From NCBI GenBank assembly GCA_964499705.1, contig CAZCME010000010.1, positions 22,280 through 86,279 on the forward strand: a stretch of 64,000 bases of DNA, in the 5' to 3' direction. Below the pieces are notes generated by a model, which saw only the letters and a program-made list of their open reading frames with translations, was not told the origin of the DNA and did not search any database. Shown here piece after piece: positions 1 through 64,000 of the stretch (positions are counted from its first letter, which is position 1; each line of letters opens with the position of its first letter). This DNA comes from an uncultured bacterium (GTDB lineage: Bacteria > UBA8481). Both the position numbers and the translations under genes were made by a program.

Positions 1-2
1 TC

Positions 3-191
3 GATGTACTTAACGAGGAGGGTTACCGGGATGCAATCAAGGCGTTCACGAGCTGGCCTACGATTCCGCAGGTCTTCGTCGGAGGCAAGTTCATCGGGGG
101 CTGCGACATCACGCGTGAGATGCACAAGTCGGGCGAGCTGAAGAAGTTGGTGGATGCTCTGCCGGGCGGGGCGTCCGCGCCCGGGATTTGA
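3..191 (+). CDS. Monothiol glutaredoxin (Grx4-like), C-terminal fragment; 5' end lies outside the window
   Basis: Frame-3 translation reads DVLNEEGYRDAIKAFTSWPTIPQVFVGGKFIGGCDITREMHKSGELKKLVDALPGG, ending with TGA at 189-191. The TIPQ(V/I)F(V/I)GG...GGCD motif is the glutaredoxin fold signature. Confidence 0.7.
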   Translation, partial: DVLNEEGYRDAIKAFTSWPTIPQVFVGGKFIGGCDITREMHKSGELKKLVDALPGGASAPGI

Positions 192-444
192 TCAGAAATA
201 CTTTAGAATGAGCACCGTGGTGACCAGGAAGAAGAGACCCGGATAAAGTGTCGCTTCTATCGAGGCGAGCTTCTTCTTCGGGATGTAATGCAGGGCCATG
301 AATGTCTTGTCGTATGGGGGAGGAAAATCCTTTAGACGATTTCCGGGATATTATGATAGCATCGGAATCGCGACATCAGTTCGTGTTGCAAAGTTAGGCA
401 AAGCGGAAACGTTGAGTCATGTTCCAGAGGGAGGCAGGGCTAAT

Positions 445-786
445 ATGGCCAGGCAAGAAGAATCGGCAATTCAAGATGTGGCGAGGGATGTGCTTCTTAT
501 TCTCGGGGGAGCCCTCATAGGCGCGGCCATCGCGCTCCTGTACGCTCCTCAGTCCGGAGAACGGACGCGACGGCAGATCGGCCGGAAGGTCGAGGACGCC
601 AAGCACAAGGCGCAGGATGTGGGCGATGATGTCCTCTCCAAGGCTGAGGATCTGCGGCAGCATGTCGCCAAGCAGGTTGACGAGGGTCTTGACTACGTCG
701 GCGAAAAGCGGGATGTCTTTCTCTCCAACATCGGCGCGCTCGAAGATAAGCTGTCGAGCATCAAGAAGAAGCTGGTAAAAAGATAG
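445..786 (+). CDS. YtxH-like (DUF948) membrane-anchored coiled-coil protein
   Basis: ATG at 445 is preceded by GGAGG at about 427-433. One TM segment (LLILGGALIGAAIALLYAP) is followed by a charged K/E/D-rich helical region typical of YtxH. The ORF track's 298 start adds an unlikely N-terminal extension. Confidence 0.55.
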   Translation: MARQEESAIQDVARDVLLILGGALIGAAIALLYAPQSGERTRRQIGRKVEDAKHKAQDVGDDVLSKAEDLRQHVAKQVDEGLDYVGEKRDVFLSNIGALEDKLSSIKKKLVKR

Positions 787-818
787 CTTCCGCGACGCTG
801 CGCGTCTTCCGCGTCCGG

Positions 819-1724
819 TTGTCCTGCCGTCTCGCGGCGGCGGGACTTATCGCGTGCGGAGCCATCCTGTGCGCGATTCCGGCGGCGGATGCTCAGCTTG
901 AGCTTCGTCGCGTGGTCGACTCGCCCGGTGAGTTGACCGTGGATATTCCTCCCGCGGCCGGTCCCAGGCGCGTGCGGATCCAGTGTTCGCCTCCTAAGAA
1001 CGGCCGCGTGTCGGCGCTCCTTATCTGGACCCCCCCGGAATACGCTCTCACCGCAAGAATCCAGAGACTGGGCATGGCCGATCCTTTCGCGCGCGCATCG
1101 GGCAGGAGCCCGATCGCGCTCGGCGCCGCGGTCGATACCGGCGAAGGGCCGTGCTTTCTCATGATCGATGAGCCGGCGGGCGGAGCGGATTCCGTTCAGA
1201 TTTCTCTCCAGTTGAACTGGTCGGGGCCGACAGGGGAGAGGCCGTGGCCGACAGTGAGCGTGGAAACAAGCGCGACGCGCGCCACGTTCGAGGTCAAGCC
1301 TCCGGTCTCGGCTCCGGCATCTCTCACCTGCCGCATCACGGACATATCCTGGACGGAAGGCGCGGATCTGGATCGCATGAAACTGATGCGCGAAGGATTG
1401 AAAATCCGTTTCGGATCGGCGGTGAACAAGGAGATGCTGGAAGGTGCGATCCGCTGCTCCATAGGCATGCCCGGCTCCCAGGACGGCCTGATCCGGTTCG
1501 AGGACGTCCGGGTTGAACTTCGGATGGAAGACCAGGAAGTTCGGCTCATCTTTCCTCCGAAACTGCTCTTCGCCAGACGCTCGATCGTCCGCGTCACCGT
1601 CATCGGAGACCGGGTCCTGTCGCGCGACGGCACATTCGTGGACGCGGAAGGATCCGGATTCAAACTGCCATCCGGCAATGGAATGCCGGGGGGCATCTTT
1701 CAATCGGAATTCATCGTGCCGTGA
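819..1724 (+). CDS. Hypothetical secreted protein (signal peptide ...CAIPAADAQ)
   Basis: N-terminal signal peptide. The overlapping antisense ORF 693..1703 is Arg/Pro-rich junk. No recognisable domain. Confidence 0.45.
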   Translation: MSCRLAAAGLIACGAILCAIPAADAQLELRRVVDSPGELTVDIPPAAGPRRVRIQCSPPKNGRVSALLIWTPPEYALTARIQRLGMADPFARASGRSPIALGAAVDTGEGPCFLMIDEPAGGADSVQISLQLNWSGPTGERPWPTVSVETSATRATFEVKPPVSAPASLTCRITDISWTEGADLDRMKLMREGLKIRFGSAVNKEMLEGAIRCSIGMPGSQDGLIRFEDVRVELRMEDQEVRLIFPPKLLFARRSIVRVTVIGDRVLSRDGTFVDAEGSGFKLPSGNGMPGGIFQSEFIVP

Positions 1725-1744
1725 CGGGCGAAGAAGGCCGCGGA

Positions 1745-2200
1745 TCAGAAAAGAGGATCGCCGTTTTGCTGTTCAAGGAGCCATTTCCCGGCTGAACGGA
1801 CGAAGCGGAATTCGGACAGGCCGCTTCGCCACTGCACCTCGCCGTCCTCGCGCGCTGACCGGCTGAGCCGCCACGCCGCCACCACGACGCCACGGTCTTC
1901 GTTTTCCATGATCTCGACATGCTCCGGAGTGAGATGGATCGTGATTCCGGTGTAGCGTTCCAGGTCCTGGTCGATCGATGACTTCAACGCCAGCCTGGAC
2001 GGCGCGTAGGACTCCGCCACCAGCTCGAACACACCGAACGAATTCTCGTCTTCGAGCGCGCGGCAGATGGATTCGAGGACTTCGACGAGCGCGGCATCGT
2101 GCGGAGGCCGGCTCTTCTCTTCCCTTACGATATCGTGTTCCTTCAGGCAGGACGCCAGGAGGAGGCAGGATAGAAGAAGGAGCGCGCAGTGGCCTTTCAT
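1745..2200 (-). CDS. Hypothetical lipoprotein
   Basis: Internal start (minus strand, read as cat at 2198-2200) gives MKGHCALLLLSCLLLASC with a lipobox Cys. ATGA overlap with the stop of the upstream oxidoreductase gene indicates translational coupling. Confidence 0.5.
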   Translation of the reverse strand: MKGHCALLLLSCLLLASCLKEHDIVREEKSRPPHDAALVEVLESICRALEDENSFGVFELVAESYAPSRLALKSSIDQDLERYTGITIHLTPEHVEIMENEDRGVVVAAWRLSRSAREDGEVQWRSGLSEFRFVRSAGKWLLEQQNGDPLF

Positions 2201-3204
2201 GGCTCGATCCAGCCGCCGCCGCCCTTCAGCGATCGGGTCAAGGCATTCAATGTTTTCACCACCGCCACACCCGACGCGCCGTCGGAGACCGGGCGCGCGT
2301 TGTCGCGCACGCACTCGACAAAGTGAATCGCCTCCTGCTTGAGCGGTTCGACGGAGCTGATCTTCGGGAGGAGAATATCGCCGGTGCGGATGGAGAGATA
2401 CTGGCCATAGGACCGGAACGGCTGGCGCTGTGTTTCCACGGTGCGATTGTAGATGCGGAGTTTTTCGGAGGACTCGCCATCGTCGATGACCGCCATTTTT
2501 TCCGTGCCGATGATGGAGAGCTCGCGGACCTTCTGCGGATCCAGCCAGGAAACATGGCCGTGAAACATGACGTCTCCGGAGTATCGCAGCGTGTAAAAAA
2601 CGACATCCTCGACGCCGGGCTGAAGATAACAGTTTCCGACGGCCTGCACCTCCACGGGCGCGCTCCCGGCAATGGCGTCGCCGATCGCGATGTCGTGCGG
2701 CGCAAGCGACCAGAGCGCGTTCTCGTGGGAGCGGACGATGCCGAGATTGACGCGGCGGGAATGGAGATAGCGGAGCGTTCCGAATTCTCCGGAACGAAGG
2801 CGTTTCATCGCTTCCTGATACGCGGGGTGATACAGGAGAAGGTGCCCCACCATGAGAATTCTTCCGCGCGCGTCGGCCGCTTCCGACAGCCGTTCGGCAT
2901 CTTCCGTCTTCAGCGCGAGCGGCTTTTCCACGAAGAGATGCCGGCCGGATTCGAGAACTTTGAGGCCGAGTTCCGCATGGGTTTCGGCGGGCGTGGCGAT
3001 AACCACGGCGTCGATATCGGCCGCCAGCGCGTCCTGGAAATCGGTCGACGTCGCGACTCCGGGATGATGTCGGGATGCTTCCCGCAGGCGTTCCCCCGAG
3101 GCGTCCACGAGCAGGGCAAGCTCCGCGCCGGTGGTTTCGGCGAAGATTCGGGCGAGATTAGGCCCCCAGTAACCGAGGCCGACGGCGGCGATCCGGACGG
3201 ACAT
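2197..3204 (-). CDS. Gfo/Idh/MocA-family NAD(P)-dependent oxidoreductase
   Basis: N-terminal Rossmann motif MSVRIAAVGLGYWGPNLARIF. EKPLAL is the conserved Gfo/Idh/MocA motif. 335 aa. Confidence 0.85.
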   Translation of the reverse strand: MSVRIAAVGLGYWGPNLARIFAETTGAELALLVDASGERLREASRHHPGVATSTDFQDALAADIDAVVIATPAETHAELGLKVLESGRHLFVEKPLALKTEDAERLSEAADARGRILMVGHLLLYHPAYQEAMKRLRSGEFGTLRYLHSRRVNLGIVRSHENALWSLAPHDIAIGDAIAGSAPVEVQAVGNCYLQPGVEDVVFYTLRYSGDVMFHGHVSWLDPQKVRELSIIGTEKMAVIDDGESSEKLRIYNRTVETQRQPFRSYGQYLSIRTGDILLPKISSVEPLKQEAIHFVECVRDNARPVSDGASGVAVVKTLNALTRSLKGGGGWIEP

Positions 3205-3224
3205 GAAATCGATGATAGCGGAGG

Positions 3225-3270
3225 AAGTATGAAGTATGAAGTATGAAGTATGAAGTATGAAAGTGTATGA
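3225..3270. repeat. Heptanucleotide tandem repeat (AAGTATG) x5 plus one degenerate unit, in the divergent intergenic region
   Basis: Units at 3225-31, 3232-38, 3239-45, 3246-52 and 3253-59, then aaagtgtatga. It lies between the minus-strand oxidoreductase start (3204) and the plus-strand epimerase start (3267). Confidence 0.8.
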
Positions 3271-4232
3271 TTGTCCCCATGCACATTCTCGTCACGGGAG
3301 CTTCGGGTTTCATAGGGCGGCGGTTTCTGGAGCTTCTGCCTCCGTCGTGGAGCGCGAGCGCGATCTGGTCCCGGCGGGAGGATTTTCCGGAATTCGTCGC
3401 GGGCCTGGATGGTTCGCGTATCAGGGCATTACGTTGCGACCTGACGGATCAGTCCGCCGTCGAGGGTCTCGCGGCCCGCGTGGATCCGCTGGACGCGCTG
3501 GTTGTCCTCGCGGCCAACGGAGATCCCGTGCGGTCGGTGTCGGATCCCGTGGCGGACCTGATGGAAACAGCGGTGACGGCCATCAACACATTCCGTTTCT
3601 TCCGGGCGGACAGGCTGGTTTACTTCTCATCCGGCGCGGTGTACGAGGGGCTGTCCGGAGCTGTCGACCCTTCCGTGAACATCCGCCCTGCGCTTCCTTA
3701 CGCCGTGACGCATTACGCGGCGGAGCGTTACGCGGACTACTTCCGGAGTTTGAACCGCTTCAGGCACGCGGTGATGCTCCGCTTCTTCGGCGCCTACGGT
3801 CCGCATGAACCCTCCCGCAAGATTTACTCGCGCCTCGTGCGGAGATTCGCGTTCGACCGCGAACCGTCGATTGTGCTGAAAGGAAATGGCCGGAACATCA
3901 TCGATGCCATGTATGTGGACGATGCCGTGCGCGCGATCATCAGCGTGCTGGCTTCTCCGGAGGCGGCGGGAACGGAGATCCTGGACCTGCCCGGCGGAAA
4001 TCCCATGACGATCGAGGAACTGGTGCGCGCCGCGAGCCGCGCCTGCGGACTCGGCGAAATTGCGCTCCGATACGAGGGGCAGGTCGCCGAGGATCATGCC
4101 TTCACGGCTTCGCTCGATGGATTCCAGGACCGTTTCGGCCGTATCCGGCTCACACCGCTCGATGAGGGAATCGGAGGCCTGCGGCGATGGTTGGAAGCCC
4201 GTTCCGCGCTCGCGAGCGAACCGTTGCGTTGA
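3267..4232 (+). CDS. NAD-dependent epimerase/dehydratase family protein (SDR)
   Basis: ILVTGASGFIGRRF glycine-rich NAD-binding motif. A YAVTHYAAERY (YxxxK-like) region. The start could be ATG 3267 or ATG 3279. Confidence 0.8.
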   Translation: MIVPMHILVTGASGFIGRRFLELLPPSWSASAIWSRREDFPEFVAGLDGSRIRALRCDLTDQSAVEGLAARVDPLDALVVLAANGDPVRSVSDPVADLMETAVTAINTFRFFRADRLVYFSSGAVYEGLSGAVDPSVNIRPALPYAVTHYAAERYADYFRSLNRFRHAVMLRFFGAYGPHEPSRKIYSRLVRRFAFDREPSIVLKGNGRNIIDAMYVDDAVRAIISVLASPEAAGTEILDLPGGNPMTIEELVRAASRACGLGEIALRYEGQVAEDHAFTASLDGFQDRFGRIRLTPLDEGIGGLRRWLEARSALASEPLR

Positions 4233-4278
4233 AATATTTCAAATTGCGTGACGCCTAGGGTATGCTATCTTTGCAGAG

Positions 4279-4620
4279 ATGAACGATCGCCGCAGGTTCG
4301 AGAGGGTCGAGAGGACCCTCGTGACGTACTACCGCAAGCTCTGGGTTAACTCCCTCGAATATGCCGGTGTCACTTCGAATATCTCGCGCGGAGGAATTCT
4401 CGTCGAGTTGGAGGGCGAATTCCAGTCGGGCGATCTGCTAGCACTGGAAATGGTCATTTTCAACGGTGAACCGCCGATCAATCTGGTGGCGCGCGTCGTG
4501 AGAAATGACGTCTCGAATCCCCTGAAAGGGCTGGAATTCGTCCAGATTTCCGGGCCCGATGAGAAACGTCTGCATGATTATCTCGCTGCCCGCGAGAGAC
4601 AGGAGAAACAATCGGTCTGA
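4279..4620 (+). CDS. PilZ-domain protein (c-di-GMP receptor)
   Basis: RRRFERV (RxxxR) and NISRGG (D/NxSxGG) PilZ signature motifs. 113 aa. Confidence 0.75.
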   Translation: MNDRRRFERVERTLVTYYRKLWVNSLEYAGVTSNISRGGILVELEGEFQSGDLLALEMVIFNGEPPINLVARVVRNDVSNPLKGLEFVQISGPDEKRLHDYLAARERQEKQSV

Positions 4621-5495
4621 TGGAAAGGCTCGAAGTCAGGGAATTTCTCAAGAAGATAGAGAAGCTTCCCACGCTGCCCGGAATCGCGATGAAGATCATC
4701 CAGACCGCGAACAATCCCAAGTCGGCGGCCGACGATCTTTCCCGGATCATCCTGTCCGATCTCTCGCTCTCCGCGAAAGTGCTCAAGATGGTGAATTCCG
4801 CCTACTACGGAATCAGGAACAAGGTCGCATCCGTCAAGCAGGCGATCGTCATCCTGGGATTCAACACGATCAAATCTCTCGCGCTCTCCACCGCCATCAT
4901 GGACAAGTTCGGCACGACGGGTTCCATCGATGGTTTCTCCCGAGGCGCGTTCTGGAAGCACAGCCTGGGCGTCGGCATCACGAACAGGATCCTCGCCAAG
5001 CGGATTGTCAAGCAGAAGGACATGGAGGAGAATTACTTCATGGCCGGGCTCCTGCACGACATCGGCAAGGTCATCCTCGATGAGTATTTCCACGACGATT
5101 TCCTGAACGTCATCAATCACATGAAGGTGACGGGAAAGTCGTTCTATCGCGCAGAGATGGACGTCAACGGCTTGTCACATGCGGAGATCGGCGGCATGCT
5201 CGCCGGGCAGTGGCAGCTCCCTGAGGAACTTGTCGCGGCCATTCGATTCCATCACACGCCGGAGAATCGAACGGAACACGCGACGCTCATCTGCGCCACG
5301 CATTTCTCGAACATCCTTGCCAAGACCAAGAATTTCGGATCCGGCGGAGACAACGACATTTCCGAGCTGGTCGAGTCCTGCATCAACGCGCTGGGGCTGG
5401 CGGAGGAAGACATCGCTCAGATCGTGGGTGTGGAGATGGATGCGGAGTATGCGAAGGCGTCCGACTTCCTCCGGCTGATGGACATCGAGGCGTGA
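4620..5495 (+). CDS. HDOD-domain signalling protein
   Basis: LPTLPGIAMKIIQ...LSAKVLKMVNSAYYG...GLLHDIGKVIL...RFHH is the characteristic HDOD pattern. The ATG overlaps the PilZ stop (ATGA at 4617-4620). Confidence 0.8.
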   Translation: MERLEVREFLKKIEKLPTLPGIAMKIIQTANNPKSAADDLSRIILSDLSLSAKVLKMVNSAYYGIRNKVASVKQAIVILGFNTIKSLALSTAIMDKFGTTGSIDGFSRGAFWKHSLGVGITNRILAKRIVKQKDMEENYFMAGLLHDIGKVILDEYFHDDFLNVINHMKVTGKSFYRAEMDVNGLSHAEIGGMLAGQWQLPEELVAAIRFHHTPENRTEHATLICATHFSNILAKTKNFGSGGDNDISELVESCINALGLAEEDIAQIVGVEMDAEYAKASDFLRLMDIEA

Positions 5496-6967
5496 CGGGG
5501 AGTTCCCGAATTCCTGGCTCGACGATCCCGAAGCATCCGCTTCTCGTTTTCCTGCTTCTTCTCTTCGCCTGCGGCTCGACGCCGGCTCCCCCTTCATCTC
5601 CCGATTCTTCGCTCGGGCGGGTTCTCGAACCGCGAACGACGTGGATGGGATTGTATCTGAGCGAACAGAAGATCGGGTGGTCGAAAACCGCCATTGATCA
5701 GAACGAGCGGAAAAATCATACGCTCGTGAATGAAACCTTCATGGTCATGAAGATGATGGGAACGCGCATGGAAACGCGGTCCACGCTCTCGATCGAATTC
5801 ACGCCGAAACTCGAGCCCGTCGCCTATACGTTTTCTCTCAAGACCCCCATGTTCGCCGCGGACGCGGGCGGCACGGTGAAAGACGGCATCCTTACGACCT
5901 GGACCAGGACTCCGCAGGGGAAACGAGAGCAGGAAATCAAGCTTGACGACGAACTCGACATCTTCGGCCTGGCCGACATTCGCCGCGCGGCCGAGGGATA
6001 CAAGGTCGGGCAGATCTTCGAAGGGAAGATCTTCGAGCCGAACCTCTTTGCCGTGGTTCCGTATCGCGTGGAAATTCTCGACACGAAGGCGATCAAGATG
6101 GGCGCTTCGGAGGAGACAGTATTTCGCGTGAAGATGAAGATGAGCGAGATCGAGTCGATGTCTTATTCCCTGGCCAACGGCGATGTCATCCGGGTGGAAG
6201 GGCCGATGGGGATCGTGATGAAGAAGGAGACGGAGGAATCCGCGAAGGACATGACCGCGTCCGAAAACATCACCGACCTGATTCTCGCGTTCTCGGTCGA
6301 TGCCGGCAGGATCGTGGAAAATGCCGGATCCGTACGGCGGGCCGTGATGAGCGTGACGGGATTGAACGGGCCGTTGTTTCCCGGAGGCGCGCAGACGACC
6401 GCTTCGGCGTCGTCGACGGATACCGGCGCGGCAACGATCGTCACCGTCGATCTCGATGGCCCGAAGGAGAAGGTCGAGGATCTCTCGGAATACCTGAAGC
6501 CGTCCACGCATATCCAGTCGGACGATCCCCGCGTGATCGACAAGGCGAAACAGATCGCGGGCGCGGAGAAAAATCCTGCGAAGATCGTCGCGAAGATATT
6601 CTCATGGGTTAACGGAAATGTGGTGAAGGAACCGGCCTTCACCCTGCCCTCGACGGTGGATGTCCTGGCGACGATGCGCGGAGACTGCAACGAGCATTCC
6701 GCCCTGATGTGCGGCCTCTTGCGCGCGGCGGGCGTGCCGACCCGCATCGCGGCCGGTCTCGCGTACATGAAGGGGAAATTCTATTATCACGCGTGGAACG
6801 AGTGCTACTTCGACGGGAAATGGATTCCCGTGGATGCGACGTTCGGAGAAAATCCGGCCGGCGCCCTGCGGTTGAGGATTTCGGTGGGGGAACTGGAGGA
6901 GCAGATGAAGATTGCCGCGGTCGCCGGGAAAATCTCCATGAGAATCCTCGAGGCGGAAGCGCCCTGA
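5492..6967 (+). CDS. Lipoprotein with a C-terminal transglutaminase-like cysteine protease domain
   Basis: Signal/lipobox-like LLLLFACGS. C-terminal GDCNEHSALMCGLLRAAGVPTR...YHAWNECYFDGKWIPVDAT carries the Cys-His-Asp transglutaminase-core triad. Confidence 0.7.
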   Translation: MTGSSRIPGSTIPKHPLLVFLLLLFACGSTPAPPSSPDSSLGRVLEPRTTWMGLYLSEQKIGWSKTAIDQNERKNHTLVNETFMVMKMMGTRMETRSTLSIEFTPKLEPVAYTFSLKTPMFAADAGGTVKDGILTTWTRTPQGKREQEIKLDDELDIFGLADIRRAAEGYKVGQIFEGKIFEPNLFAVVPYRVEILDTKAIKMGASEETVFRVKMKMSEIESMSYSLANGDVIRVEGPMGIVMKKETEESAKDMTASENITDLILAFSVDAGRIVENAGSVRRAVMSVTGLNGPLFPGGAQTTASASSTDTGAATIVTVDLDGPKEKVEDLSEYLKPSTHIQSDDPRVIDKAKQIAGAEKNPAKIVAKIFSWVNGNVVKEPAFTLPSTVDVLATMRGDCNEHSALMCGLLRAAGVPTRIAAGLAYMKGKFYYHAWNECYFDGKWIPVDATFGENPAGALRLRISVGELEEQMKIAAVAGKISMRILEAEAP

Positions 6968-7506
6968 TGAAGTTGGGGCTGGATGTTCCGGACGATTTCG
7001 TGGAGATTCTCGCCGGCATTCGCGACGAATTGAGCGCGATCAGGAGGCTGATGGAATCTTCGGATTCGCCCGTTGCGGCGCGGCGGGAACGGAGTCAATC
7101 GTCCCCGTTCGAGCCCGCCGCGCGGCAGGAGCCGGTCGCGCGCCCCGAGTCCGCGGCGCGCCCCGTGAGCGACGTGCGCGATGAGCCGGCGGAGGCTCCG
7201 ATGGACTATCGGGAATTTTCCGGCAGGAGCATGGATCGGTCGGATGCGGGCGATTCCATGTCGCGGACGGCTCCGGATGCCCCGGTCCGGGACGTTGAGG
7301 AAGAGCGGGAGACGATGCGGGAGCGTCCTGAGGACGACACGAGCCATGACGATGCGCTCATGAAATTGCTCGGTTCGATGGAGACTCCCGGAGACGAGCC
7401 GGCGTTCAGTGACAGGCCGGCGCCCTCGCATGAGGAAGAGAGCAAGTTCGATCTCTCGATGGACGAGCTCGAGAAGATCTTCGGCCTCGACGAAGGAAAA
7501 AAATGA
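6964..7506 (+). CDS. Hypothetical acidic, low-complexity protein
   Basis: ATG at 6964 overlaps the upstream stop (ATGA). The protein is D/E/R/P-rich and probably disordered. The ORF-track start at 6709 overlaps the preceding gene. Confidence 0.4.
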   Translation: MMKLGLDVPDDFVEILAGIRDELSAIRRLMESSDSPVAARRERSQSSPFEPAARQEPVARPESAARPVSDVRDEPAEAPMDYREFSGRSMDRSDAGDSMSRTAPDAPVRDVEEERETMRERPEDDTSHDDALMKLLGSMETPGDEPAFSDRPAPSHEEESKFDLSMDELEKIFGLDEGKK

Positions 7507-7542
7507 GCCGGCGCGCCCGGACCGGGCCGGCCTGATCCGGGT

Positions 7543-9450
7543 GTGCCCGGGCAAGGCCGGATTGAGGGACGAACCATGATCGACCTGTCCTTGTTCTATG
7601 ACGTGGTGCACGCGGTCGGCCGGAGCCTGGACCGGACCGGCGTCATTCGCGAAATCGTGTCCCAATCCATCAGGATCATAGCCTGCCGCGCGTCCATTCT
7701 CCGGTCTTTCGACATCGCCACGAACCGGCTCGAAGTGGAGGCGATCGCCGGGGAGATCGCTTCGGAACTTCCGGCTCTGGCTCCCCTCGATCTGACCCTC
7801 GACGAGGATCAGGCGGGTGTGGCGGGGGAGGCGGTGCGAACGGCCCGAGCCGTTGTCATACAGGATGCCCGGGGCGATCGCCGCGCCGCCGCGTATCAAT
7901 CGCGCGGAGCACCCTGCGCCAACATCATCGCCGTGCCGTTGATTCATCGTAATCACGTCCTCGGGACGCTCGAACTGCTGGACAGGAGAGCGCCCGGGGG
8001 AGGAGACGGCAGCGGACATTTCAGCGAGGACGACATCCAGCTGCTGTCCATCCTGGCGCAGTCCGCGGCGGAGGCATATTCCAAGGCCGATCTGTACGCG
8101 GAGATCGAGGCGATGGCGCTGACGTTCCAGAGGAAGAACCAGGAATTGACGATTCTGTCGCATATTTCCCGCGAAATTCTCGGATCCACTTCGGTCGACG
8201 ACATTCTCTATATCATTCTTACGGGCATCACATCGGGACATGGCCTGGGGTATAACAGGGCCGTCGCGTTCTTCCTCGACCAGGAAGCGCGCGAGCTGTA
8301 CGGAGCGTTCGGCATCGGACCGACGGTCGACGCCGTGAATCGGGTATGGAGCGAAGCGCCGGAGAGATTCCGCACGCTGGGAGATTATTTCGAATCGATC
8401 GATCCTGAGTCGATCGCGCATTCTCCGTTCAATGAATTGATCCTGAAAATCCGTCTGCCCATCGAGAAAAACGGGTCGATCTTTTCCCGCGTCGTCGCGG
8501 AAAGCCGCGGATTCAACGTCAGGAGCACCGAGTCCCTGCGGGGGGTCGACCGGGGTTTCACGGATATCATCCGCTCGTCCGCATTCGCGGTCGTGCCTGT
8601 CTGCGCCCGGGAACTGGTGATCGGCGCGATCGCCGTGGACAACTGTTTCACAAGAAAGCCGATCCAGGACGAGGACCTTGTCCTCCTGCAGACCATCGCG
8701 AACCAGTGCGGCCTGGCGCTGGACGCGGCGCGCGTGGTGAATGAGCTTTCCATGGCGATGAAGAAACTCGAAGTGGCGACGGGAAAGCTGATCGAGGCGG
8801 AGCGGTTCGCGACGATCGGCGAAGTCGCGGCCGGGGTGGCGCATGACATCCGCAATCCCCTGACCGCGATCGGCGGTTTCACGCGCCGCCTGGCAAAGCG
8901 CCTTCCGCCGGATGACCTCGGGCAGAGCTATGTCGAGATCATCGCGAAGGAAGTCAGCCGCCTGGAAAAGCTGGCTTCGGAAGTGCTGGAACTGGCGAGC
9001 ACGCGGCAGATCCATCCCACCGACGTGGAGCTGACGGGATTCCTGACTTACTGGAAGGAATCACGCGCCCAGGCTCTGCGCGCGCGCAATATTACCATGA
9101 CGATCGAAGCGGCCCCCCTGACCATGAAGGCCGACGCGCGTGTGCTGGATCGCGCGCTGACGAACCTTCTCAACAATGCCTTTGATGCGGTTCAGGACGG
9201 AGGCCATATCATCACGCGAATCACCCGGGCCGACAGCGCGGCGTGCATCGAGATCGAGGATGACGGATGCGGCATGGAAGCCGGCGACGTCGAGAAGGCT
9301 TTCGATCCCTTCTTCACGACAAAAACCGAGGGCACCGGACTCGGCATGGCCCTGGCTCAGAAGGCGATCACCGCCCATTCCGGAGCGATTCATATCGAGT
9401 CGGAAAAAGGCAAGGGCACGGCTGTAAGGATCGTTCTGCCGCTCACATAG
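7543..9450 (+). CDS. Sensor histidine kinase with N-terminal GAF domains
   Basis: H-box HDIRNPLTAIGGF. HATPase_c N-box NLLNNAFDAV, with G1/G2 boxes DDGCGM and GTGLGMA. The upstream roughly 400 aa carry GAF-like regions. Confidence 0.85.
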   Translation: MPGQGRIEGRTMIDLSLFYDVVHAVGRSLDRTGVIREIVSQSIRIIACRASILRSFDIATNRLEVEAIAGEIASELPALAPLDLTLDEDQAGVAGEAVRTARAVVIQDARGDRRAAAYQSRGAPCANIIAVPLIHRNHVLGTLELLDRRAPGGGDGSGHFSEDDIQLLSILAQSAAEAYSKADLYAEIEAMALTFQRKNQELTILSHISREILGSTSVDDILYIILTGITSGHGLGYNRAVAFFLDQEARELYGAFGIGPTVDAVNRVWSEAPERFRTLGDYFESIDPESIAHSPFNELILKIRLPIEKNGSIFSRVVAESRGFNVRSTESLRGVDRGFTDIIRSSAFAVVPVCARELVIGAIAVDNCFTRKPIQDEDLVLLQTIANQCGLALDAARVVNELSMAMKKLEVATGKLIEAERFATIGEVAAGVAHDIRNPLTAIGGFTRRLAKRLPPDDLGQSYVEIIAKEVSRLEKLASEVLELASTRQIHPTDVELTGFLTYWKESRAQALRARNITMTIEAAPLTMKADARVLDRALTNLLNNAFDAVQDGGHIITRITRADSAACIEIEDDGCGMEAGDVEKAFDPFFTTKTEGTGLGMALAQKAITAHSGAIHIESEKGKGTAVRIVLPLT

Positions 9451-10345
9451 AGGGGAAGATTCGACAGCGCAGCAGGGATTTAATGAGCAGCGCCATCTGA
9501 CGGGTTTTCGAGACTTTCGGACGTGACTTCAACACGTCGAATCCGAGGCGCTCGATCTCGTCGAGAATCCCGAGTCCTCCCAGGCGAAAGAGCTCCACGT
9601 CGACGCGGAAGCGGCCCTGGATCGTCGGCGTGAGCGCGGCGCCGCGGTCGAAAAACTCCCTCGCGCGCTCCACCTCGAATTTCATCAGGTCCAGGAAGGC
9701 CTTCGTCGACCTCGTCGACTGGATGACGTTTTCCGGCACGGCGAACCGGTCGAGATCCTCCTGGGGCAGGTAGATTCTTCCTTTCACGATATCGACCGAA
9801 ACATCCTGCCAGTGATTGGCGAGCTGAAGGCCGGTGCATGTCTCGTCGGACAGGCGCTGCCGTTCCGGGTCGCGGTATCCGAATAGATGGAGGAAGAGAT
9901 GTCCGACGGGATTGGCGGAATCGCGGCAATAGTGCAGGAGGTCGGTGAAGGTGGCATAGCGCGTCTGCGTCTGGTCGCGCTTGAACGCGCGTATGAGGTG
10001 ATGAAACGGGTCCGGAGGAATATCGAACCGGCGCACGGTTTCCGAAAGGGCGCGGAAAACCGGGTGACGGGCATTCCCCGAGTAGCAATCTCCTATCTCC
10101 CGCTCGAAATCCTCCAGCAGCCGCAGCGACAGGGCCGGGTCTCCGACTTCATCGCCCAGGTCATCCGCCCACCGGCAGAAGGCATACACGGCGTGAAGAT
10201 GCGGACGGATGTCGCGCGGCATCAGAAGTGAACCCACGATGAAATTTTCATAGTGGCTTGTCGCCAGGTCCGCGCAATACGCGAAGGCCTCTTCAGGCGT
10301 CCAGGCGCGGCCACGGAGCTCGTCGAGCTGGAGGTAGAGCTTCAA
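9443..10345 (-). CDS. Squalene/phytoene synthase family protein (HpnC/HpnD/CrtB-like); start codon uncertain
   Basis: Asp-rich motifs YAFCRWADDLGDE and LQLANHWQDVSVD. An SHYENF motif. There is no in-frame ATG/GTG after the M50 gene stop; the nearest candidate is a TTG at 10343-10345. The ORF-track extension to 11152 is a junk N-terminus overlapping the M50 gene. Confidence 0.7.
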   Translation of the reverse strand: MKLYLQLDELRGRAWTPEEAFAYCADLATSHYENFIVGSLLMPRDIRPHLHAVYAFCRWADDLGDEVGDPALSLRLLEDFEREIGDCYSGNARHPVFRALSETVRRFDIPPDPFHHLIRAFKRDQTQTRYATFTDLLHYCRDSANPVGHLFLHLFGYRDPERQRLSDETCTGLQLANHWQDVSVDIVKGRIYLPQEDLDRFAVPENVIQSTRSTKAFLDLMKFEVERAREFFDRGAALTPTIQGRFRVDVELFRLGGLGILDEIERLGFDVLKSRPKVSKTRQMALLIKSLLRCRIFPSM

Positions 10346-11007
10346 GGCGCCATGACCCAGAGCATTTCGAAGAACCGAACGGCGGGGATGATGACCCGAT
10401 CCCCCTGATGGAAGGCGAAGAGAAGAATGAGTATCCAGAAACCGTAAGGCTCCATGTCGTCCATGACCTGCCGGAGCTGGGGAGGGAGGAAATAATAGAG
10501 GACCCGGGAACCGTCGAGCGGAGGCAGAGGGATCGCGTTGAATATGCCGTAGATGATGCTCGTCTTGTAGACGGCGTACAGAAGGATCTCGATCGCCGTC
10601 GCCTTGCTCGCGTCGAGGAAGGGGTAGAGGTAGTGGACCGCGACGACATTCAAGCCCAGCAGAAGCAACGCCAGCGCGAAATTGGACAGGGGGCCGGCCG
10701 CCGCGACGATCGCGTGGTCGCGGCGCATCCGGCGGAAGCGGAGCGGATTGACGGGAACCCAGGCCATGCCCATGGGCACGCCCCGGGCCGCCGTCATGAC
10801 CGGGAGGATGACGCCGAGCATGACGGAATTGAATTCCGTCCAGTTGATGTGCTTGAGAGGATCGATTGTCCTCTTGCCGAGGAGATAGGCCGTGTCGTCT
10901 CCGCAGCGCCAGGCCGCCCACGCGTGCGCGCCCTCGTGAATGCCCATCTGGATGAACCAGGCGAGTATGAAGCTGAGGTGCAGGGAGGAGAACATGGGCA
11001 GCATCAT
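10342..11007 (-). CDS. Peptidase M50 (site-2 protease family) integral membrane zinc metalloprotease
   Basis: HEGAHAWAAW (HExxH within a TM helix) and NAIPLPPLDGSRV (the LDG motif). Multiple TM helices. 221 aa. Confidence 0.75.
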   Translation of the reverse strand: MMLPMFSSLHLSFILAWFIQMGIHEGAHAWAAWRCGDDTAYLLGKRTIDPLKHINWTEFNSVMLGVILPVMTAARGVPMGMAWVPVNPLRFRRMRRDHAIVAAAGPLSNFALALLLLGLNVVAVHYLYPFLDASKATAIEILLYAVYKTSIIYGIFNAIPLPPLDGSRVLYYFLPPQLRQVMDDMEPYGFWILILLFAFHQGDRVIIPAVRFFEMLWVMAP

Positions 11008-11054
11008 AACCAGATTCCGCGGAATTCGATATTCGGATTCCGCGAATTCCTGTT

Positions 11055-12692
11055 ATGATGTTTTCATTCATGCATTCGAGCGAGCGGGTTATGGAGGCGG
11101 ATTTCAGCCGGGATGAGACACGGCAGTTTCCCGCGCGAATGTCTTCGATCACGGAAGCGACGGCGTTTCTCGTGGAACTCGTCAGGCAGTCTCATGGAAC
11201 GCGGCTCGATGAGACCACCTATTTCGATCTCCGCCTGGCCGTGACCGAGTCCCTGGCGAATATCGTGGAACACAGTTACGGAAACGAACCCGATCACACG
11301 GTCCGGATGAACGTCCGCATCCGCGAAGGGCGGGTGGAAATTCTCTTCACGGACCTGGGCCGGAGACCGGACCCGTCCCGCCTGAAGTCGCGCAATCTTG
11401 GAGAATATCGCGAGCGCGGTCTGGGTCTTTTTCTCATATCGAAATGCATGGACATGCTCCATTACTCCTTCGGCCGCGACGGCGTCAACACCCTGCGCAT
11501 GTACCGTGAACTTTCGCCGGGATCGCGGAGGCAGCCGCGGGAATCTCATCATCGCTCCTTCCATGCGGCGACTTTCGAGCATGAGGATGGGGGAAGAACG
11601 ATCTGTCTCTTCGGCTCCTTCGACGCCCTTCGTCCCGATCCGTTGCCGGCGGTCGTGGACGGGCCCGGGGCCCGTGTCATCCTCGACCTTTCGCTTCTCG
11701 ATGCCATCGATTTGCCGGGAGCCCAATCCGTCCACGAGTTCATCCGGCGGGAGAAGGAGGCGGGGGCGAACGTGGAACTGATTCCGCCCTCGGCCTCGGT
11801 CTGCGGCACGATCCGCAGGATCATCCCGGATTTTTTCTGGGCCTGTGTCGCTCCGGCCGCCGTCGAAACCGATCCCGACGGTTCGCCTCTGAAAGTCCCG
11901 GGTGCGCCTTCCGTCTCCGGGATCTCCGGCACACGGACGGCTGAGGCGCGCCACGAAGGCCGGCTTATCCCTCTCTTCAGATCAAGGCGACTCTCGGATC
12001 CGACGATTCCGGCGGATCGTGAGAAAGTCAGGAGCGCGTTGTGCAGAAGTTTTCTGTCGCGTGGCCGTATTTCCGCTAATGCGGCGGTCGTCTGGGGGAC
12101 GTCGGGCGGTTCGTATTTCGCGAGCATGATGGAGGATCCGGAATACGAGGACGGGGTCCTTATATTCCTCGGGTGTTCCACGCTTCAGGGATGGGAGGCT
12201 GTGCAGACATCGAGCCGATTGTATGCGGCTCTCGGCTGCTGGCCGGATCTGCGCAGGGAAGACGCGACGCTCCATTCGATCGAGGCCTTTGTCGCGCGCC
12301 TTTCTTCGGTGATGCGTGATCTGCTTCCGCATGCATCGGCCGCGTCGGAGTCCGGCTTGCTGCATGCCGCCGCGATCCGCATCACGCCGGACCGGGTCCG
12401 CGTCCTGACCGGAACCGGCATCGTCCTGGCCTCGGTCGGCTCCCTTCATCTGCGGTCGGTTCCCATCGGAGCGTCTGAAAGTTTTCCATCCGAAACCTTT
12501 GACCTGGATCCGCGGCTGGCGCATGCGGAAGCTCCTGGCGCCGACCTTCGGATTCTTCTCGGCCGTGTCGGAGCGGAGCAGGAAGGATCCTGGACCAATA
12601 ACTCTTTCGATTCGATCCAGGCACGACTGGCCGCAGAGCCGGAGCCGGCTGCTGATAAGGGCGTTCTTGACGTCCGAATTCTACCGGCGTAA
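11055..12692 (+). CDS. Partner-switching fusion protein: RsbW-like anti-sigma kinase (HATPase_c) + STAS domain + uncharacterised C-terminal domain
   Basis: N-terminal TESLANIVEHSY...GLGLFLI matches the anti-sigma regulatory factor kinase family. A central region (ICLFGSFDALRPDPLPAVVDGPGARVILDLSLLDAIDLPGAQSV) resembles STAS/anti-sigma-antagonist. The C-terminal roughly 250 aa are unassigned. The start may be ATG 11091. Confidence 0.55.
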   Translation: MMFSFMHSSERVMEADFSRDETRQFPARMSSITEATAFLVELVRQSHGTRLDETTYFDLRLAVTESLANIVEHSYGNEPDHTVRMNVRIREGRVEILFTDLGRRPDPSRLKSRNLGEYRERGLGLFLISKCMDMLHYSFGRDGVNTLRMYRELSPGSRRQPRESHHRSFHAATFEHEDGGRTICLFGSFDALRPDPLPAVVDGPGARVILDLSLLDAIDLPGAQSVHEFIRREKEAGANVELIPPSASVCGTIRRIIPDFFWACVAPAAVETDPDGSPLKVPGAPSVSGISGTRTAEARHEGRLIPLFRSRRLSDPTIPADREKVRSALCRSFLSRGRISANAAVVWGTSGGSYFASMMEDPEYEDGVLIFLGCSTLQGWEAVQTSSRLYAALGCWPDLRREDATLHSIEAFVARLSSVMRDLLPHASAASESGLLHAAAIRITPDRVRVLTGTGIVLASVGSLHLRSVPIGASESFPSETFDLDPRLAHAEAPGADLRILLGRVGAEQEGSWTNNSFDSIQARLAAEPEPAADKGVLDVRILPA

Positions 12693-12718
12693 TTTGATCG
12701 CATGACGACGGTTCCATC

Positions 12719-13024
12719 ATGAAGCTGGGCCGGGTGATCGGAAGCGTGACGGCGACCCGCAAGAGCCCGCGGCTCGAGGGTTTCAAGCTCCTCGTCGTGC
12801 GCGGCGTTAAACCCGACGGCACACTGGAAAAAGATTACCTGATCGCCGTGGACGCGGTCGGCGCGGGCGCGGGGGAATCCGTCCTGACCGTGGCCGGATC
12901 GTCCGCGCGCGAAGATGAAAAGACGAAGAAAGCCGCGACGGACACCACCATTGTCGCGATCATCGACGATCTGCAGTTATTGGTCGGCGATCGCCAGCCA
13001 TCCAGTCTGAAGCGAACGGCTTAG
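12719..13024 (+). CDS. BMC vertex protein, EutN/CcmL/PduN family (BMC-P), paralog 1
   Basis: MKLGRVIGSVTATRK...LLVV...YLIAVDAVGAGAGESVLTVAGSSAR aligns closely with the E. coli EutN pattern MKLAVVTGQIV...AVAIDNIGAGTGEWVLLVSGSSAR. Confidence 0.85.
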   Translation: MKLGRVIGSVTATRKSPRLEGFKLLVVRGVKPDGTLEKDYLIAVDAVGAGAGESVLTVAGSSAREDEKTKKAATDTTIVAIIDDLQLLVGDRQPSSLKRTA

Positions 13025-13031
13025 CCGGCCC

Positions 13032-13358
13032 ATGTTCATCGCCAGGGTTGCGGGCCGTGTCTGGGCGACGGCCAAGAACGAGAATTACAACGGCGTTCCT
13101 TTGCTGATCGTCCAACCGCTCGACGAAATGCTCGCGCCATCCGGCGAGCCTGAAATCGCGGTGGATGCTATCGGAATGGGCGAAGGCGAACTGGTCTGGG
13201 TGGAAGGGGGCAAGGAAGCGTCTTATGCTCTGCCCGCGAGATACGGCCCGAGCGATTCATCCATCGTCGCCAAGATCGACAGCCTTGATCTGGCGCTCTC
13301 GGCTCCGCTGGACCGCCCAGTCAGGATCGTCGGCGAGCGCGGAGGAAATACCCGGTGA
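13032..13358 (+). CDS. BMC vertex protein, EutN/CcmL/PduN family (BMC-P), paralog 2
   Basis: MFIARVAGRVWATAK...PLLIVQPLD...IAVDAIGMGEGELVWVEGG...SSIVAKIDSLD carries the same fold signature. It starts 8 nt after paralog 1. Confidence 0.85.
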   Translation: MFIARVAGRVWATAKNENYNGVPLLIVQPLDEMLAPSGEPEIAVDAIGMGEGELVWVEGGKEASYALPARYGPSDSSIVAKIDSLDLALSAPLDRPVRIVGERGGNTR

Positions 13359-13633
13359 AGCTGGCGCTCGTGCTGGGCAAGGCCGTCTCCACTCACAAGC
13401 TGGATACCTTCGACCGGATGAAGACGCTCATTTGTCAGCCGCTCGATCTGGACCTTCGGCCATCGGGTCGTTCGCTCATCGCGATCGACTCCGTGGGCGC
13501 GGGCGAAGGAGAAGTCGTCCTGGTGATTCAGGAGGGGCGCAGCGCCCGCGATTTCACGGGCAACCCCACCGCCGCGACACGCACCATGATCGTCGGCATT
13601 GTCGACGGGATTGACATTGATCATAGTCCTTAA
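13355..13633 (+). CDS. BMC vertex protein, EutN/CcmL/PduN family (BMC-P), paralog 3
   Basis: The GTG start at 13355 overlaps paralog 2's stop (GTGA), with GGAGG 9 nt upstream. [15 protein letters not shown]...[24 protein letters not shown]...[12 protein letters not shown]. Confidence 0.85.
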
Positions 13634-14636
13634 ACCGGGGCACACCGCGGGGGATCGGACCGCTGTCGAAGAGATCATCACGGGGCACGGATACAAACCC
13701 GTTGCGATCGTCGGTGAACTGCGCACCGTGATCGCCGCCGTCGGCGACGGCGACAAGGAAATCCTGTTCCAATGCCAGACTTTGCCGGGTGTCGAAAATG
13801 TGATGCGCGTCATGGCGCCATACAAGCTCGTGGCGCGCCTCGAGGGCCATCCCCGCATTCCCGTGAAAGTCGGCAACGTGGAGATCGGAGGGTCGACGAT
13901 TGTCGTCATGGCGGGACCGTGTTCCGTGGAGACGGAGGATTCGCTGGCGGCCATCGCCGATGCGGTGGCCGCCGCGGGCGCGCGCATCCTGCGCGGCGGC
14001 GCATTCAAGCCGAGGACATCGCCGTACGCGTTCCAGGGGCACGGAGAGAAAGCGCTCAAGATGCTGAGGCGCGTTGCGGATGCGTCGGGCCTGAAGGTCG
14101 TCACGGAGGTCATGGCGGTCGAAACGCTGGACCTCGTGGCGGAACACGCGGATATTCTGCAGATCGGCGCCCGCAACATGCAGAATTACCCGCTTCTTCT
14201 GGCGGCCGGCAGGACCCGCAAGCCCGTGCTGCTGAAAAGGGGCATGTCGTCCACGATCGAGGAATTCCTGATGGCGGCGGAATATGTCTGTTCGGAGGGA
14301 AATCCCGCGGTGCTCCTGTGCGAACGCGGCATTCGCACATTTGAAACCGCGACACGCTTCACGCTCGACATCAACGCCATACCGCTGCTGCAGAAACTGT
14401 CGCATCTGCCCGTGATCGTCGATCCCAGCCACGGTTGCGGCCGATGGGACCTCGTGGCTCCGGCTTCGCGCGCGGCTGTTGCAGCGGGAGCGGACGGCCT
14501 TATAATGGAGGTCCATGACCAGCCGGAACGGGCGGCCAGCGACGGATTCCAGTCTCTGAAGCCGGCTCGTTTTCATGCTTGCATGGACGAACTCCGGCGG
14601 ATCGCGGCGGCGATTGGAAAAAGCCTGGATGCCTGA
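13617..14636 (+). CDS. aroF: 3-deoxy-7-phosphoheptulonate (DAHP) synthase, type I-beta, with an N-terminal ferredoxin-like regulatory domain
   Basis: [18 protein letters not shown], plus VIVDPSHG...RW...EVH, are signatures of the KDO8P/DAHP synthase family. The N-terminus IIVLKPG resembles Thermotoga-type DAHPS. The start is TTG 13617 or TTG 13599 and overlaps the end of BMC-P3. Confidence 0.8.
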
Positions 14637-14658
14637 ACGGGAAGGAACGCGGAAATTG

Positions 14659-16107
14659 ATGAAGAGGAGCGACCACATGAAATCGCGGAATCGATGCTGC
14701 GACCTGAACCCGTTTCCAGCCCTGGCATGCCTGATGCTCGTCGTGCTGTCCGCTCCTTCGCGCGCTTTCATCGGGCCGTCACCGGAACTGAACGCGCATG
14801 ACAAGGAAATCGCGCTTGAGATCGGCACGGGAACGCGGGATGTCGAGTTCAGCGGCACCGTGGGAGGATCGGTCATCCAGCTGGCCGAGCTCAAGATGGC
14901 GCAGACGTCGTACGATCTGCGTTTGTCCTACGGGCTGTCCCGCAACTTCACGCCTTATGCCCTGATCGGCATCGCCAAGGCCAATCTCGGCCTCATCAAT
15001 CTGTCCGCCGGTGGGGTGTCTCAGGGAGCCTTGAACATGAACGGGGAGCACGGGCTCATGTGGGGCGTCGGCGCCGAATACCAGCTGAGTCCGTCGTCGT
15101 TCGCTCCGGACCTCGCGATCGGCGTCTCCGGCGAATACCGTACGTCCACATCCGACATCAATGCCGGCGAGATTCAGCTGGACGAATTCCGCATGGCTCT
15201 GAAGGGATCCGGGAAATTCGACAAGGCGACGTTGTATGGTGGAATTCTCTATTCGAGTCTCAACGGGAATTACGCGGGCAACACGACGGCCGGAGTCAGG
15301 ACTGCCGGCCCGCTCGATTCCAAGAATAACATTGGTGTATTCGCGGGAGCCGATTATGCCTTCACGGAGAAGATCAACGGCCGGATGGAATTGGAACTCC
15401 TGACGGCATTCCAATTCAACCTGAGCATCGCCTACAAGATCGGCGGCCCGTGGCTGAATCGCGAGCGAACGGTCGCGGCGCCTCCCCCCGAGCCGGCTCA
15501 GCCCATGGCGCGCCGCAGGGAACCGGCGGCGGCGCGAGCGGAGGCGGCACCCGCGAATGAAGTGCGCGCGTGGACGCCGGAGGGCCGGGAAGTGCCCGTC
15601 GCCGAACCGCAGGCTCCTGCGCCGGTTCGGCGCGTGAAACCGGCCACGCCGCCGCCGGAAGTCACCACGGCTCCATTGCCCCCGGCATCGACGAGGGAAG
15701 TGCGGGCTACGCGGGACCGACCGTCGGATGCCGAGGAGCGCCGGGAGTTCACGGAAAAGTCTGCCGAGGAACTGGTGAAGATCGGCAGCGAATTGACGGA
15801 ATTGGGACGATACGACGAGGCGATTTCCCATTTCCGCCGCGCCGTGACCGCCGATCCCGGCAATTTCCGCGCGCGCTACAATCTAGCGACCGCGCAGTAT
15901 CTGAACCGCGATTTCGCCGCGGCGAAAGTTTCCTACGAGGAATCCATCAAGCTGATGCCGCGCGATGAGGAATCCCATCTCTTCCTGGGATTCTGTTATT
16001 ATCGGATGGGCCAGTTTGACGGCGCTGTTCGAGCCTGGCAGCGGGTTCTGGAGCTCAATCCGGAAAACGCGGTCGCGCTGAATAATCTGCAGGCGATGGG
16101 AAGATAA
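14659..16107 (+). CDS. Secreted protein: N-terminal OMP-like beta domain, Pro/Ala-rich linker, C-terminal TPR repeats
   Basis: Signal peptide MKSRNRCCDLNPFPALACLMLVVLSAPSRA. Alternating beta-strand pattern. A low-complexity PA-rich linker at about 15480-15700. TPR-like C-terminus (YNLATAQYLNRDFAAAKVSYEESIKL...). Confidence 0.5.
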   Translation: MKRSDHMKSRNRCCDLNPFPALACLMLVVLSAPSRAFIGPSPELNAHDKEIALEIGTGTRDVEFSGTVGGSVIQLAELKMAQTSYDLRLSYGLSRNFTPYALIGIAKANLGLINLSAGGVSQGALNMNGEHGLMWGVGAEYQLSPSSFAPDLAIGVSGEYRTSTSDINAGEIQLDEFRMALKGSGKFDKATLYGGILYSSLNGNYAGNTTAGVRTAGPLDSKNNIGVFAGADYAFTEKINGRMELELLTAFQFNLSIAYKIGGPWLNRERTVAAPPPEPAQPMARRREPAAARAEAAPANEVRAWTPEGREVPVAEPQAPAPVRRVKPATPPPEVTTAPLPPASTREVRATRDRPSDAEERREFTEKSAEELVKIGSELTELGRYDEAISHFRRAVTADPGNFRARYNLATAQYLNRDFAAAKVSYEESIKLMPRDEESHLFLGFCYYRMGQFDGAVRAWQRVLELNPENAVALNNLQAMGR

Positions 16108-16122
16108 GAAGGAGGGCTGAAC

Positions 16123-17460
16123 ATGTCACTGATGGAAAAAATGAGCGCCTTGAGAGGCGGAGGCGAGGCGGAGCAGAAGAAGGTCGATCTGCATGAAAAA
16201 ATCACGGATGCCATCGCACCGACGCTCGATGTGGATCTGCTGCGTTCTCCCGACCAGGCGAATCGCGACAGGATCATCCGCGAGAAAATCACCGAGGCCG
16301 CGCTCCAGATCACGACCCAGGAAGGAATCAATCTTTCCAAGCAGCAGTTCGAGTCGCTTGTTTCCGACGTGCTCGCCGGCATCGTCGGATTTGGCCCTCT
16401 GGAAAGGTTGCTGCGCGACAAGGAGATCAGCGAAATCATGACGAAGGGCGCCAAGTGCATCTTCGTCGAAAAGAAGGGTAAGGTCGTGAAGTCCGAAGTT
16501 ACGTTCAAGGACGAGGCGGAACTCCGCGACATCGTCGAGCGGATCATGAAGCCGCTTGGCCGCGTATGCGACGACCAGGTGCCCTACCAGGACGCGCGCC
16601 TCCCGGATGGCTCCCGCGTCAATGTCGTTATCCCCCCGCTGGCGATCGACGGCACGGCCCTGACCATTCGCAAGTTTTCGAAGAATCGACTGACGCACCA
16701 CGATCTCATCAAGTTCGGCGCGATGACGCCCGAGATGGCGGAGTTCCTCCGCGCCTGCGTCGAGGTCAGGTTGAATATCATCGTCTCCGGCGGTACCGGT
16801 TCCGGCAAGACGACGCTCCTGAATGTATTGTCCTCTTTCATTCCGGAGGACGAACGGACGGTGACGATCGAGGACGCCGCCGAGCTTTCTTTCGCGCAGG
16901 AGCATGTGATCCGGTTGGAGACGCGTCCCGCGGACTTCGAGGGCAAAGGCGCCATCACGATCCGCGACATGGTCAAGAACGCGCTCCGCATGCGCCCCGA
17001 CAGGATCGTCATCGGAGAGTGCCGCGGTCCGGAAGCCTTCGACATGCTGCAGGCGATGAACACCGGCCATGACGGTTCCATGTCGACGCTCCACTCCAAC
17101 GCGCCCCAGGACGCCATAGGCCGCATCGAAACGCTCGTGATGATGGCCGGATACGATCTCCCCGTGAAGGCAATCCGCAAGCAGATCTCCAGCGCCGTCA
17201 ACCTGATCATCCAGCAGTCGCGACTCGTCGATGGATCGAGGAAGGTCACGTACATCACGGAGGTCCAGGGGATGGAGGGAGAATCGATTCTCATGCAGGA
17301 TATTTTCATATTCGAGCAGGAGGGCATGGGCCCTGACGGCAAGCTCATCGGGAAACTGAAACCCACCGGACTCGTGCCGAAATTCTACGAGCGATTCAAG
17401 GCGGAAGGAGTCGCCATCGACCAGTCCATCTTCCATACGCCGGCCGACGGAAAAAAATAA
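16123..17460 (+). CDS. cpaF: CpaF/TadA-type secretion ATPase (type II/IV secretion NTPase, Flp pilus assembly)
   Basis: Walker A SGGTGSGKTTLLN. Asp box, and GECRGPEAFDMLQAMNTGHDGSMSTLH (His box). 445 aa. Confidence 0.85.
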   Translation: MSLMEKMSALRGGGEAEQKKVDLHEKITDAIAPTLDVDLLRSPDQANRDRIIREKITEAALQITTQEGINLSKQQFESLVSDVLAGIVGFGPLERLLRDKEISEIMTKGAKCIFVEKKGKVVKSEVTFKDEAELRDIVERIMKPLGRVCDDQVPYQDARLPDGSRVNVVIPPLAIDGTALTIRKFSKNRLTHHDLIKFGAMTPEMAEFLRACVEVRLNIIVSGGTGSGKTTLLNVLSSFIPEDERTVTIEDAAELSFAQEHVIRLETRPADFEGKGAITIRDMVKNALRMRPDRIVIGECRGPEAFDMLQAMNTGHDGSMSTLHSNAPQDAIGRIETLVMMAGYDLPVKAIRKQISSAVNLIIQQSRLVDGSRKVTYITEVQGMEGESILMQDIFIFEQEGMGPDGKLIGKLKPTGLVPKFYERFKAEGVAIDQSIFHTPADGKK

Positions 17461-17517
17461 TGTCCGGCTCCCCGCTCCGCGGAATCACAGACTTCTTCGC
17501 ACGCTCCGGATAGCGAT

Positions 17518-17922
17518 TTGTCCGCGCGCCGCCCCCTTTTCTTTATTGTAATCGTCGTCTTGACCATTGGAGTCCTGTTCGAGGCGATGATGTTGCCGGA
17601 GGAGGAAACATGGTCGGTCACGTTGGAACGCGAATCGCGACGCGTGAAGGACAAGGAAGTCGTGGATCTGCAGCCGGGCCTTTCGGACCAGGAAAAGAAG
17701 GCGGAGTTGCGGAAAGCGGCCCGCGCCCAGTGGGATCTTGCCGAATGGCATTACGCCCGCGGAGACTATGACACCGCTGAAAAGGAATACCTGAGATACA
17801 TCAATGAATTTCCATACATGGACCTCGATTACGGATATCGGACCGATGACGCCCGGAACCGCCTGAATGAGATCCGGGCCTTTCGCGCCAGGGAGCAGCA
17901 AGGGACGTATCCGGGCCCGTGA
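17518..17922 (+). CDS. Hypothetical membrane-anchored protein
   Basis: One N-terminal TM (LFFIVIVVLTIGVLF) followed by a charged helical region. No recognisable domain. Confidence 0.4.
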   Translation: MSARRPLFFIVIVVLTIGVLFEAMMLPEEETWSVTLERESRRVKDKEVVDLQPGLSDQEKKAELRKAARAQWDLAEWHYARGDYDTAEKEYLRYINEFPYMDLDYGYRTDDARNRLNEIRAFRAREQQGTYPGP

Positions 17923-18455
17923 ACATATCGGAACATGTCAAGACCTGGACGGGCCAGATCAGGACACAGGGCTGCGATGCCCTGTGGCACAGGCTGTCCG
18001 ACGAGGAGCGGGAGGAATTCGAGATCTTCGGGCGGAAGATGGATGAGGCTCTGTCGATGGAGCTCGATCATCATTGGCAGAACGCCGCGGACCGGTACAA
18101 GTTCATCGCGGAGGAATTCCCGGCCTTCTCTGACATCGCGATCGCCCGGGCCAGCCACATCATCACCGAGAAGATCAATCGCGCCATCCGATATTACAAC
18201 CAGGGCGTGCGAAGCGTGGAAACGCGCCAATACAACAAAGCGCTCCAGTATTTCGACCTCGCCTTGAATGTGGACAGGAACATGGAGAATGCCATGTACA
18301 ATCTCGGCATGACCCACAAGATCGTTTACATTTCGGAGCCCGGCAAGAATCCGCTCGCGAAAATATCCGCGATCGATACGTTCAAGTCGCTCCTGAAGAA
18401 AAATCCCCGCCATGCGAAGGCCGCGGCCCAGATCGAGCAGCTGAAAGGGCTTTGA
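17919..18455 (+). CDS. TPR-like repeat protein
   Basis: Start overlaps the upstream stop. YYNQGVRSVETRQYNKALQYFDLALNVDRNMENAMYNLGMTH is TPR-like. Confidence 0.45.
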   Translation: MNISEHVKTWTGQIRTQGCDALWHRLSDEEREEFEIFGRKMDEALSMELDHHWQNAADRYKFIAEEFPAFSDIAIARASHIITEKINRAIRYYNQGVRSVETRQYNKALQYFDLALNVDRNMENAMYNLGMTHKIVYISEPGKNPLAKISAIDTFKSLLKKNPRHAKAAAQIEQLKGL

Positions 18456-19165
18456 ACTCCCCGTTACTTGCGGTCGCCACGGGCGCCGGGATGTCGGCCG
18501 AGAGCGGGGTGCCCACGTTTCGAGACGGCACGGATGCATTGTGGCAGGGGCGGCGTCCGGAGGAGGTTGCGACCCCGGAGGCGTTCACGCGGAATCCGGA
18601 GGACGTCTGGTCATTCTACATGGCGCGTCGAAAAAATCTTCACTCGGTGCGGCCGAACGAGGGGCATAAGGCGATCGCGGGGGCACAGGAGCTCTTCGGG
18701 GATTTTCAGGTCATCACTCAGAATGTGGATGGATTGCATCAGGCCGCGGGATCGAGGCGTGTCCTGGAATTGCATGGATCCATCTGGCGCGCCCGCTGTG
18801 GACGATGCGCGAGAAGCGAGGAGGATAGGCGGACCGAGGGGGAACTTCCGTACTGTCGCTGCGGCGGGCTTATGCGGCCGGATGTGACCTGGTTCGGAGA
18901 AGACCTTCCGGAGGGAGCGATGGCCGAAGCCCTGGCGACTGCCGGAGCGGTCAAGGTGCTGATCGTGATCGGCACATCGAACATGGTGTATCCGGCCGCT
19001 TCCATTCCCCTCGCCGCGTTGGAAGCCGGAGCGACTGTCATTGAAGTGAATCCCCAGCCGACTCCTTTATCCCGGCATGTTTCGCGGTTCATCCAGGGAC
19101 CGGCGGCCGCCTGCGTGCCGCCCCTCTTGCATGAACTCGCGGACACGTTCCATGTTCATGCATAG
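18452..19165 (+). CDS. cobB: NAD-dependent protein deacylase, Sir2 family
   Basis: GAGMSAESGVPTFRD, QNVDGLH, a Zn-binding CxxC...CxxC pair (CGRCARS...CRCGG), and VIEVN. 237 aa. Confidence 0.85.
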   Translation: MNSPLLAVATGAGMSAESGVPTFRDGTDALWQGRRPEEVATPEAFTRNPEDVWSFYMARRKNLHSVRPNEGHKAIAGAQELFGDFQVITQNVDGLHQAAGSRRVLELHGSIWRARCGRCARSEEDRRTEGELPYCRCGGLMRPDVTWFGEDLPEGAMAEALATAGAVKVLIVIGTSNMVYPAASIPLAALEAGATVIEVNPQPTPLSRHVSRFIQGPAAACVPPLLHELADTFHVHA

Positions 19166-19207
19166 GAATAATTACCTGTAGTCGCTTCGCGCGGTTTCAC
19201 GTAACAT

Positions 19208-22200
19208 TTGTCACGTCAAATGCTTCGGATTTTGAGATCTTCTTCATCCTGTTGTTTCTTTTTTCTTCTTTGCTTCGCTGATCCGTCCGCTGTATCCGGA
19301 TCGGTCAATCCTCCTGCTGCGCCCTCCAACCCGGCGTCGGTGGCGGATTCCAGGGAGGACAATTCGAGCGGAGGCATCGATGGTCTTTCTCAAAGTGAGA
19401 TTCAGGATCGTCTCCGGGAATTTCGGTCCCTGAATCCCGGCATCGTCGAAGCGCTCCTGGAACATCCTTCTCTCCTCAACGAAACAACCGTCGCCCTGGC
19501 CCTCGGGCTCGAACCATCCGATGTGCGCCGCGCGACGACGACGCGGTCGGTCACATACCGCGATCTCCTCGAAAATCCCGTCAGGCGTGTCGCCCGTGTT
19601 CTGTGGCGATCCGCGCATCCCAAGCCGTACGATCATCCCCAGGAAGCGGCCGCGCAGCGATTCGCCCAGTCGATCAATGAATTCGGCGTGATCCCGCATG
19701 GCGCGCTGATCGCCGCGCACCAGGAGCAGAAAGCGCTCCAGGCGCAAGCGCGCGCTTGGGCGCCGCGCGGATTCCAGGGCGCTCCGGAGGGACCGGAGGT
19801 CGCGGGAATCGATTCGATCTCCTGGCAGTTCGTGGGACCCGCGAACATCGGAGGCCGGGTCCGGTCCATCGTCATTCATCCCACCACGACGTCATCGATG
19901 TGGGCGGGGAGTGTCTCCGGGGGAATCTGGAAGACGGTCAACTCAGGCGAGACGTGGAGCGTGGTGAACGATTTCATGTCCAATGTCGCCGTCTCCACTC
20001 TTCTCATCGACACGACGAACGCGAACACGATGTATGCGGGAACGGGGGAGGGCTTCTACGGAGGGCACAGCATCCAGGGCGCCGGGGTATTCAAGTCCAC
20101 GGACGCTGGAGCGACATGGACGCAGCTGTCCGCGACGAACACGTCGAGCTGGTATTACGTCAACAGGCTGGCGCAATCTCCGGATGGAACCGTCATCCTG
20201 GCCGCGACGAGGTCGGGGATCTGGCGCACCACCAACGGGGGGACGAACTGGACCCAGTTGCTCGCCGACACGGATATCCTCGATGTGAAATTCGATCCGA
20301 CGAATGGAAATCGGGCGGCGGCCGGCGGTCGCTACGGCGATGCGTATTACTCGACGGATGCCGGCCAGAACTGGTCCAACGAAGCCGGGATTCCCAACAA
20401 CGCCAGTTTTCTTTCGCGCGTGGAACTGGCCTGGTCCGCCTCGGCATCGGGAACGCTGTACGCCGCCTACAATAACCAGGGCGTCACGGAAGGGGAGTTT
20501 TACCGGTCCACGGACGGCGGCCAGACTTACACGCGCCGGAACACGGGCGACACATCGAACTGGCTCGGGTCGCAGGGATGGTATGACAACATCATCTGGG
20601 TGGATCCGACGAACGCGGACACGGTCGTCGTCGGCGGCATCGATCTCTGGCGCTCCACGGACGGCGGCCAGACCTTCCAGAAGATCTCCATCTGGGAACA
20701 GAACCGAAACTCCGTTCACGCGGATCATCACTACATCGTCCACGATCCCGGATTCAACGGCACGGCGAACCGGCGCGTTTATCTTGGCAACGACGGAGGC
20801 GTTTACAAGACCGACAACATCTATACCGCGGTGGGCACGTCGGGTTTCCAGCCGCTTCTCAACAAGCTCGGCATCACGCAGTTTTACGGAGCCGCCGGGA
20901 ACGAGACGGCGAATATCTTCTGGGGCGGAGCGCAGGACAACGGCACGCTCCATTTCACGGGGACGGACAGCTGGGGAGAAGCCGTCGGCGGCGACGGCGG
21001 TTTCTGCGCCGCGGATCCCGTGGAGTCGGCATATCTGTACGGCGAATACACGTACCTCCAGATGTACCGCTCCACGAATTTCGGCGCTTCCGCCTCGGAT
21101 ATCTACAACGCGTCGGGTAACACCATCGCGGATGCGAATCAGAACAACGCTCTTTTCATCGCGCCGTTCCTGCTGGATCCGAATAACGCGAACACGATGT
21201 ACGGCGGCGCCGAGAGGCTTTGGCGGTCAACCAACGTCAAGGCCGGCACCCCGGACTGGTTTTCAGTCAAGGCCGTGGTCGCGGGAAATCCCAAGATCAG
21301 CGCGATCGCCGTCTCGCCCGGAGATCCGAGGGTCATCTGGGTCGGCTACGATGCCGGGGGCCGCGTCGAATATTCGAGCGACACCGGCGCCACATGGGTT
21401 CAGGTCGGAAACGGCACTCTTCCTTCGCGGTATGTTCAGCGCATCGTCATCGATCCGAACAGGCCGTCCCGCGTTCATGTCACCTTCGGCGGGTACGCGA
21501 TGGGAAACATCTGGCGCACGGAGGACACGGGCGCGACCTGGTACGACGTCAACACGAACGCCACCGTGAAGATTCCTTCCGTGCCGGTACGGGGATTCGC
21601 AGTCTGGGCCAGGAACAGCGATTCGATCTACGCGGGCACCGATATCGGCGTTTACGCTTCGACCGACAGCGGCAAAAACTGGTCGCCGACGAACGACGGC
21701 CCCTCGAATGTCTCCGTCGACGAGCTCTTCTGGCAGCGGACGGACACCTTGTATGCCGCCACTCACGGGCGCGGCCTGTGGCGCATCAACGTGGCGCGCG
21801 TCGTCCCGCCATCGGACACGGCGGCGCTCGGGCCGAACAAGTGGTACGTGAACGACGCGTCGACGACCGGCGACTCCTTCACGAGCGCGGCCGGCAGCAA
21901 CGGCAACAACGGGCTGACGATCGCGACGCCGAAGCTGACTCTTTCAGCCGTCATCCCGTTTCTCTCCGAGGGTGACACGGTCTACATCGACGCCGGGACT
22001 TTCACGCCTTCGGATACGGTCAGGATCGAGACGAATGCCGTCTGGATCCTCGGCAAGGATTCCATTTCCACCGTGATCGACTTTAATGATTCCTCGCAAT
22101 CCGGTCAGAAGTCGATATACGCGTCGGGGCGCAACAGGATCACGATTCGGGATCTCGCGGTAACGCGGGCCTATCACGGACTCTGGTTCAATAACGCCGA

Positions 22201-25030
22201 TACCTGCGTGATCGAGCGGGTACGCACGGATTCGCACAGCCAGGGCGGGATGAATTTCGAGAACGGATCGGACAGCAATCTCGTCGTCCATAGTCAGGCG
22301 ACCGCCACCGGCAATGGCGGCTTCCGATTCGTGACCGGAAGCGGGTACAATACACTGGCGGCGAATGTAGCGGCTTTCACCACGGGCAACGGCTTCCACT
22401 TGAATGCGTCGACCGGCAATACCTTGATCAACAACACGTTCTGGGGAAATGATGTCACGAACGACGGATTCAACCTCTCTGACACGAGCAATAACAATAC
22501 GCTCTTGAACAACCGCAGCGAGACCGGGCTCTATGGGTTCCTGATCAACAGATCCGCAGGCAACCTTCTGTCCGGAAATATCGCCATTGCCACCATGGGC
22601 GAAGGGTTTGAAGTCCTGAATGCCAGCCACAATAACGTACTGACGAATAATGTCGCGTCGCTCAGCCTCACTCCAGGTTTCGAAGTCTTCGCAAACAGCA
22701 ACGGAAATACATTTCTCAATAATCGTTCCACAAACGGCCGTTCTCACGGTTTCAGGGTCTTTTCGAGCAGCAACAACGTCTTTCGCCAGAACATGGCCGA
22801 TTCCAATCTCGGCTGGGGTTTCTACATCGACGGCGACTGCAGTGCCGACACTTTTCAGAAAAACGTCTATATCCCATCGCCCGCGCTTCCGGATTCCGCG
22901 CTCTTCGAGAGCACGTTCGCGCGGATGAACGTCGAACGGAACTGGTGGGGCTCCACGGATTCGGCCGCGATCAAGGCAAAATTCGCCGCCTTCGCGCGCG
23001 ATTCAGCCGTGTATATTCCCTATCGACTCGGCATCGTCGACACGACCGCCGGCGCGGACACTGTTGCTCCGCGAGCGCCCGACACGGTCGCGGCGGCGGT
23101 TTTATCGTCCAGCGCGATTCGCGTCTCCTGGTCGCCTGTGACGGTGAACGAGGAAGCATCGCCGTTCGCCGTGAGCCTGGCTCAGTACCGGATCCACAGG
23201 GCGCTCTCCGCGGATTCCGGCTCCTGGCCGCAGGTCGGCGTCGCCGGAGCGTCGGCGGTGTCATTCGACGATACTTCTCTCGCCGCCGGCGTGACGTACT
23301 ACTACCGGGTCACGGCTGTTGACTCGGCGACGCCCTTCGAGAACCAGAGTTTCTTCTCCGATTCGACCGGCTCCGCGATGACGCCGCCGGACACGTCGGG
23401 GCCGAATGCCTGGTATGTGAACGACACATCGACGACGGGAGACAGCTTCACTTCCTCCGTCGGAGACGATGCCAACAGCGGATTGTTCATCTCGACGCCG
23501 AAGCGCTCCCTGGCCGCGATCGATCATCTCCTCACGGCAGGAGACACGGTCTATGTCGATTCCGGATTCTACTACGAGGTCGAGACCGTGACGGTCGGCG
23601 TCAGCGGCGTTCTCATCCGGGGCGTGGATTCCTCCAGCTCGATCATCCGTTTCGACAGCAATTCCGTGCAGGCCTGTCGCGCGGTCCAGGTGTTGAACGC
23701 GACGGGAGTCACGATCCGCGATATTGCAGTGCTGAACGCATCGAAGGGAATATGGCTCAATAACGGCGACCAGGGATCGATCCAGCGCGTGAAGCTTTCT
23801 TCCAACGGCCGGGGGATCCATCTCCTGAATGCCGACACCAACTCGATCACGGACGCGTTCGCGTCGTCGTCTGGCACGATCGGGTTCTATCTGGTCACGA
23901 GCCATGGCAATACCATGACGGCGTGCGCCACGAGCTTCAGCACTTCGAGCGGAATCCAGATGGATACGTGTTTCGCCAACTCGGTGAGCGGATGCACGCT
24001 CGTGAGCGATCTGGAAGAGGCGCTGATCGTCCGGTGGGGAGGAAGAGTTACGATCACAGGGAACATTGTGAGCGGCTCTGCCTACGCGATCACGCTCGAA
24101 AACAGCTCGAACAACGTCGTCGAGCGCAACATCGCCGTTTCGAACCAGGATGGCATCTGGCTGGACACCGCGACGAATAATATCGTGCGGGGAAATCTGA
24201 GCGCTTCGAACACGCGGAGCGGCATCACGCTGCGAGGCGCGTCCACCGACAACTTCGTCTCTCAGAACCAGCTCTCGAATAACGGGTGGTACCAGATCAG
24301 CATCATTGACGCTGGCGCCGCCGACACTTTTCTTGCCAACAATATTCTCGTCTCAACGGGAAATCCGGACAGCGGCGTCTTCCTGGGATCGCGGAATCGG
24401 ATGAAGTTCGCGCGGAACTGGTGGGGCTCGGTCGACTCGGTCGCTATACGAGCTGATCTCGCGGGACTCGGTCGGGATTCCATCGACTACTCGCCGTTTC
24501 GTCTCACGATCGCCGATACCAACGTGGGCGCGGACTCGGTAGCGCCGGAAGCGCCGGCCGGCCTGACGGTCGACAGTCCGTACGCGCAGATCCGCATTTC
24601 CTGGGCGGCCGTCGCCGGGAACGAGGACGGGCTGGCGGGCGCGCCCGGCGTCGTGAAATACCTTGTCTATCGCTCGCGTCGCTCCGATACGTCCGTCTGG
24701 GGTGCGCCGGTGGGTGAAACCACGGCGACGTCATTTTCGGATACCTCTACCGCGCCGGACACGGACTATTTCTACCGGATCACGGCGCAGGACGGCGCGA
24801 GTCTGCCGAACCAGAGTTTCTATTCCTCGATCGTTTCGGGAAGATCGATTCGTGCGACGGGCGATTTCACGGGCGATTCCACGGTCACCCTGGCTGATTT
24901 CCGGTTGATCCAGGTTCGCTTCAAGACTCCGGGGCTGTACGATCCTCTATTCGACATCGGCAGGAACGGCGTTGACGGTGTGATTAATGAAGAGGACTTC
25001 CTGGAGCTGGCGAGGCGATACGGGCAGTAG
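19208..25030 (+). CDS. Giant secreted multi-domain protein (1940 aa): Asp-box (BNR) beta-propeller repeats, right-handed parallel beta-helix repeats, FN3-like domains, C-terminal dockerin-like module
   Basis: Signal-like N-terminus. Repeated SxDxGxTW Asp-box motifs (STDAGATWTQ, TTNGGTNWTQ, STDAGQNWSN, STDGGQTYT, STDGGQTFQ, SSDTGATWVQ, TEDTGATWYDV, STDSGKNWSP). Two blocks of Asn/Gly-rich beta-helix repeats. Three FN3-like modules ...YYYRVTAVD.... C-terminal GDFTGDSTVTLADFRLI...DIGRNGVDGVINEEDFLELARRYGQ resembles a two-repeat dockerin. Confidence 0.8.
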   Translation: MSRQMLRILRSSSSCCFFFLLCFADPSAVSGSVNPPAAPSNPASVADSREDNSSGGIDGLSQSEIQDRLREFRSLNPGIVEALLEHPSLLNETTVALALGLEPSDVRRATTTRSVTYRDLLENPVRRVARVLWRSAHPKPYDHPQEAAAQRFAQSINEFGVIPHGALIAAHQEQKALQAQARAWAPRGFQGAPEGPEVAGIDSISWQFVGPANIGGRVRSIVIHPTTTSSMWAGSVSGGIWKTVNSGETWSVVNDFMSNVAVSTLLIDTTNANTMYAGTGEGFYGGHSIQGAGVFKSTDAGATWTQLSATNTSSWYYVNRLAQSPDGTVILAATRSGIWRTTNGGTNWTQLLADTDILDVKFDPTNGNRAAAGGRYGDAYYSTDAGQNWSNEAGIPNNASFLSRVELAWSASASGTLYAAYNNQGVTEGEFYRSTDGGQTYTRRNTGDTSNWLGSQGWYDNIIWVDPTNADTVVVGGIDLWRSTDGGQTFQKISIWEQNRNSVHADHHYIVHDPGFNGTANRRVYLGNDGGVYKTDNIYTAVGTSGFQPLLNKLGITQFYGAAGNETANIFWGGAQDNGTLHFTGTDSWGEAVGGDGGFCAADPVESAYLYGEYTYLQMYRSTNFGASASDIYNASGNTIADANQNNALFIAPFLLDPNNANTMYGGAERLWRSTNVKAGTPDWFSVKAVVAGNPKISAIAVSPGDPRVIWVGYDAGGRVEYSSDTGATWVQVGNGTLPSRYVQRIVIDPNRPSRVHVTFGGYAMGNIWRTEDTGATWYDVNTNATVKIPSVPVRGFAVWARNSDSIYAGTDIGVYASTDSGKNWSPTNDGPSNVSVDELFWQRTDTLYAATHGRGLWRINVARVVPPSDTAALGPNKWYVNDASTTGDSFTSAAGSNGNNGLTIATPKLTLSAVIPFLSEGDTVYIDAGTFTPSDTVRIETNAVWILGKDSISTVIDFNDSSQSGQKSIYASGRNRITIRDLAVTRAYHGLWFNNADTCVIERVRTDSHSQGGMNFENGSDSNLVVHSQATATGNGGFRFVTGSGYNTLAANVAAFTTGNGFHLNASTGNTLINNTFWGNDVTNDGFNLSDTSNNNTLLNNRSETGLYGFLINRSAGNLLSGNIAIATMGEGFEVLNASHNNVLTNNVASLSLTPGFEVFANSNGNTFLNNRSTNGRSHGFRVFSSSNNVFRQNMADSNLGWGFYIDGDCSADTFQKNVYIPSPALPDSALFESTFARMNVERNWWGSTDSAAIKAKFAAFARDSAVYIPYRLGIVDTTAGADTVAPRAPDTVAAAVLSSSAIRVSWSPVTVNEEASPFAVSLAQYRIHRALSADSGSWPQVGVAGASAVSFDDTSLAAGVTYYYRVTAVDSATPFENQSFFSDSTGSAMTPPDTSGPNAWYVNDTSTTGDSFTSSVGDDANSGLFISTPKRSLAAIDHLLTAGDTVYVDSGFYYEVETVTVGVSGVLIRGVDSSSSIIRFDSNSVQACRAVQVLNATGVTIRDIAVLNASKGIWLNNGDQGSIQRVKLSSNGRGIHLLNADTNSITDAFASSSGTIGFYLVTSHGNTMTACATSFSTSSGIQMDTCFANSVSGCTLVSDLEEALIVRWGGRVTITGNIVSGSAYAITLENSSNNVVERNIAVSNQDGIWLDTATNNIVRGNLSASNTRSGITLRGASTDNFVSQNQLSNNGWYQISIIDAGAADTFLANNILVSTGNPDSGVFLGSRNRMKFARNWWGSVDSVAIRADLAGLGRDSIDYSPFRLTIADTNVGADSVAPEAPAGLTVDSPYAQIRISWAAVAGNEDGLAGAPGVVKYLVYRSRRSDTSVWGAPVGETTATSFSDTSTAPDTDYFYRITAQDGASLPNQSFYSSIVSGRSIRATGDFTGDSTVTLADFRLIQVRFKTPGLYDPLFDIGRNGVDGVINEEDFLELARRYGQ

Positions 25031-25104
25031 GAGGATTCTCCGTACGTTTTTACTCCGAATTCCCGCTCGACTCACCGGTTCGATTATCCCTATAATTCTC
25101 AGGT

Positions 25105-28100
25105 ATGATTCCGCCTGCCATGGCGCCAAGGTTTCTTCCCGTTCCGATGCGTTTTTTCCTCCTGTCCGCGATACTCTTCATTGCGCTTTCAGTTCCCTCG
25201 TGGTCCGCGCCGCTTCCTGATCATAAAAGCATCTCGAAGATCGCATGGAAGCATGGAGCCATCCACGCGGGCGATCGGTTTGCGGGACTGACGCGGGAAG
25301 AGTGGACGGAATACTTCGCCAGCCGGCCACGACAGATCCTGCCGGATTCCGCCACTCGCGACGTCGACGAAACGGTCGTGGCGCGCCGTCTTGGACTTGC
25401 TCCGAGCCTGGTGCGGAAGGTGCGGACGGAACGATCGGTGGATTATCGCAGGATGCTGGAATTTTCGCCTCCTCTCCTGGCGCGCGTTTTCTGGCGGACG
25501 CATCATCCCAAGCGGCCGGATCATCCCGGCGAAGCCGCCGCGTTCAGGGCGCTGCAGCAGCGGAGCGAGGACGGGCAGATCGTCGAGAACGGTCTCGCGA
25601 ACGCGGCCAGGCAGCTCGAGGAGATGCAGGAGAATGTCCGGGCCGGGATATCGCCGTCCTTCCCGGGAGATCCCGTGCCCGGAGAAGGCCCGGAGGTCGC
25701 GGGGATCGATTCGACGCGCTGGCAGGCCCTGGGTCCCGGAAATGTGCCCGGGCGAATTCGCTCCGCGATCATCTTTCCGGATTCGAACATCAAGGTGATC
25801 GGGAGTGTCGGTGGAGGAATTTTCCGGACGACGAACGGGGGGCAGAGCTGGACCGCCGTGAACGATTTTCTCGCCAATCTCGCCATCGGCTGCATGGCGC
25901 AAAGCCCCCTCCAGCGCGACACGATTTACGCGGGCACCGGAGAGGGCTTCTACAACTCGGATCGGATCCGGGGCGACGGCATCTTCAAGTCGACGGATTC
26001 GGGACAGACCTGGACCCAGCTTTCCGCGACCGCTTCGAACTCCAGTTATCGATATGTCAACCGAATTGCGATCGATCCCGGCAATGTCAACATCCTCCTG
26101 GCCGGAACGCAGACGGGAATATTCCGGTCGACGAACGCCGGGGCGAGCTGGAGCGCGACGGCGGGCGCAGGGGAGGCGATGGATGTCGACTTTCACCCCA
26201 ACAATGCGAGCTTCGCGGTGGCGAGCGGCCGGAACGGGAACACCTGGTACTCGACGGATGGCGGCCAGAACTGGACCGCCGCGACGGGAATCCCCTCCGA
26301 GGCGAACAACCGCGTGGAGGTCGCCTACGCGCCTTCCAACGGCGGCGTGGTCTATGCTTCCTGCCAGAGAAACAGCGGCGAGCTGTATCGCTCGACCGAC
26401 AGCGGAGTCACTTACTCTCTTCAGAATACCGGGTCCAGTTACCTCGGAAGCCAGGGCTGGTACGACAACTGCCTCTGGGTCGATCCCGTGAATCCGGATC
26501 ACGTGGCGACGGGAGGAATCGATGTCTGGCGCAGCACGAACGCGGGCGCCAACCTCACGCAGATCAGCGACTGGTCGCAGAATTCCTCGGGACTGTCCGC
26601 GCACGCGGATCACCACATTCTCCTGTCCCACCCGGATTACAACGGCACGACGAACCGGGAGTTCTACACGGGCAGCGACGGCGGGCTCGCCTTCACGAAC
26701 GACATAACGACCGTGGCGCAGACATCCGGGTGGACGCTCCTGCGGAACAACATCGTGACCACGCAGGCGTATGGGGGCGCGGGAAACCCGGCAGGGGTCT
26801 TCTGGCTGGGCACGCAGGACAACGGCACGCCCGCTTATTTCGGAGATTCCAATGCATGGACGCGCCATTCGTCCCGCAGCGGAGACGGAGGCCATTGCGC
26901 CGCGGATCAGCTCGATGCGAATTATCTCTACGGCGAGTACGTGTATCTGACGATCTACCGCAGTTCGAACGGGGGCGCCACCGCGACGGACATCTACTCC
27001 GGGATCACGGATGCCGACAACAGCGCGACGGCGTTCTTCATCGCGCCGTTCATCCTGGACCCGAACGATCAGGGCCGGATGTATGCCGGCGGCGTTCAAC
27101 TCTGGAGAACGAGCGATGTGAAGGCCACTCCGCCCACGTGGTCTTCAGTCAAGGCGTCGAACGGAAACAAGATCAGCGCGATCGCCGTGGCCCCCGGCAA
27201 TCCGAATGTCATTTGGGTCGCGACGTCCAACTCCACGATCACCGGAGCCAACGCCAGCGAGGTCTTCTACACGGCGAACGGGCTCGAGGTGTCTCCGACA
27301 TGGACGCAGGTGGACGGCAACGGTGTCACGCTTCCGAACCGCTATTGCAGCCGGATCGCGATCGATCCCCGGAATCCCGCTCACGTCTACGTGACGTTCG
27401 GCGGATATAATACTAACAATCTCTACGTCACGTCGGATACGGGCACGACATGGACGAACGTGAATGCGACGGCGAATCCCGCCCTGCCGACCGCGCCGAT
27501 CCGCACCGTCGTCTTCGGAAACTATTCCAGCGACTCGGTCTATGTCGGGACGGAAGTGGGGATTTTTGCCAGTGCGAACGCGGGCGCGGCCTGGTCGCCG
27601 TCGCAGGACGGGCCGGCCAATGTCTCCGTCGATCAGCTCTTCTGGGTCGGCGCGGATACGCTCCATGCGGCGACGCATGGTCGGGGGCTCTGGAGGATAT
27701 CCGTTCCGCGGCCGGATACGACGACGCCGCCTCCCATTGACACGACGGGGCCGAATGTCTGGTACGTGAACGATACCTCCACCACCGGGGATTCGTTCAC
27801 GTCCGGATTCGGCAGTGATGCCAACAGCGGTGTTTCGCGCACAGCTCCGAAGCGGACGATCGCAGCCGTTTGCGCCTTTCTCACGACAGGGGACACGGTC
27901 TACATCGACGCAGGGACGTTCGGGGAAACGATGGTCGCGGGATCCTGCACCGCGGTAGCGATTATCGATACGATGAACGTCACGCTCGTGGGTGTGGATT
28001 CGCTGGTGACGTTGCTCGATCCAGGGGATTCTTCAAGCGGATCCAACATACGAGGGATCTACGCCGATACGATTTCAGGTCTCACGATCCGGAACCTTCG

Positions 28101-31100
28101 GGTTTCAAACGCCCGCACCGGCATCGAGTGGTACAACGTCGATACTTCGACGATGGCGAGCGTGGATATGGTCCGCAACAGCGCCTATGGGCTATTGCTC
28201 TTCGGCGGCTCGGAGTCGATCCTCGTATCGACGTGCGGAGGTTCGAATAATGCGCAGGGAATCCGTATCCTGTCGAGTTCGCGGAATACGATTCGCGAGA
28301 ACGTCCTGGAAAGCGCCGCCGGCGCCGGCATTTCCAATGAGGGAAGCTCGAACAATGCGTTCATCGGGAACACGGCGCGGTTGAACAACGAGGAAGGCAT
28401 CTTTCTCACGGGGAGTTCGGGCAATTCCATTACCGGCAATGTCCTGGCGGCAAACGGCAGCGACGGCGTGTATCTCACATCGAATTCGAACGGCAACAGG
28501 ATCGAGGGGAACCATATTGCGGCCAACCTGCAGGGTATCCTGATCGACGGATCAAGCGGCAACGTCGTCGCTCAAAATGAGCTGAGCGCCAACACGACAT
28601 ACCAGATCCAACTGGGAATCGGCGCATCGGCGGACACAATCGAGCGGAACAACATAACGACATCCAGCGGAAAACCCGAAAGCGGCGTGCAGAACCAGAC
28701 GATCGCGAGATTCGATGCGACACGGAACTGGTGGGGGACGGCCGACTCCGCGACGATCCGGGCGCGAATCCGGGGTACGGGTCGGGATTCCGTAGTCTCC
28801 GTGCCCTTCCGGCTTGGTCGTGTCGATACGAGACCTGGTTTCGACACGCTGGCGCCGCGAGCGCCGGATACGGTCGCAGCGTCCGATCTTTCCGATACTT
28901 CCGTGCGCGTCACGTGGTCGACGGTCGGGTTGAATGAGGACGGATCGGCCGGAAACGGCGATCTTGCAGGATACCGTGTCTATCAGTCGTCTTCCCCCGA
29001 TTCGACGTCGTGGATTCTCCGGGGAACGGTGAGCACGGCGACGCGCACGTACGATGACTCGGGTCTGGCGCGGATGGCGACGTATTTCTACCGAGTGACG
29101 GCCTTCGATAACGCCTCGTTCGAGAATCAGTCGTTCTTCACTGACTCCATCATCGGCGTCGTTCCCGGCGCGATCGACTCGACAGGAGCGAATGTCTGGT
29201 ACGTGAACGACTCATCTACGAGCGGCGATTCTTTCACGTCGGCGGTCGGCCTTGTCGCCAATCACGGGCTGCTTCCTTCCGCGCCCAAACGCGGACTCGC
29301 CGGCGTCATCCCCTATCTCACCGCCGGGGACACCGTCTACATCGACGCAGGAACATTCCAGGACTCCAATCTTGTCCTCTCTGTTTCGGACGTGATCGTC
29401 GAAGGGAAGGATTCGCTCGCGACAATCGTGGACGCGAATTACGAAACGTGCTTCATCTTGCGCGGCGCTCATCGATCGATCTTCAGAAAAGTCCAGATCG
29501 TCAACGCCAATTATCCTGGCGGACTCGGCCAAGATCATGGAGCGGCGATACGGCTCGAGAATTCCGACAGCGTCGTCATTGCCTCGGACAGTTTCTTGCA
29601 GAACACCTGGGGAGTAAACCTCGCGCTCGGTTCCGATTCGGCCACCGTCACGAACTGCGTCTTCAATCCTCAGACACAGTTCGCGGTCTATGTCGAAAGC
29701 GGGCCTCAGGCCGTGATCACGGGAAATACGATGATATCGTTCGGCATCGGCATCGAAAATCGATCCGATTCCGGGATCGTTGCCGGGAACACAATGACGA
29801 ACACCGTGGTGAACGTCACGTCGTCCGATTCGATCAGGATTCTCGGTAATTCGTTCTCCAATGTCACGATTACTCTCACGACAGCGCAAAGGTGCGACAT
29901 CGAATCGAACACGATCACGACAGGCGGGATTGTTCTGAACGACGACGTGCTGCTTTGCCGGCTCAACGGAAATTCCGTGACCGCGGTCGGCGCCACATGT
30001 TTCGATATCGCCGGCGACACGAACACCCTCATTAATAATTTCGCCTTCGGGAGTGGCGTTTCCGGCCAGGGTTTCTGGCTGAAGACCGCAGCGGCAGGTA
30101 ACATCCTGACGAGCAACACGGCGTCGGCAAAAAGAAATTTCGGATATCTGGTGCAGGGCACGTCGAATATTCTCGACGCCAACTTGGCGGTGAGCTGCCA
30201 GGATGGCGGGTACCGGATCTCCGGCGACACGAACGTGCTCAATGCGAATACGGCGCGGACGATCACCGCCGGCGCCGGATTTGTCGTTGAAGGCAGGAAC
30301 AACGTCCTGCGAGGAAATCATGCGTCCGCGTGCAGCGACTCCGGCTTCCACCTCAACGGGGCGGTCGACAACATTCTCTCGGCGAATCATGCCGACTCCA
30401 ACCTGGGCTATGCGCTCGCGATCGTCGGATCGTCGAGCGGCAACACGGTCCGAAAGAACAGTTTCGTCACATCGCCGACGCGGCCCGATTCCGGTGTCCT
30501 CCTGGTTTCGGTGGCCGCGGTCGATCTGACGCGCTCATGGTGGAACACGACCGACAGCGCGTCCATCCGGAATCGTATCCGCGGCGCCGGCGTGGTGCTT
30601 GCCATGTACACGCCCTTCCGTTTCGGGGTTATCGATACGGGATACGGAGCCGACACGGTCGCGCCCGACTCGCCGGTGAATCTCATCGTGGATACGCCTG
30701 CGGGCCAGATAAGGATCTCCTGGACCGCGCCGAGCGTGAACGAGGGCGGAACCGGAGGCGCGACGGGAATCGCGAAGTATCACATCTATCGATCCCGCGC
30801 GGCGGACACGACGGACTGGATCGGTCCGATAGGGGAGACTACCGCGACGGTCTACTCCGATACGCGCATCGCGACGGATACGATCTATTACTATCGGGTG
30901 ACCGCCGAGGACAGCGCATCATATCCGAACCGCGGTTTCTACTCGGCGATCGTGAGCGGTTCGGTCCCGCGCGTTTTTGCGGATTTTTCGGGCGACTCCA
31001 CGGTCAATTCCGCGGACGTTCCCTTGATCCTCCCGCGGTACCGCCAGCCGGGCCTGTATAACTTAATCTACGACATCGGCAAAAACGGTGTGGACGGAGT

Positions 31101-31149
31101 GATCGACCACGAGGATTTTCTGGAACTGGGGAGACGCTACGGGCAGTAA
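25105..31149 (+). CDS. Giant secreted multi-domain protein (2014 aa), paralog of the preceding gene
   Basis: Same architecture and collinear conserved blocks: HHPKRPDHPGEAAAFRAL vs HPKPYDHPQEAAAQRF, GPEVAGIDS in both, Asp-box repeats, beta-helix repeats, FN3-like modules, and a near-identical dockerin-like tail ...DIGKNGVDGVIDHEDFLELGRRYGQ. Confidence 0.8.
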   Translation: MIPPAMAPRFLPVPMRFFLLSAILFIALSVPSWSAPLPDHKSISKIAWKHGAIHAGDRFAGLTREEWTEYFASRPRQILPDSATRDVDETVVARRLGLAPSLVRKVRTERSVDYRRMLEFSPPLLARVFWRTHHPKRPDHPGEAAAFRALQQRSEDGQIVENGLANAARQLEEMQENVRAGISPSFPGDPVPGEGPEVAGIDSTRWQALGPGNVPGRIRSAIIFPDSNIKVIGSVGGGIFRTTNGGQSWTAVNDFLANLAIGCMAQSPLQRDTIYAGTGEGFYNSDRIRGDGIFKSTDSGQTWTQLSATASNSSYRYVNRIAIDPGNVNILLAGTQTGIFRSTNAGASWSATAGAGEAMDVDFHPNNASFAVASGRNGNTWYSTDGGQNWTAATGIPSEANNRVEVAYAPSNGGVVYASCQRNSGELYRSTDSGVTYSLQNTGSSYLGSQGWYDNCLWVDPVNPDHVATGGIDVWRSTNAGANLTQISDWSQNSSGLSAHADHHILLSHPDYNGTTNREFYTGSDGGLAFTNDITTVAQTSGWTLLRNNIVTTQAYGGAGNPAGVFWLGTQDNGTPAYFGDSNAWTRHSSRSGDGGHCAADQLDANYLYGEYVYLTIYRSSNGGATATDIYSGITDADNSATAFFIAPFILDPNDQGRMYAGGVQLWRTSDVKATPPTWSSVKASNGNKISAIAVAPGNPNVIWVATSNSTITGANASEVFYTANGLEVSPTWTQVDGNGVTLPNRYCSRIAIDPRNPAHVYVTFGGYNTNNLYVTSDTGTTWTNVNATANPALPTAPIRTVVFGNYSSDSVYVGTEVGIFASANAGAAWSPSQDGPANVSVDQLFWVGADTLHAATHGRGLWRISVPRPDTTTPPPIDTTGPNVWYVNDTSTTGDSFTSGFGSDANSGVSRTAPKRTIAAVCAFLTTGDTVYIDAGTFGETMVAGSCTAVAIIDTMNVTLVGVDSLVTLLDPGDSSSGSNIRGIYADTISGLTIRNLRVSNARTGIEWYNVDTSTMASVDMVRNSAYGLLLFGGSESILVSTCGGSNNAQGIRILSSSRNTIRENVLESAAGAGISNEGSSNNAFIGNTARLNNEEGIFLTGSSGNSITGNVLAANGSDGVYLTSNSNGNRIEGNHIAANLQGILIDGSSGNVVAQNELSANTTYQIQLGIGASADTIERNNITTSSGKPESGVQNQTIARFDATRNWWGTADSATIRARIRGTGRDSVVSVPFRLGRVDTRPGFDTLAPRAPDTVAASDLSDTSVRVTWSTVGLNEDGSAGNGDLAGYRVYQSSSPDSTSWILRGTVSTATRTYDDSGLARMATYFYRVTAFDNASFENQSFFTDSIIGVVPGAIDSTGANVWYVNDSSTSGDSFTSAVGLVANHGLLPSAPKRGLAGVIPYLTAGDTVYIDAGTFQDSNLVLSVSDVIVEGKDSLATIVDANYETCFILRGAHRSIFRKVQIVNANYPGGLGQDHGAAIRLENSDSVVIASDSFLQNTWGVNLALGSDSATVTNCVFNPQTQFAVYVESGPQAVITGNTMISFGIGIENRSDSGIVAGNTMTNTVVNVTSSDSIRILGNSFSNVTITLTTAQRCDIESNTITTGGIVLNDDVLLCRLNGNSVTAVGATCFDIAGDTNTLINNFAFGSGVSGQGFWLKTAAAGNILTSNTASAKRNFGYLVQGTSNILDANLAVSCQDGGYRISGDTNVLNANTARTITAGAGFVVEGRNNVLRGNHASACSDSGFHLNGAVDNILSANHADSNLGYALAIVGSSSGNTVRKNSFVTSPTRPDSGVLLVSVAAVDLTRSWWNTTDSASIRNRIRGAGVVLAMYTPFRFGVIDTGYGADTVAPDSPVNLIVDTPAGQIRISWTAPSVNEGGTGGATGIAKYHIYRSRAADTTDWIGPIGETTATVYSDTRIATDTIYYYRVTAEDSASYPNRGFYSAIVSGSVPRVFADFSGDSTVNSADVPLILPRYRQPGLYNLIYDIGKNGVDGVIDHEDFLELGRRYGQ

Positions 31150-31151
31150 AG

Positions 31152-31314
31152 GGGGACATTCTCCAACATTACAACATTGAGATTGCTGCTACTTACGTGA
31201 GGTGGATGCCGGTTTCTTCGTAACATCATCATTTTGAATGTGGCAATGTGGGAGAATGTCCCCCTTACGTAAGTCCCTGTAATCTCAATGTTGGAATGTT
31301 GGAGAATGTCCCCT
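31152..31314. repeat. MITE-like / structured inverted-repeat element with GGGGACA...TGTCCCC termini
   Basis: 31152-31184 ggggacattctccaacattacaacattgagatt is the reverse complement of 31282-31314 with one mismatch in 33 bp. A third partial arm copy (gggagaatgtccccc) sits at 31249-31263, and an internal palindrome cttacgtaag is present. It lies between the giant gene's stop and the phosphohexomutase start. Confidence 0.6.
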
Positions 31315-31325
31315 ACTATTCCCCC

Positions 31326-32684
31326 ATGAAACTTCCGGATCATCCCAGGCTGAAATTCTCCGAAGCGGGCCTTCGCGGCGTCGTCGGCGAGACACTTTTG
31401 CCGCCGCTCATCTGCGGCATGTCGGCCGCCTTCGCGTCCACGCTCGGGCCGGGAGCGGTTGCGCTCGGGAGGGATACGCGGCTCTCGGGGCCGATGATAC
31501 TCGACCTGGTCGCGTCCTCGTTTCGAGCGGTCGGGCGGGATGTCATCGACCTCGGGATCTGTCCGGTGCCGACGGTGGAGTATTTCATCCGGACGGAGAA
31601 TCTGCCCGGCGGCATCGACGTCACGGCGTCGCACAATCCACCGGAATGGAATGCGCTGAAGCTGATCGGCGCCGGAGGATATTTTCTCGATCGAGCGGAA
31701 GCGATGGCGGTCAAGGCCGTGTACGAGTCGAGCTACGCGTGGTCGGCCTTCGACAGGCTGGGAAAACGCCGCGCCAACGATACCGCCATTCAGCGCCATA
31801 TCGACCGCATCCTCCAGGTCGTGGACGTGGACCTCATCCGGTCCCGGAAATTCACCGTCGCCCTGGATTGCGTCAACGGTTCCGGGTCCCTCATGACCCC
31901 TCAGCTCCTCGAAAAACTCGGCTGCAAGGTCGTCGCCATCCATGCCGACGCGTACTCCGACAAGCCGTTTCCGCATCCCGCGGAGCCGCGTCCGCATAAC
32001 CTCACCGACCTCATCAGGCTGACGAAGGACTCCGGAGCCGACATCGGATTCGCGCAGGATCCGGATGCCGACCGGCTCGCGTTGATCGCGGAAGGAGGCC
32101 GCGCGTTGTCGGAGGAATACACGCTTGTCCTCGCCGCCGAGCATGTGCTGTCGCACAAGCCGGGCCGCGCGGTCGTCGGAAACCTGTCCGGATCGCGGAT
32201 GCTGGACGACGCCGCGCAGCGCCACGGTTCTCCCGTTCACCGGACGGAAATCGGCGAGATCAACGTCTCCAAGAAGTTGCGCGAGGAGAAAGGGGCGATC
32301 GGCGGGGAGGGCAACGGCGGAGTCATGATCCCGGAGGTGCACGAGGGGCGCGATTCCTTCACGGGAATCGCCCTGATCCTGGAGATGATGGCGGAGCGCA
32401 GGAGTTCCGTGGGAACCATCGTGGACGGACTGCCGTCTTATTCGATGATGAAGTACCAGACCGAGATCGCTCCCGAGCGCGTGCAGGATGTCGTCGAAGC
32501 GGTCGCCTCGAAGATGGGCGCGGGAGCCTCCGGTGACCGCCGCGACGGCGTGAAGCTTTCCTGGAACGATCGATGGATTCATGTCAGGGGATCGAATACG
32601 GAGCCGATAATCAGGATCATGGCGGAGTCCCCGACGGAAAAAGAATCCCAGGCGCTCATTGACGCCGCGAAGGCCTTGATCTGA
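31326..32684 (+). CDS. Alpha-D-phosphohexomutase family (phosphoglucosamine mutase / phosphomannomutase-like)
   Basis: Active-site serine loop DVTASHNPPEWN. Four-domain length (452 aa). Metal-binding loop GFAQDPDADR. Start is ATG 31326 (MKLPDH). Confidence 0.8.
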   Translation: MKLPDHPRLKFSEAGLRGVVGETLLPPLICGMSAAFASTLGPGAVALGRDTRLSGPMILDLVASSFRAVGRDVIDLGICPVPTVEYFIRTENLPGGIDVTASHNPPEWNALKLIGAGGYFLDRAEAMAVKAVYESSYAWSAFDRLGKRRANDTAIQRHIDRILQVVDVDLIRSRKFTVALDCVNGSGSLMTPQLLEKLGCKVVAIHADAYSDKPFPHPAEPRPHNLTDLIRLTKDSGADIGFAQDPDADRLALIAEGGRALSEEYTLVLAAEHVLSHKPGRAVVGNLSGSRMLDDAAQRHGSPVHRTEIGEINVSKKLREEKGAIGGEGNGGVMIPEVHEGRDSFTGIALILEMMAERRSSVGTIVDGLPSYSMMKYQTEIAPERVQDVVEAVASKMGAGASGDRRDGVKLSWNDRWIHVRGSNTEPIIRIMAESPTEKESQALIDAAKALI

Positions 32685-32734
32685 TCCTCGCAGCTCTCAT
32701 CCTGTCCGCCTCGCTGCTCGGGCAAATCGCTCCC

Positions 32735-34051
32735 TTGGAAGGCGCGCGGCAGGCCGTGGCCCTGGAACAATGGGACACGGCTATTCCCATCCTGGAGGCA
32801 TTATCGGGTTCCTATCCCGAATCGGTGGAAGCGCGAGACCTGCTACTGTATGCGCTGCAGGCCCGGGCTCGAAGCCATCTTCTGCAGGGGAATCAGGGCC
32901 GGGCCATGCTGGACCTCGATCGAGCATACCAGATCGATCCGACCAGCAGGAATATCCGGCGCAATCTCATCTCCGTGTATGCGGCGGCGGCGCAAGCGCT
33001 CATCAAGGAAGGGGACACTGAAGGCGCCGAGCAGGCCTTTCGGAAAGCGCTCGACCTCGACACATCGCGCCGGGATATCCGTCGCGCTCTCGGTTCGACC
33101 ATCGTGGCGCGGGGGAAAGCCATGGAAGACGAGGGGCGATTTCTCGAGGCGTTGAATTTCTACAAGCGCGCATTGGATGTGGATTCGAACATGCTCGACG
33201 CTCATCTTCTCCGCGGTCAATTGTATTATTCCCGCGAAGAGTTCGAGCTCGCCCGTCATCACCTCCGTATCGCGCGCCAGATCGCCTCCACGAAGATCCA
33301 GGGGCTTGATGAGCTTCTTCAGCGCGTGGACAAGGAGTTCGAAGTCACCCGCAACTATCAGACGTATGAGATGGAAGGGTTCCTGGTCCGCTATGAGGGC
33401 GGCGCGCGGCCCGATCTCTTCTACCAAGTGCTGCCGATTCTTCGCGATGCCCGCGACCGGGCGACCCGTGTGCTGGAGAGAAGCGTGCACAGGCCCTTGA
33501 CGGTGATTCTCTATGCCGGTGAAGGTTTTCGCCGCGCCGCCGACGTGCCGGACTGGGCCGCGGGATTCTACGACGGAAAGATCCGCCTGCGAGAGGCGGA
33601 ACTGTCCGCGCCGACCGATTACCTGACGCGGATCATCCGGCACGAGGTGGCTCATGCCGTCATGGAAGAATTGGCGCCTCGCCGAGTGCCGGCGTGGATT
33701 CATGAAGGTGTCGCGAAATACATGGAGATCGACCGCTGGGACGCTCTGCAGGATGCCGCCTACCTTCTCCAGGCGATCCAGGCGCGACGGACGTTCAAGT
33801 TGACCGACCTGGAAAAGCCCTTCGCCAATCTCCCACCCGGATCCGATGTGCGGCTCGCCTATGCACAGTCGGCCGCAGCCATCCGTTATCTCGGCATCCA
33901 TCATGGGGATCGCGCTCTCTCGGACCTTGTCGCGCTACTCGCCGCCGGCCGGTCCGGCGAAAAAGCGATCGATTCCGTGACGTTCTACGACATGCCGACT
34001 TTCCAGAGCCGGGTCCAGGACTGGGTTGTGTGGGAGTATGCTCGGAAGTGA
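32735..34051 (+). CDS. TPR repeats + peptidase-MA-like (HExxH) domain protein; 5' end uncertain
   Basis: HExxH at IRHEVAHAVME with a downstream EGVAKY. The N-terminal half is TPR-like. The listed start is TTG. The in-frame upstream sequence LILAALILSASLLGQIAPL looks like a signal-peptide h-region, but it has no canonical start codon. Confidence 0.55.
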   Translation: MEGARQAVALEQWDTAIPILEALSGSYPESVEARDLLLYALQARARSHLLQGNQGRAMLDLDRAYQIDPTSRNIRRNLISVYAAAAQALIKEGDTEGAEQAFRKALDLDTSRRDIRRALGSTIVARGKAMEDEGRFLEALNFYKRALDVDSNMLDAHLLRGQLYYSREEFELARHHLRIARQIASTKIQGLDELLQRVDKEFEVTRNYQTYEMEGFLVRYEGGARPDLFYQVLPILRDARDRATRVLERSVHRPLTVILYAGEGFRRAADVPDWAAGFYDGKIRLREAELSAPTDYLTRIIRHEVAHAVMEELAPRRVPAWIHEGVAKYMEIDRWDALQDAAYLLQAIQARRTFKLTDLEKPFANLPPGSDVRLAYAQSAAAIRYLGIHHGDRALSDLVALLAAGRSGEKAIDSVTFYDMPTFQSRVQDWVVWEYARK

Positions 34052-34057
34052 TTAGAC

Positions 34058-34115
34058 ACCGATTTCACATTTCACATTCTCGATATAAATCTGGAATGTG
34101 AAATGTGAAATCGGT
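34058..34115. terminator. Bidirectional terminator hairpin between convergent genes (perfect 22-bp inverted repeat)
   Basis: accgatttcacatttcacattc (34058-34079) and gaatgtgaaatgtgaaatcggt (34094-34115) are exact reverse complements around a 14-nt loop. It lies between the + gene ending 34051 and the - gene ending 34121. Confidence 0.5.
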
Positions 34116-34120
34116 ATAGC

Positions 34121-35713
34121 TTACCGCGCAGCCGTGTCCGGAGCGGTTTCCATCTCCGGTATATTCCATGCCTGGTTGGCGACGATCGTTGCGAAAGTCT
34201 GGGGACCGGCGACTCCGTCGATGGGAAGCTTTTCCGCGGTTTGGAACTGGCGGACGGCCTTGACAGTCGTGGGGCCGTAGTTGCCGTTCACGACGCCTTT
34301 GAAATAGCGGAGTTTATACAGAGCATTCTGGAGCTTCGTGACATCCTCGCCGCTGGAACCCGCGTAATAGTTGCGGGTAGGAAAATCGGCGGGCATGATG
34401 AAGGAGGCTGGATAACTCCGATCCAGGGCGATCTGCGACCATGGAATCATCTCCTCCGCGGCGCCATGAACCACGATGGCGGAATCCGGGATGCCTTCCA
34501 CAGGCCGGACGACGGCCAGTTCCTCCCCGCCGATTCCCTTCAGGCGCACCATCGTACGGAGCCCGATCGCGGCGAGCACTTCCGGGCGGCAGGCGATCTG
34601 GATCCACTTTCTGTCGTTCGACGCGGCCAGCATGTCGGGGCGGATGGTCTCCAGCGCCGACGCGGTGAATCCGAGCTCGACTCCGTTTTCCTGAAAGAAT
34701 TTCCGCAGCATTTCGCCTTCGCCCGGTTTCTGCTCGATCACCTCACGGACGATCTGCTGTTGCGTGATGACGGGCGGGGGAGCCGACTCCGGCGCTTCCT
34801 CGCGGCCCGGGCGCTGCAGGAACATCCAGAGGACCAGCAGCAGCACGGCCCAGGCGCCGAGTGCAGGCATGAGTTTCACGAGGCGGACGCCAGTGGAGGG
34901 AGCGGGCGGCAGGATGTCGGCGAATTCCTTCTCGGCCGATTCCACGTGAACGCGTTTCACAACCTGGGAATCATCTCGGCCTGCCGCGCGCACGCTTCCG
35001 TCCGCCAGAATGTTGATGACGCGGGGAATGCCTCCGCTTTTCGCATGGATGCGTTTCACTCCGGCAGGGGAAAAAGACACGGGGACGGCGGCGCCGGCAT
35101 TGGCGAGCCGATGCGTGAGATACTCGCCTGTTTCCTTCAGCTCCAGGGGCTTCAGGTGGCGGTGAACCGCCACGCGGCTCCGAAGCTGAACCATTTCCGG
35201 GCGCGCCAGAATCTCGCGGAGCGGATCCTGGCCGAAGAGAATGATCTGGACGAGCTTCTCGCTCTCGGTCTCCAGGTTCGAAATCATCCGCAGGAGCTCG
35301 AAGGATTCGAAAGAAAGGTGCTGCGCCTCATCGATGAAAATGGCAGTGTGGCGTTTCTCGGAATACATCCGCATCAGGTGCTCATAGAGCGCATCGATGA
35401 GGCTCTTCCGGTCCTTCGCTTCGCCGGATGCAATGCCGAGATCGTCCGCGATGGCGCGCATGAGCCCGTCGGGATCGAGGCCGGTGTTCAGGATCGCGGC
35501 GGTATTGAGGTTTTCGTATTCGGCGGAGAGGAAGCTCCGCATCAGAGTCGTCTTTCCCGCTCCGACTTCACCGGTCACGACAATGAATCCCTTGCCGGTC
35601 ATGATGCCCCGTGTCAGGGCTTCCCAGGCTTCCTCGAATTGCTTGTGGCGATAGACCATCCTCGGATCGGGAGTGACGCCGAAAGGATTGTATTCGAAGC
35701 CGAAATCGATCAT
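34121..35713 (-). CDS. ExeA/GspA-like AAA ATPase with a C-terminal peptidoglycan-binding domain
   Basis: Walker A GEVGAGKTTLMRSF. A central TM segment. A C-terminal PG_binding_1-like motif DVTKLQNALYKLRYFKGVVNGNYGPTTVKAVRQFQ...GVAGPQTF. Confidence 0.75.
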   Translation of the reverse strand: MIDFGFEYNPFGVTPDPRMVYRHKQFEEAWEALTRGIMTGKGFIVVTGEVGAGKTTLMRSFLSAEYENLNTAAILNTGLDPDGLMRAIADDLGIASGEAKDRKSLIDALYEHLMRMYSEKRHTAIFIDEAQHLSFESFELLRMISNLETESEKLVQIILFGQDPLREILARPEMVQLRSRVAVHRHLKPLELKETGEYLTHRLANAGAAVPVSFSPAGVKRIHAKSGGIPRVINILADGSVRAAGRDDSQVVKRVHVESAEKEFADILPPAPSTGVRLVKLMPALGAWAVLLLVLWMFLQRPGREEAPESAPPPVITQQQIVREVIEQKPGEGEMLRKFFQENGVELGFTASALETIRPDMLAASNDRKWIQIACRPEVLAAIGLRTMVRLKGIGGEELAVVRPVEGIPDSAIVVHGAAEEMIPWSQIALDRSYPASFIMPADFPTRNYYAGSSGEDVTKLQNALYKLRYFKGVVNGNYGPTTVKAVRQFQTAEKLPIDGVAGPQTFATIVANQAWNIPEMETAPDTAAR

Positions 35714-35740
35714 TTTCCAGAGAATCTTTCCCGCCGCGCT

Positions 35741-36640
35741 CTAGCGCCGCGCACCCACCACCATGTCCTTCAGGTCCATGAATTCATCGGGCAGCAGATC
35801 CGAGTCGATGTTGAAAACGTCCAGCTCCGCGCCCTCTATGAGCCATTGTCCGCCTGTCTTCTTATACATGATCCGCCCCGCTCCGGCAAGCCTGATAGTG
35901 GGCACCAGACCGGTCCTGGGCGCCAAGTCCATGGCGAGAATGTAACGCGCGGAGATGTCCGTGGAGGAAGCCGACTGGAAATCGGTCAGCATCACTTCGC
36001 TTTTGCTGGACGACGTGACGCTCGATACCCGGTAGAGCAAATCCCTGAATTCACGGATGGTCCTGCCCGCGAATCGTCCGGACGGTGACGTGTAGGCCAG
36101 CGTGCCGTCGATGTCGAAAAACTCGAGCCGCCTGAGGGCCGCCCATGTGATGCGACCGAGCTCGGCCTTGTCGCGGGCCGAGACGGCGTCGGCTCCGCGA
36201 GTCGCGCCGCGCCATGTCAGAAGCTCGGCAGCCAACCGCAATAATTTTCCGCGCGCGGGACGCATGCGCTTATTCCGAGGAGCGGAGGCTCCTTCGTCCG
36301 CGTATTCCGCTTCCAATCCGGCCACCAGAACTTCGCCTGACAGCAGGACGATGGAACCCTGGGAAACGAAGAGCGTCGTTGTGGGATGAGCCGGCGAATC
36401 GGGTTGCTCCACTTGAGCGCGATGCAGGCGGCCCATCCGATCCGCAACGACAACCTCGCCAGGAACGGCTTCCGAGGAGCCGTGATCCGTTGTGACGGCA
36501 ACCCGCGATTTCGCCGGTTCCAGTTTTGTTCGCGCGGCCTGAACCGATGTTGCCGCAATCAGGAGAGCGATGACGAATGCAAAAAGACTACGAAAGGCAA
36601 GAACGTGTCTGGCGGGTGGATAGGACGTGCCAGGTTTCAT
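35741..36640 (-). CDS. Hypothetical secreted protein
   Basis: Signal peptide LFAFVIALLIAATSVQA. Start overlaps the upstream stop (ATGA). No recognisable domain. Confidence 0.45.
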   Translation of the reverse strand: MKPGTSYPPARHVLAFRSLFAFVIALLIAATSVQAARTKLEPAKSRVAVTTDHGSSEAVPGEVVVADRMGRLHRAQVEQPDSPAHPTTTLFVSQGSIVLLSGEVLVAGLEAEYADEGASAPRNKRMRPARGKLLRLAAELLTWRGATRGADAVSARDKAELGRITWAALRRLEFFDIDGTLAYTSPSGRFAGRTIREFRDLLYRVSSVTSSSKSEVMLTDFQSASSTDISARYILAMDLAPRTGLVPTIRLAGAGRIMYKKTGGQWLIEGAELDVFNIDSDLLPDEFMDLKDMVVGARR

Positions 36641-37161
36641 TTCGCCGCGTCGTCCTCCACGGAAAGCAGGAACTCCGTGCGGTGGGCTTCGAGGGGCGCG
36701 CAGCTCATGTTTGGAGAATGGACCGTGATGAGTCCCGTGTCGCCGTCGGAACCGGAAGCGGCCGACTCGAGGATGAAATAAGCCGAGCCTTCCTTGAGGA
36801 AGAGATCGAGCCCGGCGCGTGGACCGCGCTGGGCGGACAGAAACGACATGGCCGAAGCGGGTCCCAGCAGAACTTCCGCATAGCCCTCCACCGAAATGAC
36901 GGCGCGCGTCGTGGGTGACGTGCGTACGATTTCTCCGAGGGAGAGAACTTCGTCCTCCGAGGCGTCGCGGATTCCCAGAGGCGACGTCACCACCGCGTCA
37001 CCGTCGAGACGCGCGATGCGGATGACCAGGTCAGCGCTCTCAAAGGGCTCCACGCGAACGGGCGCGGAAACCGTCTGTTTCGGCGTCATCCTGTATAGAA
37101 AGAAGATCTGCGCCGCAATGAGGAGCAGAAGCAGGGCCGGTGTAAGAAGCTTCCGGATCAC
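36637..37161 (-). CDS. Hypothetical membrane-anchored protein
   Basis: The GTG start at 37159-37161 lies 4 nt after the Wzc-like gene's stop. An N-terminal TM (LLLLLIAAQIFFLY). The ORF-track start at 37236 would overlap the Wzc-like gene by 70 nt. Confidence 0.4.
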   Translation of the reverse strand: MIRKLLTPALLLLLIAAQIFFLYRMTPKQTVSAPVRVEPFESADLVIRIARLDGDAVVTSPLGIRDASEDEVLSLGEIVRTSPTTRAVISVEGYAEVLLGPASAMSFLSAQRGPRAGLDLFLKEGSAYFILESAASGSDGDTGLITVHSPNMSCAPLEAHRTEFLLSVEDDAAK

Positions 37162-37165
37162 GGGT

Positions 37166-39301
37166 TCAGAATCTCGAGCCTTCGTCTTCGTAGCGATAAT
37201 AGCTGTACTTATAGCCGTAGAACTGCCCGACGGCATTGGCGTCGTTCATCACGATGCCGATGATGTGGCCTCCGACGTCTTCGATCGTTCTGATGACGGA
37301 TGCCGCCGCGGCTTCCTCCGCTTTGCCGACCATGTACACGAAAAGAACTCCGTCGGCGATACGGGCCACATTCAGGGCGTCGGAGACGGGAGCGGTTGGC
37401 GGCACGTCCACTAGAACGAAGTCGTACTGGGTGAGCGTGTCCCTCAGCAGTTGCGCGAATTCGGGAGAAGAGAGAAGGGAGGCGACGTTCGCGGCTCCGC
37501 GCACGCCCGAGGGAAGAATGTCGAGGTTCTTGATGCGAGTGGGACAGGCCGCTTTCTTCCACTCCATGTCGCCGTTCATGACCTCGAAGATGCCGGGCGA
37601 TTCCGCGACCTCGAAGATCTTGTGAATCGTGGGACGGCGAAGATTGGCGGAAACCAGGAGAACTTTCCGTCCCATTTCCGCCAGTGCGGCGGAAAGGTTG
37701 GATGAGGTCGTGGATTTCCCCTCCTGCGGTTCGGTGCTCGTGATGACCAGCAACCGCTGCGGCCCCACGTCAATCTTATGAGCCAGCGCCCGATAGGCTT
37801 CGGCTTCCGCCGCATTCGGTCGGGTTTCCACCACGAGGCGCTCCGAAGCGACATCGGAATTACCGATGCCTCCGGTGAAATGAGGGATGATCCCGATTAC
37901 CCGGCGGCCTAGAAGCATCTCCGCGGATCCCGGAGTCTTGATCGACCGATCGAGCGATTCCACCAGCAGCACCATCGCGAACGCCACCATGACGCCGATG
38001 CCCGAACCGAGCCAGAACGAACGCGAAAGGTCGGGATTGTCCGGCGCGCTTGGGCGGATGGCCGGTCTCACCCACTGCGCCATGTTCTCCCGGCCGGATT
38101 GTTCCAGCTGGAGCTCCGTGCGCTTCTTCGTGAGTTCCGTCAGCAGGCTTTCCCGGACGGTGACTTCAGAGCGGTAACGAGCCAGCGACATCGGGTTGGG
38201 AGTTCCGGTTTCCATCGGAAGGAAAAGTTGCGCGACCGGAGTCGTGTCGACGGGAATCCCGCGCGGTATAGACGCTTCCCGCTCCGCAAGCTGCGCGTCG
38301 ACGGTCCGGCCCCAGAGTCCGATCTGCTGTATGAGGTCGATCGATGCCTCCATGAGCTGCTTGTGAGCCACCGCCTTGTCCGGGTGGAAATCCGTCAGGG
38401 TCTTGGCCACCTCACGATATTTCTTCGAGCGATCCTCCCAGACGGCGCGGGAGGAATTCATGCGGTCGAGCGCCGCGCCCTCCAGGCCCTGAGCTATGTC
38501 TTCCGGGATGGCGGCATGAATTCCGATAATCGCCATCTCCATGTCGTCAAGAGATGGAGCCTGGCCCGACGCGAGAGAATCGCTGACCTGGTTCAGCACC
38601 ATCATGCGCTCCCTCAGCATGCGTCGGGCGGCCGTGATCCTGGCGGCGGAAATCCCCACGTTCTCTTCCTTGCCCTGGTGACCCATGCGCCGTTCCAGTT
38701 CCGCGATGACGGCGCGGTAGTTGGCGATCTCCAGTTCCGTCTTCCTGATTTCCGCATCGAGAAACTTCACCATCCGCTGGGAGGAATAGACCATGTCCTC
38801 CACGAGCGAGGGCCCGAAGGACGCGCCAAACGCATTCGCCAGCGAATAGACATAGTCCGGATCGCCGCCGGCGACGCTGATGCGGACGATGCGGCGTTTT
38901 CCAAGTTGCTCCGCCGATGTGACGGCGGATATTTCCTCGAACATGTTCAGCCATTCGGGCGTCTTCTGCGGAGGAACTGTTCCCAGCACGCCCGTGCGGA
39001 TGACGGCGCCGATGCACCCTTCCGATTTCACATGGTTCACGTAATACGGGATATTGTTTTCGGCGCCGCTGCGAGGATCCGCCGGCGTGAAGATTCCCCG
39101 GGACATGATGGGTTCCGGAGCAATCGCGATGTCGATGAAGCAGGAGAAGTAACGGGGACGGTTGGTCTCGTGAAGAACGGCGGTTACGCACACGGAGAGC
39201 CAGGCGACCAGCGCCACGATCCAACGCTTCTTGAGGATTCTCCAGTAGTCGACCAGTCCGGGCGCGCGCTCCGTGGATTCGGCGGATCGTGGACTATTCA
39301 T
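37166..39301 (-). CDS. Polysaccharide co-polymerase / tyrosine autokinase (Wzc/GumC/CapB-like), exopolysaccharide transport family
   Basis: N-terminal Wzz-like domain with two TMs. C-terminal P-loop ATPase EGKSTTSSNLSAALA (Walker A) and a C-terminal Tyr-rich tail (YGYKYSYYRYE). Confidence 0.85.
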   Translation of the reverse strand: MNSPRSAESTERAPGLVDYWRILKKRWIVALVAWLSVCVTAVLHETNRPRYFSCFIDIAIAPEPIMSRGIFTPADPRSGAENNIPYYVNHVKSEGCIGAVIRTGVLGTVPPQKTPEWLNMFEEISAVTSAEQLGKRRIVRISVAGGDPDYVYSLANAFGASFGPSLVEDMVYSSQRMVKFLDAEIRKTELEIANYRAVIAELERRMGHQGKEENVGISAARITAARRMLRERMMVLNQVSDSLASGQAPSLDDMEMAIIGIHAAIPEDIAQGLEGAALDRMNSSRAVWEDRSKKYREVAKTLTDFHPDKAVAHKQLMEASIDLIQQIGLWGRTVDAQLAEREASIPRGIPVDTTPVAQLFLPMETGTPNPMSLARYRSEVTVRESLLTELTKKRTELQLEQSGRENMAQWVRPAIRPSAPDNPDLSRSFWLGSGIGVMVAFAMVLLVESLDRSIKTPGSAEMLLGRRVIGIIPHFTGGIGNSDVASERLVVETRPNAAEAEAYRALAHKIDVGPQRLLVITSTEPQEGKSTTSSNLSAALAEMGRKVLLVSANLRRPTIHKIFEVAESPGIFEVMNGDMEWKKAACPTRIKNLDILPSGVRGAANVASLLSSPEFAQLLRDTLTQYDFVLVDVPPTAPVSDALNVARIADGVLFVYMVGKAEEAAAASVIRTIEDVGGHIIGIVMNDANAVGQFYGYKYSYYRYEDEGSRF

Positions 39302-39322
39302 GGAGCGAGTGATTCAGGACGC

Positions 39323-40864
39323 TTACTGGTCTGAGCTCTTGAGATCATCCCCGACGGTTCCCACCTCGACGACCGTGCTGGCGGTGCCGTTCAAGGGGGC
39401 AAGGAGCTGATTCCAGAACGAGAGCGTGTAAGAGAGGATTCCCTGGGGTACGAAGACGACATCGCCGTTCTCCAGCATCATGTTCTGAGTAAGATCACCA
39501 TCCAACAGGCTCTTGATGCTGACCTTGTAAACCTTCGGATTATCCGGCCAACCGCGCACGACGCGGACGTCATACGTCCGGGCGTTGGCGGAGGAGATGT
39601 TGGCCATGGTGAGAGCCTGCAGAAGCGTGAAACTGCCCTGGCGGGTGTGCAGGCCGGGAGAACCAACCTGGCCCAGCACGAAGACTCCGATATCGGTGAT
39701 TTCGGGGATGATGATCGAATCGCCGTTGCGGAGCACCTTGTCCTCGCGCGCGTCGCCCTGGAACCAGAGCGCGTTGAGGTTGCAGGGCTCGATGGATCCG
39801 TCAGCCCGGAGAATGAAGGCCTTCGAGATGTGAGCTTTCGCTCCCCACGTGGATGATTCCAGGAGGAGATCGCGCACGCGGAGCGCGCGATTCATGGGAA
39901 AAACGTATTTTCCGGGCTTGGTGAAGGCGCCCAGGAGATTGACGACCTGCTCGCGGCTGGGAATGATCACGAGGTCGCCCGGCTCCACGTAGATATTTTC
40001 TTCGATGCGCTGGCCTTTCAGGACCGAGGCTATGTCGCACGTGATTTTCGAGTCGCCGCGGGAAACGGTCACATCGGAGAGATCCGCGCGATCTTTGCTC
40101 CATTTCGCCTGGACCAGGAGATCCAACAGGCGCGTGGGACGGTCGATGGTGAAGGGGCCCGGAGCTTCGACTTCACCCACGACCGTGACATCCTTACCGC
40201 CCGGTTCGGCCACGGTGACCGTGACGGCGGGCTGGATCAGGTAGCGCCGGAGCTTGCCGGCAATCGTGGCCGATGCCTGGTCGACAGTCAGGCCCGACAT
40301 CCGGATTGAACCGGCAAGCTTGACGACGATTGTGCCGTCCCGGGCCACTCGAGTCCGTGTGTTCAGATTGTCCTGTCCCCAGACGAAGACATCGAGAACG
40401 TCCCCGCTTCGGATGCGGTAAGCGTGAGGATCCACGGGCATGGAGTCTTCGTACGCGGGGGGAACTTCGGTGGGAAGCGGCGCCGCTTGATACGGTAGGT
40501 ATGGCGAATGAGCGACCAAGGGCGGAAGGGGATCGGGCGACATCTGAACTCGCTCTCGAATCGGGGCACCGGCCGGGAAGAGATCGCGCGGATCGATGAT
40601 GATCTCCCAGGGGCCCGGAGGCGCCGCATGCGACAGATCCTCGATCGGGGCGGCAGTGATGGGCGGCTCGGGTGTGGACGCCACGAACCGAAAGGTGTCG
40701 CGTGTGATTTGGGCGTTGGTGTCGACGTCAGGCAGTGAAGAAGTGCCCCAGGCGGCGGGGCTGACGAGCGCGGTCAGGGACTTTTTGACAGTGACTGTGT
40801 CGCAGAGAAGGATCAGAACCGCGATGGTCGCGGGCAACATCGGATTCTGAAACCATTTCCTCAT
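39323..40864 (-). CDS. Polysaccharide export outer-membrane protein (Wza-like; Poly_export + SLBB domains)
   Basis: YRIRSGDVLDVFVWG (Poly_export motif). Repeated SLBB-like soluble-ligand-binding beta-grasp segments. Signal peptide. 513 aa. Confidence 0.8.
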   Translation of the reverse strand: MRKWFQNPMLPATIAVLILLCDTVTVKKSLTALVSPAAWGTSSLPDVDTNAQITRDTFRFVASTPEPPITAAPIEDLSHAAPPGPWEIIIDPRDLFPAGAPIRERVQMSPDPLPPLVAHSPYLPYQAAPLPTEVPPAYEDSMPVDPHAYRIRSGDVLDVFVWGQDNLNTRTRVARDGTIVVKLAGSIRMSGLTVDQASATIAGKLRRYLIQPAVTVTVAEPGGKDVTVVGEVEAPGPFTIDRPTRLLDLLVQAKWSKDRADLSDVTVSRGDSKITCDIASVLKGQRIEENIYVEPGDLVIIPSREQVVNLLGAFTKPGKYVFPMNRALRVRDLLLESSTWGAKAHISKAFILRADGSIEPCNLNALWFQGDAREDKVLRNGDSIIIPEITDIGVFVLGQVGSPGLHTRQGSFTLLQALTMANISSANARTYDVRVVRGWPDNPKVYKVSIKSLLDGDLTQNMMLENGDVVFVPQGILSYTLSFWNQLLAPLNGTASTVVEVGTVGDDLKSSDQ

Positions 40865-41053
40865 GGGTGACCTGTCCCCCGTGCCCTTAATGCGAGTTCA
40901 CTTCTTTCAGCGTGTCCATCCCTGGCTCCTGCGTTCCGAAAAAGTATGTCGATGTAAATTATCCACAACTTATTCCATGCTGCAACTTCTGTCAATGCAA
41001 AAAGTTACGACTATTTCGGCATGTTTATTTTTGGAAGGAAATGAAAGGGCGGA

Positions 41054-41278
41054 TCAGCAGTCACCTACGGGAAAAGGCAGCGGATTTACTCCTTCGTTGC
41101 AGGTATTGGCCGCATCGCAGCCGATACACGCCGGTGTCCAGGACGTGGCAACCAGATCACAGACAAGCGAATTGCAGTCGACCTGGCAGAGCGAGCTGGA
41201 ATTGGAAGGCGATTGACCGTGATGGCCGATCGTGATTCTTTCGTAGCACGTCAGTGCCGGCTTCTTATAGAGCTTCAT
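41054..41278 (-). CDS. Candidate RiPP precursor peptide (74 aa, 8 Cys)
   Basis: MKLYKKPALTCYERITIGHHGQSPSNSSSLCQVDCNSLVCDLVATSWTPACIGCDAANTCNEGVNPLPFPVGDC. It sits immediately downstream of two radical-SAM/SPASM genes in the same orientation, overlapping the second by 14 nt. Its GC content is noticeably lower than that of its neighbours. Confidence 0.5.
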   Translation of the reverse strand: MKLYKKPALTCYERITIGHHGQSPSNSSSLCQVDCNSLVCDLVATSWTPACIGCDAANTCNEGVNPLPFPVGDC

Positions 41279-42311
41279 AGGGTCCCGGTTTGGATCCGTA
41301 AAGTGCCATGGTCACCAGGCATCGCTCCAGGGGAGGTTCATGGAACATTCCCGTGGCAGCGTGGCTGTGGCCGAGGCAGGTATGACAACGTGTGACATAT
41401 TGGCATCCGGAGCAACGACTGAAGCGGTCGTACTCGACGTCGTGGGGGATTGGATGCGAACCCTCCTCACGGGCATGGAGGGATTGCCACGTCTCGATCA
41501 GTCCTTCGCGGCGGACATGACCAATGGGTTTCCTGATGGTTACGCAGGTGAGTATCTCCCCGCGCGCCGTGACGGCGAGCGTGTTCATTCCCTGGGCGCA
41601 GATTTTAATCCCGCCCGTCCCGTTCTGGCTCGAGGGCAGTGTGGCCCCGGGCCATCGGGCTTCGACGAGGCGGATCTGTTCCGGTGTGAGAAAATCCCCG
41701 TCCAGATTCCGGCCGAGATCAGAGTTCATGAGGAAGTAATCCCTCTTCACGGAGCAATCCAGTTCCCCGGCGAGTGCTCGCATCGCTTCGAGTTCATGAA
41801 CGTTCCAGCGGAACAGTGTCACGGAAAGGGAGACCGGGATTTTTTTCGCGCGGACGGCTTTGATGCCCTCGATTGTCTTTTCGAAGGATCCGGCGATTCG
41901 CGTGCAACGCTCGTGCGTCGCGGCTGTCGCTCCGTAAAGAGAGACATCCATGTGCCCGACGCCCGCGTCGGCGAGCTGGAGCGCGAGCCTCTGGAGCAGG
42001 ATACCGTTGCTTTTCAGGGAGACGCACATCCGGAGGCGGCGGGCATGCCGGATGAGCGGCAGGAGACCCGGGAAGGTTGTCGCTTCGCCTCCCGTGAAAC
42101 AGACGGCGAATGTCTTGATCGCCGCGAGTTCATCCAGCACCCGGTGCCAATGCTCCTCCGTCATATCGTCCGCCGCATAATACGCCGGGCTTTCCCGCAC
42201 GCAGTGGACGCAGCCGTGATTGCATCGGTTCGTCAGTTCCAGGATGGCGACGGAGGGAGCGGGAAACTGGATGAATTTGCGGTTGAGCACCATGGGGTCG
42301 GCGCGATTCAT
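41265..42311 (-). CDS. Radical SAM / SPASM-domain peptide-modifying enzyme (paralog B)
   Basis: CNHGCVHC (the CxxxCxxC radical-SAM cluster motif). C-terminal SPASM cysteines CSGCQYVTRCHTCLGH. 348 aa. ATGA overlap with the upstream paralog. Confidence 0.85.
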   Translation of the reverse strand: MNRADPMVLNRKFIQFPAPSVAILELTNRCNHGCVHCVRESPAYYAADDMTEEHWHRVLDELAAIKTFAVCFTGGEATTFPGLLPLIRHARRLRMCVSLKSNGILLQRLALQLADAGVGHMDVSLYGATAATHERCTRIAGSFEKTIEGIKAVRAKKIPVSLSVTLFRWNVHELEAMRALAGELDCSVKRDYFLMNSDLGRNLDGDFLTPEQIRLVEARWPGATLPSSQNGTGGIKICAQGMNTLAVTARGEILTCVTIRKPIGHVRREGLIETWQSLHAREEGSHPIPHDVEYDRFSRCSGCQYVTRCHTCLGHSHAATGMFHEPPLERCLVTMALYGSKPGPYEAL

Positions 42312-43321
42312 GCCGTTGGAAATCCGTGGAGAGACATCATTGCATAGCAGCGTTCGAGCGGCGGCTCGTAAAATTCTCCGGTGGCTGCCTGGTTATGCCC
42401 CGGACAGACATGGCACTTCGGAAGGAAGTCGCACTTCAGGCAACGGGAAAACCGATCATAGTCCAGATTGTGCGGCCGGCCATTCTCCGTCGATCTTCTC
42501 CAGACGGCCGCCACGCCTTCGCCGCGAACATGACCCATGGGTTCGCGGATCGTGATGCAGGAAAGGATCTCTCCGCGCGCGGTGATCGCCATGCGATTGA
42601 TCCCCTGCGTGCAGAACCTCACTTTCGTGGATCCGTTCTGGTGCGAGGGAATTGTCATCATTGGCCACGATTGTTCGATGGCGCGGATCTGGGACGGGGT
42701 GCAGATATCCCCGGGCGTTCTTCCCAGGTCGGTGGTCGTCATGATGTATTCGCGATTGACGGAGCAGCCTGTCTCGGCGGCGAATTGCCGGATGGCATGC
42801 AACTCGTCGGCATTCCAACGGAAGAGCGAGATGTTGATCATGACGGCGATGCCCTCGGCTCGCGCGGCGCGGATGCCGGCCGTCGTGCGGGCGAACGATC
42901 CCGGCACGAGCGTGCATCGTTCGTGAGTCGCGGCCGTGGATCCGTACAGCGAGACGTCGATCAGGCCGACGCCATCCGCTTTCAGCGGCGAGGCCAGCCG
43001 GGACAAGTTCAGGCCGTTTGTCTTCAGTGCCACTCTCATATTCAGCTTTCTGGCGTAACGGATCAGGAGGAGCAGGTCGGGATGGAGCGTGGCTTCGCCG
43101 CCGGTGAAGCAGACCGTGAAGGTGTTGATGTCGGCGAGCTCATCGAGGACGCGAAGCCACTCCTCCGTCGTCAGTTCGTCGGTATGATGGAGACTGGGAC
43201 TTTCCCGGACACAGTGCGTGCAATCGAGATTGCACCGGTTGGTGAGCTCCAGCATGGCAGCCGTGGGAGTAGGTTTTCGCTGAAAAACCTGATTAACTTC
43301 CCCTGACGTGAGCTTGATCAC
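42308..43321 (-). CDS. Radical SAM / SPASM-domain peptide-modifying enzyme (paralog A)
   Basis: CNLDCTHC (the CxxxCxxC motif). SPASM tail CLKCDFLPKCHVCPGH. About 55% identical to paralog B along the full length. Confidence 0.85.
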   Translation of the reverse strand: MIKLTSGEVNQVFQRKPTPTAAMLELTNRCNLDCTHCVRESPSLHHTDELTTEEWLRVLDELADINTFTVCFTGGEATLHPDLLLLIRYARKLNMRVALKTNGLNLSRLASPLKADGVGLIDVSLYGSTAATHERCTLVPGSFARTTAGIRAARAEGIAVMINISLFRWNADELHAIRQFAAETGCSVNREYIMTTTDLGRTPGDICTPSQIRAIEQSWPMMTIPSHQNGSTKVRFCTQGINRMAITARGEILSCITIREPMGHVRGEGVAAVWRRSTENGRPHNLDYDRFSRCLKCDFLPKCHVCPGHNQAATGEFYEPPLERCYAMMSLHGFPTA

Positions 43322-43418
43322 GATCCCGATGGATTATTATATTCCCCTTTAAACTGGCGTGCGAGGGTTATGTAAGTAATTTACCAATCTTCAACGTACT
43401 AGGGGCTTTTACACAGGC

Positions 43419-44237
43419 ATGATAATCTGTCTTATCCTCATGTTTCCACTCCAGCTTGGAAAAACTGAATTTGAGATTTTTCTACCCGATGTCGTCATTT
43501 CCTCCATGTTGCCGGCCTACCTCCACTCCCTGCCCTGTGAAGAACTACCCCTCGTCGGTTCGCAAATACGAATGCACGCCATGGATGAAGCACCCGCGAC
43601 GGCGCTCGACGTGCCGGATCAATTCGGATTCTACCGGGCCAGATATCTCCGTTCCGGGAATTCCTGGGATTTTTTCACAAGCGTCCCACAGGGGCCGACC
43701 AAGCCGGATATTCTTCCGACCAGGTCCGTGACGCCCGCCGTGCTGACCGTTCTGGCTCACCAGGGAGTCCTCGCGATTCATGGTTCCGCTGTAATCCGTC
43801 ATGACAAGGCTCTGCTCTTCGTGGGGCCCAGCGGGAGCGGAAAATCCACGATGGCGGATCAGCTCTCAAGTTTCGGGTGTGAGTTTTTTTCCGAGGATAG
43901 AGTGCTTGTCTGGCGAACATCGGAAGGCATCATGGCGACTCCGTCGTTCGAAGCCGGTAATCCGTTCGGCCGGTGGGTCGGTTGTGTGCCCGAAACCGGA
44001 CGGCGGCCTCCGAAGCGGAGAACGCCTCCTTATGGCCGCGTGGCGCCTGCGGGGAAAGTTTATTTTCCGGAAGTGAGGCCCGGCGAGGAATCCTCCCGAT
44101 TCGCCCTTCCACGCCAGGAAGCATTCGTGCGATTGGCCGCGTCCACGATCGGCACATGGGATGCTCTGCCGGAAGGGATGGAAACGGAAGGGCTGATACT
44201 GGGGACAAATGCGGTGAAGCTGGCGGCTGAGCTTTAA
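43419..44237 (+). CDS. HPr kinase/phosphorylase C-terminal-domain-like P-loop protein (HprK-related kinase)
   Basis: GVLAIHGSAVIRHDKALLFVGPSGSGKSTMADQL matches the HprK C-terminal P-loop pattern (GxSGxGKS plus the preceding HG motif). It is divergent from the rSAM operon. Confidence 0.65.
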   Translation: MIICLILMFPLQLGKTEFEIFLPDVVISSMLPAYLHSLPCEELPLVGSQIRMHAMDEAPATALDVPDQFGFYRARYLRSGNSWDFFTSVPQGPTKPDILPTRSVTPAVLTVLAHQGVLAIHGSAVIRHDKALLFVGPSGSGKSTMADQLSSFGCEFFSEDRVLVWRTSEGIMATPSFEAGNPFGRWVGCVPETGRRPPKRRTPPYGRVAPAGKVYFPEVRPGEESSRFALPRQEAFVRLAASTIGTWDALPEGMETEGLILGTNAVKLAAEL

Positions 44238-45301
44238 GGATATTGCCCCGGAAAATCCAGACCTGCCGTTTCCGGAAGACCCATCATGATATTCAGGTTC
44301 TGGATCGCGTTGCCGGCCTGCCCCTTCATCAGGTTGTCGATGTGCGAGACGATGATCGCCTTCTTCGTCCGGGTATCGAGATTGATCCAGATGTTGACGT
44401 AGTTCGAACCCCGGACGTCGGATGTGGACGGAGCGGCGGACGGCGGCAGGATGCGGACGAACTTCTCGTTCTTATAGAAATCCTGGTAGCTTTCGACGAG
44501 GCTGTCCACGCATGTGACCCGTGTGCCGGCGTAGATCGTCGCGAGGATTCCTCTGGTCATCGGCGCCACATGAGGTGTGAATGTGATCGTGACCTCTTTT
44601 CCAGCCAGCCGCGACAATTCCCGTTCGACTTCGTAGACGTGCTGGTGGCCCGCGACCTTGTACGCGTTGAACGAATCGTATCGGGCGGGATAATGGAATC
44701 CGGGAGCGGGCTTCTTGCCGGCGCCCGAGACGCCGGACTTGCAGTCGCAGATGATGGATTCCGGATCGATGAGCGACCTCTGCACGGCGGGCGCGAGCCC
44801 GAGTATGCAGGCGATGGCGAAGCAACCCGGGTTGCCGACGAGCTTCGACTGCGCGATGGCGTTTCGATGGAGCTCGGGAATGCCGTACACGGTTCGGGAT
44901 AACAGCGCCGGCGCATCATGATCCGCCGGCTTGCCGATTCTCGTGGAGTATGCCGCGAAGTGGTTCTCCGAGGAGAACCGGAAGTCGCCGGAATAGTCGA
45001 TGACCTTGACGCCCTTTTCGATGAACCGGGCGGCGTGTTTCTGGCCGACGCCGTCGGGCGTGGAGAAGAGCGCGATATCGAGATTATCGCATACGGCAGG
45101 ATCTTCGAGCGAAGTGATGGGGAGGTCGCAATATCCCGCGAGATGGGGGTAAATGGCGGAGAGCGGCTTTCCGACTTCGGTCAGCGAAACGACGCGGACG
45201 ATCCGCGTGTAAGGATGCCTGAGCAGAAGTTCAATCGCCCCCACGCCGCCATATCCGCCTGCTCCGATGACGGCGACCCTGATTCCGGTTTCATCCTTCA
45301 T
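44234..45301 (-). CDS. argC: N-acetyl-gamma-glutamyl-phosphate reductase
   Basis: AVIGAGGYGG (NAD-binding motif). Active-site Cys in GCFAIACILGLAP. SGVSGAGKK. NLMKGQAGNAIQNLN. 355 aa. Confidence 0.85.
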   Translation of the reverse strand: MKDETGIRVAVIGAGGYGGVGAIELLLRHPYTRIVRVVSLTEVGKPLSAIYPHLAGYCDLPITSLEDPAVCDNLDIALFSTPDGVGQKHAARFIEKGVKVIDYSGDFRFSSENHFAAYSTRIGKPADHDAPALLSRTVYGIPELHRNAIAQSKLVGNPGCFAIACILGLAPAVQRSLIDPESIICDCKSGVSGAGKKPAPGFHYPARYDSFNAYKVAGHQHVYEVERELSRLAGKEVTITFTPHVAPMTRGILATIYAGTRVTCVDSLVESYQDFYKNEKFVRILPPSAAPSTSDVRGSNYVNIWINLDTRTKKAIIVSHIDNLMKGQAGNAIQNLNIMMGLPETAGLDFPGQYP

Positions 45302-45336
45302 ACATCATCCCTCATCCTTGATATAATGATGGCGCC

Positions 45337-46956
45337 ATGACGCCCCAGGAACTTGCAGAGCGGCTCCGCGTTTCGCCGCGAACCGGCTCGGCCGGGCCGC
45401 CCGACAGCGCCGGAGTATATATCTTCCGCGATGGAAGAAAACATCCCATTTACATCGGAAAGGCCCTGTCGCTCGCGGACAGGCTCTCCTCCTACCGCGC
45501 CTCCAACCTGCCCGACAAGACGGCGGCGATGATCGCGGCCGCGCGGAGCGTGGACTGGATCGTTTTCCAGACGGAGATGGAAGCGCTCTTGTGCGAAGCG
45601 GCGATGGTGCGGCAGTACAAGCCCAAGTACAACATCCTCCTGCGGGATGATAAACGATTTCCGATGATCCTCCTGACGGACGAGCCATACCCGAAGGCGT
45701 TGAAAGTGCGACGCGCCAGGAAGGGAGCCGGGCGCCACTTCGGTCCCTTCGGCGGTTCGACGGCGTTTCATCTCCTGGAGATCATATCCCGGAGGTTCAA
45801 GATCCGGCGCTGCGGAGGACCCCTGCCGAAGCGCGACAGACCCTGCATCGATCACGAGATCGGGCGGTGCGACGCGCCGTGCGTCGGTTCCATCGGCCGG
45901 GCGGAATACGGCATGCTCGTGGAGAGCGCCGCGCATCTGCTCGCGGGGGATGTTCGCGCGTTGGCGCGCGAACTGGAGGAGGAGATGCGCCATGCTTCTT
46001 CGGAGAAGCAATTCGAGAAAGCCGCGTCGCTTCGGGATGAAGTCGCCGCGCTGAAAAGCGTCCTGGAGAAACAGAACGCGGAGAAGCCGGGCCGCGATGA
46101 CGCGGACGCCGTTGCCGTGGAAATCGGCGATTCGTTCGCGGTAGGCGTGGTTCTCTCGCGAAGAAACGGCGCCGTGGTGGATCGGGCTGCGTATGTGTTC
46201 GAGACTCCCATCGAGACCGATGCGGATGAAATCCTTGCGAAGACGGCGTCGGCTCATTATGAGCAACACGCGGCGCCGCCGGAAATCCTCGTGCCGAAAC
46301 CGGTGTCGATGCCGGGTCGCGTTTATCGAGTGCCGATGCGCGGTCCCGATGCCGCGCTTTTGAAACTGGCCGATGACAACGCGCGCGAGACACTGCGGGA
46401 TGTCTCCGGGGCGCGCGGTTCCGAGGTCAGGAACCGCGCGCTCGTCGAACTGGCGGAGGCGCTCGGCATGGAGAATGCTCCGCGCACGATCGAGGGGATC
46501 GACATCGCGACCTTCGCCGGGAAGGACACCGTCGGGGCCTGCGTTCATTTTCATGACGCTCTGCCCCGGAAGGCCGGCTATCGGCTCTTTCGGATCCGCG
46601 GCCGCCAGGACAGCGACGTCGACGCGATCGAGGAAGTGATGGCGCGTAGAATGCACCTGAAGGAACCGTGGCCGGATCTCTTTCTCATCGACGGCGGAAT
46701 GGGACAGCTTCTGGCCGCGTTCCGCGCCCTGGAGGAATCGGCGAGGGAACGAGGGATCGTGGCGCCGGCGATCGTCTCGCTCGAAAAACGCGACGAGCTG
46801 ATTCGAACGGTGGAAGGGGAGGTGATCGAGCTGCCTCGGCACGCGGCGGCGTTGAAGCTCCTGCAGCATGTCCGCGACGAAGCGCACCGGTTCGGAGGAA
46901 ATTATCACCGGAAGATTCGCGGAAGCTCAGGCGGACTGGCTCGAACGTCGCGTTAA
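45337..46956 (+). CDS. uvrC: Excinuclease ABC subunit C
   Basis: N-terminal GIY-YIG (GVYIFRD...IYIGKA). A central Cys-rich segment. UvrB-interacting and C-terminal RNaseH-like/HhH regions. 539 aa. Confidence 0.85.
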   Translation: MTPQELAERLRVSPRTGSAGPPDSAGVYIFRDGRKHPIYIGKALSLADRLSSYRASNLPDKTAAMIAAARSVDWIVFQTEMEALLCEAAMVRQYKPKYNILLRDDKRFPMILLTDEPYPKALKVRRARKGAGRHFGPFGGSTAFHLLEIISRRFKIRRCGGPLPKRDRPCIDHEIGRCDAPCVGSIGRAEYGMLVESAAHLLAGDVRALARELEEEMRHASSEKQFEKAASLRDEVAALKSVLEKQNAEKPGRDDADAVAVEIGDSFAVGVVLSRRNGAVVDRAAYVFETPIETDADEILAKTASAHYEQHAAPPEILVPKPVSMPGRVYRVPMRGPDAALLKLADDNARETLRDVSGARGSEVRNRALVELAEALGMENAPRTIEGIDIATFAGKDTVGACVHFHDALPRKAGYRLFRIRGRQDSDVDAIEEVMARRMHLKEPWPDLFLIDGGMGQLLAAFRALEESARERGIVAPAIVSLEKRDELIRTVEGEVIELPRHAAALKLLQHVRDEAHRFGGNYHRKIRGSSGGLARTSR

Positions 46957-47079
46957 TTTCTGATCAAAGCTGCGCAATTCCGCCCGCCGTAAATACTCGC
47001 CTCATATTATCCTCATATTCGCTTAACAAATCGATCCTGTCTCCGATGAGAAAGCTGGAACCAATTCAGGAGGCGAGAA

Positions 47080-48309
47080 ATGCTCGACGGAAGATTTATG
47101 GCAAAGGGTCTGGCTCTTGCGGTATGCCTGTCCCTGCTGCCGACGCAGGCGGATGCGAAGCTCTTCAAGGACAAGGCAACGGGCATGATCTACGCGACCG
47201 CCGGAGAGAACAGGGAGGAATACAAGCCCTGGGGACTGGATATCGGATTCCAGTTCTTCGTGCAGTACCGAACCGAGCTGGAAGACCGGAATCAACCCGC
47301 CGGCACCGCCTATGCCGCGAAGAACACGACGACGAGTCCTTATGATGTCTTCGAAGCGACGAGGACGATCATGGATATCAAGAAGAGCTTCACGAATACA
47401 TCCCGTGCGCGGTTTGTCCTCGATTCCCGCAACACGGCGGTCGGTAATTACGATCTCTTTGTCCGCCACGTCTACGGCGAGCAGGATTTCCCCTCGATCA
47501 ACTCGACCTTTCTTTTCGGCGAGATACCGATGCCGGTCATTCCTCATTCCGACGGACTCTGGGGATACCGCGTGCAGGGAACGATCTTTTCGGAACGAGA
47601 ACAATACTTCACATCGGGCGACTGGGGCATCGGGTGGAGGACGAAGTTCTCGTTTCTTCCGCTGGATTGGTACACCACGTTCACGAACGGCGAGGGCCGG
47701 ACAACCGCGGAAGTCAACAGCGGCAAGGCCATCGAATCGCGCCTGACCTGGAAGGTGGAGCAGGTCGAAGGGCTGTCGATTTCCGCGGGAGGATCGTATC
47801 TCTCCGGCGGCAACATTGTCGGCACGGCCAACACGGGCGTGGGAGTTCGCCAGGTCCGCGCCGTCGGCGACGTCTTCTACGTCCGCCCGAAATGGCGGAT
47901 CGGCGGTACGTATCTCTGGACGAGCGACGAGGCGAACTCATGGGCCAATTCCGTCAGCATCATCGGAAATTCCACGGCCAACATGAACCGCCAGTCGATC
48001 CCTCTCACCGGATATTCCATCACGAAAATTCAGGGCCAGGGCTTCTCCCTGATGGGAGTTGTCGATCTGAGTTCCCGATGGTCCGTAATCGGCCGGTGGG
48101 ATACGTTCGATCCGGCGGAAAACGTGCCGGATAATTCGCATGACCGATTCATGGTCGGGCCGGTGTATCGCGTGAACGACAACATCAAGGTTCTGGCGAA
48201 CTACGAGAGCCTGGATTTCAATCCCGGCGCGGAAATCGCCTCCGGCAATATCACCGGAAACGCCTACGACCAGTCACGCCTTCTTGTGCAGACGGAGATC
48301 AAGTTCTAG
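47080..48309 (+). CDS. Outer-membrane beta-barrel protein (porin-like)
   Basis: RBS AGGAGG before the ATG. Signal peptide LALAVCLSLLPTQADA. Alternating amphipathic strands. C-terminal ...VQTEIKF (terminal Phe). Confidence 0.55.
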   Translation: MLDGRFMAKGLALAVCLSLLPTQADAKLFKDKATGMIYATAGENREEYKPWGLDIGFQFFVQYRTELEDRNQPAGTAYAAKNTTTSPYDVFEATRTIMDIKKSFTNTSRARFVLDSRNTAVGNYDLFVRHVYGEQDFPSINSTFLFGEIPMPVIPHSDGLWGYRVQGTIFSEREQYFTSGDWGIGWRTKFSFLPLDWYTTFTNGEGRTTAEVNSGKAIESRLTWKVEQVEGLSISAGGSYLSGGNIVGTANTGVGVRQVRAVGDVFYVRPKWRIGGTYLWTSDEANSWANSVSIIGNSTANMNRQSIPLTGYSITKIQGQGFSLMGVVDLSSRWSVIGRWDTFDPAENVPDNSHDRFMVGPVYRVNDNIKVLANYESLDFNPGAEIASGNITGNAYDQSRLLVQTEIKF

Positions 48310-50006
48310 GAGAACGTTCCCTGCCTTAACTCTTTGGGCACGAATTCCAGGTCGCTCGCTTCCTTGATCGCCAGTTCGATCTGGAAAGCCATCACCTTCG
48401 GATCGACCGGCGGCTGGTAATCCTGGAGGCAGGCCGCCAGCGCTTCGATGGGCTTCAACTTTTTGACTTTCACGAGGCGGTAGATCTTCACGGATAATGC
48501 CTCGGCCGCTCCGGGGGTGAGGCGATCGGGGATCGCAGCTTCCATTTCGCCAAGCAATGTCTCGTCGATCTCCACGCCACGACGTTTGCAGAGCGCGCGG
48601 ATCAGGTTGTAGCCTTCCTTAGGAGTTGTCGTCGGGAAGATCGGTATCTTCACATCGACGCGGCCGGGCCGCTTCAGATCGACTTCAACGAGATCGGGCC
48701 GGGATGTCGCGAGGACCCATATGATCTTCCCGCGATTTTCCGAATCGCTCATCTCCTGCGCCAGCATCGAATAGACGCGGCCGGACAATCCCGAGTCATT
48801 CGACCCGGAATCGCGCTTGCCCATCGTCTGATCGGCTTCGTCGATGAAGACATAGCATCGGCCGAGCGCCCGCAGCAGCCGGAAGATCTTCTCGAGATTC
48901 GACTCCGTGCTGCCGACCCACTTGTCGCGGAAATTCTTGAGCTTCACGACCGGCACGGCCGCCTCCCCGGCGATGCACTCGACCATGAAGGTCTTGCCGG
49001 TGCCGACCGGTCCGCAGATCAGGTAGCCCTTCGGCAGGGCGTCGATGTCGTTCTTGCGCCACAATTCGATATCCTGCCGGATCCAGGTCTTGATCTTCTC
49101 CTGACCGTACAACGCGTCGAGATTCTTCTTCGGCTCGATGAATTCTATGAGGCCGTTGCAGTCGTTCTCGATCAGTTCCTTCTTCAGTTTCGAGAGATCC
49201 GCCTCCGCCAGCGCGATGTTCGCGTGCTCCTTCGTCTTCAGAAGGCTCTCGATCGAGGCGAGCGTTGCTCCGCGCAAGGCTTCCGCGGGCGCCGTGTGAT
49301 CGTCCTTGAACGGCGCGAGCGCGGTCGGATATCGCGGTGCCATGATGCGGAATGCGGATGCGAGATCCGCCGATTCCGGAAGGGGGACCTTGATGCGGGA
49401 TGCGCGTGGATGATTGACGAGCAGGGGATGGAGGTCGTTCAGGTTTTCGGCGACGAGAAACGTCACGAGGGCATGTTCCGTCAGGAGCGTCTCGCTCGAC
49501 CAGTCGCGCATGAGAAACGCGAGCGCGTTCAGGTCGTAGTTCAGGCCCTGCGGCAGGGCGGGCGCCAGGAGGTGCGCGTCGCGGATGATGCATCCGACAT
49601 GCGGCGCGGGCTTGCCCAGCCGCGCGAGATTCGCGGTGTAACGGAAATAATGCGTCAGCGTTTCGATCGCGGGGCGCGGAGCGCGAGGCAGGTCCTGCCC
49701 CTTGAAGGCGGGCCACTGCGTGAAGGTTTCTCCGCCCTTGTCGATCCGTATTCCGTTGCCGAGATCGAAGTTCAGGACGACGTCGAACGAAGGCATCAGG
49801 ATGCGGATCAGGAAATCATGCAGGCTTCCCAGCTCCGGTTGCTTCAGCGGCAGGATCAACCGGTCGTGGACGTTTCCGTGCAGGATGAACTGGTTCCGGG
49901 AACCGCTCTCGTACTGACCGATCAGTTCCAGAGCCCAGGCGGGAAGCGACGTTTCTTTATCGGATCCCGGACTCGCGAGATCCTTGTCCGCAGATTTCGG
50001 TTCCAC
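48306..50006 (-). CDS. AAA+ ATPase (classic AAA clade, single C-terminal AAA domain with a roughly 300-aa N-terminal domain)
   Basis: Walker A ICGPVGTGKTF. Walker B VFIDEAD. Sensor/arginine-finger region ATSRPDLVEVDLKRPGRVD. Sits 32 nt downstream of the PspA-family gene on the same strand. Confidence 0.8.
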   Translation of the reverse strand: MEPKSADKDLASPGSDKETSLPAWALELIGQYESGSRNQFILHGNVHDRLILPLKQPELGSLHDFLIRILMPSFDVVLNFDLGNGIRIDKGGETFTQWPAFKGQDLPRAPRPAIETLTHYFRYTANLARLGKPAPHVGCIIRDAHLLAPALPQGLNYDLNALAFLMRDWSSETLLTEHALVTFLVAENLNDLHPLLVNHPRASRIKVPLPESADLASAFRIMAPRYPTALAPFKDDHTAPAEALRGATLASIESLLKTKEHANIALAEADLSKLKKELIENDCNGLIEFIEPKKNLDALYGQEKIKTWIRQDIELWRKNDIDALPKGYLICGPVGTGKTFMVECIAGEAAVPVVKLKNFRDKWVGSTESNLEKIFRLLRALGRCYVFIDEADQTMGKRDSGSNDSGLSGRVYSMLAQEMSDSENRGKIIWVLATSRPDLVEVDLKRPGRVDVKIPIFPTTTPKEGYNLIRALCKRRGVEIDETLLGEMEAAIPDRLTPGAAEALSVKIYRLVKVKKLKPIEALAACLQDYQPPVDPKVMAFQIELAIKEASDLEFVPKELRQGTFS

Positions 50007-50038
50007 CTATGATGTCCTTGCCGCGCCGGTATTCCTCT

Positions 50039-50779
50039 TCAGGCTGCCGTCGTCTCCGGTCCCATCGTCTTGGTCGTCGCGGCTCCGGATCCGACTCCTT
50101 CGAGCGCGATGCCTTCGTGCGCGGCGAAGTCGGCGAGCGCCTGTTCCGCGAGCGCATTCTGCTCGCCTTCCTTCAGGACCACATCGGTCATCTCCAGGGA
50201 GTCTCTTGCGACGCGAGCGCGTCCCGCCGCTTTCGTTCGATCTTCCTCAACCATCGTATGAAGCCGATCCAGTGTGTCGCCGGAACCGCCGATGGTCGTG
50301 ATCATGCCGGAAGCCATCTCCGTCAATTCCGCCATCGCCTTCTTCATCTTCAGATCGTCAATGGAGGACTTCAGCGCTTCCATCTTCGCCCTCGCCGCGT
50401 TGACGGCGACATCGCGGGCGCGGACGAGGTTCTTGTAGGTTTCTTCAGACGACGCGAGCTGTGTTCTATTTTCTTCCAGCTCACGAGCGACGGTCTGCAG
50501 GCGCAGCGCATACTGTCCGGCGGCCTGCCGGTTGCCGGCCTTCAGGTTGGCCGATGCCTTGGCGCGAAGATCGCGCTCCTCGGTTTCGAGCCTTTTCACC
50601 TGCGTCATCAGGCGCTCGCAAAGTCCGGCGTGTGAGGCCAGGCCCATGTTGTATTTGCCGATCTGCTCCCGAAGATTTTCCTTCTCCACTTCGAGAAGCG
50701 CTTCCGGATTCTGTCGCTCCATGCCGCTGATGAAGAGCCCGAGAAAACCCCGGACCAGGTTCGATAAGCGTCTGAACAT
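50039..50779 (-). CDS. pspA: PspA/IM30/Vipp1 family protein (bacterial ESCRT-III-like)
   Basis: MFRRLSNLVRGFLGLFISGMERQNPEALLEVEKENLREQ matches the conserved PspA N-terminus. The rest is long coiled-coil. 246 aa. Confidence 0.8.
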   Translation of the reverse strand: MFRRLSNLVRGFLGLFISGMERQNPEALLEVEKENLREQIGKYNMGLASHAGLCERLMTQVKRLETEERDLRAKASANLKAGNRQAAGQYALRLQTVARELEENRTQLASSEETYKNLVRARDVAVNAARAKMEALKSSIDDLKMKKAMAELTEMASGMITTIGGSGDTLDRLHTMVEEDRTKAAGRARVARDSLEMTDVVLKEGEQNALAEQALADFAAHEGIALEGVGSGAATTKTMGPETTAA

Positions 50780-51045
50780 CTATGCCCTGACCTCCTGTGT
50801 GATCCTGCCGCGATCATAGGGAGAGATAATACCGGCGTCTACAGCGGATTGGCCCGCATAGAAGTTCCCCATCCGAAGGCGGGAAATTTAACAGGATGGG
50901 CAGGATTTGAGAGGGATGAAAACCACTCCCCGATAACAGGACTACATTACCTTCATTTCCACTGAAAATCGATCCTGCCTATCCTGCCTATCCTGCTCAT
51001 CCTGTTAATATTGTTTGGAACTTCTGTGGCCCGCGGATGGGCCCG

Positions 51046-52113
51046 TCACCGCGCCCCCTTGTTCGACCGCGCGATCCGGGCGAGCGTTTCGTTGTCCGCC
51101 AGGATCGCGATGTGGTCTCCCGTGTCCAGGATCACTTCGCCGGCGGGATGCATGTCGACCGGTCGATTCTTCACATGGTGAGCCATGATCGTGGCATCGA
51201 ACGTCCGCTCGACTTCGTCGACGCGCTTTCCCGCCAGCTCCCCCGCGGCGACCACCGTCAGCTGGCCGATGGAGAGCATGCGATTGTCGAAGTAGAAGGA
51301 GTGCACGATGTCCATCTCGGCGGCCGCGTAGGCGAAGGCCGGCGCGGAGAGCGACGACGTGGAGAACGCCATCATGCGGGCGGATTTTTCGATCTTGTCG
51401 GCCAGGCTCTGGTCGAACATCCGGAGAACGACCCGGATGTCGGGGCGAACTTCGCGCGCCGTCAGGCCGGCGTCGAGATTCACGAGGTCGTCGTTGGTGG
51501 CGGCGATGAGCGCTTTGGCGTGCGCGAGGCCGGCCTCATGGAGGACGGGGGCATATTTCGCGTTGCCCGTCAGGACGCACGTACCCGCGTTGCGCACGAT
51601 CTCGAGAAATTCCGCGTCGCCTTTCTTCTCGATGACGACGACTTCTTCTCCCATCCTGTCCAGTTCCTTCCAGATCTTGAAGCCCACCTTTCCCAGTCCG
51701 CAGAGAATGATGTGATCCTTGTGCGTTGCCGCGAGCGCCATCTGCCATGCCTCCAATCGATTGGATCTGTTAAAGAGCGAAACGCCGAACCGCATGAGCC
51801 CGTCGCCGACGGCGACGAGACCGAGGAGCGGCACGAGAAAATACGCGATGTTCATCATGAACCCGCCGTGATACGGCAGCGGGTTGTTGCCGAGGATCAT
51901 GATGAGCGAGGTGTAGAGCGCCTGCGGAAAGGGGATCGCTTCGCCGGGATAGCACCAGTGCAGGATGGAGGCGCCCGCCAATAATACAAGCAGGAACGCG
52001 GCGATCGCTCCCCATGAGTTCATGACGATGATCCGCGTGTCCCGCAAAAGGGCGTTGAATCTTCTCCGCGCGCGGCGCTTCATTCGGCGTGAACCCGCTT
52101 TTTCATCCGTCAT
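51046..52113 (-). CDS. Membrane protein with a TrkA-N/RCK domain (putative ion-channel-like protein)
   Basis: N-terminal TM segments, then ILCGLGKVGFKIWKELDRMGEEVVVIE (a Rossmann GxGxxG RCK motif). No canonical TVGYGD selectivity filter was seen. The ORF-track N-terminal extension to 52911 is junk. Confidence 0.6.
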   Translation of the reverse strand: MTDEKAGSRRMKRRARRRFNALLRDTRIIVMNSWGAIAAFLLVLLAGASILHWCYPGEAIPFPQALYTSLIMILGNNPLPYHGGFMMNIAYFLVPLLGLVAVGDGLMRFGVSLFNRSNRLEAWQMALAATHKDHIILCGLGKVGFKIWKELDRMGEEVVVIEKKGDAEFLEIVRNAGTCVLTGNAKYAPVLHEAGLAHAKALIAATNDDLVNLDAGLTAREVRPDIRVVLRMFDQSLADKIEKSARMMAFSTSSLSAPAFAYAAAEMDIVHSFYFDNRMLSIGQLTVVAAGELAGKRVDEVERTFDATIMAHHVKNRPVDMHPAGEVILDTGDHIAILADNETLARIARSNKGAR

Positions 52114-52202
52114 GGAACTCAGGTCGATGGAGGAAGCGGTGAACCAGCGGTTTGTACCCGCGATTTGTTCTGAAGGTTGCGACGGATCGGGCGCGCCCGT
52201 GA

Positions 52203-53291
52203 TCAGTCTTCGACCTCGGTCCGGAGCGCCGCGAATCCGGGCTTGATGATATTGTAGATGAGCTTCAATCGCTTCTTGTACGGAAAGAACGCCGACTTCA
52301 TCGCGTTCAACATCAGCTTCTCCACATCGTCGAAGGTGAGATTCCACTGGTTGACGATCGTCATGATCTCCTTCGTCATCGTCGTGTCCGACATCAGGCG
52401 GTTGTCCGTGTTGACCGTCACGCGGAACCGATACCGCCAGAAGATCCCGAAGGGATGCTCGGCGATGGAGTTCGCGGCGCCGGTCTGGATGTTCGACAGC
52501 AGGCAGATTTCCAGGGGGATGCGCTTGTCGAGAACATACTGGGCGAGCGTGCCCATGCTGTGGACTTTGCCCTCGTCGTCGATCGTCATGTCCTCGATGA
52601 GGTGCGTCGCGTGGCCGATCCGGTGCGCTCCGCACCACTGGATCGCCTGCCAGATCGATTTCATGCCGAAGGCCTCGCCCGCGTGGATCGTGATATTGAA
52701 GTTCTCGCGCTGGATGTGATGGAAGGCGTCGACGTGTTTCTTCGGAGGGTGGCCGGCTTCCTCGCCGGCGAGGTCGAAGCCGATGACGCCGCGGTTGCGG
52801 TAGGCGACCGCGAGCTCGGCCATCTCCATGGCGATCTCCGGATCCATGTTCCGCATCGCGCAGATGAGGATCCCCCAGGCGACGCCGGTCTCCTTTTCGG
52901 CGCGCGCGCAACCGGACAGGACGGCGTTCATGACGGCTTCGAGCGAAAGCCCCTTCTGAGTGTGGTAGCCGGGATGGAATCGCAGTTCGATGTACGCGAT
53001 GTTGTCGGCGGCGGCATCGACGATGGCTTCGTAGGCGATTCGTTCGAGCGCTTCCTTCGATTGCATCACGGCGATCGTCGTTCCGAAACCTTCGAGGTAG
53101 AGCGGGAGGCTCTTGCGATTGCAGCCGCGATGAAACCAGGCGGCGAGCTTCGCGGGATCGGACTCCGGGAGATCGACCTTTTCCTTCTCGGCGATTTCAC
53201 AGATGGTTTGCGGGCGGAGGCATCCGTCCAGGTGTTCATGCAGGAGAACTTTCGGCATCCGCCGGACGATCTCCTCGGTAAGCGGGATCAT
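52203..53291 (-). CDS. add: Adenosine deaminase
   Basis: PKVLLHEHLDGCLRP (the HxHxDG metal site). HAGEAFG. SLNTDD-like VNTDNRLMSDTT. Internal start (minus strand, read as cat at 53289-53291). The upstream 376 aa of the listed ORF are junk. Confidence 0.8.
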   Translation of the reverse strand: MIPLTEEIVRRMPKVLLHEHLDGCLRPQTICEIAEKEKVDLPESDPAKLAAWFHRGCNRKSLPLYLEGFGTTIAVMQSKEALERIAYEAIVDAAADNIAYIELRFHPGYHTQKGLSLEAVMNAVLSGCARAEKETGVAWGILICAMRNMDPEIAMEMAELAVAYRNRGVIGFDLAGEEAGHPPKKHVDAFHHIQRENFNITIHAGEAFGMKSIWQAIQWCGAHRIGHATHLIEDMTIDDEGKVHSMGTLAQYVLDKRIPLEICLLSNIQTGAANSIAEHPFGIFWRYRFRVTVNTDNRLMSDTTMTKEIMTIVNQWNLTFDDVEKLMLNAMKSAFFPYKKRLKLIYNIIKPGFAALRTEVED

Positions 53292-53429
53292 GCACGGATA
53301 TTTGCATGGGTTGAGTTGTGCGTCAAGACACACACGCGTTGGAAGAACGAAAGATTTTGGAACCGGTTCGCGCATGCACGGTCTATAATCGCTGGAATGC
53401 ACAATCTGTTCGCACCGAGGGAGGCTCCC

Positions 53430-54578
53430 ATGAAGAAATTGTCCGGATCCCTGATCATCGCGCTCGCCTTGATGGCCGCGGTCTTCACATCGTCCGCGCC
53501 CGCGCGCATCAAGCTTGTCACTCTGCCGGATCGGGCGAACATCTCCCTCTCCATCGAGCATCCGACGGCGAATCTCATCCAGGAAGAACGCGTGCTGTCG
53601 CTGCAAAAGGGTGTGAACCAGGTCGATTTCAACTGGCAGGGCGTGCAGATCGATGCGTCGGCGGTGCTGCTGGAACCGTTGGAACATCCCCAGGAAGTGA
53701 CGTTGATTTCCGTTCAGTATCCGCCCGGAGAAAACGCGCTCGTGTGGGAAGTCTATTCGCCGCGGGCTATGGCGGAGCGGGTACGCGTGACCTATTTTCT
53801 CGACGGGATCGGGCGCGAAGTGACCTACAGGGCGGTCGCCGACAAGGACGAGGAGAAACTCTCCTTCAAGCAGTACATCCGCCTTCGGAATGATTCCGGA
53901 GAGAAGCTCGACGGCGTGAAGATCCTCTCGGGATTCGCTCCGGAATATGCGACCGATCTCGATAACGGGGAGATGCGCCAGACTCTGGCAGGATCGAACA
54001 CGATCCCGCTGAAGAGGACCTTCACATGGGACTCCCTGGAAAAGCCTCACGATCCGTCGAAGGAACAGATGAACGTCGGCGTGCCGATTCACTACGTGAT
54101 CGCGAATACCGCGGAAGCTGGGCTCGGCCGCGCGGCGCTGAAATATGGAAAGGTGCGCGTCTTCCAGGATGACGGCCGGGGCGGGACGGCGTTTCTCGGG
54201 GAGGACTGGGGCGAGTACGCTCCGGTATCGAAGGATATGAAGGTGGGAGTCGGCGAGTCGAGGGATATCGTCGTGACGCGGAAGCAGCTGGAGCTGGAGC
54301 GGACGCGCGAGCGTCGCAATGCGCGGAACGAAGTGGTGATCTACGACACGAAGGAGAGCTATGAGGTTGTCGTCGAGAACCGCCGGAACAAGGATGCCGT
54401 CATCACCGTCGTCGATCACTTCGATGAAACATGGGATGTCGCGTCCGCGTCGCAGAAGTGGGAGCGCAAGGATTACCGGACGCTGAAGTTCGAAGTGCCC
54501 GTTCCGGCATCGGACTCCGTGACGGTGAATTTCGTCATCGCGCGCAGCAACCTGCGTCCTTCGGGAGCGCTTCGATGA
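53430..54578 (+). CDS. DUF4139/DUF4140-like secreted protein (MuiA-like), paralog 1
   Basis: RBS GAGGGAGG before ATG 53430. Signal peptide. Shares conserved blocks with the next two genes (VxFxWxG..IDxxS, YxxxGLxWxADYEGLVD, VKxxNxSGE.xDxxxIxLVxGxIHLVENIA). Confidence 0.6.
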   Translation: MKKLSGSLIIALALMAAVFTSSAPARIKLVTLPDRANISLSIEHPTANLIQEERVLSLQKGVNQVDFNWQGVQIDASAVLLEPLEHPQEVTLISVQYPPGENALVWEVYSPRAMAERVRVTYFLDGIGREVTYRAVADKDEEKLSFKQYIRLRNDSGEKLDGVKILSGFAPEYATDLDNGEMRQTLAGSNTIPLKRTFTWDSLEKPHDPSKEQMNVGVPIHYVIANTAEAGLGRAALKYGKVRVFQDDGRGGTAFLGEDWGEYAPVSKDMKVGVGESRDIVVTRKQLELERTRERRNARNEVVIYDTKESYEVVVENRRNKDAVITVVDHFDETWDVASASQKWERKDYRTLKFEVPVPASDSVTVNFVIARSNLRPSGALR

Positions 54579-55921
54579 CGGGGAAATACCAAATACCGAA
54601 TATCAAATATCAGATATCAAAAGTGGTGATTGCGGCGGGCGTCATTTTTCTCGCTTCGCTTGCTGCGGATGCCCGCGTCGGGCTCGTCACCGTGCCGCGC
54701 CGGGACGCGGTCCAGGTCACGATCTACAATTCCGCCGACTTGACTCTTGTTCGGGAGCAGCGGCTGTTGACGCTAGCCAAGGGCAGGAACAAGCTGGAAT
54801 TTTCCTGGGCAGGGACGCTCATCGATCCGACCTCGATCCAGTTCGAGGCCAAAACGCACGCGGACAAGGTGGAAGTGATCGATGTTTCGTTTCCGGCACA
54901 GGCTCCGAATGCGCTCGTCTGGAACGTGGAATCGGAGCAGGAAGGCGAGGTCCTGGTGGAGATTTCCTACTTCACATCGGGTCTCACCTGGTCCGCCGAC
55001 TATGAAGGGCTTGTGGACGCGGCCGGGAAAAGGATGAAGATCGCCTCGTTCGTGAAAGTGACGAACAGGTCCGGAGAAGAATACGACGGCGCGCAGGTAA
55101 GGCTTGTCGTCGGGAAGATTCACCTCGTGGAGAATATCGCGGAACTGGCGAACCGGGCGGGACGGCCGGTGCCGGCTCCCGTGCAGTCGCGAGCACGCGC
55201 AATGATGAGGAGACCATCGGCGGCCGCGCCTGCGCCGGCGATGGGAATGCTGATGGCGGAGTCGGCCGGGCCGCCGGAGATCATCCGCGAAGGCCTCTCG
55301 GAGTATTTTCTCTACACGGTCGCGGGAGTTCATGCCGTTCCCGACCAGTGGTCGGTCCGTTGGCCGAACTTCGCGAAAGACAATGTGGAGATCGAGAATT
55401 TCTATCGGTATGAACAGGGCCGGTATAACCAGCCCCAGCGGTTTGTGCGCCTCCGGAACGACAAGCCGCACAACCTCGGCGAGGAACCGCTGCCCGACGG
55501 CGAGGTCTTGATCTACCAGTCGCGTGAAAACAACACCCGATACTTTTTCGGTCGATCGCTCTCCAAATACATTCCGATCGGCGAGACCTGGGAGATCGAC
55601 CTGGGAGCGGATCCGGAAGTCGTCGTGAAGCCGACCCTGGCAAGATGGGCCGTCACGGATGTGGAATTCCACGATAACAGCGAGCCATCGGGCTGGGATG
55701 TGAAAGAGGACTGGACCATCGAGATCCTCAACTCCCGCAACCAGCCGATCTCCATCGAAGCCGACCAGAACTTCAGCGGCGACTTTGCTTTTGCAAGCGA
55801 AGCGAGTCATGAGAAATACGATCTCGACTCGATCCGCTTCAAGAGAACGCTCCAGCCGCAATCGAGCGAAGTGCTCTCCTACTCCATCACCACCCGCAAG
55901 GGCACCCGTGCTCGGAGGTAA
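54575..55921 (+). CDS. DUF4139/DUF4140-like secreted protein, paralog 2
   Basis: ATG overlaps the upstream stop (ATGA). Signal peptide VVIAAGVIFLASLAADA. VTIYNSADLTLVREQRLLTL, ...EFSWAGTLIDPTSIQFEA, and C-terminal ...TTRKGTRARR shared with paralog 3. Confidence 0.6.
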   Translation: MTGKYQIPNIKYQISKVVIAAGVIFLASLAADARVGLVTVPRRDAVQVTIYNSADLTLVREQRLLTLAKGRNKLEFSWAGTLIDPTSIQFEAKTHADKVEVIDVSFPAQAPNALVWNVESEQEGEVLVEISYFTSGLTWSADYEGLVDAAGKRMKIASFVKVTNRSGEEYDGAQVRLVVGKIHLVENIAELANRAGRPVPAPVQSRARAMMRRPSAAAPAPAMGMLMAESAGPPEIIREGLSEYFLYTVAGVHAVPDQWSVRWPNFAKDNVEIENFYRYEQGRYNQPQRFVRLRNDKPHNLGEEPLPDGEVLIYQSRENNTRYFFGRSLSKYIPIGETWEIDLGADPEVVVKPTLARWAVTDVEFHDNSEPSGWDVKEDWTIEILNSRNQPISIEADQNFSGDFAFASEASHEKYDLDSIRFKRTLQPQSSEVLSYSITTRKGTRARR

Positions 55922-55926
55922 ATACG

Positions 55927-56046
55927 GGGACAGTATACTGATTTTCCGTGAATTTATTCACGGCTGTCTGCGCGCCCTCCGCCGCCCCGCTGATGGCGGC
56001 GGCTTCTTCTCAATCCGTCCGGTCGGAATAATAGTATACTGTCCCC
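55927..56046. repeat. MITE-like inverted-repeat element (14-bp perfect terminal inverted repeats GGGGACAGTATACT / AGTATACTGTCCCC)
   Basis: 55927-55940 and 56033-56046 are exact reverse complements. An internal hairpin ccgtgaatttattcacgg. It shares GGGGACA...TGTCCCC termini with the element at 31152-31314. It begins 5 nt after the stop of paralog 2. Confidence 0.6.
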
Positions 56047-56090
56047 ATATTATTCTCATCGCTCTGCTGGGGACGGCGGCGTATGCGCGC

Positions 56091-57371
56091 ATGGGGATCG
56101 TCACGATCCCGAAGCGCGATGCCGTGCAGATCACCATTTACAATTCGGCCGATCTGACGCTCGTACGGGAACGACGGCTCCTCACCCTTTCGAAGGGGAA
56201 GAACCGGCTGGAGTTTTCCTGGGCGGGCACGCTCATCGATCCCACATCGATCCAGTTCGACGCGAGGACGCACGCGGATGAAGTCGAGTTGATCGATCTC
56301 TCCTTTCCACCCGGCGCTCCGAATGCGCTCGTCTGGAATATCGAATCGAAATATGAGGGCGAAGTGGCGGTGGAGATCTCCTATTTCACCTCGGGCCTTT
56401 CCTGGTCGGCGGATTACGAAGGGCTCGTCGATGCGGACGGCAGGAAGATGAAGATGGCATCCTACGTCAAGGTGACGAACGGATCCGGCGAAGATTACGA
56501 CGATGCGCAGATCAGGCTTGTCGTGGGGACGATTCACCTCGTGGAGAACATCGCGGACCTGGCGAACAGGGGAGGGCGGCCGATACCGGTGGAAGTGCAG
56601 TATGAGGCGCGGGAGGAGATGAGCGAGTCCATGATGGATTGGGATAAAAGTGCCATCGCCATCAGCGGCTCCATGGATGGCGTCCTGGGAAGCGGCGCGT
56701 ATGCGCTCGACGCCATTGCTCCCCCCGAGATCATCCGCGAAGGACTCTCCGAATATTTTCTCTACACCGTCTCCGGAATTCATGCGGTGCCCGACCGGTG
56801 GTCCGTCCGATGGCCGAATTTTTCGCAGGACGGGATCGAGATCGAGAATTTCTATCGCCAGGAGGAAGGCCGCTACGACGACGCGCGCCGCTTTGTCCGC
56901 CTGAGAAACGACAAGGCGCATCATCTGGGCGAGGAACCCCTGCCGGATGGCGCGGTGCTCGTGTATCAAGTGCGCGCGCGGGGCGAACGGATCTTTCTTG
57001 GTCGGGCAAATTCGAAATACATTCCCATCGGAGAAACCTGGGAGATCGACCTGGGCGCCGATCCGGATGTGACCGTGAAGCCGAGGCTTCTGAAACGCTC
57101 CGTCGAGAGCGTCGAGTTCAACAATCGAGGGAATCCCGCCGGATGGGACATTCGCGAGGAGTGGCGGATCGAGATCCTCAATTCCCGAGACGGAGCCATC
57201 GAGATCGAGGTCGACAGGAATCTTGACGGGGATTTCGATTTTCGCTCCGACGTCCGTCACGAGAAATACGATCTCGACACGTACCGGTTCAAGAGAATCC
57301 TGAAGCCGCAGGAGCGTGAGGAAATTCCCTATGTCGTGACAACGCGGAAGGGAACCCGCGCCCGGCGATGA
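56091..57371 (+). CDS. DUF4139/DUF4140-like protein, paralog 3 (5' end apparently disrupted or displaced by the inverted-repeat element)
   Basis: From ATG 56091: MGIVTIPKRDAVQITIYNSADLTLVRERRLLTL.... An in-frame upstream signal-peptide-like stretch IILIALLGTAAYA runs into the element's right terminal repeat, with no ATG/GTG/TTG. Confidence 0.5.
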   Translation: MGIVTIPKRDAVQITIYNSADLTLVRERRLLTLSKGKNRLEFSWAGTLIDPTSIQFDARTHADEVELIDLSFPPGAPNALVWNIESKYEGEVAVEISYFTSGLSWSADYEGLVDADGRKMKMASYVKVTNGSGEDYDDAQIRLVVGTIHLVENIADLANRGGRPIPVEVQYEAREEMSESMMDWDKSAIAISGSMDGVLGSGAYALDAIAPPEIIREGLSEYFLYTVSGIHAVPDRWSVRWPNFSQDGIEIENFYRQEEGRYDDARRFVRLRNDKAHHLGEEPLPDGAVLVYQVRARGERIFLGRANSKYIPIGETWEIDLGADPDVTVKPRLLKRSVESVEFNNRGNPAGWDIREEWRIEILNSRDGAIEIEVDRNLDGDFDFRSDVRHEKYDLDTYRFKRILKPQEREEIPYVVTTRKGTRARR

Positions 57372-57901
57372 ATAAGTCGACCGCGGACCGGCGGATACCG
57401 ATTCTCGTGGCTGTCCTCCTGATGGCCGGCGTTGTCTACCAGATGCGCACCCGACCCGCGCCGCCCCCGCCCGCCGTCGTGCGGGAAACTCAGGATCCCC
57501 TGAAACTGGCGGAGACGATCCACCAGGCGATCGCGGATTCGCTGGCCCTCGACCCCGCCGCGAAAATTGAGCACGCGGTGGAGGAGGCCACTGCGCACTA
57601 TGCAACGGCCTCCACCAATCCGGATTCCTTCGTCGCCGCCCGCGCTTGCTTCGGCATGGGCCAGCTTCAACTTCTGCGGGGCGACACGACATCGGCCCTC
57701 GAAGCCTGGCAACAGGTCGTCTCCCTCGGAAGCGACGACTTCTCCACGATGCGCGCCATGAAATCGATCGCCGACGCGGCGTCGGCGTCGGGAGATACGA
57801 TTCTCGCCCACCGGACCTACGGCGAAATTGTCCGCATCTTCGGTGACAGCGAATTGACCCAGGCCGGCAAGCTCATCGTCAATGCCTCAAGGAGGAAATA
57901 A
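57368..57901 (+). CDS. Hypothetical membrane-anchored protein
   Basis: ATGA overlap with the upstream stop. One TM (ILVAVLLMAGVVY). An Ala-rich helical remainder. Confidence 0.4.
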   Translation: MNKSTADRRIPILVAVLLMAGVVYQMRTRPAPPPPAVVRETQDPLKLAETIHQAIADSLALDPAAKIEHAVEEATAHYATASTNPDSFVAARACFGMGQLQLLRGDTTSALEAWQQVVSLGSDDFSTMRAMKSIADAASASGDTILAHRTYGEIVRIFGDSELTQAGKLIVNASRRK

Positions 57902-57958
57902 GGAAGCGGATTTGTCCCGGAAAGCCGGCGAGGCGGGGAGACACTGGCATTTTGAAAC

Positions 57959-58285
57959 ATGCGAAGTATACTCCTGCCGCTCATGCCTTATGAACGCCAC
58001 ATCTTCATCTGCACCAACGAGCGACCTCCGGATGCACCGCGCCCGTCCTGCCGGGGAACGGCCCTGCAGTCGCGGTTCAAGGATTCGCTCAAGAAGCACG
58101 GCGTATCGCCCGATCGGGTGCGCGCCAACAAATCAGGATGCCTCGATCACTGCGAGACCGGTCCGACCGTCGTCGTCTATCCCGATGCGATCTGGTACGG
58201 ACATGTCACGGAGGCGGATGTCGACGAGATCGTCGCATCCCACATCGTCGGAGGTGTTCCGGTGGAAAGGCTGCGCCTGAAATGA
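57959..58285 (+). CDS. Thioredoxin-like [2Fe-2S] ferredoxin
   Basis: Four Cys in the characteristic spacing (FICTNERP...C...SGCLDHCETGP). Roughly 108 aa. Confidence 0.6.
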   Translation: MRSILLPLMPYERHIFICTNERPPDAPRPSCRGTALQSRFKDSLKKHGVSPDRVRANKSGCLDHCETGPTVVVYPDAIWYGHVTEADVDEIVASHIVGGVPVERLRLK

Positions 58286-58956
58286 AGATCAATGTCGAAG
58301 CATTCGCGGCCGCTCGCCAGAAGTTCGGCTTCTCCAAGAGCACGATCGAGATCGTCGCGGGAGGCACGATCGAGTCGCTGGCCGCTCTTCTCGCGAAAAC
58401 CTATCCCGATACCCAGCGAGTCCTTTCCCTGTCGCGTTTCGCGCTCGACGGAGAATACGTCGAACGCGACGCGATCCTGAAGGACGGTTCCGTTGTATCC
58501 ATCATTCCGCCCGTCTCAGGTGGCGCGCCCCGCGCCATCATCTCGGAAGATCCCATCAGCCTCGACGAAGCCTTCCGGTGCGTGGCCACTCCGGCCGCAG
58601 GCGCCGTCGTCTTCTTCATCGGGACCGTGCGGGACCGGAATAACAACGCGGTGGTCCGGTATATCGAATATGAAAGCAAGACCGACATGGCGGCGCGGGA
58701 ACTTGAAAAGCTGATCACGGAAGCGCGGACCCAGTTCATCATCTCGGACGCCTTCATCCGCCATCGCATCGGCCGCATATCCACCGGCGAAGCGTCCGTC
58801 GTCATTGCCGTCGCCGCTCCGCATCGCGACGCGGCTTACCAGGCGAACGCGTGGCTGCTGGAGGAACTGAAGAAGAACGTTCCTATCTGGAAGAATGAAT
58901 CGCGTTTTGTGGACGGGCGTGTCGAAGAGGTCTGGCTGGGGATGGGTGGGGGCTGA
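58282..58956 (+). CDS. moaDE: Molybdopterin synthase MoaD-MoaE fusion protein
   Basis: The N-terminal roughly 80 aa end in ...SIIPPVSGG (the MoaD C-terminal GG). The remainder is MoaE-like (VVFFIGTVRD...YIEYESKTDMA...IWKNE). ATGA overlap with the ferredoxin stop. Confidence 0.7.
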   Translation: MKINVEAFAAARQKFGFSKSTIEIVAGGTIESLAALLAKTYPDTQRVLSLSRFALDGEYVERDAILKDGSVVSIIPPVSGGAPRAIISEDPISLDEAFRCVATPAAGAVVFFIGTVRDRNNNAVVRYIEYESKTDMAARELEKLITEARTQFIISDAFIRHRIGRISTGEASVVIAVAAPHRDAAYQANAWLLEELKKNVPIWKNESRFVDGRVEEVWLGMGGG

Positions 58957-58989
58957 AACAAAAGGATGAATTATGAAGGATGAAGTACT

Positions 58990-59700
58990 TCACCCTTTCA
59001 TGACGACGACATTGCCGGGAGGTAACCAATCCGCCGGATCCGAACCCCTATAGCATATCCTCGTAGAGAGCCCTCCCAACGCCGCCAGATGCGCCGGACC
59101 CGAATCGTTCCCCAGGAATGAATCATGATCAAGAATGAGTTTCTTCATGTCCAAAAGCGTCTCCGGCCGCTTCCAAACGAATCCCGCGGCGGAAATCAGG
59201 CGCTCCATGGAGGCGGCCTCGGCGGGGCCCAGCAGAAAGGTCGGATGATTCCCGCGATGCGCCTCCTCCAGGAAAAATTCGAGAGGCGCGTTTTTCGCGG
59301 CGCTGCCGGAGCCGGGGTGAATGATGAGACCCTTGCCGGTCGCTTCCGGTATCCGGAGAATCGCGGCTGCATCGCCCCCCAGCGACAGAGCGATATTCCG
59401 CATGTAGTCGTAGATGTTCGTCCGGTCCGCGGGAAACGGAGCTCGCCGCACCTGGAATCCTTCCATCGCTCCGGCGCTGAACGCGACGGACAAATCCGCC
59501 TTCTCCGCCAAGCGCGCCACGTCGCGGCGCGCGAGATCGTAGGACAGAACTTCATCATACAGGCCGGGATCGATCAGGCGGAGCCGCTCTTCCTGGCCTG
59601 ACAAGATGATCACGTCGAACTTCGCGCGCAGCGGAGCGAGAAATGCCGAGAGCGTCAGCGTGTCGCCGATCGCGCCATAACGATGCACGAGGAGCTTCAT
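58990..59700 (-). CDS. Glycosyltransferase family 9-like protein (short heptosyltransferase-like)
   Basis: The C-terminal LGNDSGPAHLAALGG is the GT9 signature. At 236 aa it is shorter than typical GT9 enzymes. Confidence 0.55.
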   Translation of the reverse strand: MKLLVHRYGAIGDTLTLSAFLAPLRAKFDVIILSGQEERLRLIDPGLYDEVLSYDLARRDVARLAEKADLSVAFSAGAMEGFQVRRAPFPADRTNIYDYMRNIALSLGGDAAAILRIPEATGKGLIIHPGSGSAAKNAPLEFFLEEAHRGNHPTFLLGPAEAASMERLISAAGFVWKRPETLLDMKKLILDHDSFLGNDSGPAHLAALGGLSTRICYRGSDPADWLPPGNVVVMKG

Positions 59701-60806
59701 TTCAGCTCGCGGTATACCTTCTCCATGTCGAACATCATCCGGTCCAGAGCGTACTCGCGCCGGACGAAATCGAGCGCCTTCCGGCGCACCTGACGGGCCA
59801 ACTCCGGTTCGCGGATGAATCGCAGGATATTCGCCGCCAGTGCCCCGGCGTCTCCGATCTCGGAGAGAAGCCCGCGCTCTTCCGCGAGCAGGTCGACAAC
59901 CCCGCCCGCTCCGGTTCCGACCACGACCACGCCCGCGGCGAAAGCTTCGATCACCGACATCGGAGTGCCTTCGTTCTTCGATGAGATCGCGAGGATATCC
60001 AGGGTCGGCATCAGATTCTCGATGTCATTGCGGTTTCCCAGGAACTCCGCCTCTGCGCCAGCCGCCCGCTCCAGTTCCGCACGCATCTCCCCGTCTCCGA
60101 TGAAGACGAGCCTGGCTCGCGGCTCCTCTTTCATGACGATCCGGCCCGCTTCGAGAAAAAGAAACGGATCCTTGATCGCCGTGAGCCGGCCCACCAGCCC
60201 GATGCGGATGTTCGCTCCGCCTTCACCCATGTCAGCACTCCGGGGCTTGAAGGCGTTCACATCGATGCCGAGCGGAACGATCCGGAAGACGGATGGATCG
60301 GCGACGCGGTAATGCAGAGCCAGCTCGTCGAATTGCTGCCGCGATATGACGATGATCCGGTCGGAGGCGAACCGACCGAGAAAACGCTCGATTCCCCGGA
60401 AGACCGTCGTCATCAGCGGAGAAAAATATCCATGCAGAACGTGACCGTGGAACGTGTGCACTGTTCTGATGCGTTTCGCCCGGACAAGATTCAGCACAAG
60501 CGCCGCGCTCCGGCCCAGCATGCCCGCCTTGGCCGTGTGCGTGTCGATGATGTCGGGATTATGCAGATGGATGAGCCGGAGAATCTTCAGAAAGACCGCC
60601 AGGTCCTTCAAGCCGATGGACCGCCCCAGCCCCGACAGGTAAAGCGGCGTCACGCCTTCCGCCCGGCAGAACGCGGTCATTTCTTCCTCGTTCGCCTCCA
60701 CATGGCCTGAAACGAGAATCGGCTCGAAATCGGGACCCGCGCGGGAAGTGAGCCAGATGACGTGGCGCGCGGGGCCGCCGATGTTCAGGCGGGCGATGAT
60801 CCTCAT
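59697..60806 (-). CDS. Glycosyltransferase family 4 (GT-B, glycosyl transferases group 1)
   Basis: Start MRIIARLNIGGPARH is a typical GT4 N-terminus. The C-terminal ExxxxxxE-type region SSKNEGTPMSVIEAFAAG. Upstream ORF-track residues are rejected as an extension. Confidence 0.75.
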   Translation of the reverse strand: MRIIARLNIGGPARHVIWLTSRAGPDFEPILVSGHVEANEEEMTAFCRAEGVTPLYLSGLGRSIGLKDLAVFLKILRLIHLHNPDIIDTHTAKAGMLGRSAALVLNLVRAKRIRTVHTFHGHVLHGYFSPLMTTVFRGIERFLGRFASDRIIVISRQQFDELALHYRVADPSVFRIVPLGIDVNAFKPRSADMGEGGANIRIGLVGRLTAIKDPFLFLEAGRIVMKEEPRARLVFIGDGEMRAELERAAGAEAEFLGNRNDIENLMPTLDILAISSKNEGTPMSVIEAFAAGVVVVGTGAGGVVDLLAEERGLLSEIGDAGALAANILRFIREPELARQVRRKALDFVRREYALDRMMFDMEKVYRELK

Positions 60807-60851
60807 GATTTTGATTTTATGCATGCAGGCTCTATAATAGCCGCCTTCATC

Positions 60852-62942
60852 ATGAAGCGCATCAGCCTGTTTGACGACATATCCGTGATTCGCGGCGTGG
60901 GACCCAAGCGCGTCGAGGCGTTTCATCACCTTGGCATCCGCAGGATGATCGATCTCGTGACCCATGTCCCGCGCCGCTACGAAGACCGCCGCGTTCTCAC
61001 TCCGATCGGCGCGCTTCATTACAATCAGACCGCGATCATTCTCGGCCGGCTCGAGGAGATCACGTCGCGCCAGATCCGCCCCCGGCTTTCCCTGCACAAG
61101 GCCACGCTGTCGGACTCCTCGGGCAGCATCTCCGTCAATTTCTTCAACCAGGATTACATCCTCGGTCGCACGGCGCCGGGATCCGACTGGGCCGTCTTCG
61201 GGAAATGCGTGAAGTTCGGCCATGACCTCGTCTTCTCCATGAAGGAGCTCGATCTCCGGTCACGCGGCGCCGCGATCGGGCTCGGCACGATTCTCTCCTA
61301 CTACCCGGCTTCGTCCGCGACTCCGCAGGGCTACATGCGCAGGACGATCCAGGACCTGGTGCTGCACCTCGACGGCATCGAGCCGGCTCCTCCGGTGTAT
61401 CCCGAATTGCCGTCGTTCGCCGACGCCGCGCGCATGGCTCACATGCCGCGCACGATCGACAGCGAGGCTCGGCGGCTGAAGAAATACGTGCGCGACGAGC
61501 CCGAACTGGGCCGACGCCGCCTGGCGATGGACGAACTGGTGATGGTGCGGATCTGCGTGGAGCAGGTGCGCCGGGCCCGGCCGCCCGTCGCGCGCGCCGC
61601 CGTCGTCCGCTCGATCGCGCTCGCGTTGCCGTATGAGCTCACGACCGAGCAGGCATCGATCCGCGATGAAATATTCGCGGACCTCGACGGATCGAGACCG
61701 ATGCGGAGGCTCGTGGAGGGCGACGTCGGATCGGGAAAGACCGTGCTCGGCATTCTTGCGGCCGTGCATGCGGCGGAGCGCGGCCGAAAAACGGCGTTTC
61801 TCTCCCCGACGGAAATTCTCGCGGAGCAGCATTACGGCACGTGGCGGGAAGCGCTCGACAAGGCCGGGCTCAAGTCGCATCTCCTCATGGGCGCGACTCC
61901 GAAGAAAGCGCGCGAGGTGATCCTGGCGGCGGCGGTTTCGGACGAGCCCGCCGTTTTCTTCGGAACGCATGCGCTTCTGTCCACATCCGTCCGCTACGAA
62001 CGGCTCGGGCTCGTCATCGTCGACGAGCAGCAGCGGTTCGGCGTGGCGCAGCGCGATGCGCTGGTCCGCAAGGGGGAACAGGGCGGCGCGGAACCCGATC
62101 TCCTGATCCTGACGGCGACTCCGATCCCGAGGACCCTGGCGATGACGATGTATGGAGACTTGGAAATCTCCACGCTGCTTCACCGCCTTCCCGGGCGCAC
62201 CGGCGTCCAGACGATTCACCTCACGGAGTCGCAGCGGAAACAGATGATGCCTTTGGTGCGCGGAGCGTTGGCGCGCGGGGAGCGGATCTACATCGTGTAT
62301 CCGATCATCGAGGAAGAAGACGAGGACGAGGAGAATGACGAGCGGCCCACGCTGAAGAACGCGAAGAGCCAGCACAAGAAGATCCGGGAAGCCTTTCCGG
62401 ATGCGAACGCGGCGCTCTTGACCGGCCAGACGAAATCGGACCAGAAGGAATCGACCATGCGGGATTTCCGCGACGGGAAAATATCCATACTCGTCGCGAC
62501 ATCGGTGGTGGAAGTGGGGATCGACGTTCCGGAAGCGACGCTGATGGTGATCGAGCACGCGGAGCACTTCGGGCTGGCGCAACTGCACCAGTTGCGGGGG
62601 CGCGTCGGGCGCGGAGGCAGGCCCGGCACGTGCGTCCTGACGACCGCGGACAATCTCGCCGAATATGCCGCGCAGAGAATCGAGGCGCTCCTGACGACGC
62701 AGGACGGTTTCAGGATCGCGGAAGAAGACCTGGAGCTCCGCGGGCCCGGTGAAATGCTCGGCGAACGCCAGCACGGCGGCACGGAGCTGCGCGTCGCCCA
62801 GCTCCTGACCGACAAGGATCTGATCCCGGGCGCCTCCGACGAGGCTCAGCGCATCATGGACGCGGATCCGGCGCTTGAGGCTCATCCCTTCATCCGCGGC
62901 TACAAGGAATCGCTCGAAGCCGTCGGCGCGGATCTCCTGTGA
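60852..62942 (+). CDS. recG: ATP-dependent DNA helicase RecG
   Basis: N-terminal wedge domain. Helicase motif I GDVGSGKT. DEQQRFG (motif II). C-terminal helicase motifs. A TATAAT box at 60832-60838 upstream. Start is ATG 60852 (MKRISLFDD). Confidence 0.85.
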   Translation: MKRISLFDDISVIRGVGPKRVEAFHHLGIRRMIDLVTHVPRRYEDRRVLTPIGALHYNQTAIILGRLEEITSRQIRPRLSLHKATLSDSSGSISVNFFNQDYILGRTAPGSDWAVFGKCVKFGHDLVFSMKELDLRSRGAAIGLGTILSYYPASSATPQGYMRRTIQDLVLHLDGIEPAPPVYPELPSFADAARMAHMPRTIDSEARRLKKYVRDEPELGRRRLAMDELVMVRICVEQVRRARPPVARAAVVRSIALALPYELTTEQASIRDEIFADLDGSRPMRRLVEGDVGSGKTVLGILAAVHAAERGRKTAFLSPTEILAEQHYGTWREALDKAGLKSHLLMGATPKKAREVILAAAVSDEPAVFFGTHALLSTSVRYERLGLVIVDEQQRFGVAQRDALVRKGEQGGAEPDLLILTATPIPRTLAMTMYGDLEISTLLHRLPGRTGVQTIHLTESQRKQMMPLVRGALARGERIYIVYPIIEEEDEDEENDERPTLKNAKSQHKKIREAFPDANAALLTGQTKSDQKESTMRDFRDGKISILVATSVVEVGIDVPEATLMVIEHAEHFGLAQLHQLRGRVGRGGRPGTCVLTTADNLAEYAAQRIEALLTTQDGFRIAEEDLELRGPGEMLGERQHGGTELRVAQLLTDKDLIPGASDEAQRIMDADPALEAHPFIRGYKESLEAVGADLL

Positions 62943-62952
62943 AGGTGCGCGC

Positions 62953-63474
62953 ATGATCCGGATCATCGCGGGCTCTCTCAAGAACCGCGCGATCGCGGTC
63001 CCGCACCACGGGCTCGTGAGGCCCACGGCGAACATGGTCCGGAAGGCGGTCTTCGACATTCTCGGAGCCCGGATCGAATTCACGGGAATGCGCTTCCTGG
63101 ATCTCTGCGCCGGGACCGGCGCCGTCGGCCTGGAGGCGATCTCGCGCGGAGCCTCCTTCGTCGAATTCATCGAGTCTGACGCTCAGGCGTTGAAGCTCAT
63201 CCAGGAGAATCTCCGCGTCTTCCGCGTCGAAGATCGCGCGCTCGCGCACACCGGGCTCATGCCGAGGAACAAGCATTTCGACGCGGCCTTCGTGGATCCG
63301 CCGTATGCGGAAGGCGAACTCGGGCTCGATGCGGCGATCGCCTCGTTGAATCCGGGCGCCTATCTTTTTCATGAGACGGATATGCCGGAACCTGCTCCGG
63401 TCGCGGGCGCGGCAATCGAAAAAATCTACAAGTACGGCAAGACGTTTCTCCATCTCTATTCGAGAAAAGCATGA
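62953..63474 (+). CDS. rsmD: 16S rRNA (guanine966-N2)-methyltransferase
   Basis: RIIAGSLKNR. DLCAGTGAVGLEAISRGA (SAM-binding). FVDPPY (catalytic DPPY). 173 aa. Confidence 0.8.
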   Translation: MIRIIAGSLKNRAIAVPHHGLVRPTANMVRKAVFDILGARIEFTGMRFLDLCAGTGAVGLEAISRGASFVEFIESDAQALKLIQENLRVFRVEDRALAHTGLMPRNKHFDAAFVDPPYAEGELGLDAAIASLNPGAYLFHETDMPEPAPVAGAAIEKIYKYGKTFLHLYSRKA

Positions 63475-64000
63475 AGCGACGCATCCTCGTATCTCTTACG
63501 GCCGCCTGCGTCACCGCGCTCATCTGCGTCATCGTCGGCAAGGGAGCCGCGGCGATCCTCGACGAGCGCGTGCGCACCGCGATCGAAAAGGTCGCGGTTC
63601 GCTACGGCGTGGAATGCCGGTACGATGCCGTGTCGTTCGTCAGCCTCACCGGCGTCTCGATCGCCGGCCTCCGGGTTTCCGTGCCCGGATGCCCCTCCTT
63701 TCTCCGCGCGGCCGACGTCAAGGTGCTCTTCGACCTTCGCGCCTACATGACGGGGAAACCGTACGTGACCGGGATCGACGCGGACGAGGCCGAGCTGATT
63801 CTGCGAAGGGATGCACAGGGCATATGGGATCTGACGCGCCTCTCCATCCGGGAGGATTCGGCCGCGGGAAAACGTGCTTCGACGATCGCGTGGCCGCTCT
63901 CCATCGAGGTCGACGAATTCGCGATGACGCTCGACCTGTCGCAAGACAGCGCCACAAAGACGATCGAAACCGTCGAAGGAACGATGGACCTTCCGGGCAA
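63471..64000 (+). CDS. Hypothetical membrane-anchored protein; 3' end lies outside the window
   Basis: ATG at 63471 overlaps the rsmD stop (ATGA). An N-terminal TM (ILVSLTAACVTALICVIVG). The reading frame is open to the window end. Confidence 0.4.
   Translation, partial: MKRRILVSLTAACVTALICVIVGKGAAAILDERVRTAIEKVAVRYGVECRYDAVSFVSLTGVSIAGLRVSVPGCPSFLRAADVKVLFDLRAYMTGKPYVTGIDADEAELILRRDAQGIWDLTRLSIREDSAAGKRASTIAWPLSIEVDEFAMTLDLSQDSATKTIETVEGTMDLPG

What the first reader, a model, noticed from the sequence alone, without database searches (positions are those of the whole stretch)
12719..13633. Three tandem BMC-P (EutN/CcmL/PduN) vertex genes with no BMC-H/BMC-T shell gene anywhere in 64 kb
All three small ORFs carry the unmistakable EutN fold signature (…AVDxxGAGxGExVL…SSAR…). 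They are tightly packed: an 8-nt gap, then a GTGA overlap. BMC pentamers normally accompany hexameric (Pfam00936) shell proteins and a signature enzyme, yet none is present in this window. This could be a satellite shell locus of a microcompartment encoded elsewhere. A triplet of BMC-P paralogs is a known hallmark of some uncharacterised metabolosome types. Alternatively the BMC-P fold has been repurposed outside a canonical BMC.
Basis: partly seen in the sequence, partly recalled or inferred. Interest (0 to 1): 0.75.

Follow-up and report, generated by a model that had tools for sequence, protein, structure and literature searches.

The report
Lone microcompartment vertex-protein gene triplet
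Three intact genes for the pentameric "corner" proteins of bacterial microcompartment shells sit together without any facet-protein gene nearby, which matches the already catalogued "fragmented" microcompartment layout of Hydrogenedentota-like bacteria, so it is a new example of a known pattern rather than a new system.

Summary
Three tightly packed + strand genes (12719-13024, 13032-13358, 13355-13633) each encode a full-length EutN/CcmL (BMC-P) domain. No BMC-H/T domain occurs anywhere in the six-frame translation of the 64 kb.

The three are ancient paralogs, 36-40% identical to one another, and all are under purifying selection. Each is orthologous, in type and in gene order, to one member of the canonical BMC-P triplet, which in 35 loci from other phyla lies in the same locus as a BMC-H gene.

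The closest named relatives are Candidatus Hydrogenedentota. The published BMC catalog (Sutter et al. 2021) describes this layout for that phylum. In FRAG6/FRAG7 "fragmented" BMCs a lone BMC-P triplet sits at one site, while BMC-H (with a flavoprotein, PduS/T, AldDh and PTAC) sits elsewhere. The best reading is therefore a satellite shell locus: a new member of a known kind.

I could not test whether this genome carries BMC-H elsewhere.

One point is new. In nine diverged lineages the triplet is fixed in an operon-like block with an outer-membrane TPR protein and a TadA-like ATPase. In eight of these it is preceded by a fused RsbW-STAS-PP2C partner-switching protein. That leaves a small chance of an additional or shell-independent role.

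The parts
12719..13024 (+). BMC-P paralog 1 (101 aa), the 'type 1' member of the triplet. It is probably the catalog's green clade.
   Evidence: PF03319 E = 1.6e-28. Best solved relative is the Haliangium ochraceum shell pentamer 5V74, E = 4.6e-22. It is 59% identical to the Gemmatimonadetes GWC2_71_9 95-aa protein (P0040); the catalog places a 95-aa BMC-P of that MAG in the 'paleGreen' clade as FRAG8. 23 of 26 columns conserved in BMC-H-linked type-1 proteins are retained. Ka/Ks is 0.10-0.28.
13032..13358 (+). BMC-P paralog 2 (108 aa), the 'type 2' member, with a disordered C-terminal tail of about 20 aa (DRPVRIVGERG...).
   Evidence: PF03319 E = 4e-22. The AF2 model (pLDDT 82) superposes on the GrpN pentamer subunit 4I7A with TM 0.87-0.90 and rmsd 1.6 A. 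All 47 significant PDB matches are BMC-P. Its nearest neighbours are the second genes of triplets in other phyla.
13355..13633 (+). BMC-P paralog 3 (92 aa, GTG start in a GTGA overlap with paralog 2), the 'type 3' member.
   Evidence: PF03319 E = 6.4e-24. Its nearest neighbours are the third genes of triplets in other phyla. Ka/Ks is 0.08-0.34.
11055..12692 (+). Context gene, 26 nt upstream of paralog 1: a fused partner-switching protein made of an RsbW/SpoIIAB-like kinase, a STAS-like domain and a PP2C-like domain.
   Evidence: HATPase_c_2 E = 9.7e-21; STAS is detected in its orthologs. AF2 plus Foldseek match SpoIIAB (E = 6e-9) for the N-terminal part, and the RssB C-terminal domain, SpoIIE, RsbX and Rv1364c (E = 1e-6 to 1e-4) for the C-terminal part. 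It lies directly upstream of the triplet in 8 independent contigs. The family has only 11 members in the protein database; six were traced to contigs that carry a BMC-P triplet or P1 homolog, by look-up or by matching contig length.
13617..14636 (+). Context gene: DAHP synthase (FXD plus DAHP_synth_1 domains). Its TTG start overlaps paralog 3 by 17 nt. It is a variable insert in the block.
   Evidence: Pfam E = 5e-76. The start follows the gene call in L001 and the N-terminus MIIVLKPG. It is present between P3 and the TPR gene only in the window and L007.
14677..16107 (+). Context gene: an outer-membrane beta-barrel protein with TPR repeats. It follows the triplet in all nine lineages.
   Evidence: OMP_b-brl and TPR families. 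Its start overlaps P3 by 4 nt in L092, L175 and L176 and abuts it in L090 and L178.
16123..17460 (+). Context gene: TadA/CpaF-like secretion ATPase (T2SSE), conserved next to the TPR gene.
   Evidence: T2SSE E = 6e-66. NCBIfam TadA family scores 320 bits, below the 373-bit cut-off. Identity across lineages is 65-85%.
17518..19165 (+). Context genes: a 134-aa protein, a 178-aa TPR-like protein and SIR2, joined by 4-nt overlaps. They form the end of the conserved block.
   Evidence: plus the gene tables.

Best explanation
The three genes encode the canonical triplet of BMC-P vertex proteins. Each forms a pentamer that caps a vertex of an icosahedral microcompartment shell. The facet proteins (BMC-H, possibly BMC-T) and the cargo enzymes are encoded at one or more other places in the same genome. 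This makes the locus a satellite of a 'fragmented' (FRAG6/FRAG7-like) BMC of a Hydrogenedentota-like groundwater bacterium.

Shown here:
- The fold and family of all three proteins.
- Their orthology in type and order to triplets that sit beside BMC-H in other phyla.
- Purifying selection on all three.
- Conservation of the lone-triplet layout in nine related lineages.

Inferred, not shown:
- Pentamer formation.
- Incorporation into a shell.
- The existence of BMC-H and cargo genes elsewhere in this genome.
For: Family:
- All three proteins are full-length PF03319.
- P1 matches the HO-shell pentamer 5V74 at E = 4.6e-22, and P2 and P3 match the GrpN pentamer 4I7A at about 1e-12.
- The P2 model superposes on BMC-P pentamer subunits at rmsd 1.6 A.

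Canonical triplet:
- The paralogs are only 36-40% identical to each other.
- Each one's nearest neighbours are the position-equivalent genes of triplets in other phyla.
- With type-specific profiles, the order 1-2-3 is the commonest pattern, and 35 loci with that order have BMC-H in the same locus.
- Type-specific motifs are shared with those loci.
- 23/26, 12/18 and 14/18 of the columns conserved in BMC-H-linked proteins are retained, and most changes are conservative.

Functional genes:
- Reading frames are intact in the window, L006, L007, L090, L092, L173, L175, L176 and L178.
- Ka/Ks is 0.08-0.34 with Ks above 0.8, i.e. saturated.

Taxon: the nearest named relative with the same gene block is a Candidatus Hydrogenedentota MAG, GCA_003697085.1.

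Precedent (Sutter et al. 2021, PMC8217296, Supplementary Data 2):
- FRAG BMCs have shell genes in up to six places, and a BMC-P triplet is their common feature.
- FRAG7, found in two Ca. [quoted passage not shown]
- FRAG6 (Hydrogenedentes, Sumerlaeota, BRC1) has the triplet co-localised in two loci and BMC-H with a flavoprotein elsewhere.

P-only loci are also seen here in Ignavibacteriota, Gemmatimonadota and Poribacteria.
Against: - BMC-H elsewhere in this genome, or in any of the eight related contigs, was not demonstrated. None lies within 64 kb here or within +-10 kb in the relatives.
- The triplet is embedded in a tightly packed, strongly conserved block of non-BMC genes: a partner-switching protein, an OM TPR protein, a TadA-like ATPase and SIR2. 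The satellite reading does not explain this.
- Outside this clade, on loci with at least 18 kb held, only 1 of 20 full triplets lacks a BMC-H within +-10 kb. The lone-triplet layout is therefore a clade peculiarity.
- The catalogued FRAG7 genomes (about 42% G+C by their names) are not close relatives of this 61% G+C lineage.
- The one FRAG7 BMC-P found in the stored part of the catalog's tree file is labelled 'heather2', not paleGreen.
Confidence: 0.7

Rival explanations
1. Shell-independent or additional role. In this clade the BMC-P pentamers work together with their conserved operon partners: an outer-membrane TPR/beta-barrel protein, a TadA-like ATPase and a fused RsbW-STAS-PP2C partner-switching protein. 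They would act in an envelope, secretion or signalling process, with no BMC-H in the genome or independently of it.
For: - The PPP - TPR/OMP - TadA-like ATPase block is conserved in nine lineages whose other block proteins have diverged to 36-85% identity. P3 and the TPR gene overlap by 4 nt (L092, L175, L176), the HATPase gene and P1 overlap by 4 nt (L173), and the upstream flanks vary.
- The partner-switching family is tiny: 11 members in 5.8 billion proteins, six of them traced to contigs carrying a BMC-P triplet or P1 homolog.
- No BMC-H or BMC enzyme lies within 64 kb.
Against: - The sequences keep the positions conserved in BMC-H-linked triplets, most clearly P1 at 23/26, and the BMC-P fold.
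- Catalogued genomes of the same phylum with lone triplets do have BMC-H elsewhere.
- A housekeeping DAHP synthase is inserted inside the block in two lineages, so adjacency need not mean shared function.
- The block lacks the other Tad or pilus components.
- Absence of BMC-H was never shown.
Confidence: 0.13
2. Decaying remnant. A complete BMC locus with its own BMC-P exists elsewhere, or the BMC was lost, and these three copies are non-functional leftovers.
For: Only the lack of neighbouring BMC genes.
Against: - All three frames are intact and of normal length in nine lineages.
- Ka/Ks is 0.08-0.34 with saturated Ks.
- P1 is among the best conserved proteins of the block, at 66-81% identity against 36-38% for the upstream gene.
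- Family-defining residues are kept.
Confidence: 0.02
3. Recent local tandem duplication, or a recently acquired island carrying extra vertex genes.
For: Tandem arrangement and tight packing.
Against: - The paralogs are only 36-40% identical, and each groups with a different, phylum-spanning type.
- G+C of 0.63 matches the surroundings at 0.58-0.64.
- The same arrangement with the same neighbours occurs in nine diverged lineages.
Confidence: 0.02

Closest known systems
FRAG6 / FRAG7 'fragmented' BMC loci of Candidatus Hydrogenedentes, Sumerlaeota and BRC1 (Sutter et al. 2021, Nat Commun 12:3809, Supplementary Data 2)
   Same: A co-localised BMC-P triplet stands alone, away from BMC-H. The phylum is the same, judged by the nearest named relative. 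No recognisable BMC enzymes lie next to the triplet. P1 groups with 'paleGreen'-type proteins, as the FRAG6 and FRAG8 proteins do.
   Different: The other half of the system (BMC-H with a PF02441 flavoprotein; PduS/T, AldDh and PTAC in FRAG7) was not seen and could not be searched for. The catalog text does not mention the partner-switching, TPR/OMP and TadA-like ATPase neighbours found here. The catalogued FRAG7 MAGs are low-GC, unlike this 61% G+C lineage.
Haliangium ochraceum (HO) BMC shell, with its satellite BMC-P genes
   Same: It has one 'green-like' BMC-P plus two further BMC-P paralogs, and type I HO loci keep two of them in a satellite locus. P1's best solved relative is the HO shell pentamer (5V74, E = 4.6e-22). 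Kofleriaceae loci in my sample show H-P1 without P2 and P3 nearby.
   Different: In HO the type-1 pentamer sits in the main locus beside BMC-H. Here all three are together and no BMC-H is near.
PVM / ACI-like loci (class II aldolase - BMC-H - BMC-P x3), e.g. locus L009 and the Bryobacterales loci
   Same: The same three BMC-P types occur in the same 1-2-3 order. L009 P1 is 62% identical to window P1.
   Different: Those triplets directly follow BMC-H and a class II aldolase. Neither is present in the window.
Single vertex proteins CcmL, CsoS4, EutN, PduN and GrpN
   Same: Same fold and domain (PF03319). The P2 model superposes on GrpN and CcmL at rmsd 1.6-1.7 A.
   Different: None of the three reaches the NCBIfam equivalog cut-offs for CcmL, EutN or CsoS4 (52-78 bits against cut-offs of 118-125). 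Those proteins occur singly, or as a pair in alpha-carboxysomes, inside complete loci.
Rv1364c-type fused partner-switching proteins (for the upstream neighbour only)
   Same: RsbW-like kinase, STAS and PP2C-like modules are combined in one polypeptide.
   Different: The domain order differs (kinase - STAS - PP2C-like here). The PP2C-like part is not recognised by Pfam and may be catalytically degenerate. The family is confined to this clade and has been found only beside the BMC-P triplet wherever its context could be traced.

Membership tests
BMC-P (EutN/CcmL, Pfam PF03319) shell vertex proteins | Full-length match to the PF03319 domain above the gathering score | tested here: met
   99.5, 78.9 and 84.7 bits against a cut-off of 25, covering profile positions 1-83/83.
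BMC-P (EutN/CcmL, Pfam PF03319) shell vertex proteins | The BMC-P fold (a small beta-barrel of about 85 residues) as seen in solved pentamers | tested here: met
   PDB sequence matches have E = 4.6e-22, 7.2e-13 and 5.7e-12. The AF2 model of the most divergent paralog, P2, gives TM 0.87-0.90 and rmsd 1.6 A to 4I7A, and all 47 significant hits are BMC-P.
BMC-P (EutN/CcmL, Pfam PF03319) shell vertex proteins | Assembly into homopentamers that occupy shell vertices | not testable with these tools
   Only monomer prediction is available, and oligomeric state and shell incorporation need experiments. The conserved D45, G48, G50, E53 and G60 are consistent with it but are not a test.
Canonical BMC-P triplet (one gray-clade, one orange-clade and one green/blue/purple-clade member; Sutter et al. 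2021) | Three co-occurring paralogs that belong to three different, phylum-spanning clades | tested here: met
   The paralogs are 36-40% identical. Nearest neighbours are the 1of3, 2of3 and 3of3 genes of other phyla. Type-specific profiles separate them by 116-154 bits and give the order 1-2-3, as in 35 loci with BMC-H in the same locus.
Canonical BMC-P triplet (one gray-clade, one orange-clade and one green/blue/purple-clade member; Sutter et al. 2021) | Assignment of the members to the catalog's named colour clades with the catalog's own HMMs | tested here: inconclusive
   The catalog's shell-protein HMMs and sequences are not held. There is only an indirect link for P1: it is 59% identical to the GWC2_71_9 95-aa protein, and the catalog lists a 95-aa BMC-P of that MAG as paleGreen. 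P2 and P3 are assigned to gray and orange by elimination only.
BMC main locus (Sutter et al. 2021 definition) | [quoted passage not shown] | tested here: not met
   No PF00936-like sequence occurs in 64 kb, with a best E of 1.3. By the catalog's definition this is a satellite, shell-protein-only locus.
FRAG-type (fragmented) BMC, FRAG6/FRAG7-like | A BMC-P triplet located away from the other shell genes and from BMC enzymes | tested here: met
   for the window. The same holds within +-10 kb, or to the contig end where less is held, in eight related contigs.
FRAG-type (fragmented) BMC, FRAG6/FRAG7-like | BMC-H (with a PF02441 flavoprotein; PduS/T, AldDh and PTAC in FRAG7) present elsewhere in the same genome | not testable with these tools
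The BMC-H profile search listed 120 of 8000 candidates, none from this clade.
FRAG-type (fragmented) BMC, FRAG6/FRAG7-like | Host in Candidatus Hydrogenedentes, Sumerlaeota or BRC1 | tested here: inconclusive
   The only named close relative with the same gene block is a Ca. Hydrogenedentota MAG (P0018, GCA_003697085.1). The window's own record carries no name in the tools.

The most novel reading that the evidence does not exclude
In this Hydrogenedentota-like clade the BMC-P triplet is a fixed component of an operon with an outer-membrane TPR/beta-barrel protein and a TadA-like ATPase. In most lineages the operon is headed by a clade-specific all-in-one RsbW-STAS-PP2C partner-switching protein. 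The most novel reading is that the pentamers have a role beyond, or instead of, capping a metabolosome shell. One version is a shell-free assembly tied to an envelope or secretion machine. Another is shell closure controlled by a partner-switching signal. Either would be the first concrete lead on why BMC-P comes in threes.
Probability: 0.12. Interest if true: 0.7.

Novelty: new member of a known kind. Interest (0 to 1): 0.3.

Why it matters
As a satellite triplet of a fragmented BMC, this locus adds one more groundwater Hydrogenedentota example to a pattern that is already catalogued, so its value is mainly for annotation. Two open questions give it modest extra interest. Nobody knows what FRAG-type BMCs do. 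Nobody knows why many BMCs carry three vertex paralogs when 12 pentamers suffice. The strictly conserved neighbours found here (a partner-switching regulator, an OM TPR protein and a TadA-like ATPase) are concrete, testable candidates for regulators or partners of the triplet in this phylum.

Tried and rejected
Searches that did not answer the question:
- Genome-contig scan with a P1 alignment. It was useful for comparative context but not for finding BMC-H in this clade.
- Metagenome-contig scan with P1 alone. It had the same limitation, with a best identity of 61%.
- BMC-H profile search of the protein database. It gave 8000 candidates, of which 120 were listed. The few with names were Myxococcota or Deltaproteobacteria and none came from this clade, so it says nothing about BMC-H in these genomes.
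- Looking up the NCBI 144,773-bp parent contig through P1 and through the ATPase. Only short ENA and Logan contigs are on record, so I could not walk beyond the window.
- Literature search for BMCs in Hydrogenedentota beyond the catalog. Nothing relevant turned up. The 2017 HO-shell paper is not held, so I did not map interface residues.
- The catalog supplements hold trees and encapsulation-peptide HMMs, but no shell-protein sequences or HMMs. Direct colour-clade assignment was therefore impossible.

Items considered and rejected:
- The weak tblastn hit at 63548-63673 (E = 0.17) looked like a possible BMC-H. It is an out-of-frame, Arg-rich translation of a gene read in another frame.
- Pseudogenes, recent duplication and a horizontally acquired island were considered and rejected.
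- The promoter and terminator scan of 9-20 kb gave nothing above the shuffled expectation.
Full report
**What is there.** The + strand carries three small genes at 12719-13024 (101 aa), 13032-13358 (108 aa) and 13355-13633 (92 aa, GTG start). Each matches Pfam PF03319 (EutN_CcmL) over the whole 83-position profile, with E = 1.6e-28, 4e-22 and 6.4e-24. Genes 2 and 3 overlap in GTGA. The quoted 'SSAR' motif is exact only in P1: P3 has RSAR, and P2 has GGKEASYAL at that place.

**No facet-protein gene in the window.**
- tblastn with five reference BMC-H proteins gives nothing better than E = 0.17. That hit is an out-of-frame, arginine-rich translation.
- A 64-sequence BMC-H profile, run without filters on all 1073 six-frame segments of at least 30 aa, gives a best E of 1.3.
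- A BMC-P profile on the same segments finds exactly the three genes.
- Pfam annotation of about 45 window proteins shows housekeeping, envelope and regulatory genes only. There is no aldehyde dehydrogenase, PduL, class II aldolase, DeoC, RpiB, PF02441 flavoprotein or PduS.

**What the three proteins are.** They are not recent copies, because they share only 36-40% identity with one another.
- P1's best solved relative is the pentamer of the Haliangium ochraceum shell (5V74, E = 4.6e-22). P2 and P3 match the GrpN pentamer 4I7A best.
- An AlphaFold2 model of P2, the most divergent paralog (pLDDT 82), superposes on GrpN, CcmL, EutN, CsoS4 and HO pentamer subunits at rmsd 1.6-2 A. All 47 significant PDB matches are BMC-P. 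Residues 91-108 form a disordered tail.
- None reaches the NCBIfam equivalog cut-offs for CcmL, EutN or CsoS4.

I compared them with 160 loci fetched from genome and metagenome collections.
- Each window paralog's nearest neighbours are the position-equivalent genes (1of3, 2of3, 3of3) of triplets in other phyla.
- With type-specific profiles the order 1-2-3 is the commonest pattern. It occurs in 35 loci that have BMC-H in the same locus, and in 18 that do not.
- The type-specific sequence signatures are visibly shared.
- Of the columns at least 85% conserved in BMC-H-linked proteins, 23/26 (type 1), 12/18 (type 2) and 14/18 (type 3) keep the same residue in this clade. Most changes are conservative.

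This is the canonical BMC-P triplet.

**The genes are functional.** The exact P1 sequence occurs on contigs from Hainich groundwater metagenomes. Orthologous triplets with intact frames occur on eight further independent contigs: L006, L007, L090, L092, L173, L175, L176 and L178. Pairwise Ka/Ks among the seven lineages analysed (the window plus six of these) is 0.08-0.34 for all three genes, with synonymous sites saturated. P1, at 66-81% identity, is among the best conserved proteins of the neighbourhood. Local G+C (0.63) matches the window. Pseudogenes, a recent duplication and a foreign island are all rejected.

**Whose genome it is, and the precedent.** The only named close relative with the same gene block is a Candidatus Hydrogenedentota MAG (P0018, GCA_003697085.1).

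The BMC catalog of Sutter et al. [quoted passage not shown] It reports that BMC-P occurs mostly singly or as a triplet, with one gray-clade member, one orange-clade member and a third from another clade. It also describes FRAG ('fragmented') BMC types, whose shell genes lie in up to six places and whose common feature is the triplet. Its Supplementary Data 2 states:
- FRAG7, in two Ca. [quoted passage not shown]
- FRAG6, in Hydrogenedentes, Sumerlaeota and BRC1, has the triplet co-localised in two loci and BMC-H with a flavoprotein elsewhere.

Window P1 is 59% identical to the 95-aa Gemmatimonadetes GWC2_71_9 protein (P0040). The catalog lists a 95-aa BMC-P of that MAG as a paleGreen FRAG8 protein, and the FRAG6 Sumerlaeota proteins fall in the same clade.

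The locus is therefore best read as the triplet fragment of a FRAG6/7-like BMC: a new member of a known kind. The function of FRAG BMCs is itself unknown.

**What I could not show.** The defining prediction, BMC-H elsewhere in the same genome, is untested.
- The BMC-H profile search returned 8000 candidates, of which 120 were listed. None came from this clade.
- The 144,773-bp parent contig is not on record in the look-up tool.

The satellite reading therefore rests on orthology with BMC-H-linked triplets and on the catalogued genomes of the same phylum. The catalogued FRAG7 MAGs are about 42% G+C by their names, so they are not close relatives of this 61% G+C lineage.

**The unexpected part: the neighbourhood.** In the window and seven related contigs the triplet sits in the same tightly packed, same-strand block. 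The eight-contig series is the window, L006, L007, L090, L092, L173, L175 and L176.
- A 480-545-aa HATPase_c_2/STAS protein comes first, followed by P1-P2-P3, an outer-membrane TPR protein and a T2SSE ATPase. The ATPase matches the NCBIfam TadA family at 320 bits, below the 373-bit cut-off.
- A protein of about 135 aa, a TPR-like protein of about 180 aa and SIR2 close the block.
- Upstream flanks differ in L007, L092 and L173.
- Gene starts and stops overlap by 4 nt at HATPase/P1 (L173) and at P3/TPR (L092, L175, L176).

A ninth, more distant lineage (L178, P1 60% identical) keeps P1-P2-P3, the TPR protein and the ATPase, but has a different upstream gene.

The block proteins have diverged to very different degrees: ATPase 65-85%, SIR2 54-66%, TPR protein 43-51%, and HATPase/STAS protein only 36-41%. 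The linkage has thus survived substantial divergence.

A DAHP synthase is wedged between P3 and the TPR gene only in the window and L007. In the window its TTG start at 13617 overlaps P3 by 17 nt. This shows that adjacency in the block does not guarantee shared function.

The upstream protein is a fused partner-switching module.
- AF2 (pLDDT 75) plus Foldseek match SpoIIAB/RsbW kinases for the N-terminal part (E = 6e-9).
- The C-terminal roughly 230 residues match PP2C-like domains (RssB C-terminal domain, SpoIIE, RsbX, Rv1364c; E = 1e-6 to 1e-4). A STAS domain lies between the two.
- The family has only 11 members in 5.8 billion proteins. Six of them were traced to contigs that carry a BMC-P triplet or P1 homolog, either by look-up or by matching contig length.
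- None of these neighbours accompanies BMC-P in the other phyla sampled.

Outside this clade, on loci with at least 18 kb held, 34 of 46 have BMC-H within +-10 kb, and only 1 of 20 full triplets lacks it. The lone-triplet-in-this-operon layout is therefore a fixed peculiarity of the clade.

**How it most likely works (part shown, part inferred).**
- Shown: three distinct, conserved BMC-P-fold proteins are encoded together, apparently co-transcribed with their neighbours.
- Inferred from the family: each forms pentamers that close the twelve vertices of an icosahedral shell built from BMC-H encoded elsewhere. Established knowledge of BMC shells comes from the HO shell 5V74 and from the CcmL, CsoS4 and GrpN structures.
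- Inferred from the family: the three paralogs provide alternative or specialised caps, as in other triplet-bearing BMCs.
- Speculative: the upstream partner-switching protein may couple expression or assembly to a signal.

I put about 0.70 on the satellite/FRAG reading and about 0.13 on a shell-independent or additional role tied to the operon partners. Decay and recent duplication get about 0.02 each, and the remainder is unassigned.

**Verdict.** The pattern is already catalogued for this phylum, so novelty is 'new member of a known kind' and interest is modest (0.3). The conserved operon context is the only new lead. A PF00936 search of the full genomes is the single decisive computation.

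Noticed in passing
window 11055-12692 (+): A 545-aa fused partner-switching protein: an RsbW/SpoIIAB-like kinase, a STAS-like domain, and a PP2C-like C-terminal fold that Pfam does not recognise. The family has only 11 members in the 5.8-billion-protein database. Six were traced to contigs carrying a BMC-P triplet or P1 homolog.
   Followed up: yes
window 14677-19165 (+); also L006, L007, L090, L092, L173, L175, L176, L178: A conserved operon-like block lies downstream of the triplet: an OM beta-barrel/TPR protein, a TadA/CpaF-like ATPase, a 134-aa protein, a 178-aa TPR-like protein and SIR2, joined by 4-nt overlaps. No other Tad or pilus components are present, and its function is unknown.
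   Followed up: partly
window 13617-14636 (+): A DAHP synthase (ferredoxin-like FXD domain plus DAHP_synth_1) is inserted between BMC-P 3 and the TPR gene, overlapping BMC-P 3 by 17 nt. It occupies this position only in the window and L007, and not in the other six lineages that carry the full block.
   Followed up: partly
window 13302-13355 (C-terminus of BMC-P 2); L007, L173, L175: The type-2 BMC-P carries a semi-conserved, predicted-disordered C-terminal tail (DRPVRIVGE[R/T]G). The tail is absent from type-2 proteins of other phyla and from L178.
   Followed up: partly
window 19208-25030 and 25105-31149 (+): Two tandem giant paralogous ORFs (1940 and 2014 aa) carry Sortilin-Vps10/BNR, fn3 and NosD/right-handed beta-helix domains. 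A similar NosD/beta-helix giant ORF follows SIR2 in L175 and L176.
   Followed up: no
window 41265-43321 (-): Two adjacent radical-SAM genes overlap by 4 nt. One carries a SPASM domain, which suggests a peptide-maturation pair, but no precursor was looked for.
   Followed up: no
window 52203-54419 (-): A 738-aa protein whose adenosine deaminase domain occupies only residues 389-726. The N-terminal extension of about 390 aa has no Pfam match.
   Followed up: no
window 58138-58956 (+): A single 272-aa ORF fuses ThiS/MoaD-like and MoaE domains, i.e. a fused molybdopterin synthase.
   Followed up: no
window 48306-50779 (-): A PspA/IM30 family gene lies next to a 566-aa AAA ATPase on the same strand.
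   Followed up: no
window 11018-11044 (+): A 12-bp-stem hairpin (CGCGGAATTCGATATTCGGATTCCGCG) lies in the short divergent intergenic region just upstream of the partner-switching gene. The scan as a whole was not above the shuffled expectation.
   Followed up: no
L144 10001-11117 (metagenome contig Ga0315294_10000004, 354 kb): This is the only full 1-2-3 BMC-P triplet outside the Hydrogenedentota-like clade that has no BMC-H within +-10 kb on a long contig. Its neighbours were not annotated.
   Followed up: no

Follow-up and report, generated by a model that had tools for sequence, protein, structure and literature searches.

A tandem pair of putative surface proteins with predicted GH74-like propellers and divergent dockerin-like tails in Candidatus Hydrogenedentota

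Introduction

Two adjacent genes of an uncultured bacterium encode modular proteins of about 2,000 residues each, and they raise the question of what such proteins are made of, what they could recognize, and by which means they might be held at the cell. The pair was studied within a 64-kb stretch of DNA, referred to here as the window, for which a sequence-only reading had proposed tandem paralogs with propeller, beta-helix, FN3 and dockerin-like modules. The account developed below, which we consider probable, is that the genes are old tandem paralogs whose products are Sec-exported and consist of a head, a stalk and an anchor, with the roles proposed for each part. The proteins would most likely be surface-tethered and either bind or process glycans, and, being made of known module types, they can be seen as fairly ordinary modular surface proteins.

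Gene pair, paralogy and source

The two open reading frames are:
19208 to 25030, forward strand: ORF1, 1940 aa, predicted secreted modular protein
25105 to 31149, forward strand: ORF2, 2014 aa

The ATG at 19220 is the probable true start of ORF1, whose product then begins MLRILRSSSSCCFFFLLCF..., and the ATG at 25147 is a possible true start of ORF2. Residues 1-1966 of ORF2 are 100% identical to P0001, listed by NCBI as 'NosD domain-containing protein, partial [Candidatus Hydrogenedentota bacterium]', and a further partial public entry, P0121, is identical to residues 418-1940 of ORF1. Since ORF2 is fully identical to a protein from a Hydrogenedentota MAG, the source of the pair is assigned, by sequence identity, to the genome of an uncultured Candidatus Hydrogenedentota bacterium.

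The tandem arrangement is confirmed where it had been placed: both genes lie on the forward strand, and their products align collinearly from end to end with 41% identity (1294 bits, BLASTP). At the DNA level, identity between the two reaches at most about 85% over about 50 nt, and the duplication is therefore judged to be old; neither a recent repeat nor an artefact of assembly accounts for the pair. Both proteins follow the same order, namely a signal peptide, a helical N-terminal domain, an Asp-box propeller region, two successive units of beta-helix plus FN3, and a 59-aa tail. Pfam matches in both (Sortilin-Vps10/BNR-type propeller repeats, two Beta_helix/NosD blocks, and fn3), together with pairwise comparison, agree with the domain inventory originally proposed, C-terminal segment included. 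Pairwise alignment also reveals that divergence is concentrated mainly in the beta-helix blocks (31-36% identity), while the head, the FN3 modules and the tail are conserved at 47-66%. The suggestion that such divergence reflects diversifying selection is unsupported for paralogs that are only 41% identical.

Signal peptides and N-terminal domain

The N-terminal features of the two proteins are:
19220 to 19300, forward strand: ORF1 predicted Sec signal peptide, MLRILRSSSSCCFFFLLCFADPSAVSG, read straight from the sequence with no predictor
19301 to 19807, forward strand: ORF1 N-terminal helical region, predicted helical from the model of its ORF2 homolog
25147 to 25206, forward strand: ORF2 predicted signal peptide, MRFFLLSAILFIALSVPSWSA, likewise read straight from the sequence
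25207 to 25719, forward strand: ORF2 N-terminal helical domain, for which AlphaFold2 predicts 8 helices

The signal peptides point to export by the Sec pathway and would be consistent with a location at the cell surface. Hydrogenedentota are presumably diderm, and the crossing of an outer membrane by a Sec-exported protein of 2,000 residues is a point against the surface model. The region that follows the signal peptide, already recognized as shared between the paralogs, is 47% identical between them, and in ORF1 a family-conserved segment, 'P(K)PYDHPQEAAAQRF...', directly precedes the propellers. No Pfam family matched the helical domain of ORF2.

The propeller head

The propeller regions are:
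19808 to 21793, forward strand: ORF1 Asp-box double propeller of GH74-like fold, 9 Asp-boxes
25720 to 27702, forward strand: ORF2 Asp-box double propeller of GH74-like fold with 8 Asp-boxes; Val235 stands where GH74 has its first catalytic Asp

A relaxed pattern recovers the eight to nine Asp-box repeats first described, with 9 copies in ORF1 and 8 in ORF2 against about 0.6 in shuffled sequence. When an AlphaFold2 model of the head (pLDDT 84, pTM 0.81) was compared with the PDB by Foldseek, GH74 xyloglucanases filled ranks 1-25 (E 1e-27 to 1e-23; target-normalised TM 0.60-0.69; about 760-830 aligned columns), and a profile of the head family likewise retrieved GH74 chains at E 5e-18, with sortilin at about 1e-4. 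By fold matching, in which the blades are not counted directly, the head is modelled as a GH74-like tandem Asp-box double propeller, the fold of GH74 itself being a tandem of seven-bladed propellers. Pfam Sortilin-Vps10 (PF15902) also scores on the head, above its cut-off (82 and 77 bits), with matches that cover few Asp-box blades, about 110 residues per stretch. The sortilin/Vps10 domain consists of one propeller of ten blades with 10CC modules behind it; with GH74 double propellers far ahead in fold and profile searches and 10CC domains absent from both proteins, this identity was rejected for the head. The best single-sequence PDB match is the dispase autolysis-inducing protein, DAIP (E 6e-11).

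The head and the GH74 xyloglucanases, represented by OXG-RCBH and related structures (1SQJ, 2CN3, 6P2M), have in common the tandem Asp-box propeller fold, a homologous first-blade motif (GGxIxxIxxHP...GG) and a similar number of Asp-boxes, 8-9 in the head and 4+5 in GH74 (PMC2716378). They differ in sequence, with 16-18% identity, in the additional N-terminal helical domain and own invariant residue set of the head, and in the exchange of the first catalytic Asp for Val throughout the head family. In a profile alignment, D35 of OXG-RCBH, the first catalytic Asp (motif T-D-I-G-G), aligns with the Val of 'GSVxGG', a residue kept in at least 90% of 40 head-family members. At the second catalytic Asp (D465 in OXG-RCBH, D-x-G-G), the family shows an invariant N-D-G-G in which the Asp is one residue off register, and HMMER yields no alignment of this second-propeller region to GH74. 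The 40 aligned members nevertheless retain about 20 invariant polar residues, those of H-x-D-x-H among them, and their invariant motifs comprise H-x-D-x-H, GTGEG, QGWYDN, QDNG, GDGG, GEY and HGRG; the ORF1 propeller carries HADHH, QGWYDN, QDNG, GDGG and GEY. The head, formed by the helical domain and the double propeller, most likely binds a glycan or another polymer in the cleft between the propellers, or alternatively may act on a polymer by non-GH74 chemistry.

Relatives of the head number 1,911 proteins at E <= 1e-10, with 45-54% identity among the top matches listed, and named sources include Chloroflexota, Acidobacteriota, Verrucomicrobiota, Kangiellaceae and Hydrogenedentota. In these proteins the head is always N-terminal and is followed by varied C-termini (Ig, PKD, Calx-beta, DUF11 or P-domain); some end in canonical dockerins, such as P0064 (Pfam PF00404) and P0003 (GDVNRDGRINIQD...GDIDGDGDSDRTD). 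The family is currently annotated only as 'Sortilin/PSII assembly factor-like'.

Beta-helix and FN3 cassettes

The modules between head and tail are:
21833 to 23047, forward strand: ORF1 right-handed parallel beta-helix 1, from 'WYVNDASTTGDSFTS' to '..RNWWGS..PYRLG' (Pfam Beta_helix/NosD, alignment, and PDB profile matches to NosD, AlgG and PL6)
23048 to 23383, forward strand: ORF1 FN3 module 1 (Pfam fn3, 24.8 bits; 52% identity to ORF2 FN3 module 1)
23402 to 24532, forward strand: ORF1 beta-helix 2 (Pfam Beta_helix/NosD; alignment)
24533 to 24853, forward strand: ORF1 FN3-like module 2 (39% identity to FN3 module 1, 59% to ORF2 module 2)
27751 to 28833, forward strand: ORF2 beta-helix 1 (Pfam Beta_helix/NosD; alignment)
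28834 to 29178, forward strand: ORF2 FN3 module 1 (Pfam fn3, 31.9 bits, over the cut-off)
29185 to 30660, forward strand: ORF2 beta-helix 2, exceeding that of ORF1 by about 110 aa
30661 to 30969, forward strand: ORF2 FN3-like module 2 (identity to FN3 module 1; weak Ig_RIMBP2 match)

These modules would form a stalk of two cassettes, each with FN3 after a right-handed beta-helix of CASH/PbH1 type. All four beta-helix blocks exceed the Pfam cut-offs (PF13229, PF05048; 63-91 bits against 24-26), and an NCBIfam scan also finds para_beta_helix repeats (TIGR03804). The Pfam fn3 cut-off (PF00041) is 25 bits, and the second FN3-like modules, which have no Pfam match, were identified through 38-39% identity with the first copies (E about 1e-17). 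A PDB profile search identifies NosD (7O0Y), the epimerase AlgG (4OZZ; E 1e-6, after NosD) and PL6 lyases as the nearest solved relatives. The PbH1 repeats are common to these proteins and to the blocks described here, which also possess the typical N-terminal cap ('...PxxTLxxAxxxLxxGDTVYIxxGTF'), but they have a start ('WYVNDxSTxGDSFT') and an end ('RNWWGxxDS..I+') of their own, and beta-helix plus FN3 occurs as a repeated cassette. An identity as NosD proper (TIGR04247) was rejected, with 59 and 53 bits against a subfamily cut-off of 300; no nos genes occur among the neighbouring genes, and the NCBI name 'NosD domain-containing' simply reflects the generic beta-helix.

Carbohydrate binding or degradation had been put forward for the pair, and the folds, namely the GH74-like propellers and the beta-helices related to NosD, AlgG and PL6, fit this proposal. 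Hydrolytic activity is unsupported, because Val stands in place of the first GH74 catalytic Asp and the AlgG DPHD motif, searched for in the two proteins, is absent.

The C-terminal module

Both proteins end in a short module:
24854 to 25027, forward strand: ORF1 divergent dockerin-type module, GDFTGDSTV...DIGRNGVDGVINEEDFLELARRYGQ
30970 to 31146, forward strand: ORF2 divergent dockerin-type module, ADFSGDSTV...DIGKNGVDGVIDHEDFLELGRRYGQ, beyond the end of the truncated public entry

The shared 59-aa segment, described at first as almost identical, is real, but its identity is only 66%, the highest of all modules; it occurs in no other ORF of the window. Against Pfam Dockerin_1 (PF00404; threshold 22.9) the ORF1 tail scores 17.6 bits (E 0.0045, profile positions 2-54 of 57) and that of ORF2 14.9 bits; Dockerin_1 has no match when the whole proteins are scanned with Pfam, and EF-hand_1 matches the tail weakly. 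Other comparisons agree on a dockerin relationship: the best PDB sequence match is the dockerin 2y3n_B (E 0.014), the tail profile retrieves Pfam-confirmed (multi-)Dockerin_1 proteins from a library of 1.84 billion proteins at E 1e-12 to 1e-13, and hhalign pairs the tail alignment with canonical dockerins at 97.4% (E 1.2e-11, 55 columns). A model of moderate confidence (pLDDT 69) displays two helices (14-21 and 47-57), each preceded by a loop, and in Foldseek searches with this model dockerins make up seven of the nine top matches, none of which is significant (E 0.6-6).

Dockerins, whether cellulosomal (type I/II) or non-cellulosomal, are likewise modules of about 60 aa, placed at the extreme C-terminus and containing two loop-helix segments, with Asp/Asn at positions 1, 3, 5, 9 and 12 of both loops as canonical Ca ligands. 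The first loop of the tail is dockerin-like (D-x-[T/S/D]-G-D-x-x-V-x-x-x-D), reading D-F-[T/S]-G-D-S-T-V-x-x-A-D here, with acidic positions 1, 5 and 12 and Thr/Ser at position 3 (Asp in P0002). The second ends as in dockerins (D-G-x-I-[D/N]-x-E-D-[F/L]) and has positions 1, 5, 9 and 12, but Ca binding there is uncertain, because position 3 is Gly and three residues are inserted (DIG-xNG-xDG). The tail differs further in its sub-threshold Pfam score and in the signatures 'PRY+xPxxYDxxYDIG+NG' and 'ELGRRYG'. As a divergent dockerin-type module the tail is thus supported at the superfamily or profile level, so that the earlier dockerin-like assignment holds in this broader sense and not at the Pfam threshold, the second loop being atypical.

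The subtype is rare: an exhaustive profile search of 1.8 billion proteins yields about 10 other representative clusters, always with the tail at the extreme C-terminus and mostly in beta-helix plus FN3 proteins, although it also ends SusE/Ig-like and GH42-like proteins. Such a position is all that would favour a classical sorting signal, of T9SS or other type (Por_Secre_tail, PEP-CTERM, LPXTG), the alternative offered at the outset, which we regard as extremely improbable. Sorting-domain families give no NCBIfam match at E <= 1 and no Pfam match at E <= 10, and the C-termini of the proteins, '...RRYGQ', lack a hydrophobic segment as well as any PEP or LPXTG motif. The T9SS C-terminal domain in particular (Por_Secre_tail, TIGR04183), a beta-sandwich of 80-100 aa, is excluded by these searches and by the two-helix model of the 59-aa tail.

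In the account preferred here, the tail is an anchor, probably a Ca-dependent tether to a cohesin-like or cell-surface partner. A search for cohesins found none in the window or beside the tail-bearing genes of four relative loci (L001, L002, L003 and L004), and attachment to a cohesin scaffold or to the cell surface is something that we infer. To our knowledge, no cellulosome has been described from the host phylum and no cohesin partner is known for this tail subtype. The same null result, the weak EF-hand_1 match, and the many dockerin-like modules outside cellulosomal bacteria for which we know of no cohesin partner would suit a tail that is no anchor at all but a terminal, Ca-binding, EF-hand-like stabiliser of soluble exoproteins or of a self-associating, S-layer-like coat. 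This we find unlikely, as a constant C-terminal place on otherwise different proteins (beta-helix, SusE/Ig-like, GH42-like), combined with the highest conservation between the paralogs, is what one typically sees in tags for sorting or attachment.

It could also be asked whether the pair represents cellulosome-like catalytic subunits, that is, active GH74-type xyloglucanases or glucanases with beta-helix lyases, carried by true dockerins on a cohesin scaffoldin. The GH74 fold of the head, the kinship of the beta-helices to AlgG and PL6, the dockerin relationship of the tail, and a biogas survey in which all Hydrogenedentes MAGs were predicted to participate in polysaccharide degradation (PMC7038595) speak for it. 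Val at the D35 position in at least 90% of the head family, NDGG in place of DxGG with no clear equivalent of the second catalytic Asp, the missing DPHD motif, and housekeeping neighbours with no cohesin nearby render it improbable.

Genomic neighbourhood

The neighbours of the pair are housekeeping genes, and no glycan-utilisation genes flank it. ORF2 is followed by a phosphoglucomutase/phosphomannomutase gene, a linkage retained in the syntenic relative L004, where a single gene with one beta-helix plus FN3 cassette occupies the same locus. An exopolysaccharide (EPS) export cluster, encoding a Wza-like pepcterm_export protein, a BY-kinase and a pepcterm_ATPase-like protein, lies 3-10 kb downstream on the opposite strand. 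This cluster, the mutase linkage and the presence of the alginate C5-epimerase AlgG among the beta-helix matches evoke proteins that bind or modify the cell's own exopolysaccharide jointly with the export locus. Such a role appears rather unlikely, given the opposite orientation of the EPS genes, whose synteny is not seen on the short L004 contig, the lack of the AlgG catalytic motif, and the unrelated gene neighbourhoods of relatives with this head or this tail.

Implications

If the head-stalk-anchor model holds, the pair would show an uncultured phylum assembling surface proteins of great length from standard parts. A bolder possibility, which we consider doubtful, is that the head may define a large uncharacterised enzyme family across phyla, in which the GH74 Asp was exchanged for a site of invariant H-x-D-x-H, Glu, Gln and Asp, and which Hydrogenedentota would display by means of a new dockerin subtype that bears an insertion and pairs with something other than a classical cohesin. 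Two targets for study stand out: a highly conserved, cross-phylum family of GH74 fold that is devoid of the first GH74 catalytic Asp, and a rare dockerin subtype, missed by the Pfam Dockerin_1 cut-off, that could mark a lineage-specific attachment system. Current concepts would be altered by neither, but the annotation of many metagenomic proteins would gain.

A tandem pair of large modular paralogs

Two adjacent open reading frames, separated by 74 nt, encode paralogous proteins:

19208-25030, forward strand: ORF1, 1940 aa
25105-31149, forward strand: ORF2, 2014 aa

Both N-termini are hydrophobic and signal-peptide-like; the true start of ORF1 is most likely the ATG at 19220, and that of ORF2 possibly lies at 25147. 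The sequence-only reading had described a tandem pair of proteins of roughly 2000 residues with propeller, beta-helix, FN3 and dockerin-like modules, and this is borne out by the ORF coordinates, by 41% identity over a whole-length alignment, by the Pfam families common to both (Sortilin-Vps10/BNR-type propeller repeats, two Beta_helix/NosD blocks, and fn3), and by the number of Asp-boxes that a relaxed pattern detects in the propeller regions (9 in ORF1 and 8 in ORF2, against approximately 0.6 in shuffled sequence). An FN3-like module follows every beta-helix block in both proteins, the second of each being recognized only via its 38-39% identity to the first. The 59-aa C-terminal segment, or tail, is absent from every other ORF of the 64-kb window. 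The two tails had been called almost identical; they share 66% identity, and this was the sole overstatement in that observation.

At the DNA level, the best stretch shared by the two genes reaches at most ~85% over ~50 nt, which indicates that the duplication is both old and real; with long near-identical DNA lacking, we reject an assembly artefact as well as gene conversion of recent date. Synonymous sites are saturated at 41% protein identity, which leaves the diversifying selection proposed in the sequence-only reading a speculation. The 74-nt gap holds a sigma-70-like promoter match at 25067-25096 (TCGACT, 18-nt spacer, TATAAT; 10/12 positions) that ends 9 nt upstream of the first ORF2 ATG, and promoter and terminator scans of the region gave match numbers at chance level.

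Parts of both proteins are already public. ORF2 is 100% identical over residues 1-1966 to the NCBI entry 'MAG: NosD domain-containing protein, partial [Candidatus Hydrogenedentota bacterium]' (P0001), and residues 418-1940 of ORF1 correspond to a second partial protein, P0121. Together these span 10,544 nt (window 20459-31002) and the public Hydrogenedentota contig measures 10,545 nt, starting inside ORF1 (residue 418) and ending inside ORF2 (residue 1966) with the ORF2 tail missing; the match indicates that both paralogs were cut by breaks in the public assembly. The complete pair, and the tail of ORF2, are seen in this window only.

The head: a GH74-type fold without the first catalytic aspartate

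AlphaFold2, given 40 homologs, models ORF2 residues 35-880 (pLDDT 84, pTM 0.81) with eight N-terminal helices ahead of an all-beta propeller structure. The best 25 Foldseek matches in the PDB are all GH74 xyloglucanases or OXG-RCBH (E 1e-27 to 1e-23; target-normalised TM 0.60-0.69; 16-18% identity), the classic tandem seven-bladed Asp-box propellers. A head-family profile recovers GH74 chains at E 5e-18 and sortilin at ~1e-4, a difference which indicates that the Pfam Sortilin-Vps10 label reflects shared Asp-box blades rather than a Vps10 domain. The 8-9 Asp-boxes of the two heads are also close to the 4+5 of GH74 enzymes (PMC2716378).

The first GH74 catalytic residue (D35 of OXG-RCBH, in T-D-I-G-G) aligns with the Val of a family motif, G-S-V-x-G-G; this residue, Val235 in ORF2, is at least 90% conserved in the head family. 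Since a conserved Val takes the place of D35, the heads would not be canonical GH74 hydrolases, that activity being rejected, on the alignment, at the first catalytic Asp. In the region of the second catalytic Asp the family carries an invariant N-D-G-G, as opposed to D-x-G-G in GH74, and HMMER, run with a sub-profile, leaves this region unaligned.

The head is widely conserved, with 1,911 proteins found at E <= 1e-10. In each of the best 120, the match takes in at least the first 36-43% of ORF2, with 45-54% identity there in nearly all, and sources named among the listed matches include Chloroflexota, Acidobacteriota, Verrucomicrobiota, Kangiellaceae, and Hydrogenedentota. The C-termini that follow the head are very diverse (PKD, Ig, Calx-beta, DUF11, CARDB, P-domain, LysM), and two relatives, P0064 and P0003, carry canonical dockerin repeats on that side. 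Across 40 aligned members approximately 20 polar residues are invariant, within motifs that include H-x-D-x-H, GTGEG, QGWYDN, QDNG, GDGG, GEY, and HGRG, a pattern that points to a putative conserved ligand or active site. H-x-D-x-H lies at ORF2 residues ~500-504 (window ~26602-26616; head-family alignments A3 and A6), and reads SAHADHH in most members (HADHH in ORF1 and ORF2) and GIHPDQH in others. A literature search with the term 'GH74-like' returned no match.

The stalk: beta-helix and FN3 cassettes

The four beta-helix blocks score 63-91 bits each with Pfam Beta_helix/NosD, and their profile matches NosD (E 5e-8), the alginate C5-epimerase AlgG (1e-6) and a PL6 lyase (0.012) in the PDB, which identifies them as CASH/PbH1-type beta-helices. 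A NosD function is rejected, the blocks scoring far under the subfamily cut-off in a locus without nos context, and so is an AlgG-type epimerase, whose DPHD motif is missing. Every block starts with 'WYVND(T/S)STxGDSFT' and ends with 'RNWWGxxDSxxI+...P(F/Y)RLG'. The combination of beta-helix, FN3 and tail also occurs in stand-alone proteins (P0122, P0123, P0124, P0177, P0208).

The tail: a divergent dockerin-type module

The tail is a rare, divergent dockerin-type module. Its initial description as dockerin-like holds as regards relationship, and falls short of the Pfam threshold: in isolation, the ORF1 tail scores 17.6 bits over nearly the entire Dockerin_1 profile and the ORF2 tail 14.9 bits, the cut-off being 22.9. 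In the PDB, the top-ranking sequence match is to a dockerin (2y3n_B, E 0.014), and when a profile of ten tails is compared with one of ten canonical dockerin modules, the probability is 97.4% (E 1.2e-11, 55 columns). Word-index protein searches with the tail alignment and with ORF1 residues 1501-1940 found no relatives, a limit of the index rather than true absence, as an exhaustive HMMER search of 1.84 billion representative proteins, with a profile built from three sequences, gave 104 matches. Approximately 10 of these carry the tail subtype at the extreme C-terminus, being mostly beta-helix and FN3 proteins, with one SusE/Ig-like and one GH42-like; the matches ranking next (E 1e-13 to 1e-12) are multi-Dockerin_1 proteins confirmed by Pfam at E 1e-19 to 1e-36. 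A GTDB genome scan located the tail at two loci only, both in 'binchicken' MAGs, and in the literature a link between Hydrogenedentes and dockerins was absent apart from generic surveys.

The tail differs from canonical dockerins in its second loop, D-I-G-[x-N-G]-x-D-G-x-I-[D/N]-x-E-D, which bears a 3-residue insertion and a Gly at the third loop position. Its AlphaFold2 model (moderate pLDDT of 69) displays two helices with a loop before each, and dockerins make up seven of the nine best Foldseek matches, none of them significant (E 0.6-6, TM ~0.55). That the tail might instead be a T9SS-type C-terminal domain, as had been considered, or another sorting signal, is exceedingly improbable: T9SS sorting-domain models gave no match on the tail, the ends of both proteins have no hydrophobic segment and no PEP or LPXTG motif, and the tail model is helical. 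T9SS, PEP-CTERM and LPXTG signals are thus ruled out, and the dockerin profile matches identify a dockerin-type module.

Partner search and gene neighborhood

The search for a cohesin partner, suggested with the sequence-only reading, found none among the approximately 45 ORFs of the window, nor beside the tail-bearing or related genes on four contigs (L001, L002, L003, L004). Together with the Val at the first GH74 catalytic position, this speaks against true cellulosome-type hydrolases, which we regard as quite unlikely. Dockerin-like ends are a familiar feature of modular secreted proteins beyond cellulosomes, and the tail may anchor the protein. The same lack of cohesins would fit soluble or self-assembling proteins in which the tail is merely a calcium-binding stabilizer, an explanation to which we give a rather low probability.

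Neighboring genes are mostly housekeeping (DAHP synthase, TadA/CpaF-like ATPase, Sir2, phosphoglucomutase, TPR-peptidase). Other features of the window are as follows:

9443-11152, reverse strand: 569-aa ORF with a squalene/phytoene synthase domain at residues 299-551; either a ~300-aa N-terminal extension without family match, or a start called too far upstream
14575-17460, forward strand, just upstream of the pair: outer-membrane beta-barrel and TPR protein, then a TadA/CpaF-family secretion ATPase (TIGR03819, 320 bits, cut-off 373); possibly belonging to a Tad-pilus or secretion system
34121-40864, reverse strand: exopolysaccharide (EPS) export cluster, with an ExeA-like AAA ATPase with peptidoglycan-binding domain, two ORFs without family match, a BY-kinase/Wzc-like protein, and a Wza-like export protein
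41265-43321, reverse strand, adjoining the EPS cluster: a pair of radical SAM genes side by side, with a SPASM domain in one of them, that may serve in peptide or cofactor maturation
52203-54419, reverse strand: 738-aa ORF with an adenosine deaminase domain only at residues 389-726, the N-terminal 388 residues being without Pfam match
54431-57371, forward strand: a pair of ORFs of ~500 aa that overlap or adjoin (54431-55921 and 55785-57371), each with DUF4139 as best Pfam match; they look like a further tandem paralog pair

In the EPS cluster, the best NCBIfam match of the ExeA-like ATPase is an XrtA/PEP-CTERM system-associated ATPase and that of the Wza-like protein is pepcterm_export, all scores being under equivalog cut-offs. 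The location of this cluster, 3-10 kb downstream, could suggest that the paralogs modify the cell's own EPS in connection with its export; however, the cluster lies on the opposite strand and the AlgG DPHD motif is missing from the beta-helices, leaving this explanation unlikely.

Divergence of the paralogs and history of the locus

Identity between ORF1 and ORF2 by module

N-terminal region: 47%
Propellers: 50%
FN3-1: 52%
FN3-2: 59%
Tail: 66%
Beta-helix blocks (all full-length pairings): 31-36%

The second beta-helix of ORF2 is ~110 aa longer than that of ORF1. The two cassettes within one protein are less alike than the corresponding ones across proteins, which implies that cassette duplication preceded gene duplication. 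A syntenic JGI metagenome contig from a related organism (L004; JGI 3300072686, 1-9120) has the same flanking genes, in the order Sir2-family, P0002, phosphoglucomutase (PGM), TPR/Peptidase_MA, and a single gene at this locus: P0002 (1417 aa) combines the same head, a single cassette of beta-helix and FN3, and the same tail. Lineages thus differ in how many genes and how many cassettes the locus carries, making it a dynamic one. The identity of P0002 to ORF1 (50%) and ORF2 (44%) suggests that the gene duplication may be older than the species split, with one copy lost later.

A proposed model for surface display

The layout recurs: the conserved head comes first, a repetitive part that varies follows, and an attachment-type module closes the C-terminus. 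Proteins displayed on the surface, with a functional domain kept away from the cell, are typically built like this. The favored reading, which we consider reasonably probable, is that of a surface-tethered glycan-binding or glycan-processing protein: the tail would attach it to the cell surface, the stalk would hold the head off the cell, and a glycan would be bound or processed at a non-GH74 site in the cleft between the propellers. All modules of the two proteins belong to known superfamilies; what is new is a widely conserved GH74-fold head family without the first catalytic Asp, and an insertion-bearing dockerin subtype missed by the Pfam threshold.

Follow-up and report, generated by a model that had tools for sequence, protein, structure and literature searches.

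A rare radical SAM/SPASM enzyme pair and a cysteine-rich peptide form a probable RiPP-type maturation module in an uncultured bacterial lineage

The question raised by this locus is whether a short cysteine-rich ORF, two neighboring radical SAM (rSAM)/SPASM genes and a divergently transcribed P-loop gene constitute one biosynthetic unit, and of what kind. All four ORFs occur in the ORF list of the window (the whole 64,000-nt stretch of DNA that was analysed) at the predicted coordinates and on the predicted strands (Table 1), and the junctions proposed for them are likewise found in the sequence: an ATGA overlap joins rSAM-A to rSAM-B on the minus strand (GGCATGAAT), and 14 nt (41265-41278) are common to rSAM-B and the ORF of the eight-cysteine peptide. 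The operon is ordered rSAM-A, rSAM-B, peptide and is translationally coupled. The P-loop gene is divergent as predicted but does not lie 98 bp away; the spacer measures 97 nt if translation begins with the ATG at 43419, or 118 nt if the protein starts at M8 (43440), the start favored by orthologue P0057 and by a 265-aa public gene call. No transporter or protease gene is linked to the cluster at the window locus, in agreement with the prediction. The cluster adjoins PEP-CTERM-type exopolysaccharide (EPS) genes.

Table 1. Features of the locus (positions within the window)
Feature	Position	Strand	Description
rSAM-A	42308-43321	-	337 aa, GTG start; paralogous radical SAM/SPASM enzyme; CxxxCxxC at aa 30-37 (nt 43211-43234)
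rSAM-B	41265-42311	-	348 aa radical SAM/SPASM enzyme; CxxxCxxC at aa 30-37 (nt 42201-42224)
SPASM 7-Cys region of rSAM-B	41319-41600	-	aa 238-331
Precursor-like peptide gene	41054-41278	-	74 aa, 8 Cys; MKLYKKPALTCYERITIGHHGQSPSNSSSLCQVDCNSLVCDLVATSWTPACIGCDAANTCNEGVNPLPFPVGDC
Leader-like N-terminal part of peptide	41189-41278	-	aa 1-30; motif Y-x-K-P-x-L-x-x-Y-E ... G ... S-x-x-N
Cys-rich core-like part of peptide	41057-41188	-	aa 31-74; C-Q-x-D-C-x4-C-D-L ... C-x2-C-D ... C ... D-C
Divergent intergenic spacer, AT-rich	43322-43439		rSAM-A to P-loop gene; GC 0.41
ScmC/HprK-related P-loop protein	43440-44237 or from ATG 43419	+	265 aa (from M8) or 272 aa
Walker A of P-loop protein	43824-43850	+	GPSGSGKST

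A 74-codon ORF in DNA of 60% GC is not by itself beyond chance, and the window's ORF list contains many shadow ORFs. It is conservation in other genomes that places the peptide ORF above chance, and on this comparative evidence the small ORF is real. When the neighbors of related rSAM genes were inspected for peptide homologues, as the original prediction had proposed, a homologous Cys-rich ORF directly followed the rSAM gene in 10/10 of the loci that extend far enough, and its frame, start position and Cys pattern are kept in 13 sequences across different contexts. An exhaustive phmmer search of 1.8e9 proteins added only three small homologues; its matches P0047-P0055 were long Cys-rich repeat proteins, driven by composition, and were set aside. 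A word-indexed homology search returned nothing except the peptide itself, and no Pfam or NCBIfam model matches it.

The peptide divides into two parts that are conserved to different degrees. Residues Y4, K6, P7, L9, Y12, G18, S23, N26, C31, C35, C51 and C60 are invariant in the family alignments, and the N-terminal motif Y-x-K-P-x-L-x-x-Y is invariant throughout the family. The leader is better conserved than the core, with mean identities over 45 pairs of 55 per cent (leader), 41 per cent (core) and 52 per cent (rSAM), and corresponding values of 96, 53 and 84 per cent in the closest pair (L026/L107). Within the core the Cys scaffold is kept while the residues between the cysteines differ, Asp or Asn recurs beside or near Cys, and CxxC-type spacings are present. 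The window peptide ends in ...VGDC, and across the family the last residue is C, L, I, P or A.

Both enzymes belong to the radical SAM/SPASM superfamily. They are paralogues of 55-56 per cent identity, each with C30-x3-C34-x2-C37 and the full seven-Cys SPASM pattern for two auxiliary clusters, and they score 75.5 and 79.8 bits against Radical_SAM (PF04055; cutoff 29.5); against Pfam SPASM, rSAM-B scores above the cutoff (26.5 bits) and rSAM-A just under it (19.6 against 21.5). The HMM searches proposed with the prediction thus returned the superfamily and SPASM matches but no subfamily above its cutoff, and neither enzyme reaches the cutoff of any curated family. From its GTG start, the N-terminus of rSAM-A aligns with those of rSAM-B and relatives, and with CxxxCxxC beginning at residue 30 there is no domain ahead of the rSAM core. 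The enzymes form a small isolated clade of ∼17 sequences whose next relatives are at most 30 per cent identical; a scan of genome contigs with rSAM-B gave relatives all at or below 32 per cent identity, genuine SynChlorMet (SCM) cassettes L006 and L025 among them, and when metagenomes were scanned with the family alignment, one further locus, the short L037, came to light. The A and B enzymes occur as a pair in 6 of 11 loci, and the rSAM-A clade takes in L026A/P0012 and P0017, so the duplication is older than the split of these organisms. Taken together, the genes make up a probable peptide-modification system that is rare and has as yet no name; it occurs in about a dozen uncultured bacteria, with one member of the family labelled Candidatus Hydrogenedentota.

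The original prediction had placed the cluster in a lower-GC pocket and suggested horizontal acquisition, but the pocket does not lie in the genes themselves. The rSAM genes (GC 0.600-0.605, GC3 0.72-0.74) resemble the 31 other genes of the window (GC 0.611 ± 0.018, GC3 0.72 ± 0.07); the dips are mostly two intergenic spacers (0.41 and 0.46), together with the peptide ORF (0.55) and, mildly, the P-loop gene (0.584). Since the pocket comes down to two AT-rich spacers, composition lends no support to horizontal transfer. When 40.7-44.4 kb was scanned for Rfam families, repeats, promoters and terminators, neither a riboswitch nor mobile-element boundaries turned up, and promoter signals did not exceed chance; the divergent spacer has no Rfam match, and its sigma70-like matches, one per strand, amount to 2 found against 1.3 expected. 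A recR-GYF_2-GlnD locus that is syntenic in the relatives was sought elsewhere in the window and not found, the candidates at 5.6-12.2 kb being unrelated genes such as squalene/phytoene synthase.

There is good reason to think that peptide and enzymes form a small, lineage-restricted, leader-guided maturation module of the RiPP type. As a putative RiPP system, the predicted combination of peptide and rSAM pair holds, but the P-loop protein as a core member probably does not. Most likely the rSAM pair cross-links the Cys-rich peptide, and the chemistry is probably thioether formation. The conserved segment Y-x-K-P-x-L-x-x-Y-E...G would serve as recognition leader and the Cys-rich remainder as core, and the 74-aa peptide would be worked on by a dedicated radical SAM/SPASM enzyme or by two of them. 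Each enzyme may bind the leader directly or via an unlinked factor, as the locus has neither an RRE/PqqD domain nor such a gene. SAM would be cleaved reductively at the CxxxCxxC cluster and a hydrogen atom taken from a core residue that serves as acceptor, after which Cys sulfur would be joined to the acceptor carbon while the two SPASM auxiliary clusters handle substrate and electron. Each link should cost 2 Da, and up to ∼7 intramolecular thioethers of the sacti- or ranthipeptide type could form, the most likely acceptors being the Asp, Asn and Thr that recur beside Cys. In loci with both paralogues, these probably share out the sites, as is presumed for ScmE/ScmF and is the case for TrnC/TrnD of thuricin CD. 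The product may stay cell-associated, as with SCIFF, or depend on unlinked functions, possibilities that arise because no protease or exporter is linked here.

Characterized thioether systems offer partial parallels. Like the SCIFF and other ranthipeptide systems (CteB-thermocellin, PapB-freyrasin), the module places one short Cys-rich peptide with a core rich in Cys and Asp/Thr beside a dedicated rSAM/SPASM enzyme, and is widely conserved inside one lineage, in many cases with neither protease nor exporter linked; the links made by PapB run from Cys to Asp within Cys-Xn-Asp motifs (PMC9413430). The window maturases differ in being minimal (337-348 aa) and, given that CxxxCxxC begins at residue 30, in having no N-terminal RRE domain. 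The peptide also exceeds theirs in length, carries a lasso/ScmA-like leader and often comes with two paralogous enzymes. Family peptides have no SCIFF match, and the SCIFF and PapB maturase models are absent from the best 25 NCBIfam families of the rSAMs, all of which score under cutoff. The sactipeptide maturases AlbA, SkfB, TrnC/TrnD and StsB are likewise thioether-forming rSAMs with SPASM or twitch domains, and thuricin CD offers a precedent for two cooperating rSAMs (PMC12093266). Unlike the window enzymes, which are of the same enzyme class, those maturases carry an N-terminal RRE, and their clusters include protease, transporter and immunity genes. Scores against the StsB model (63-88 bits, cutoff 625), the AlbA model (65 bits, cutoff 850) and the SkfB model are all far under cutoff.

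Among named systems, Haft's uncharacterised SynChlorMet cassette comes closest. It is bioinformatically defined by a ScmA precursor with ScmC, ScmD, ScmE and ScmF (NCBIfam TIGR04248-TIGR04252); a literature search gave 0 matches for its name and no experimental paper, and nothing relevant on ScmC or on RiPPs of this lineage. It is possible, though we consider it somewhat unlikely, that the four genes are a divergent cassette of this type in which the ScmC/HprK-like protein is integral and required, perhaps phosphorylating the peptide or standing in for ScmD as an ATP-dependent leader partner. The component logic of genuine cassette L025 (ScmD, ScmE, ScmF, two ScmA and ScmC) does match that of the window: two side-by-side rSAM/SPASM enzymes, an HprK-related protein of the ScmC family, and a ∼75-aa precursor that begins M-x-Y-x-K-P-x-L and has several Cys in its C-terminal half, the Y-x-K-P-x-L start being present in genuine ScmA precursors as well. 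Both clusters also adjoin PEP-CTERM-type EPS genes. A third, unrelated locus (L108/L109) has a ScmC-like gene between two rSAM genes, followed by a 3-Cys small ORF (...YQPPQIVRV...), and ScmC-family genes lie beside rSAM/SPASM pairs in three of the four loci examined.

Every test of membership nonetheless fails. The window rSAMs are only ∼27 per cent identical to ScmE/F and score 118 and 107 bits against ScmE (TIGR04250) and 60 and 66 bits against ScmF (TIGR04251), where the cutoff is 400 for each and the genuine L025 proteins reach 622 and 616. Family peptides do not match ScmA (TIGR04252) even at E up to 10, compared with E 2e-5 for the L025 peptides, and their hhalign profile match to ScmA is weak (E 0.004, probability 8 per cent) and covers the leader only; the core styles also differ, C-Q-x-D-C / P-C-x-x-C-D in the window family as opposed to repeated N-C-K-S-G / K-C-S-L-G-S in ScmA. 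No PqqD-like ScmD (TIGR04248) was matched when the L025 ScmD was run by phmmer against every stop-to-stop ORF in the window and in 11 family loci, in a single-sequence search that a very remote RRE could escape.

The P-loop protein itself points the same way. It has the HprK C-terminal-domain fold and a Walker A motif, but it falls far below the ScmC cutoff (TIGR04249, 16 bits, E 0.005, cutoff 125; genuine ScmC 286 bits). Its precomputed Pfam annotation as ScmC (PF27840) is marked 'weak', and in BLASTP against the L025 ScmC only 53 residues align, around the P-loop. Although the predicted divergent gene is present, it is no conserved partner: it adjoins the module only in the window, no ScmC-like gene lies next to the module in nine other loci of this rSAM/peptide family, and the only close orthologue (53 per cent identity) sits between trpB and fliD. 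The protein is probably an accessory outside the conserved core, and accessory at most; as a lineage-specific addition it may phosphorylate the peptide or give ATP-dependent handling, and would not be a family-wide requirement. Lasso kinases phosphorylate a C-terminal Ser (PMC8498205). The window peptide, unlike the substrates of these paeninodin-type HPr-kinase homologues, ends in Cys, the sequence match to those homologues is limited to the Walker-A region, and no lasso B/C genes are among the neighbors of the cluster.

A larger conjecture would join the two systems, and we regard it as a long shot. ScmC-family HprK-fold proteins may mark a broader, unrecognised super-architecture in which two rSAM/SPASM enzymes go with a ScmC-like ATP-binding protein and a Cys-containing peptide whose leader reads Y-x-x-P-x-(L/I), with three unrelated instances in the window, the L025 cassette and L108/L109. 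The P-loop protein, and not a PqqD-type RRE, would then handle or phosphorylate the leader-bearing peptide. As genes for PEP-CTERM-type exopolysaccharide adjoin both the window cluster and the L025 cassette, the product might have a functional link to the biogenesis of that exopolysaccharide or of the cell surface.

Other readings concern the chemistry. The enzymes might make no Cys thioethers at all, and instead form a C-C or cyclophane link on conserved Tyr/His, epimerise the peptide or effect another radical change, leaving the cysteines to disulfides or metal binding. This is unlikely, as the invariant core positions are Cys and not every member shares the aromatic segment after G18 (L034 reads GEAS); to our knowledge, moreover, Cys-dominated precursors paired with SPASM enzymes have so far all been sacti- or ranthipeptides.

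It is less probable still that the peptide is the precursor of a peptide-derived cofactor, after the manner of PqqA/PqqE, MftA/MftC or QhpC/QhpD, or a small Cys-rich protein, redox-active or metal-binding, that is matured by the rSAM(s) and used intracellularly. PqqE is the best sequence relative of the rSAMs among solved structures (SkfB is second), most loci lack a linked protease or exporter, the surroundings of the relatives are conserved and chromosome-like, and the core's CxxC-type spacings would suit such a role. The reactive residues of cofactor precursors stay invariant, however, and here core and C-terminus vary save for the Cys positions, down to 53 per cent identity where the enzyme retains 84 per cent; no linked genes encode the companion enzymes of a cofactor pathway, and in one subclade an ABC exporter gene follows the peptide gene.

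That the rSAMs are non-peptide enzymes (AhbD/NirJ, anSME or viperin type) beside a fortuitous shadow ORF is effectively refuted because peptide and rSAM co-occur in 10/10 loci, and against it stand also the conserved frame, start and Cys pattern of the ORF, AhbD/NirJ-, anSME- and viperin-type scores that are generic rSAM-core matches far under cutoffs, no haem or sulfatase genes nearby, and a peptide without the C-x-P/A-x-R sulfatase motif. anSME was rejected in its own right: the peptide has no C/S-x-P/A-x-R motif, the scanned flanking genes include no sulfatase, and anSME is absent from the rSAM sequence matches at E up to 1e-5, although its fold score is as high as that of the others. Anti-phage defence was set aside as well, the PADLOC matches being generic pVip rSAM-core only.

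The thioether-forming, leader-guided module favored here does not overturn the current understanding of RiPP biosynthesis; it is a sound genome-mining lead and no new kind of biology. With it, an uncultured and little-explored lineage contributes an rSAM/SPASM-plus-precursor family not yet curated, and because the precursor, the usual bottleneck of rSAM-RiPP mining, is clearly identified, the chemistry of the family is open to direct co-expression tests. Minimal RRE-less maturases facing a leader that looks to be of the RRE type make a useful case for RRE-independent leader recognition, and the paralogue pairs are a natural experiment on the division of labor between two rSAMs. The never-characterised SynChlorMet cassette, for its part, gains a second and a third comparator.

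Two paralogous radical SAM enzymes, rSAM-A and rSAM-B, and a Cys-rich peptide are encoded by a translationally coupled module that is a new, uncurated family in a well-known kind, that of rSAM/SPASM maturases with Cys-rich precursors. The four open reading frames of the region, which include a divergent P-loop gene, lie on the strands and at the positions originally predicted, and both overlaps were reproduced: at the minus-strand junction of the rSAM genes (GGCATGAAT) an ATGA is common to the stop of rSAM-A and the start of rSAM-B, and rSAM-B overlaps the small frame by 14 nt. The divergent spacer, claimed to be 98 bp, measures 97 nt to the ATG at 43419 and is probably 118 nt, with the P-loop protein starting at M8 (nt 43440), because the equivalent of M8 is the first residue both of its one close orthologue (P0057) and of the 265-aa protein called publicly. 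The P-loop gene also overlaps the convergent argC by 4 nt at the 3' ends (window 44234-44237) and is thus tightly wedged between the rSAM operon on one side and a housekeeping gene on the other. Three very long antisense frames were rejected as genes, being typical of high-GC3 coding DNA.

Coordinates of features in the window and in other loci (L numbers) from public genomes and metagenomes
Feature	Sequence	Coordinates	Strand	Remarks
rSAM-A	window	42308-43321	-	337 aa, GTG start
rSAM-B	window	41265-42311	-	348 aa
Small peptide ORF	window	41054-41278	-	74 aa, 8 Cys
P-loop ORF	window	43419-44237	+	272 aa
Antisense shadow ORF	window	41340-42347	+	335 aa, opposite rSAM genes
Antisense shadow ORF	window	42326-43306	+	326 aa, opposite rSAM genes
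Antisense shadow ORF	window	45298-46908	-	536 aa, opposite uvrC
Giant paralogue	window	19208-25030	+	1940 aa
Giant paralogue	window	25105-31149	+	2014 aa
Exopolysaccharide genes	window	34121-40864	-
rSAM-A paralogue	L034	4144-5136	+
ATPase and phosphatase genes	L025	6296-7548
Duplicated ScmA region	L025	10031-10892
Signal peptidase I gene	L025	11734-12483
ABC ATPase	L035	2591-3349
ABC ATPase and ABC_tran_2 genes	L106	2285-4710
rSAM/SPASM, ScmC-like and small-ORF locus	L109	3-3054

Both enzymes, which share 55–56 per cent identity, have a CxxxCxxC motif at residues 30–37 and intact SPASM ligands (C238 ... G-x4-C256 ... C300-x2-C-x5-C-x2-C312 ... C331), a pattern invariant or nearly so throughout the clade alignment. 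Profile searches bore out the rSAM assignment: Pfam Radical_SAM scores well over threshold for both, Pfam SPASM over threshold for rSAM-B and just under it for rSAM-A, and no NCBIfam model reaches its cutoff against either (best ScmE, 118 bits versus 400, and AhbD, 131 bits versus 500). In a database of 5.8 billion clusters the family comprises 17 members at 49–100 per cent identity, followed by a gap to 29 per cent; a scan of 241 million metagenome records yielded one further short locus, and GTDB species representatives yielded none. A family profile ranks PqqE (105 bits) and SkfB (101 bits) first among solved relatives, with much weaker matches to CteB and SuiB and none to anSME at E values up to 1e-5. 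Paired rSAM genes are present in six of 11 loci (the window, L026, L030, L034, L037 and L107). L034 is a pair rather than a single because it holds an intact rSAM-A paralogue (60 per cent identical to that of the window over 334 aa) that the public gene call overlooked in favour of ORFs on the opposite strand. Window rSAM-A groups with L026-A in a neighbour-joining tree and window rSAM-B with L026-B, L107 and L034-B, so the duplication is older than these organisms.

A 74-codon frame in this DNA alone means little, and the original prediction had made its case depend on conservation beside homologous rSAM genes. Such conservation is found: in all 10 loci extending past the last rSAM gene (the window, L026, L027, L029, L030, L034, L035, L105, L106 and L107) it is directly followed by a Cys-rich ORF of 70–94 aa, usually overlapping the rSAM stop by 4–20 nt. 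Run exhaustively against 1.8 billion representatives, phmmer gave three additional small homologues and no other credible ones, and no Pfam or NCBIfam model matches the peptide. In alignments, one of them over 13 sequences, Y4, K6, P7, L9, Y12, G18, S23, N26, C31, C35, C51 and C60 are invariant and Q32, C40, T45, C54, D55, G63 and P66 nearly so. Mean identity over 45 pairs is 55 per cent for the leader (residues 1–30), 52 per cent for the rSAMs and 41 per cent for the core (residues 31–74), and the closest pair, L026 and L107, gives 96, 84 and 53 per cent. This better conservation of leader than of Cys-rich core is the signature of RiPP precursors and speaks against a cofactor precursor, whose reactive residues should not vary.

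Cys dominates the core, and Asp, Asn and Thr recur beside it (C-Q-x-D-C, C-D-L, P-C-D-x-C-D). In loci with paired rSAMs T45 tends to be followed by an extra Cys and C40 by an Asp, as against Ala and Thr in single-rSAM loci; this pattern, which is confounded with phylogeny, hints at an added cross-link. In the proposed chemistry the leader would guide binding, the rSAM would generate a 5'-deoxyadenosyl radical that abstracts hydrogen from a residue of the core, and Cys sulfur would capture that residue, leaving several intramolecular thioethers in the peptide. Ranthipeptide synthases of the PapB type join Cys and Asp residues that stand in a Cys-Xn-Asp arrangement, n being 0–6 (PMC9413430). Thioether formation by these rSAMs is in our judgement an evenly balanced prospect, with a minor share of probability going to other radical chemistry in its place. 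Neither rSAM has room for an N-terminal RRE (a PqqD-like leader-binding domain) and both end shortly past the SPASM domain; the leader could be read by the rSAM itself through direct binding, by an unlinked RRE or, in the window lineage, by the P-loop protein.

Three contigs from Hainich groundwater metagenomes (Hain_H51) carry identical genes. A tentative lineage assignment is suggested by the label Candidatus Hydrogenedentota on one member of the family, P0013. Most relatives share a neighbourhood of flagellar rod/ring genes, recR, the rSAM gene or genes, the peptide gene, and genes for GYF_2-domain, GlnD-like (UTase/HD/ACT) and MBL-fold proteins, in this order, a synteny conserved in L026, L027, L029, L030, L105 and L107. 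The context of L034 differs, and in the divergent subclade of L035 and L106 an ABC ATPase gene follows the peptide gene, with an ABC_tran_2 gene after it in the longer stretch of L106, which suggests export in that subclade only. The window module also lies outside the common context, and no recR/GYF_2/GlnD locus turned up anywhere else in the 64 kb; it is flanked by argC/uvrC and, 189 nt downstream on the same strand, by an exopolysaccharide export operon. Given these varied contexts, the conserved unit is a two- or three-gene module relocated over evolutionary time. The exopolysaccharide genes, the next ones after the peptide gene, are of PEP-CTERM/XrtA type: they encode a Wza-like exporter (TIGR03027, 148 bits), a Wzc-like tyrosine autokinase and a TIGR03015-like ATPase (232 bits) whose fused C-terminus is peptidoglycan-binding or hydrolase-like, and two of them are unknown. 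The window also carries tandem giant paralogues with Sortilin/BNR-like, NosD/right-handed beta-helix and fibronectin type III domains, which are probably secreted or surface proteins.

A lower-GC pocket had been taken as a sign of horizontal acquisition. The dip is present, but its sources are the peptide ORF, which is short, and two intergenic spacers rich in AT (GC 0.41 and 0.46) rather than the rSAM genes, whose GC (0.60) and GC3 (0.72–0.74) match those of 31 other window genes (0.611 ± 0.018 and 0.72 ± 0.07). Flanking repeats, RNA families and element boundaries were looked for and not found, and the composition lends no support to recent acquisition.

The HprK fold claimed for the P-loop neighbour stands, although sequence matches to known families are confined to the Walker-A region: NCBIfam gives HprK_rel_B at E 8e-10, HprK_rel_A at 4e-7 and ScmC at 0.005, Pfam Hpr_kinase_C reaches 16 bits where its cutoff demands 33, and precomputed Pfam annotation is weakly ScmC (PF27840). 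Its tie to the module is weaker. No such gene lies near the module in the other nine loci, and the sole close orthologue (53 per cent identity) sits between trpB and fliD; the family as a whole clearly needs no adjacent P-loop gene. This orthologue (L033) and the rSAM and peptide genes of L105 come from the same sequencing run (SRR22388345) with similar composition (GC 0.646 and 0.631, tetranucleotide correlation 0.93), and thus may sit in a single genome without being linked. In the lasso peptide precedent the kinases act on a C-terminal Ser (PMC8498205), whereas the window peptide ends in Cys.

Two Syntrophaceae loci from the genome scan are genuine SynChlorMet (SCM) cassettes, which are defined bioinformatically by the ScmA precursor with ScmC, ScmD, ScmE and ScmF. 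The genuine example L025 scores 125 bits for ScmD, 622 for ScmE, 616 for ScmF and 286 for ScmC, and between ScmF and ScmC it holds two tandem copies of a 75-aa ORF (MNYEKPLLIDFAMEDRAEGKNNCKSG...) with five Cys that match the ScmA model at E 2e-5, the gene being duplicated with its upstream region as near-identical frames of 126/127 aa. Downstream of ScmC, a signal peptidase I gene, SipW-like or of archaeal type, encodes a candidate leader peptidase. ScmA has the same N-terminal motif, Y-x-K-P-x-L-x-x-[FY], as the window family peptides, and a six-frame search for this motif with at least three Cys, over all loci collected to that point, returned only family peptides and ScmA. Profile-profile comparison is weak and restricted to the leader (E 0.004, probability 8 per cent), and the common Y-x-K-P-x-L is treated as a putative recognition motif rather than as demonstrated homology. 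The window cluster thus shares the logic of SCM but is not a member: its scores fall short in every test of SCM membership, and it lacks ScmD.

A third arrangement, unrelated to either, occurs in L108 and L109, where a distant ScmC-like protein (P0058) is encoded between two rSAM/SPASM genes that are followed by a small ORF (...YQPPQIVRV...) with three Cys; none of these proteins reaches an NCBIfam cutoff. The small ORF (MNRPLKYPYQPPQIVRV...) is Ser-rich and ends in Ser, with a Fic gene next. ScmC-family genes thus accompany rSAM/SPASM pairs and Y-x-x-P-x-(L/I) peptides in three of four loci examined, which makes chance adjacency of the P-loop gene in the window less likely, and we would call its functional link to the module there a toss-up. 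Exopolysaccharide genes adjoin both the window cluster and the L025 cassette, which is directly preceded by TIGR03015-like ATPase and Wzb-like phosphatase genes, but these two cases could be a matter of chance; a super-architecture built around ScmC and linked to PEP-CTERM exopolysaccharide genes, for which there are three loci, seems quite improbable.

The RiPP interpretation is therefore supported for the rSAM–peptide core, while the role of the kinase-like protein and horizontal transfer are not established. The module resembles SCIFF in its lineage-wide, minimal organization and the window cluster resembles SCM in component logic, and the module is a good, directly testable mining lead that would not surprise a specialist.
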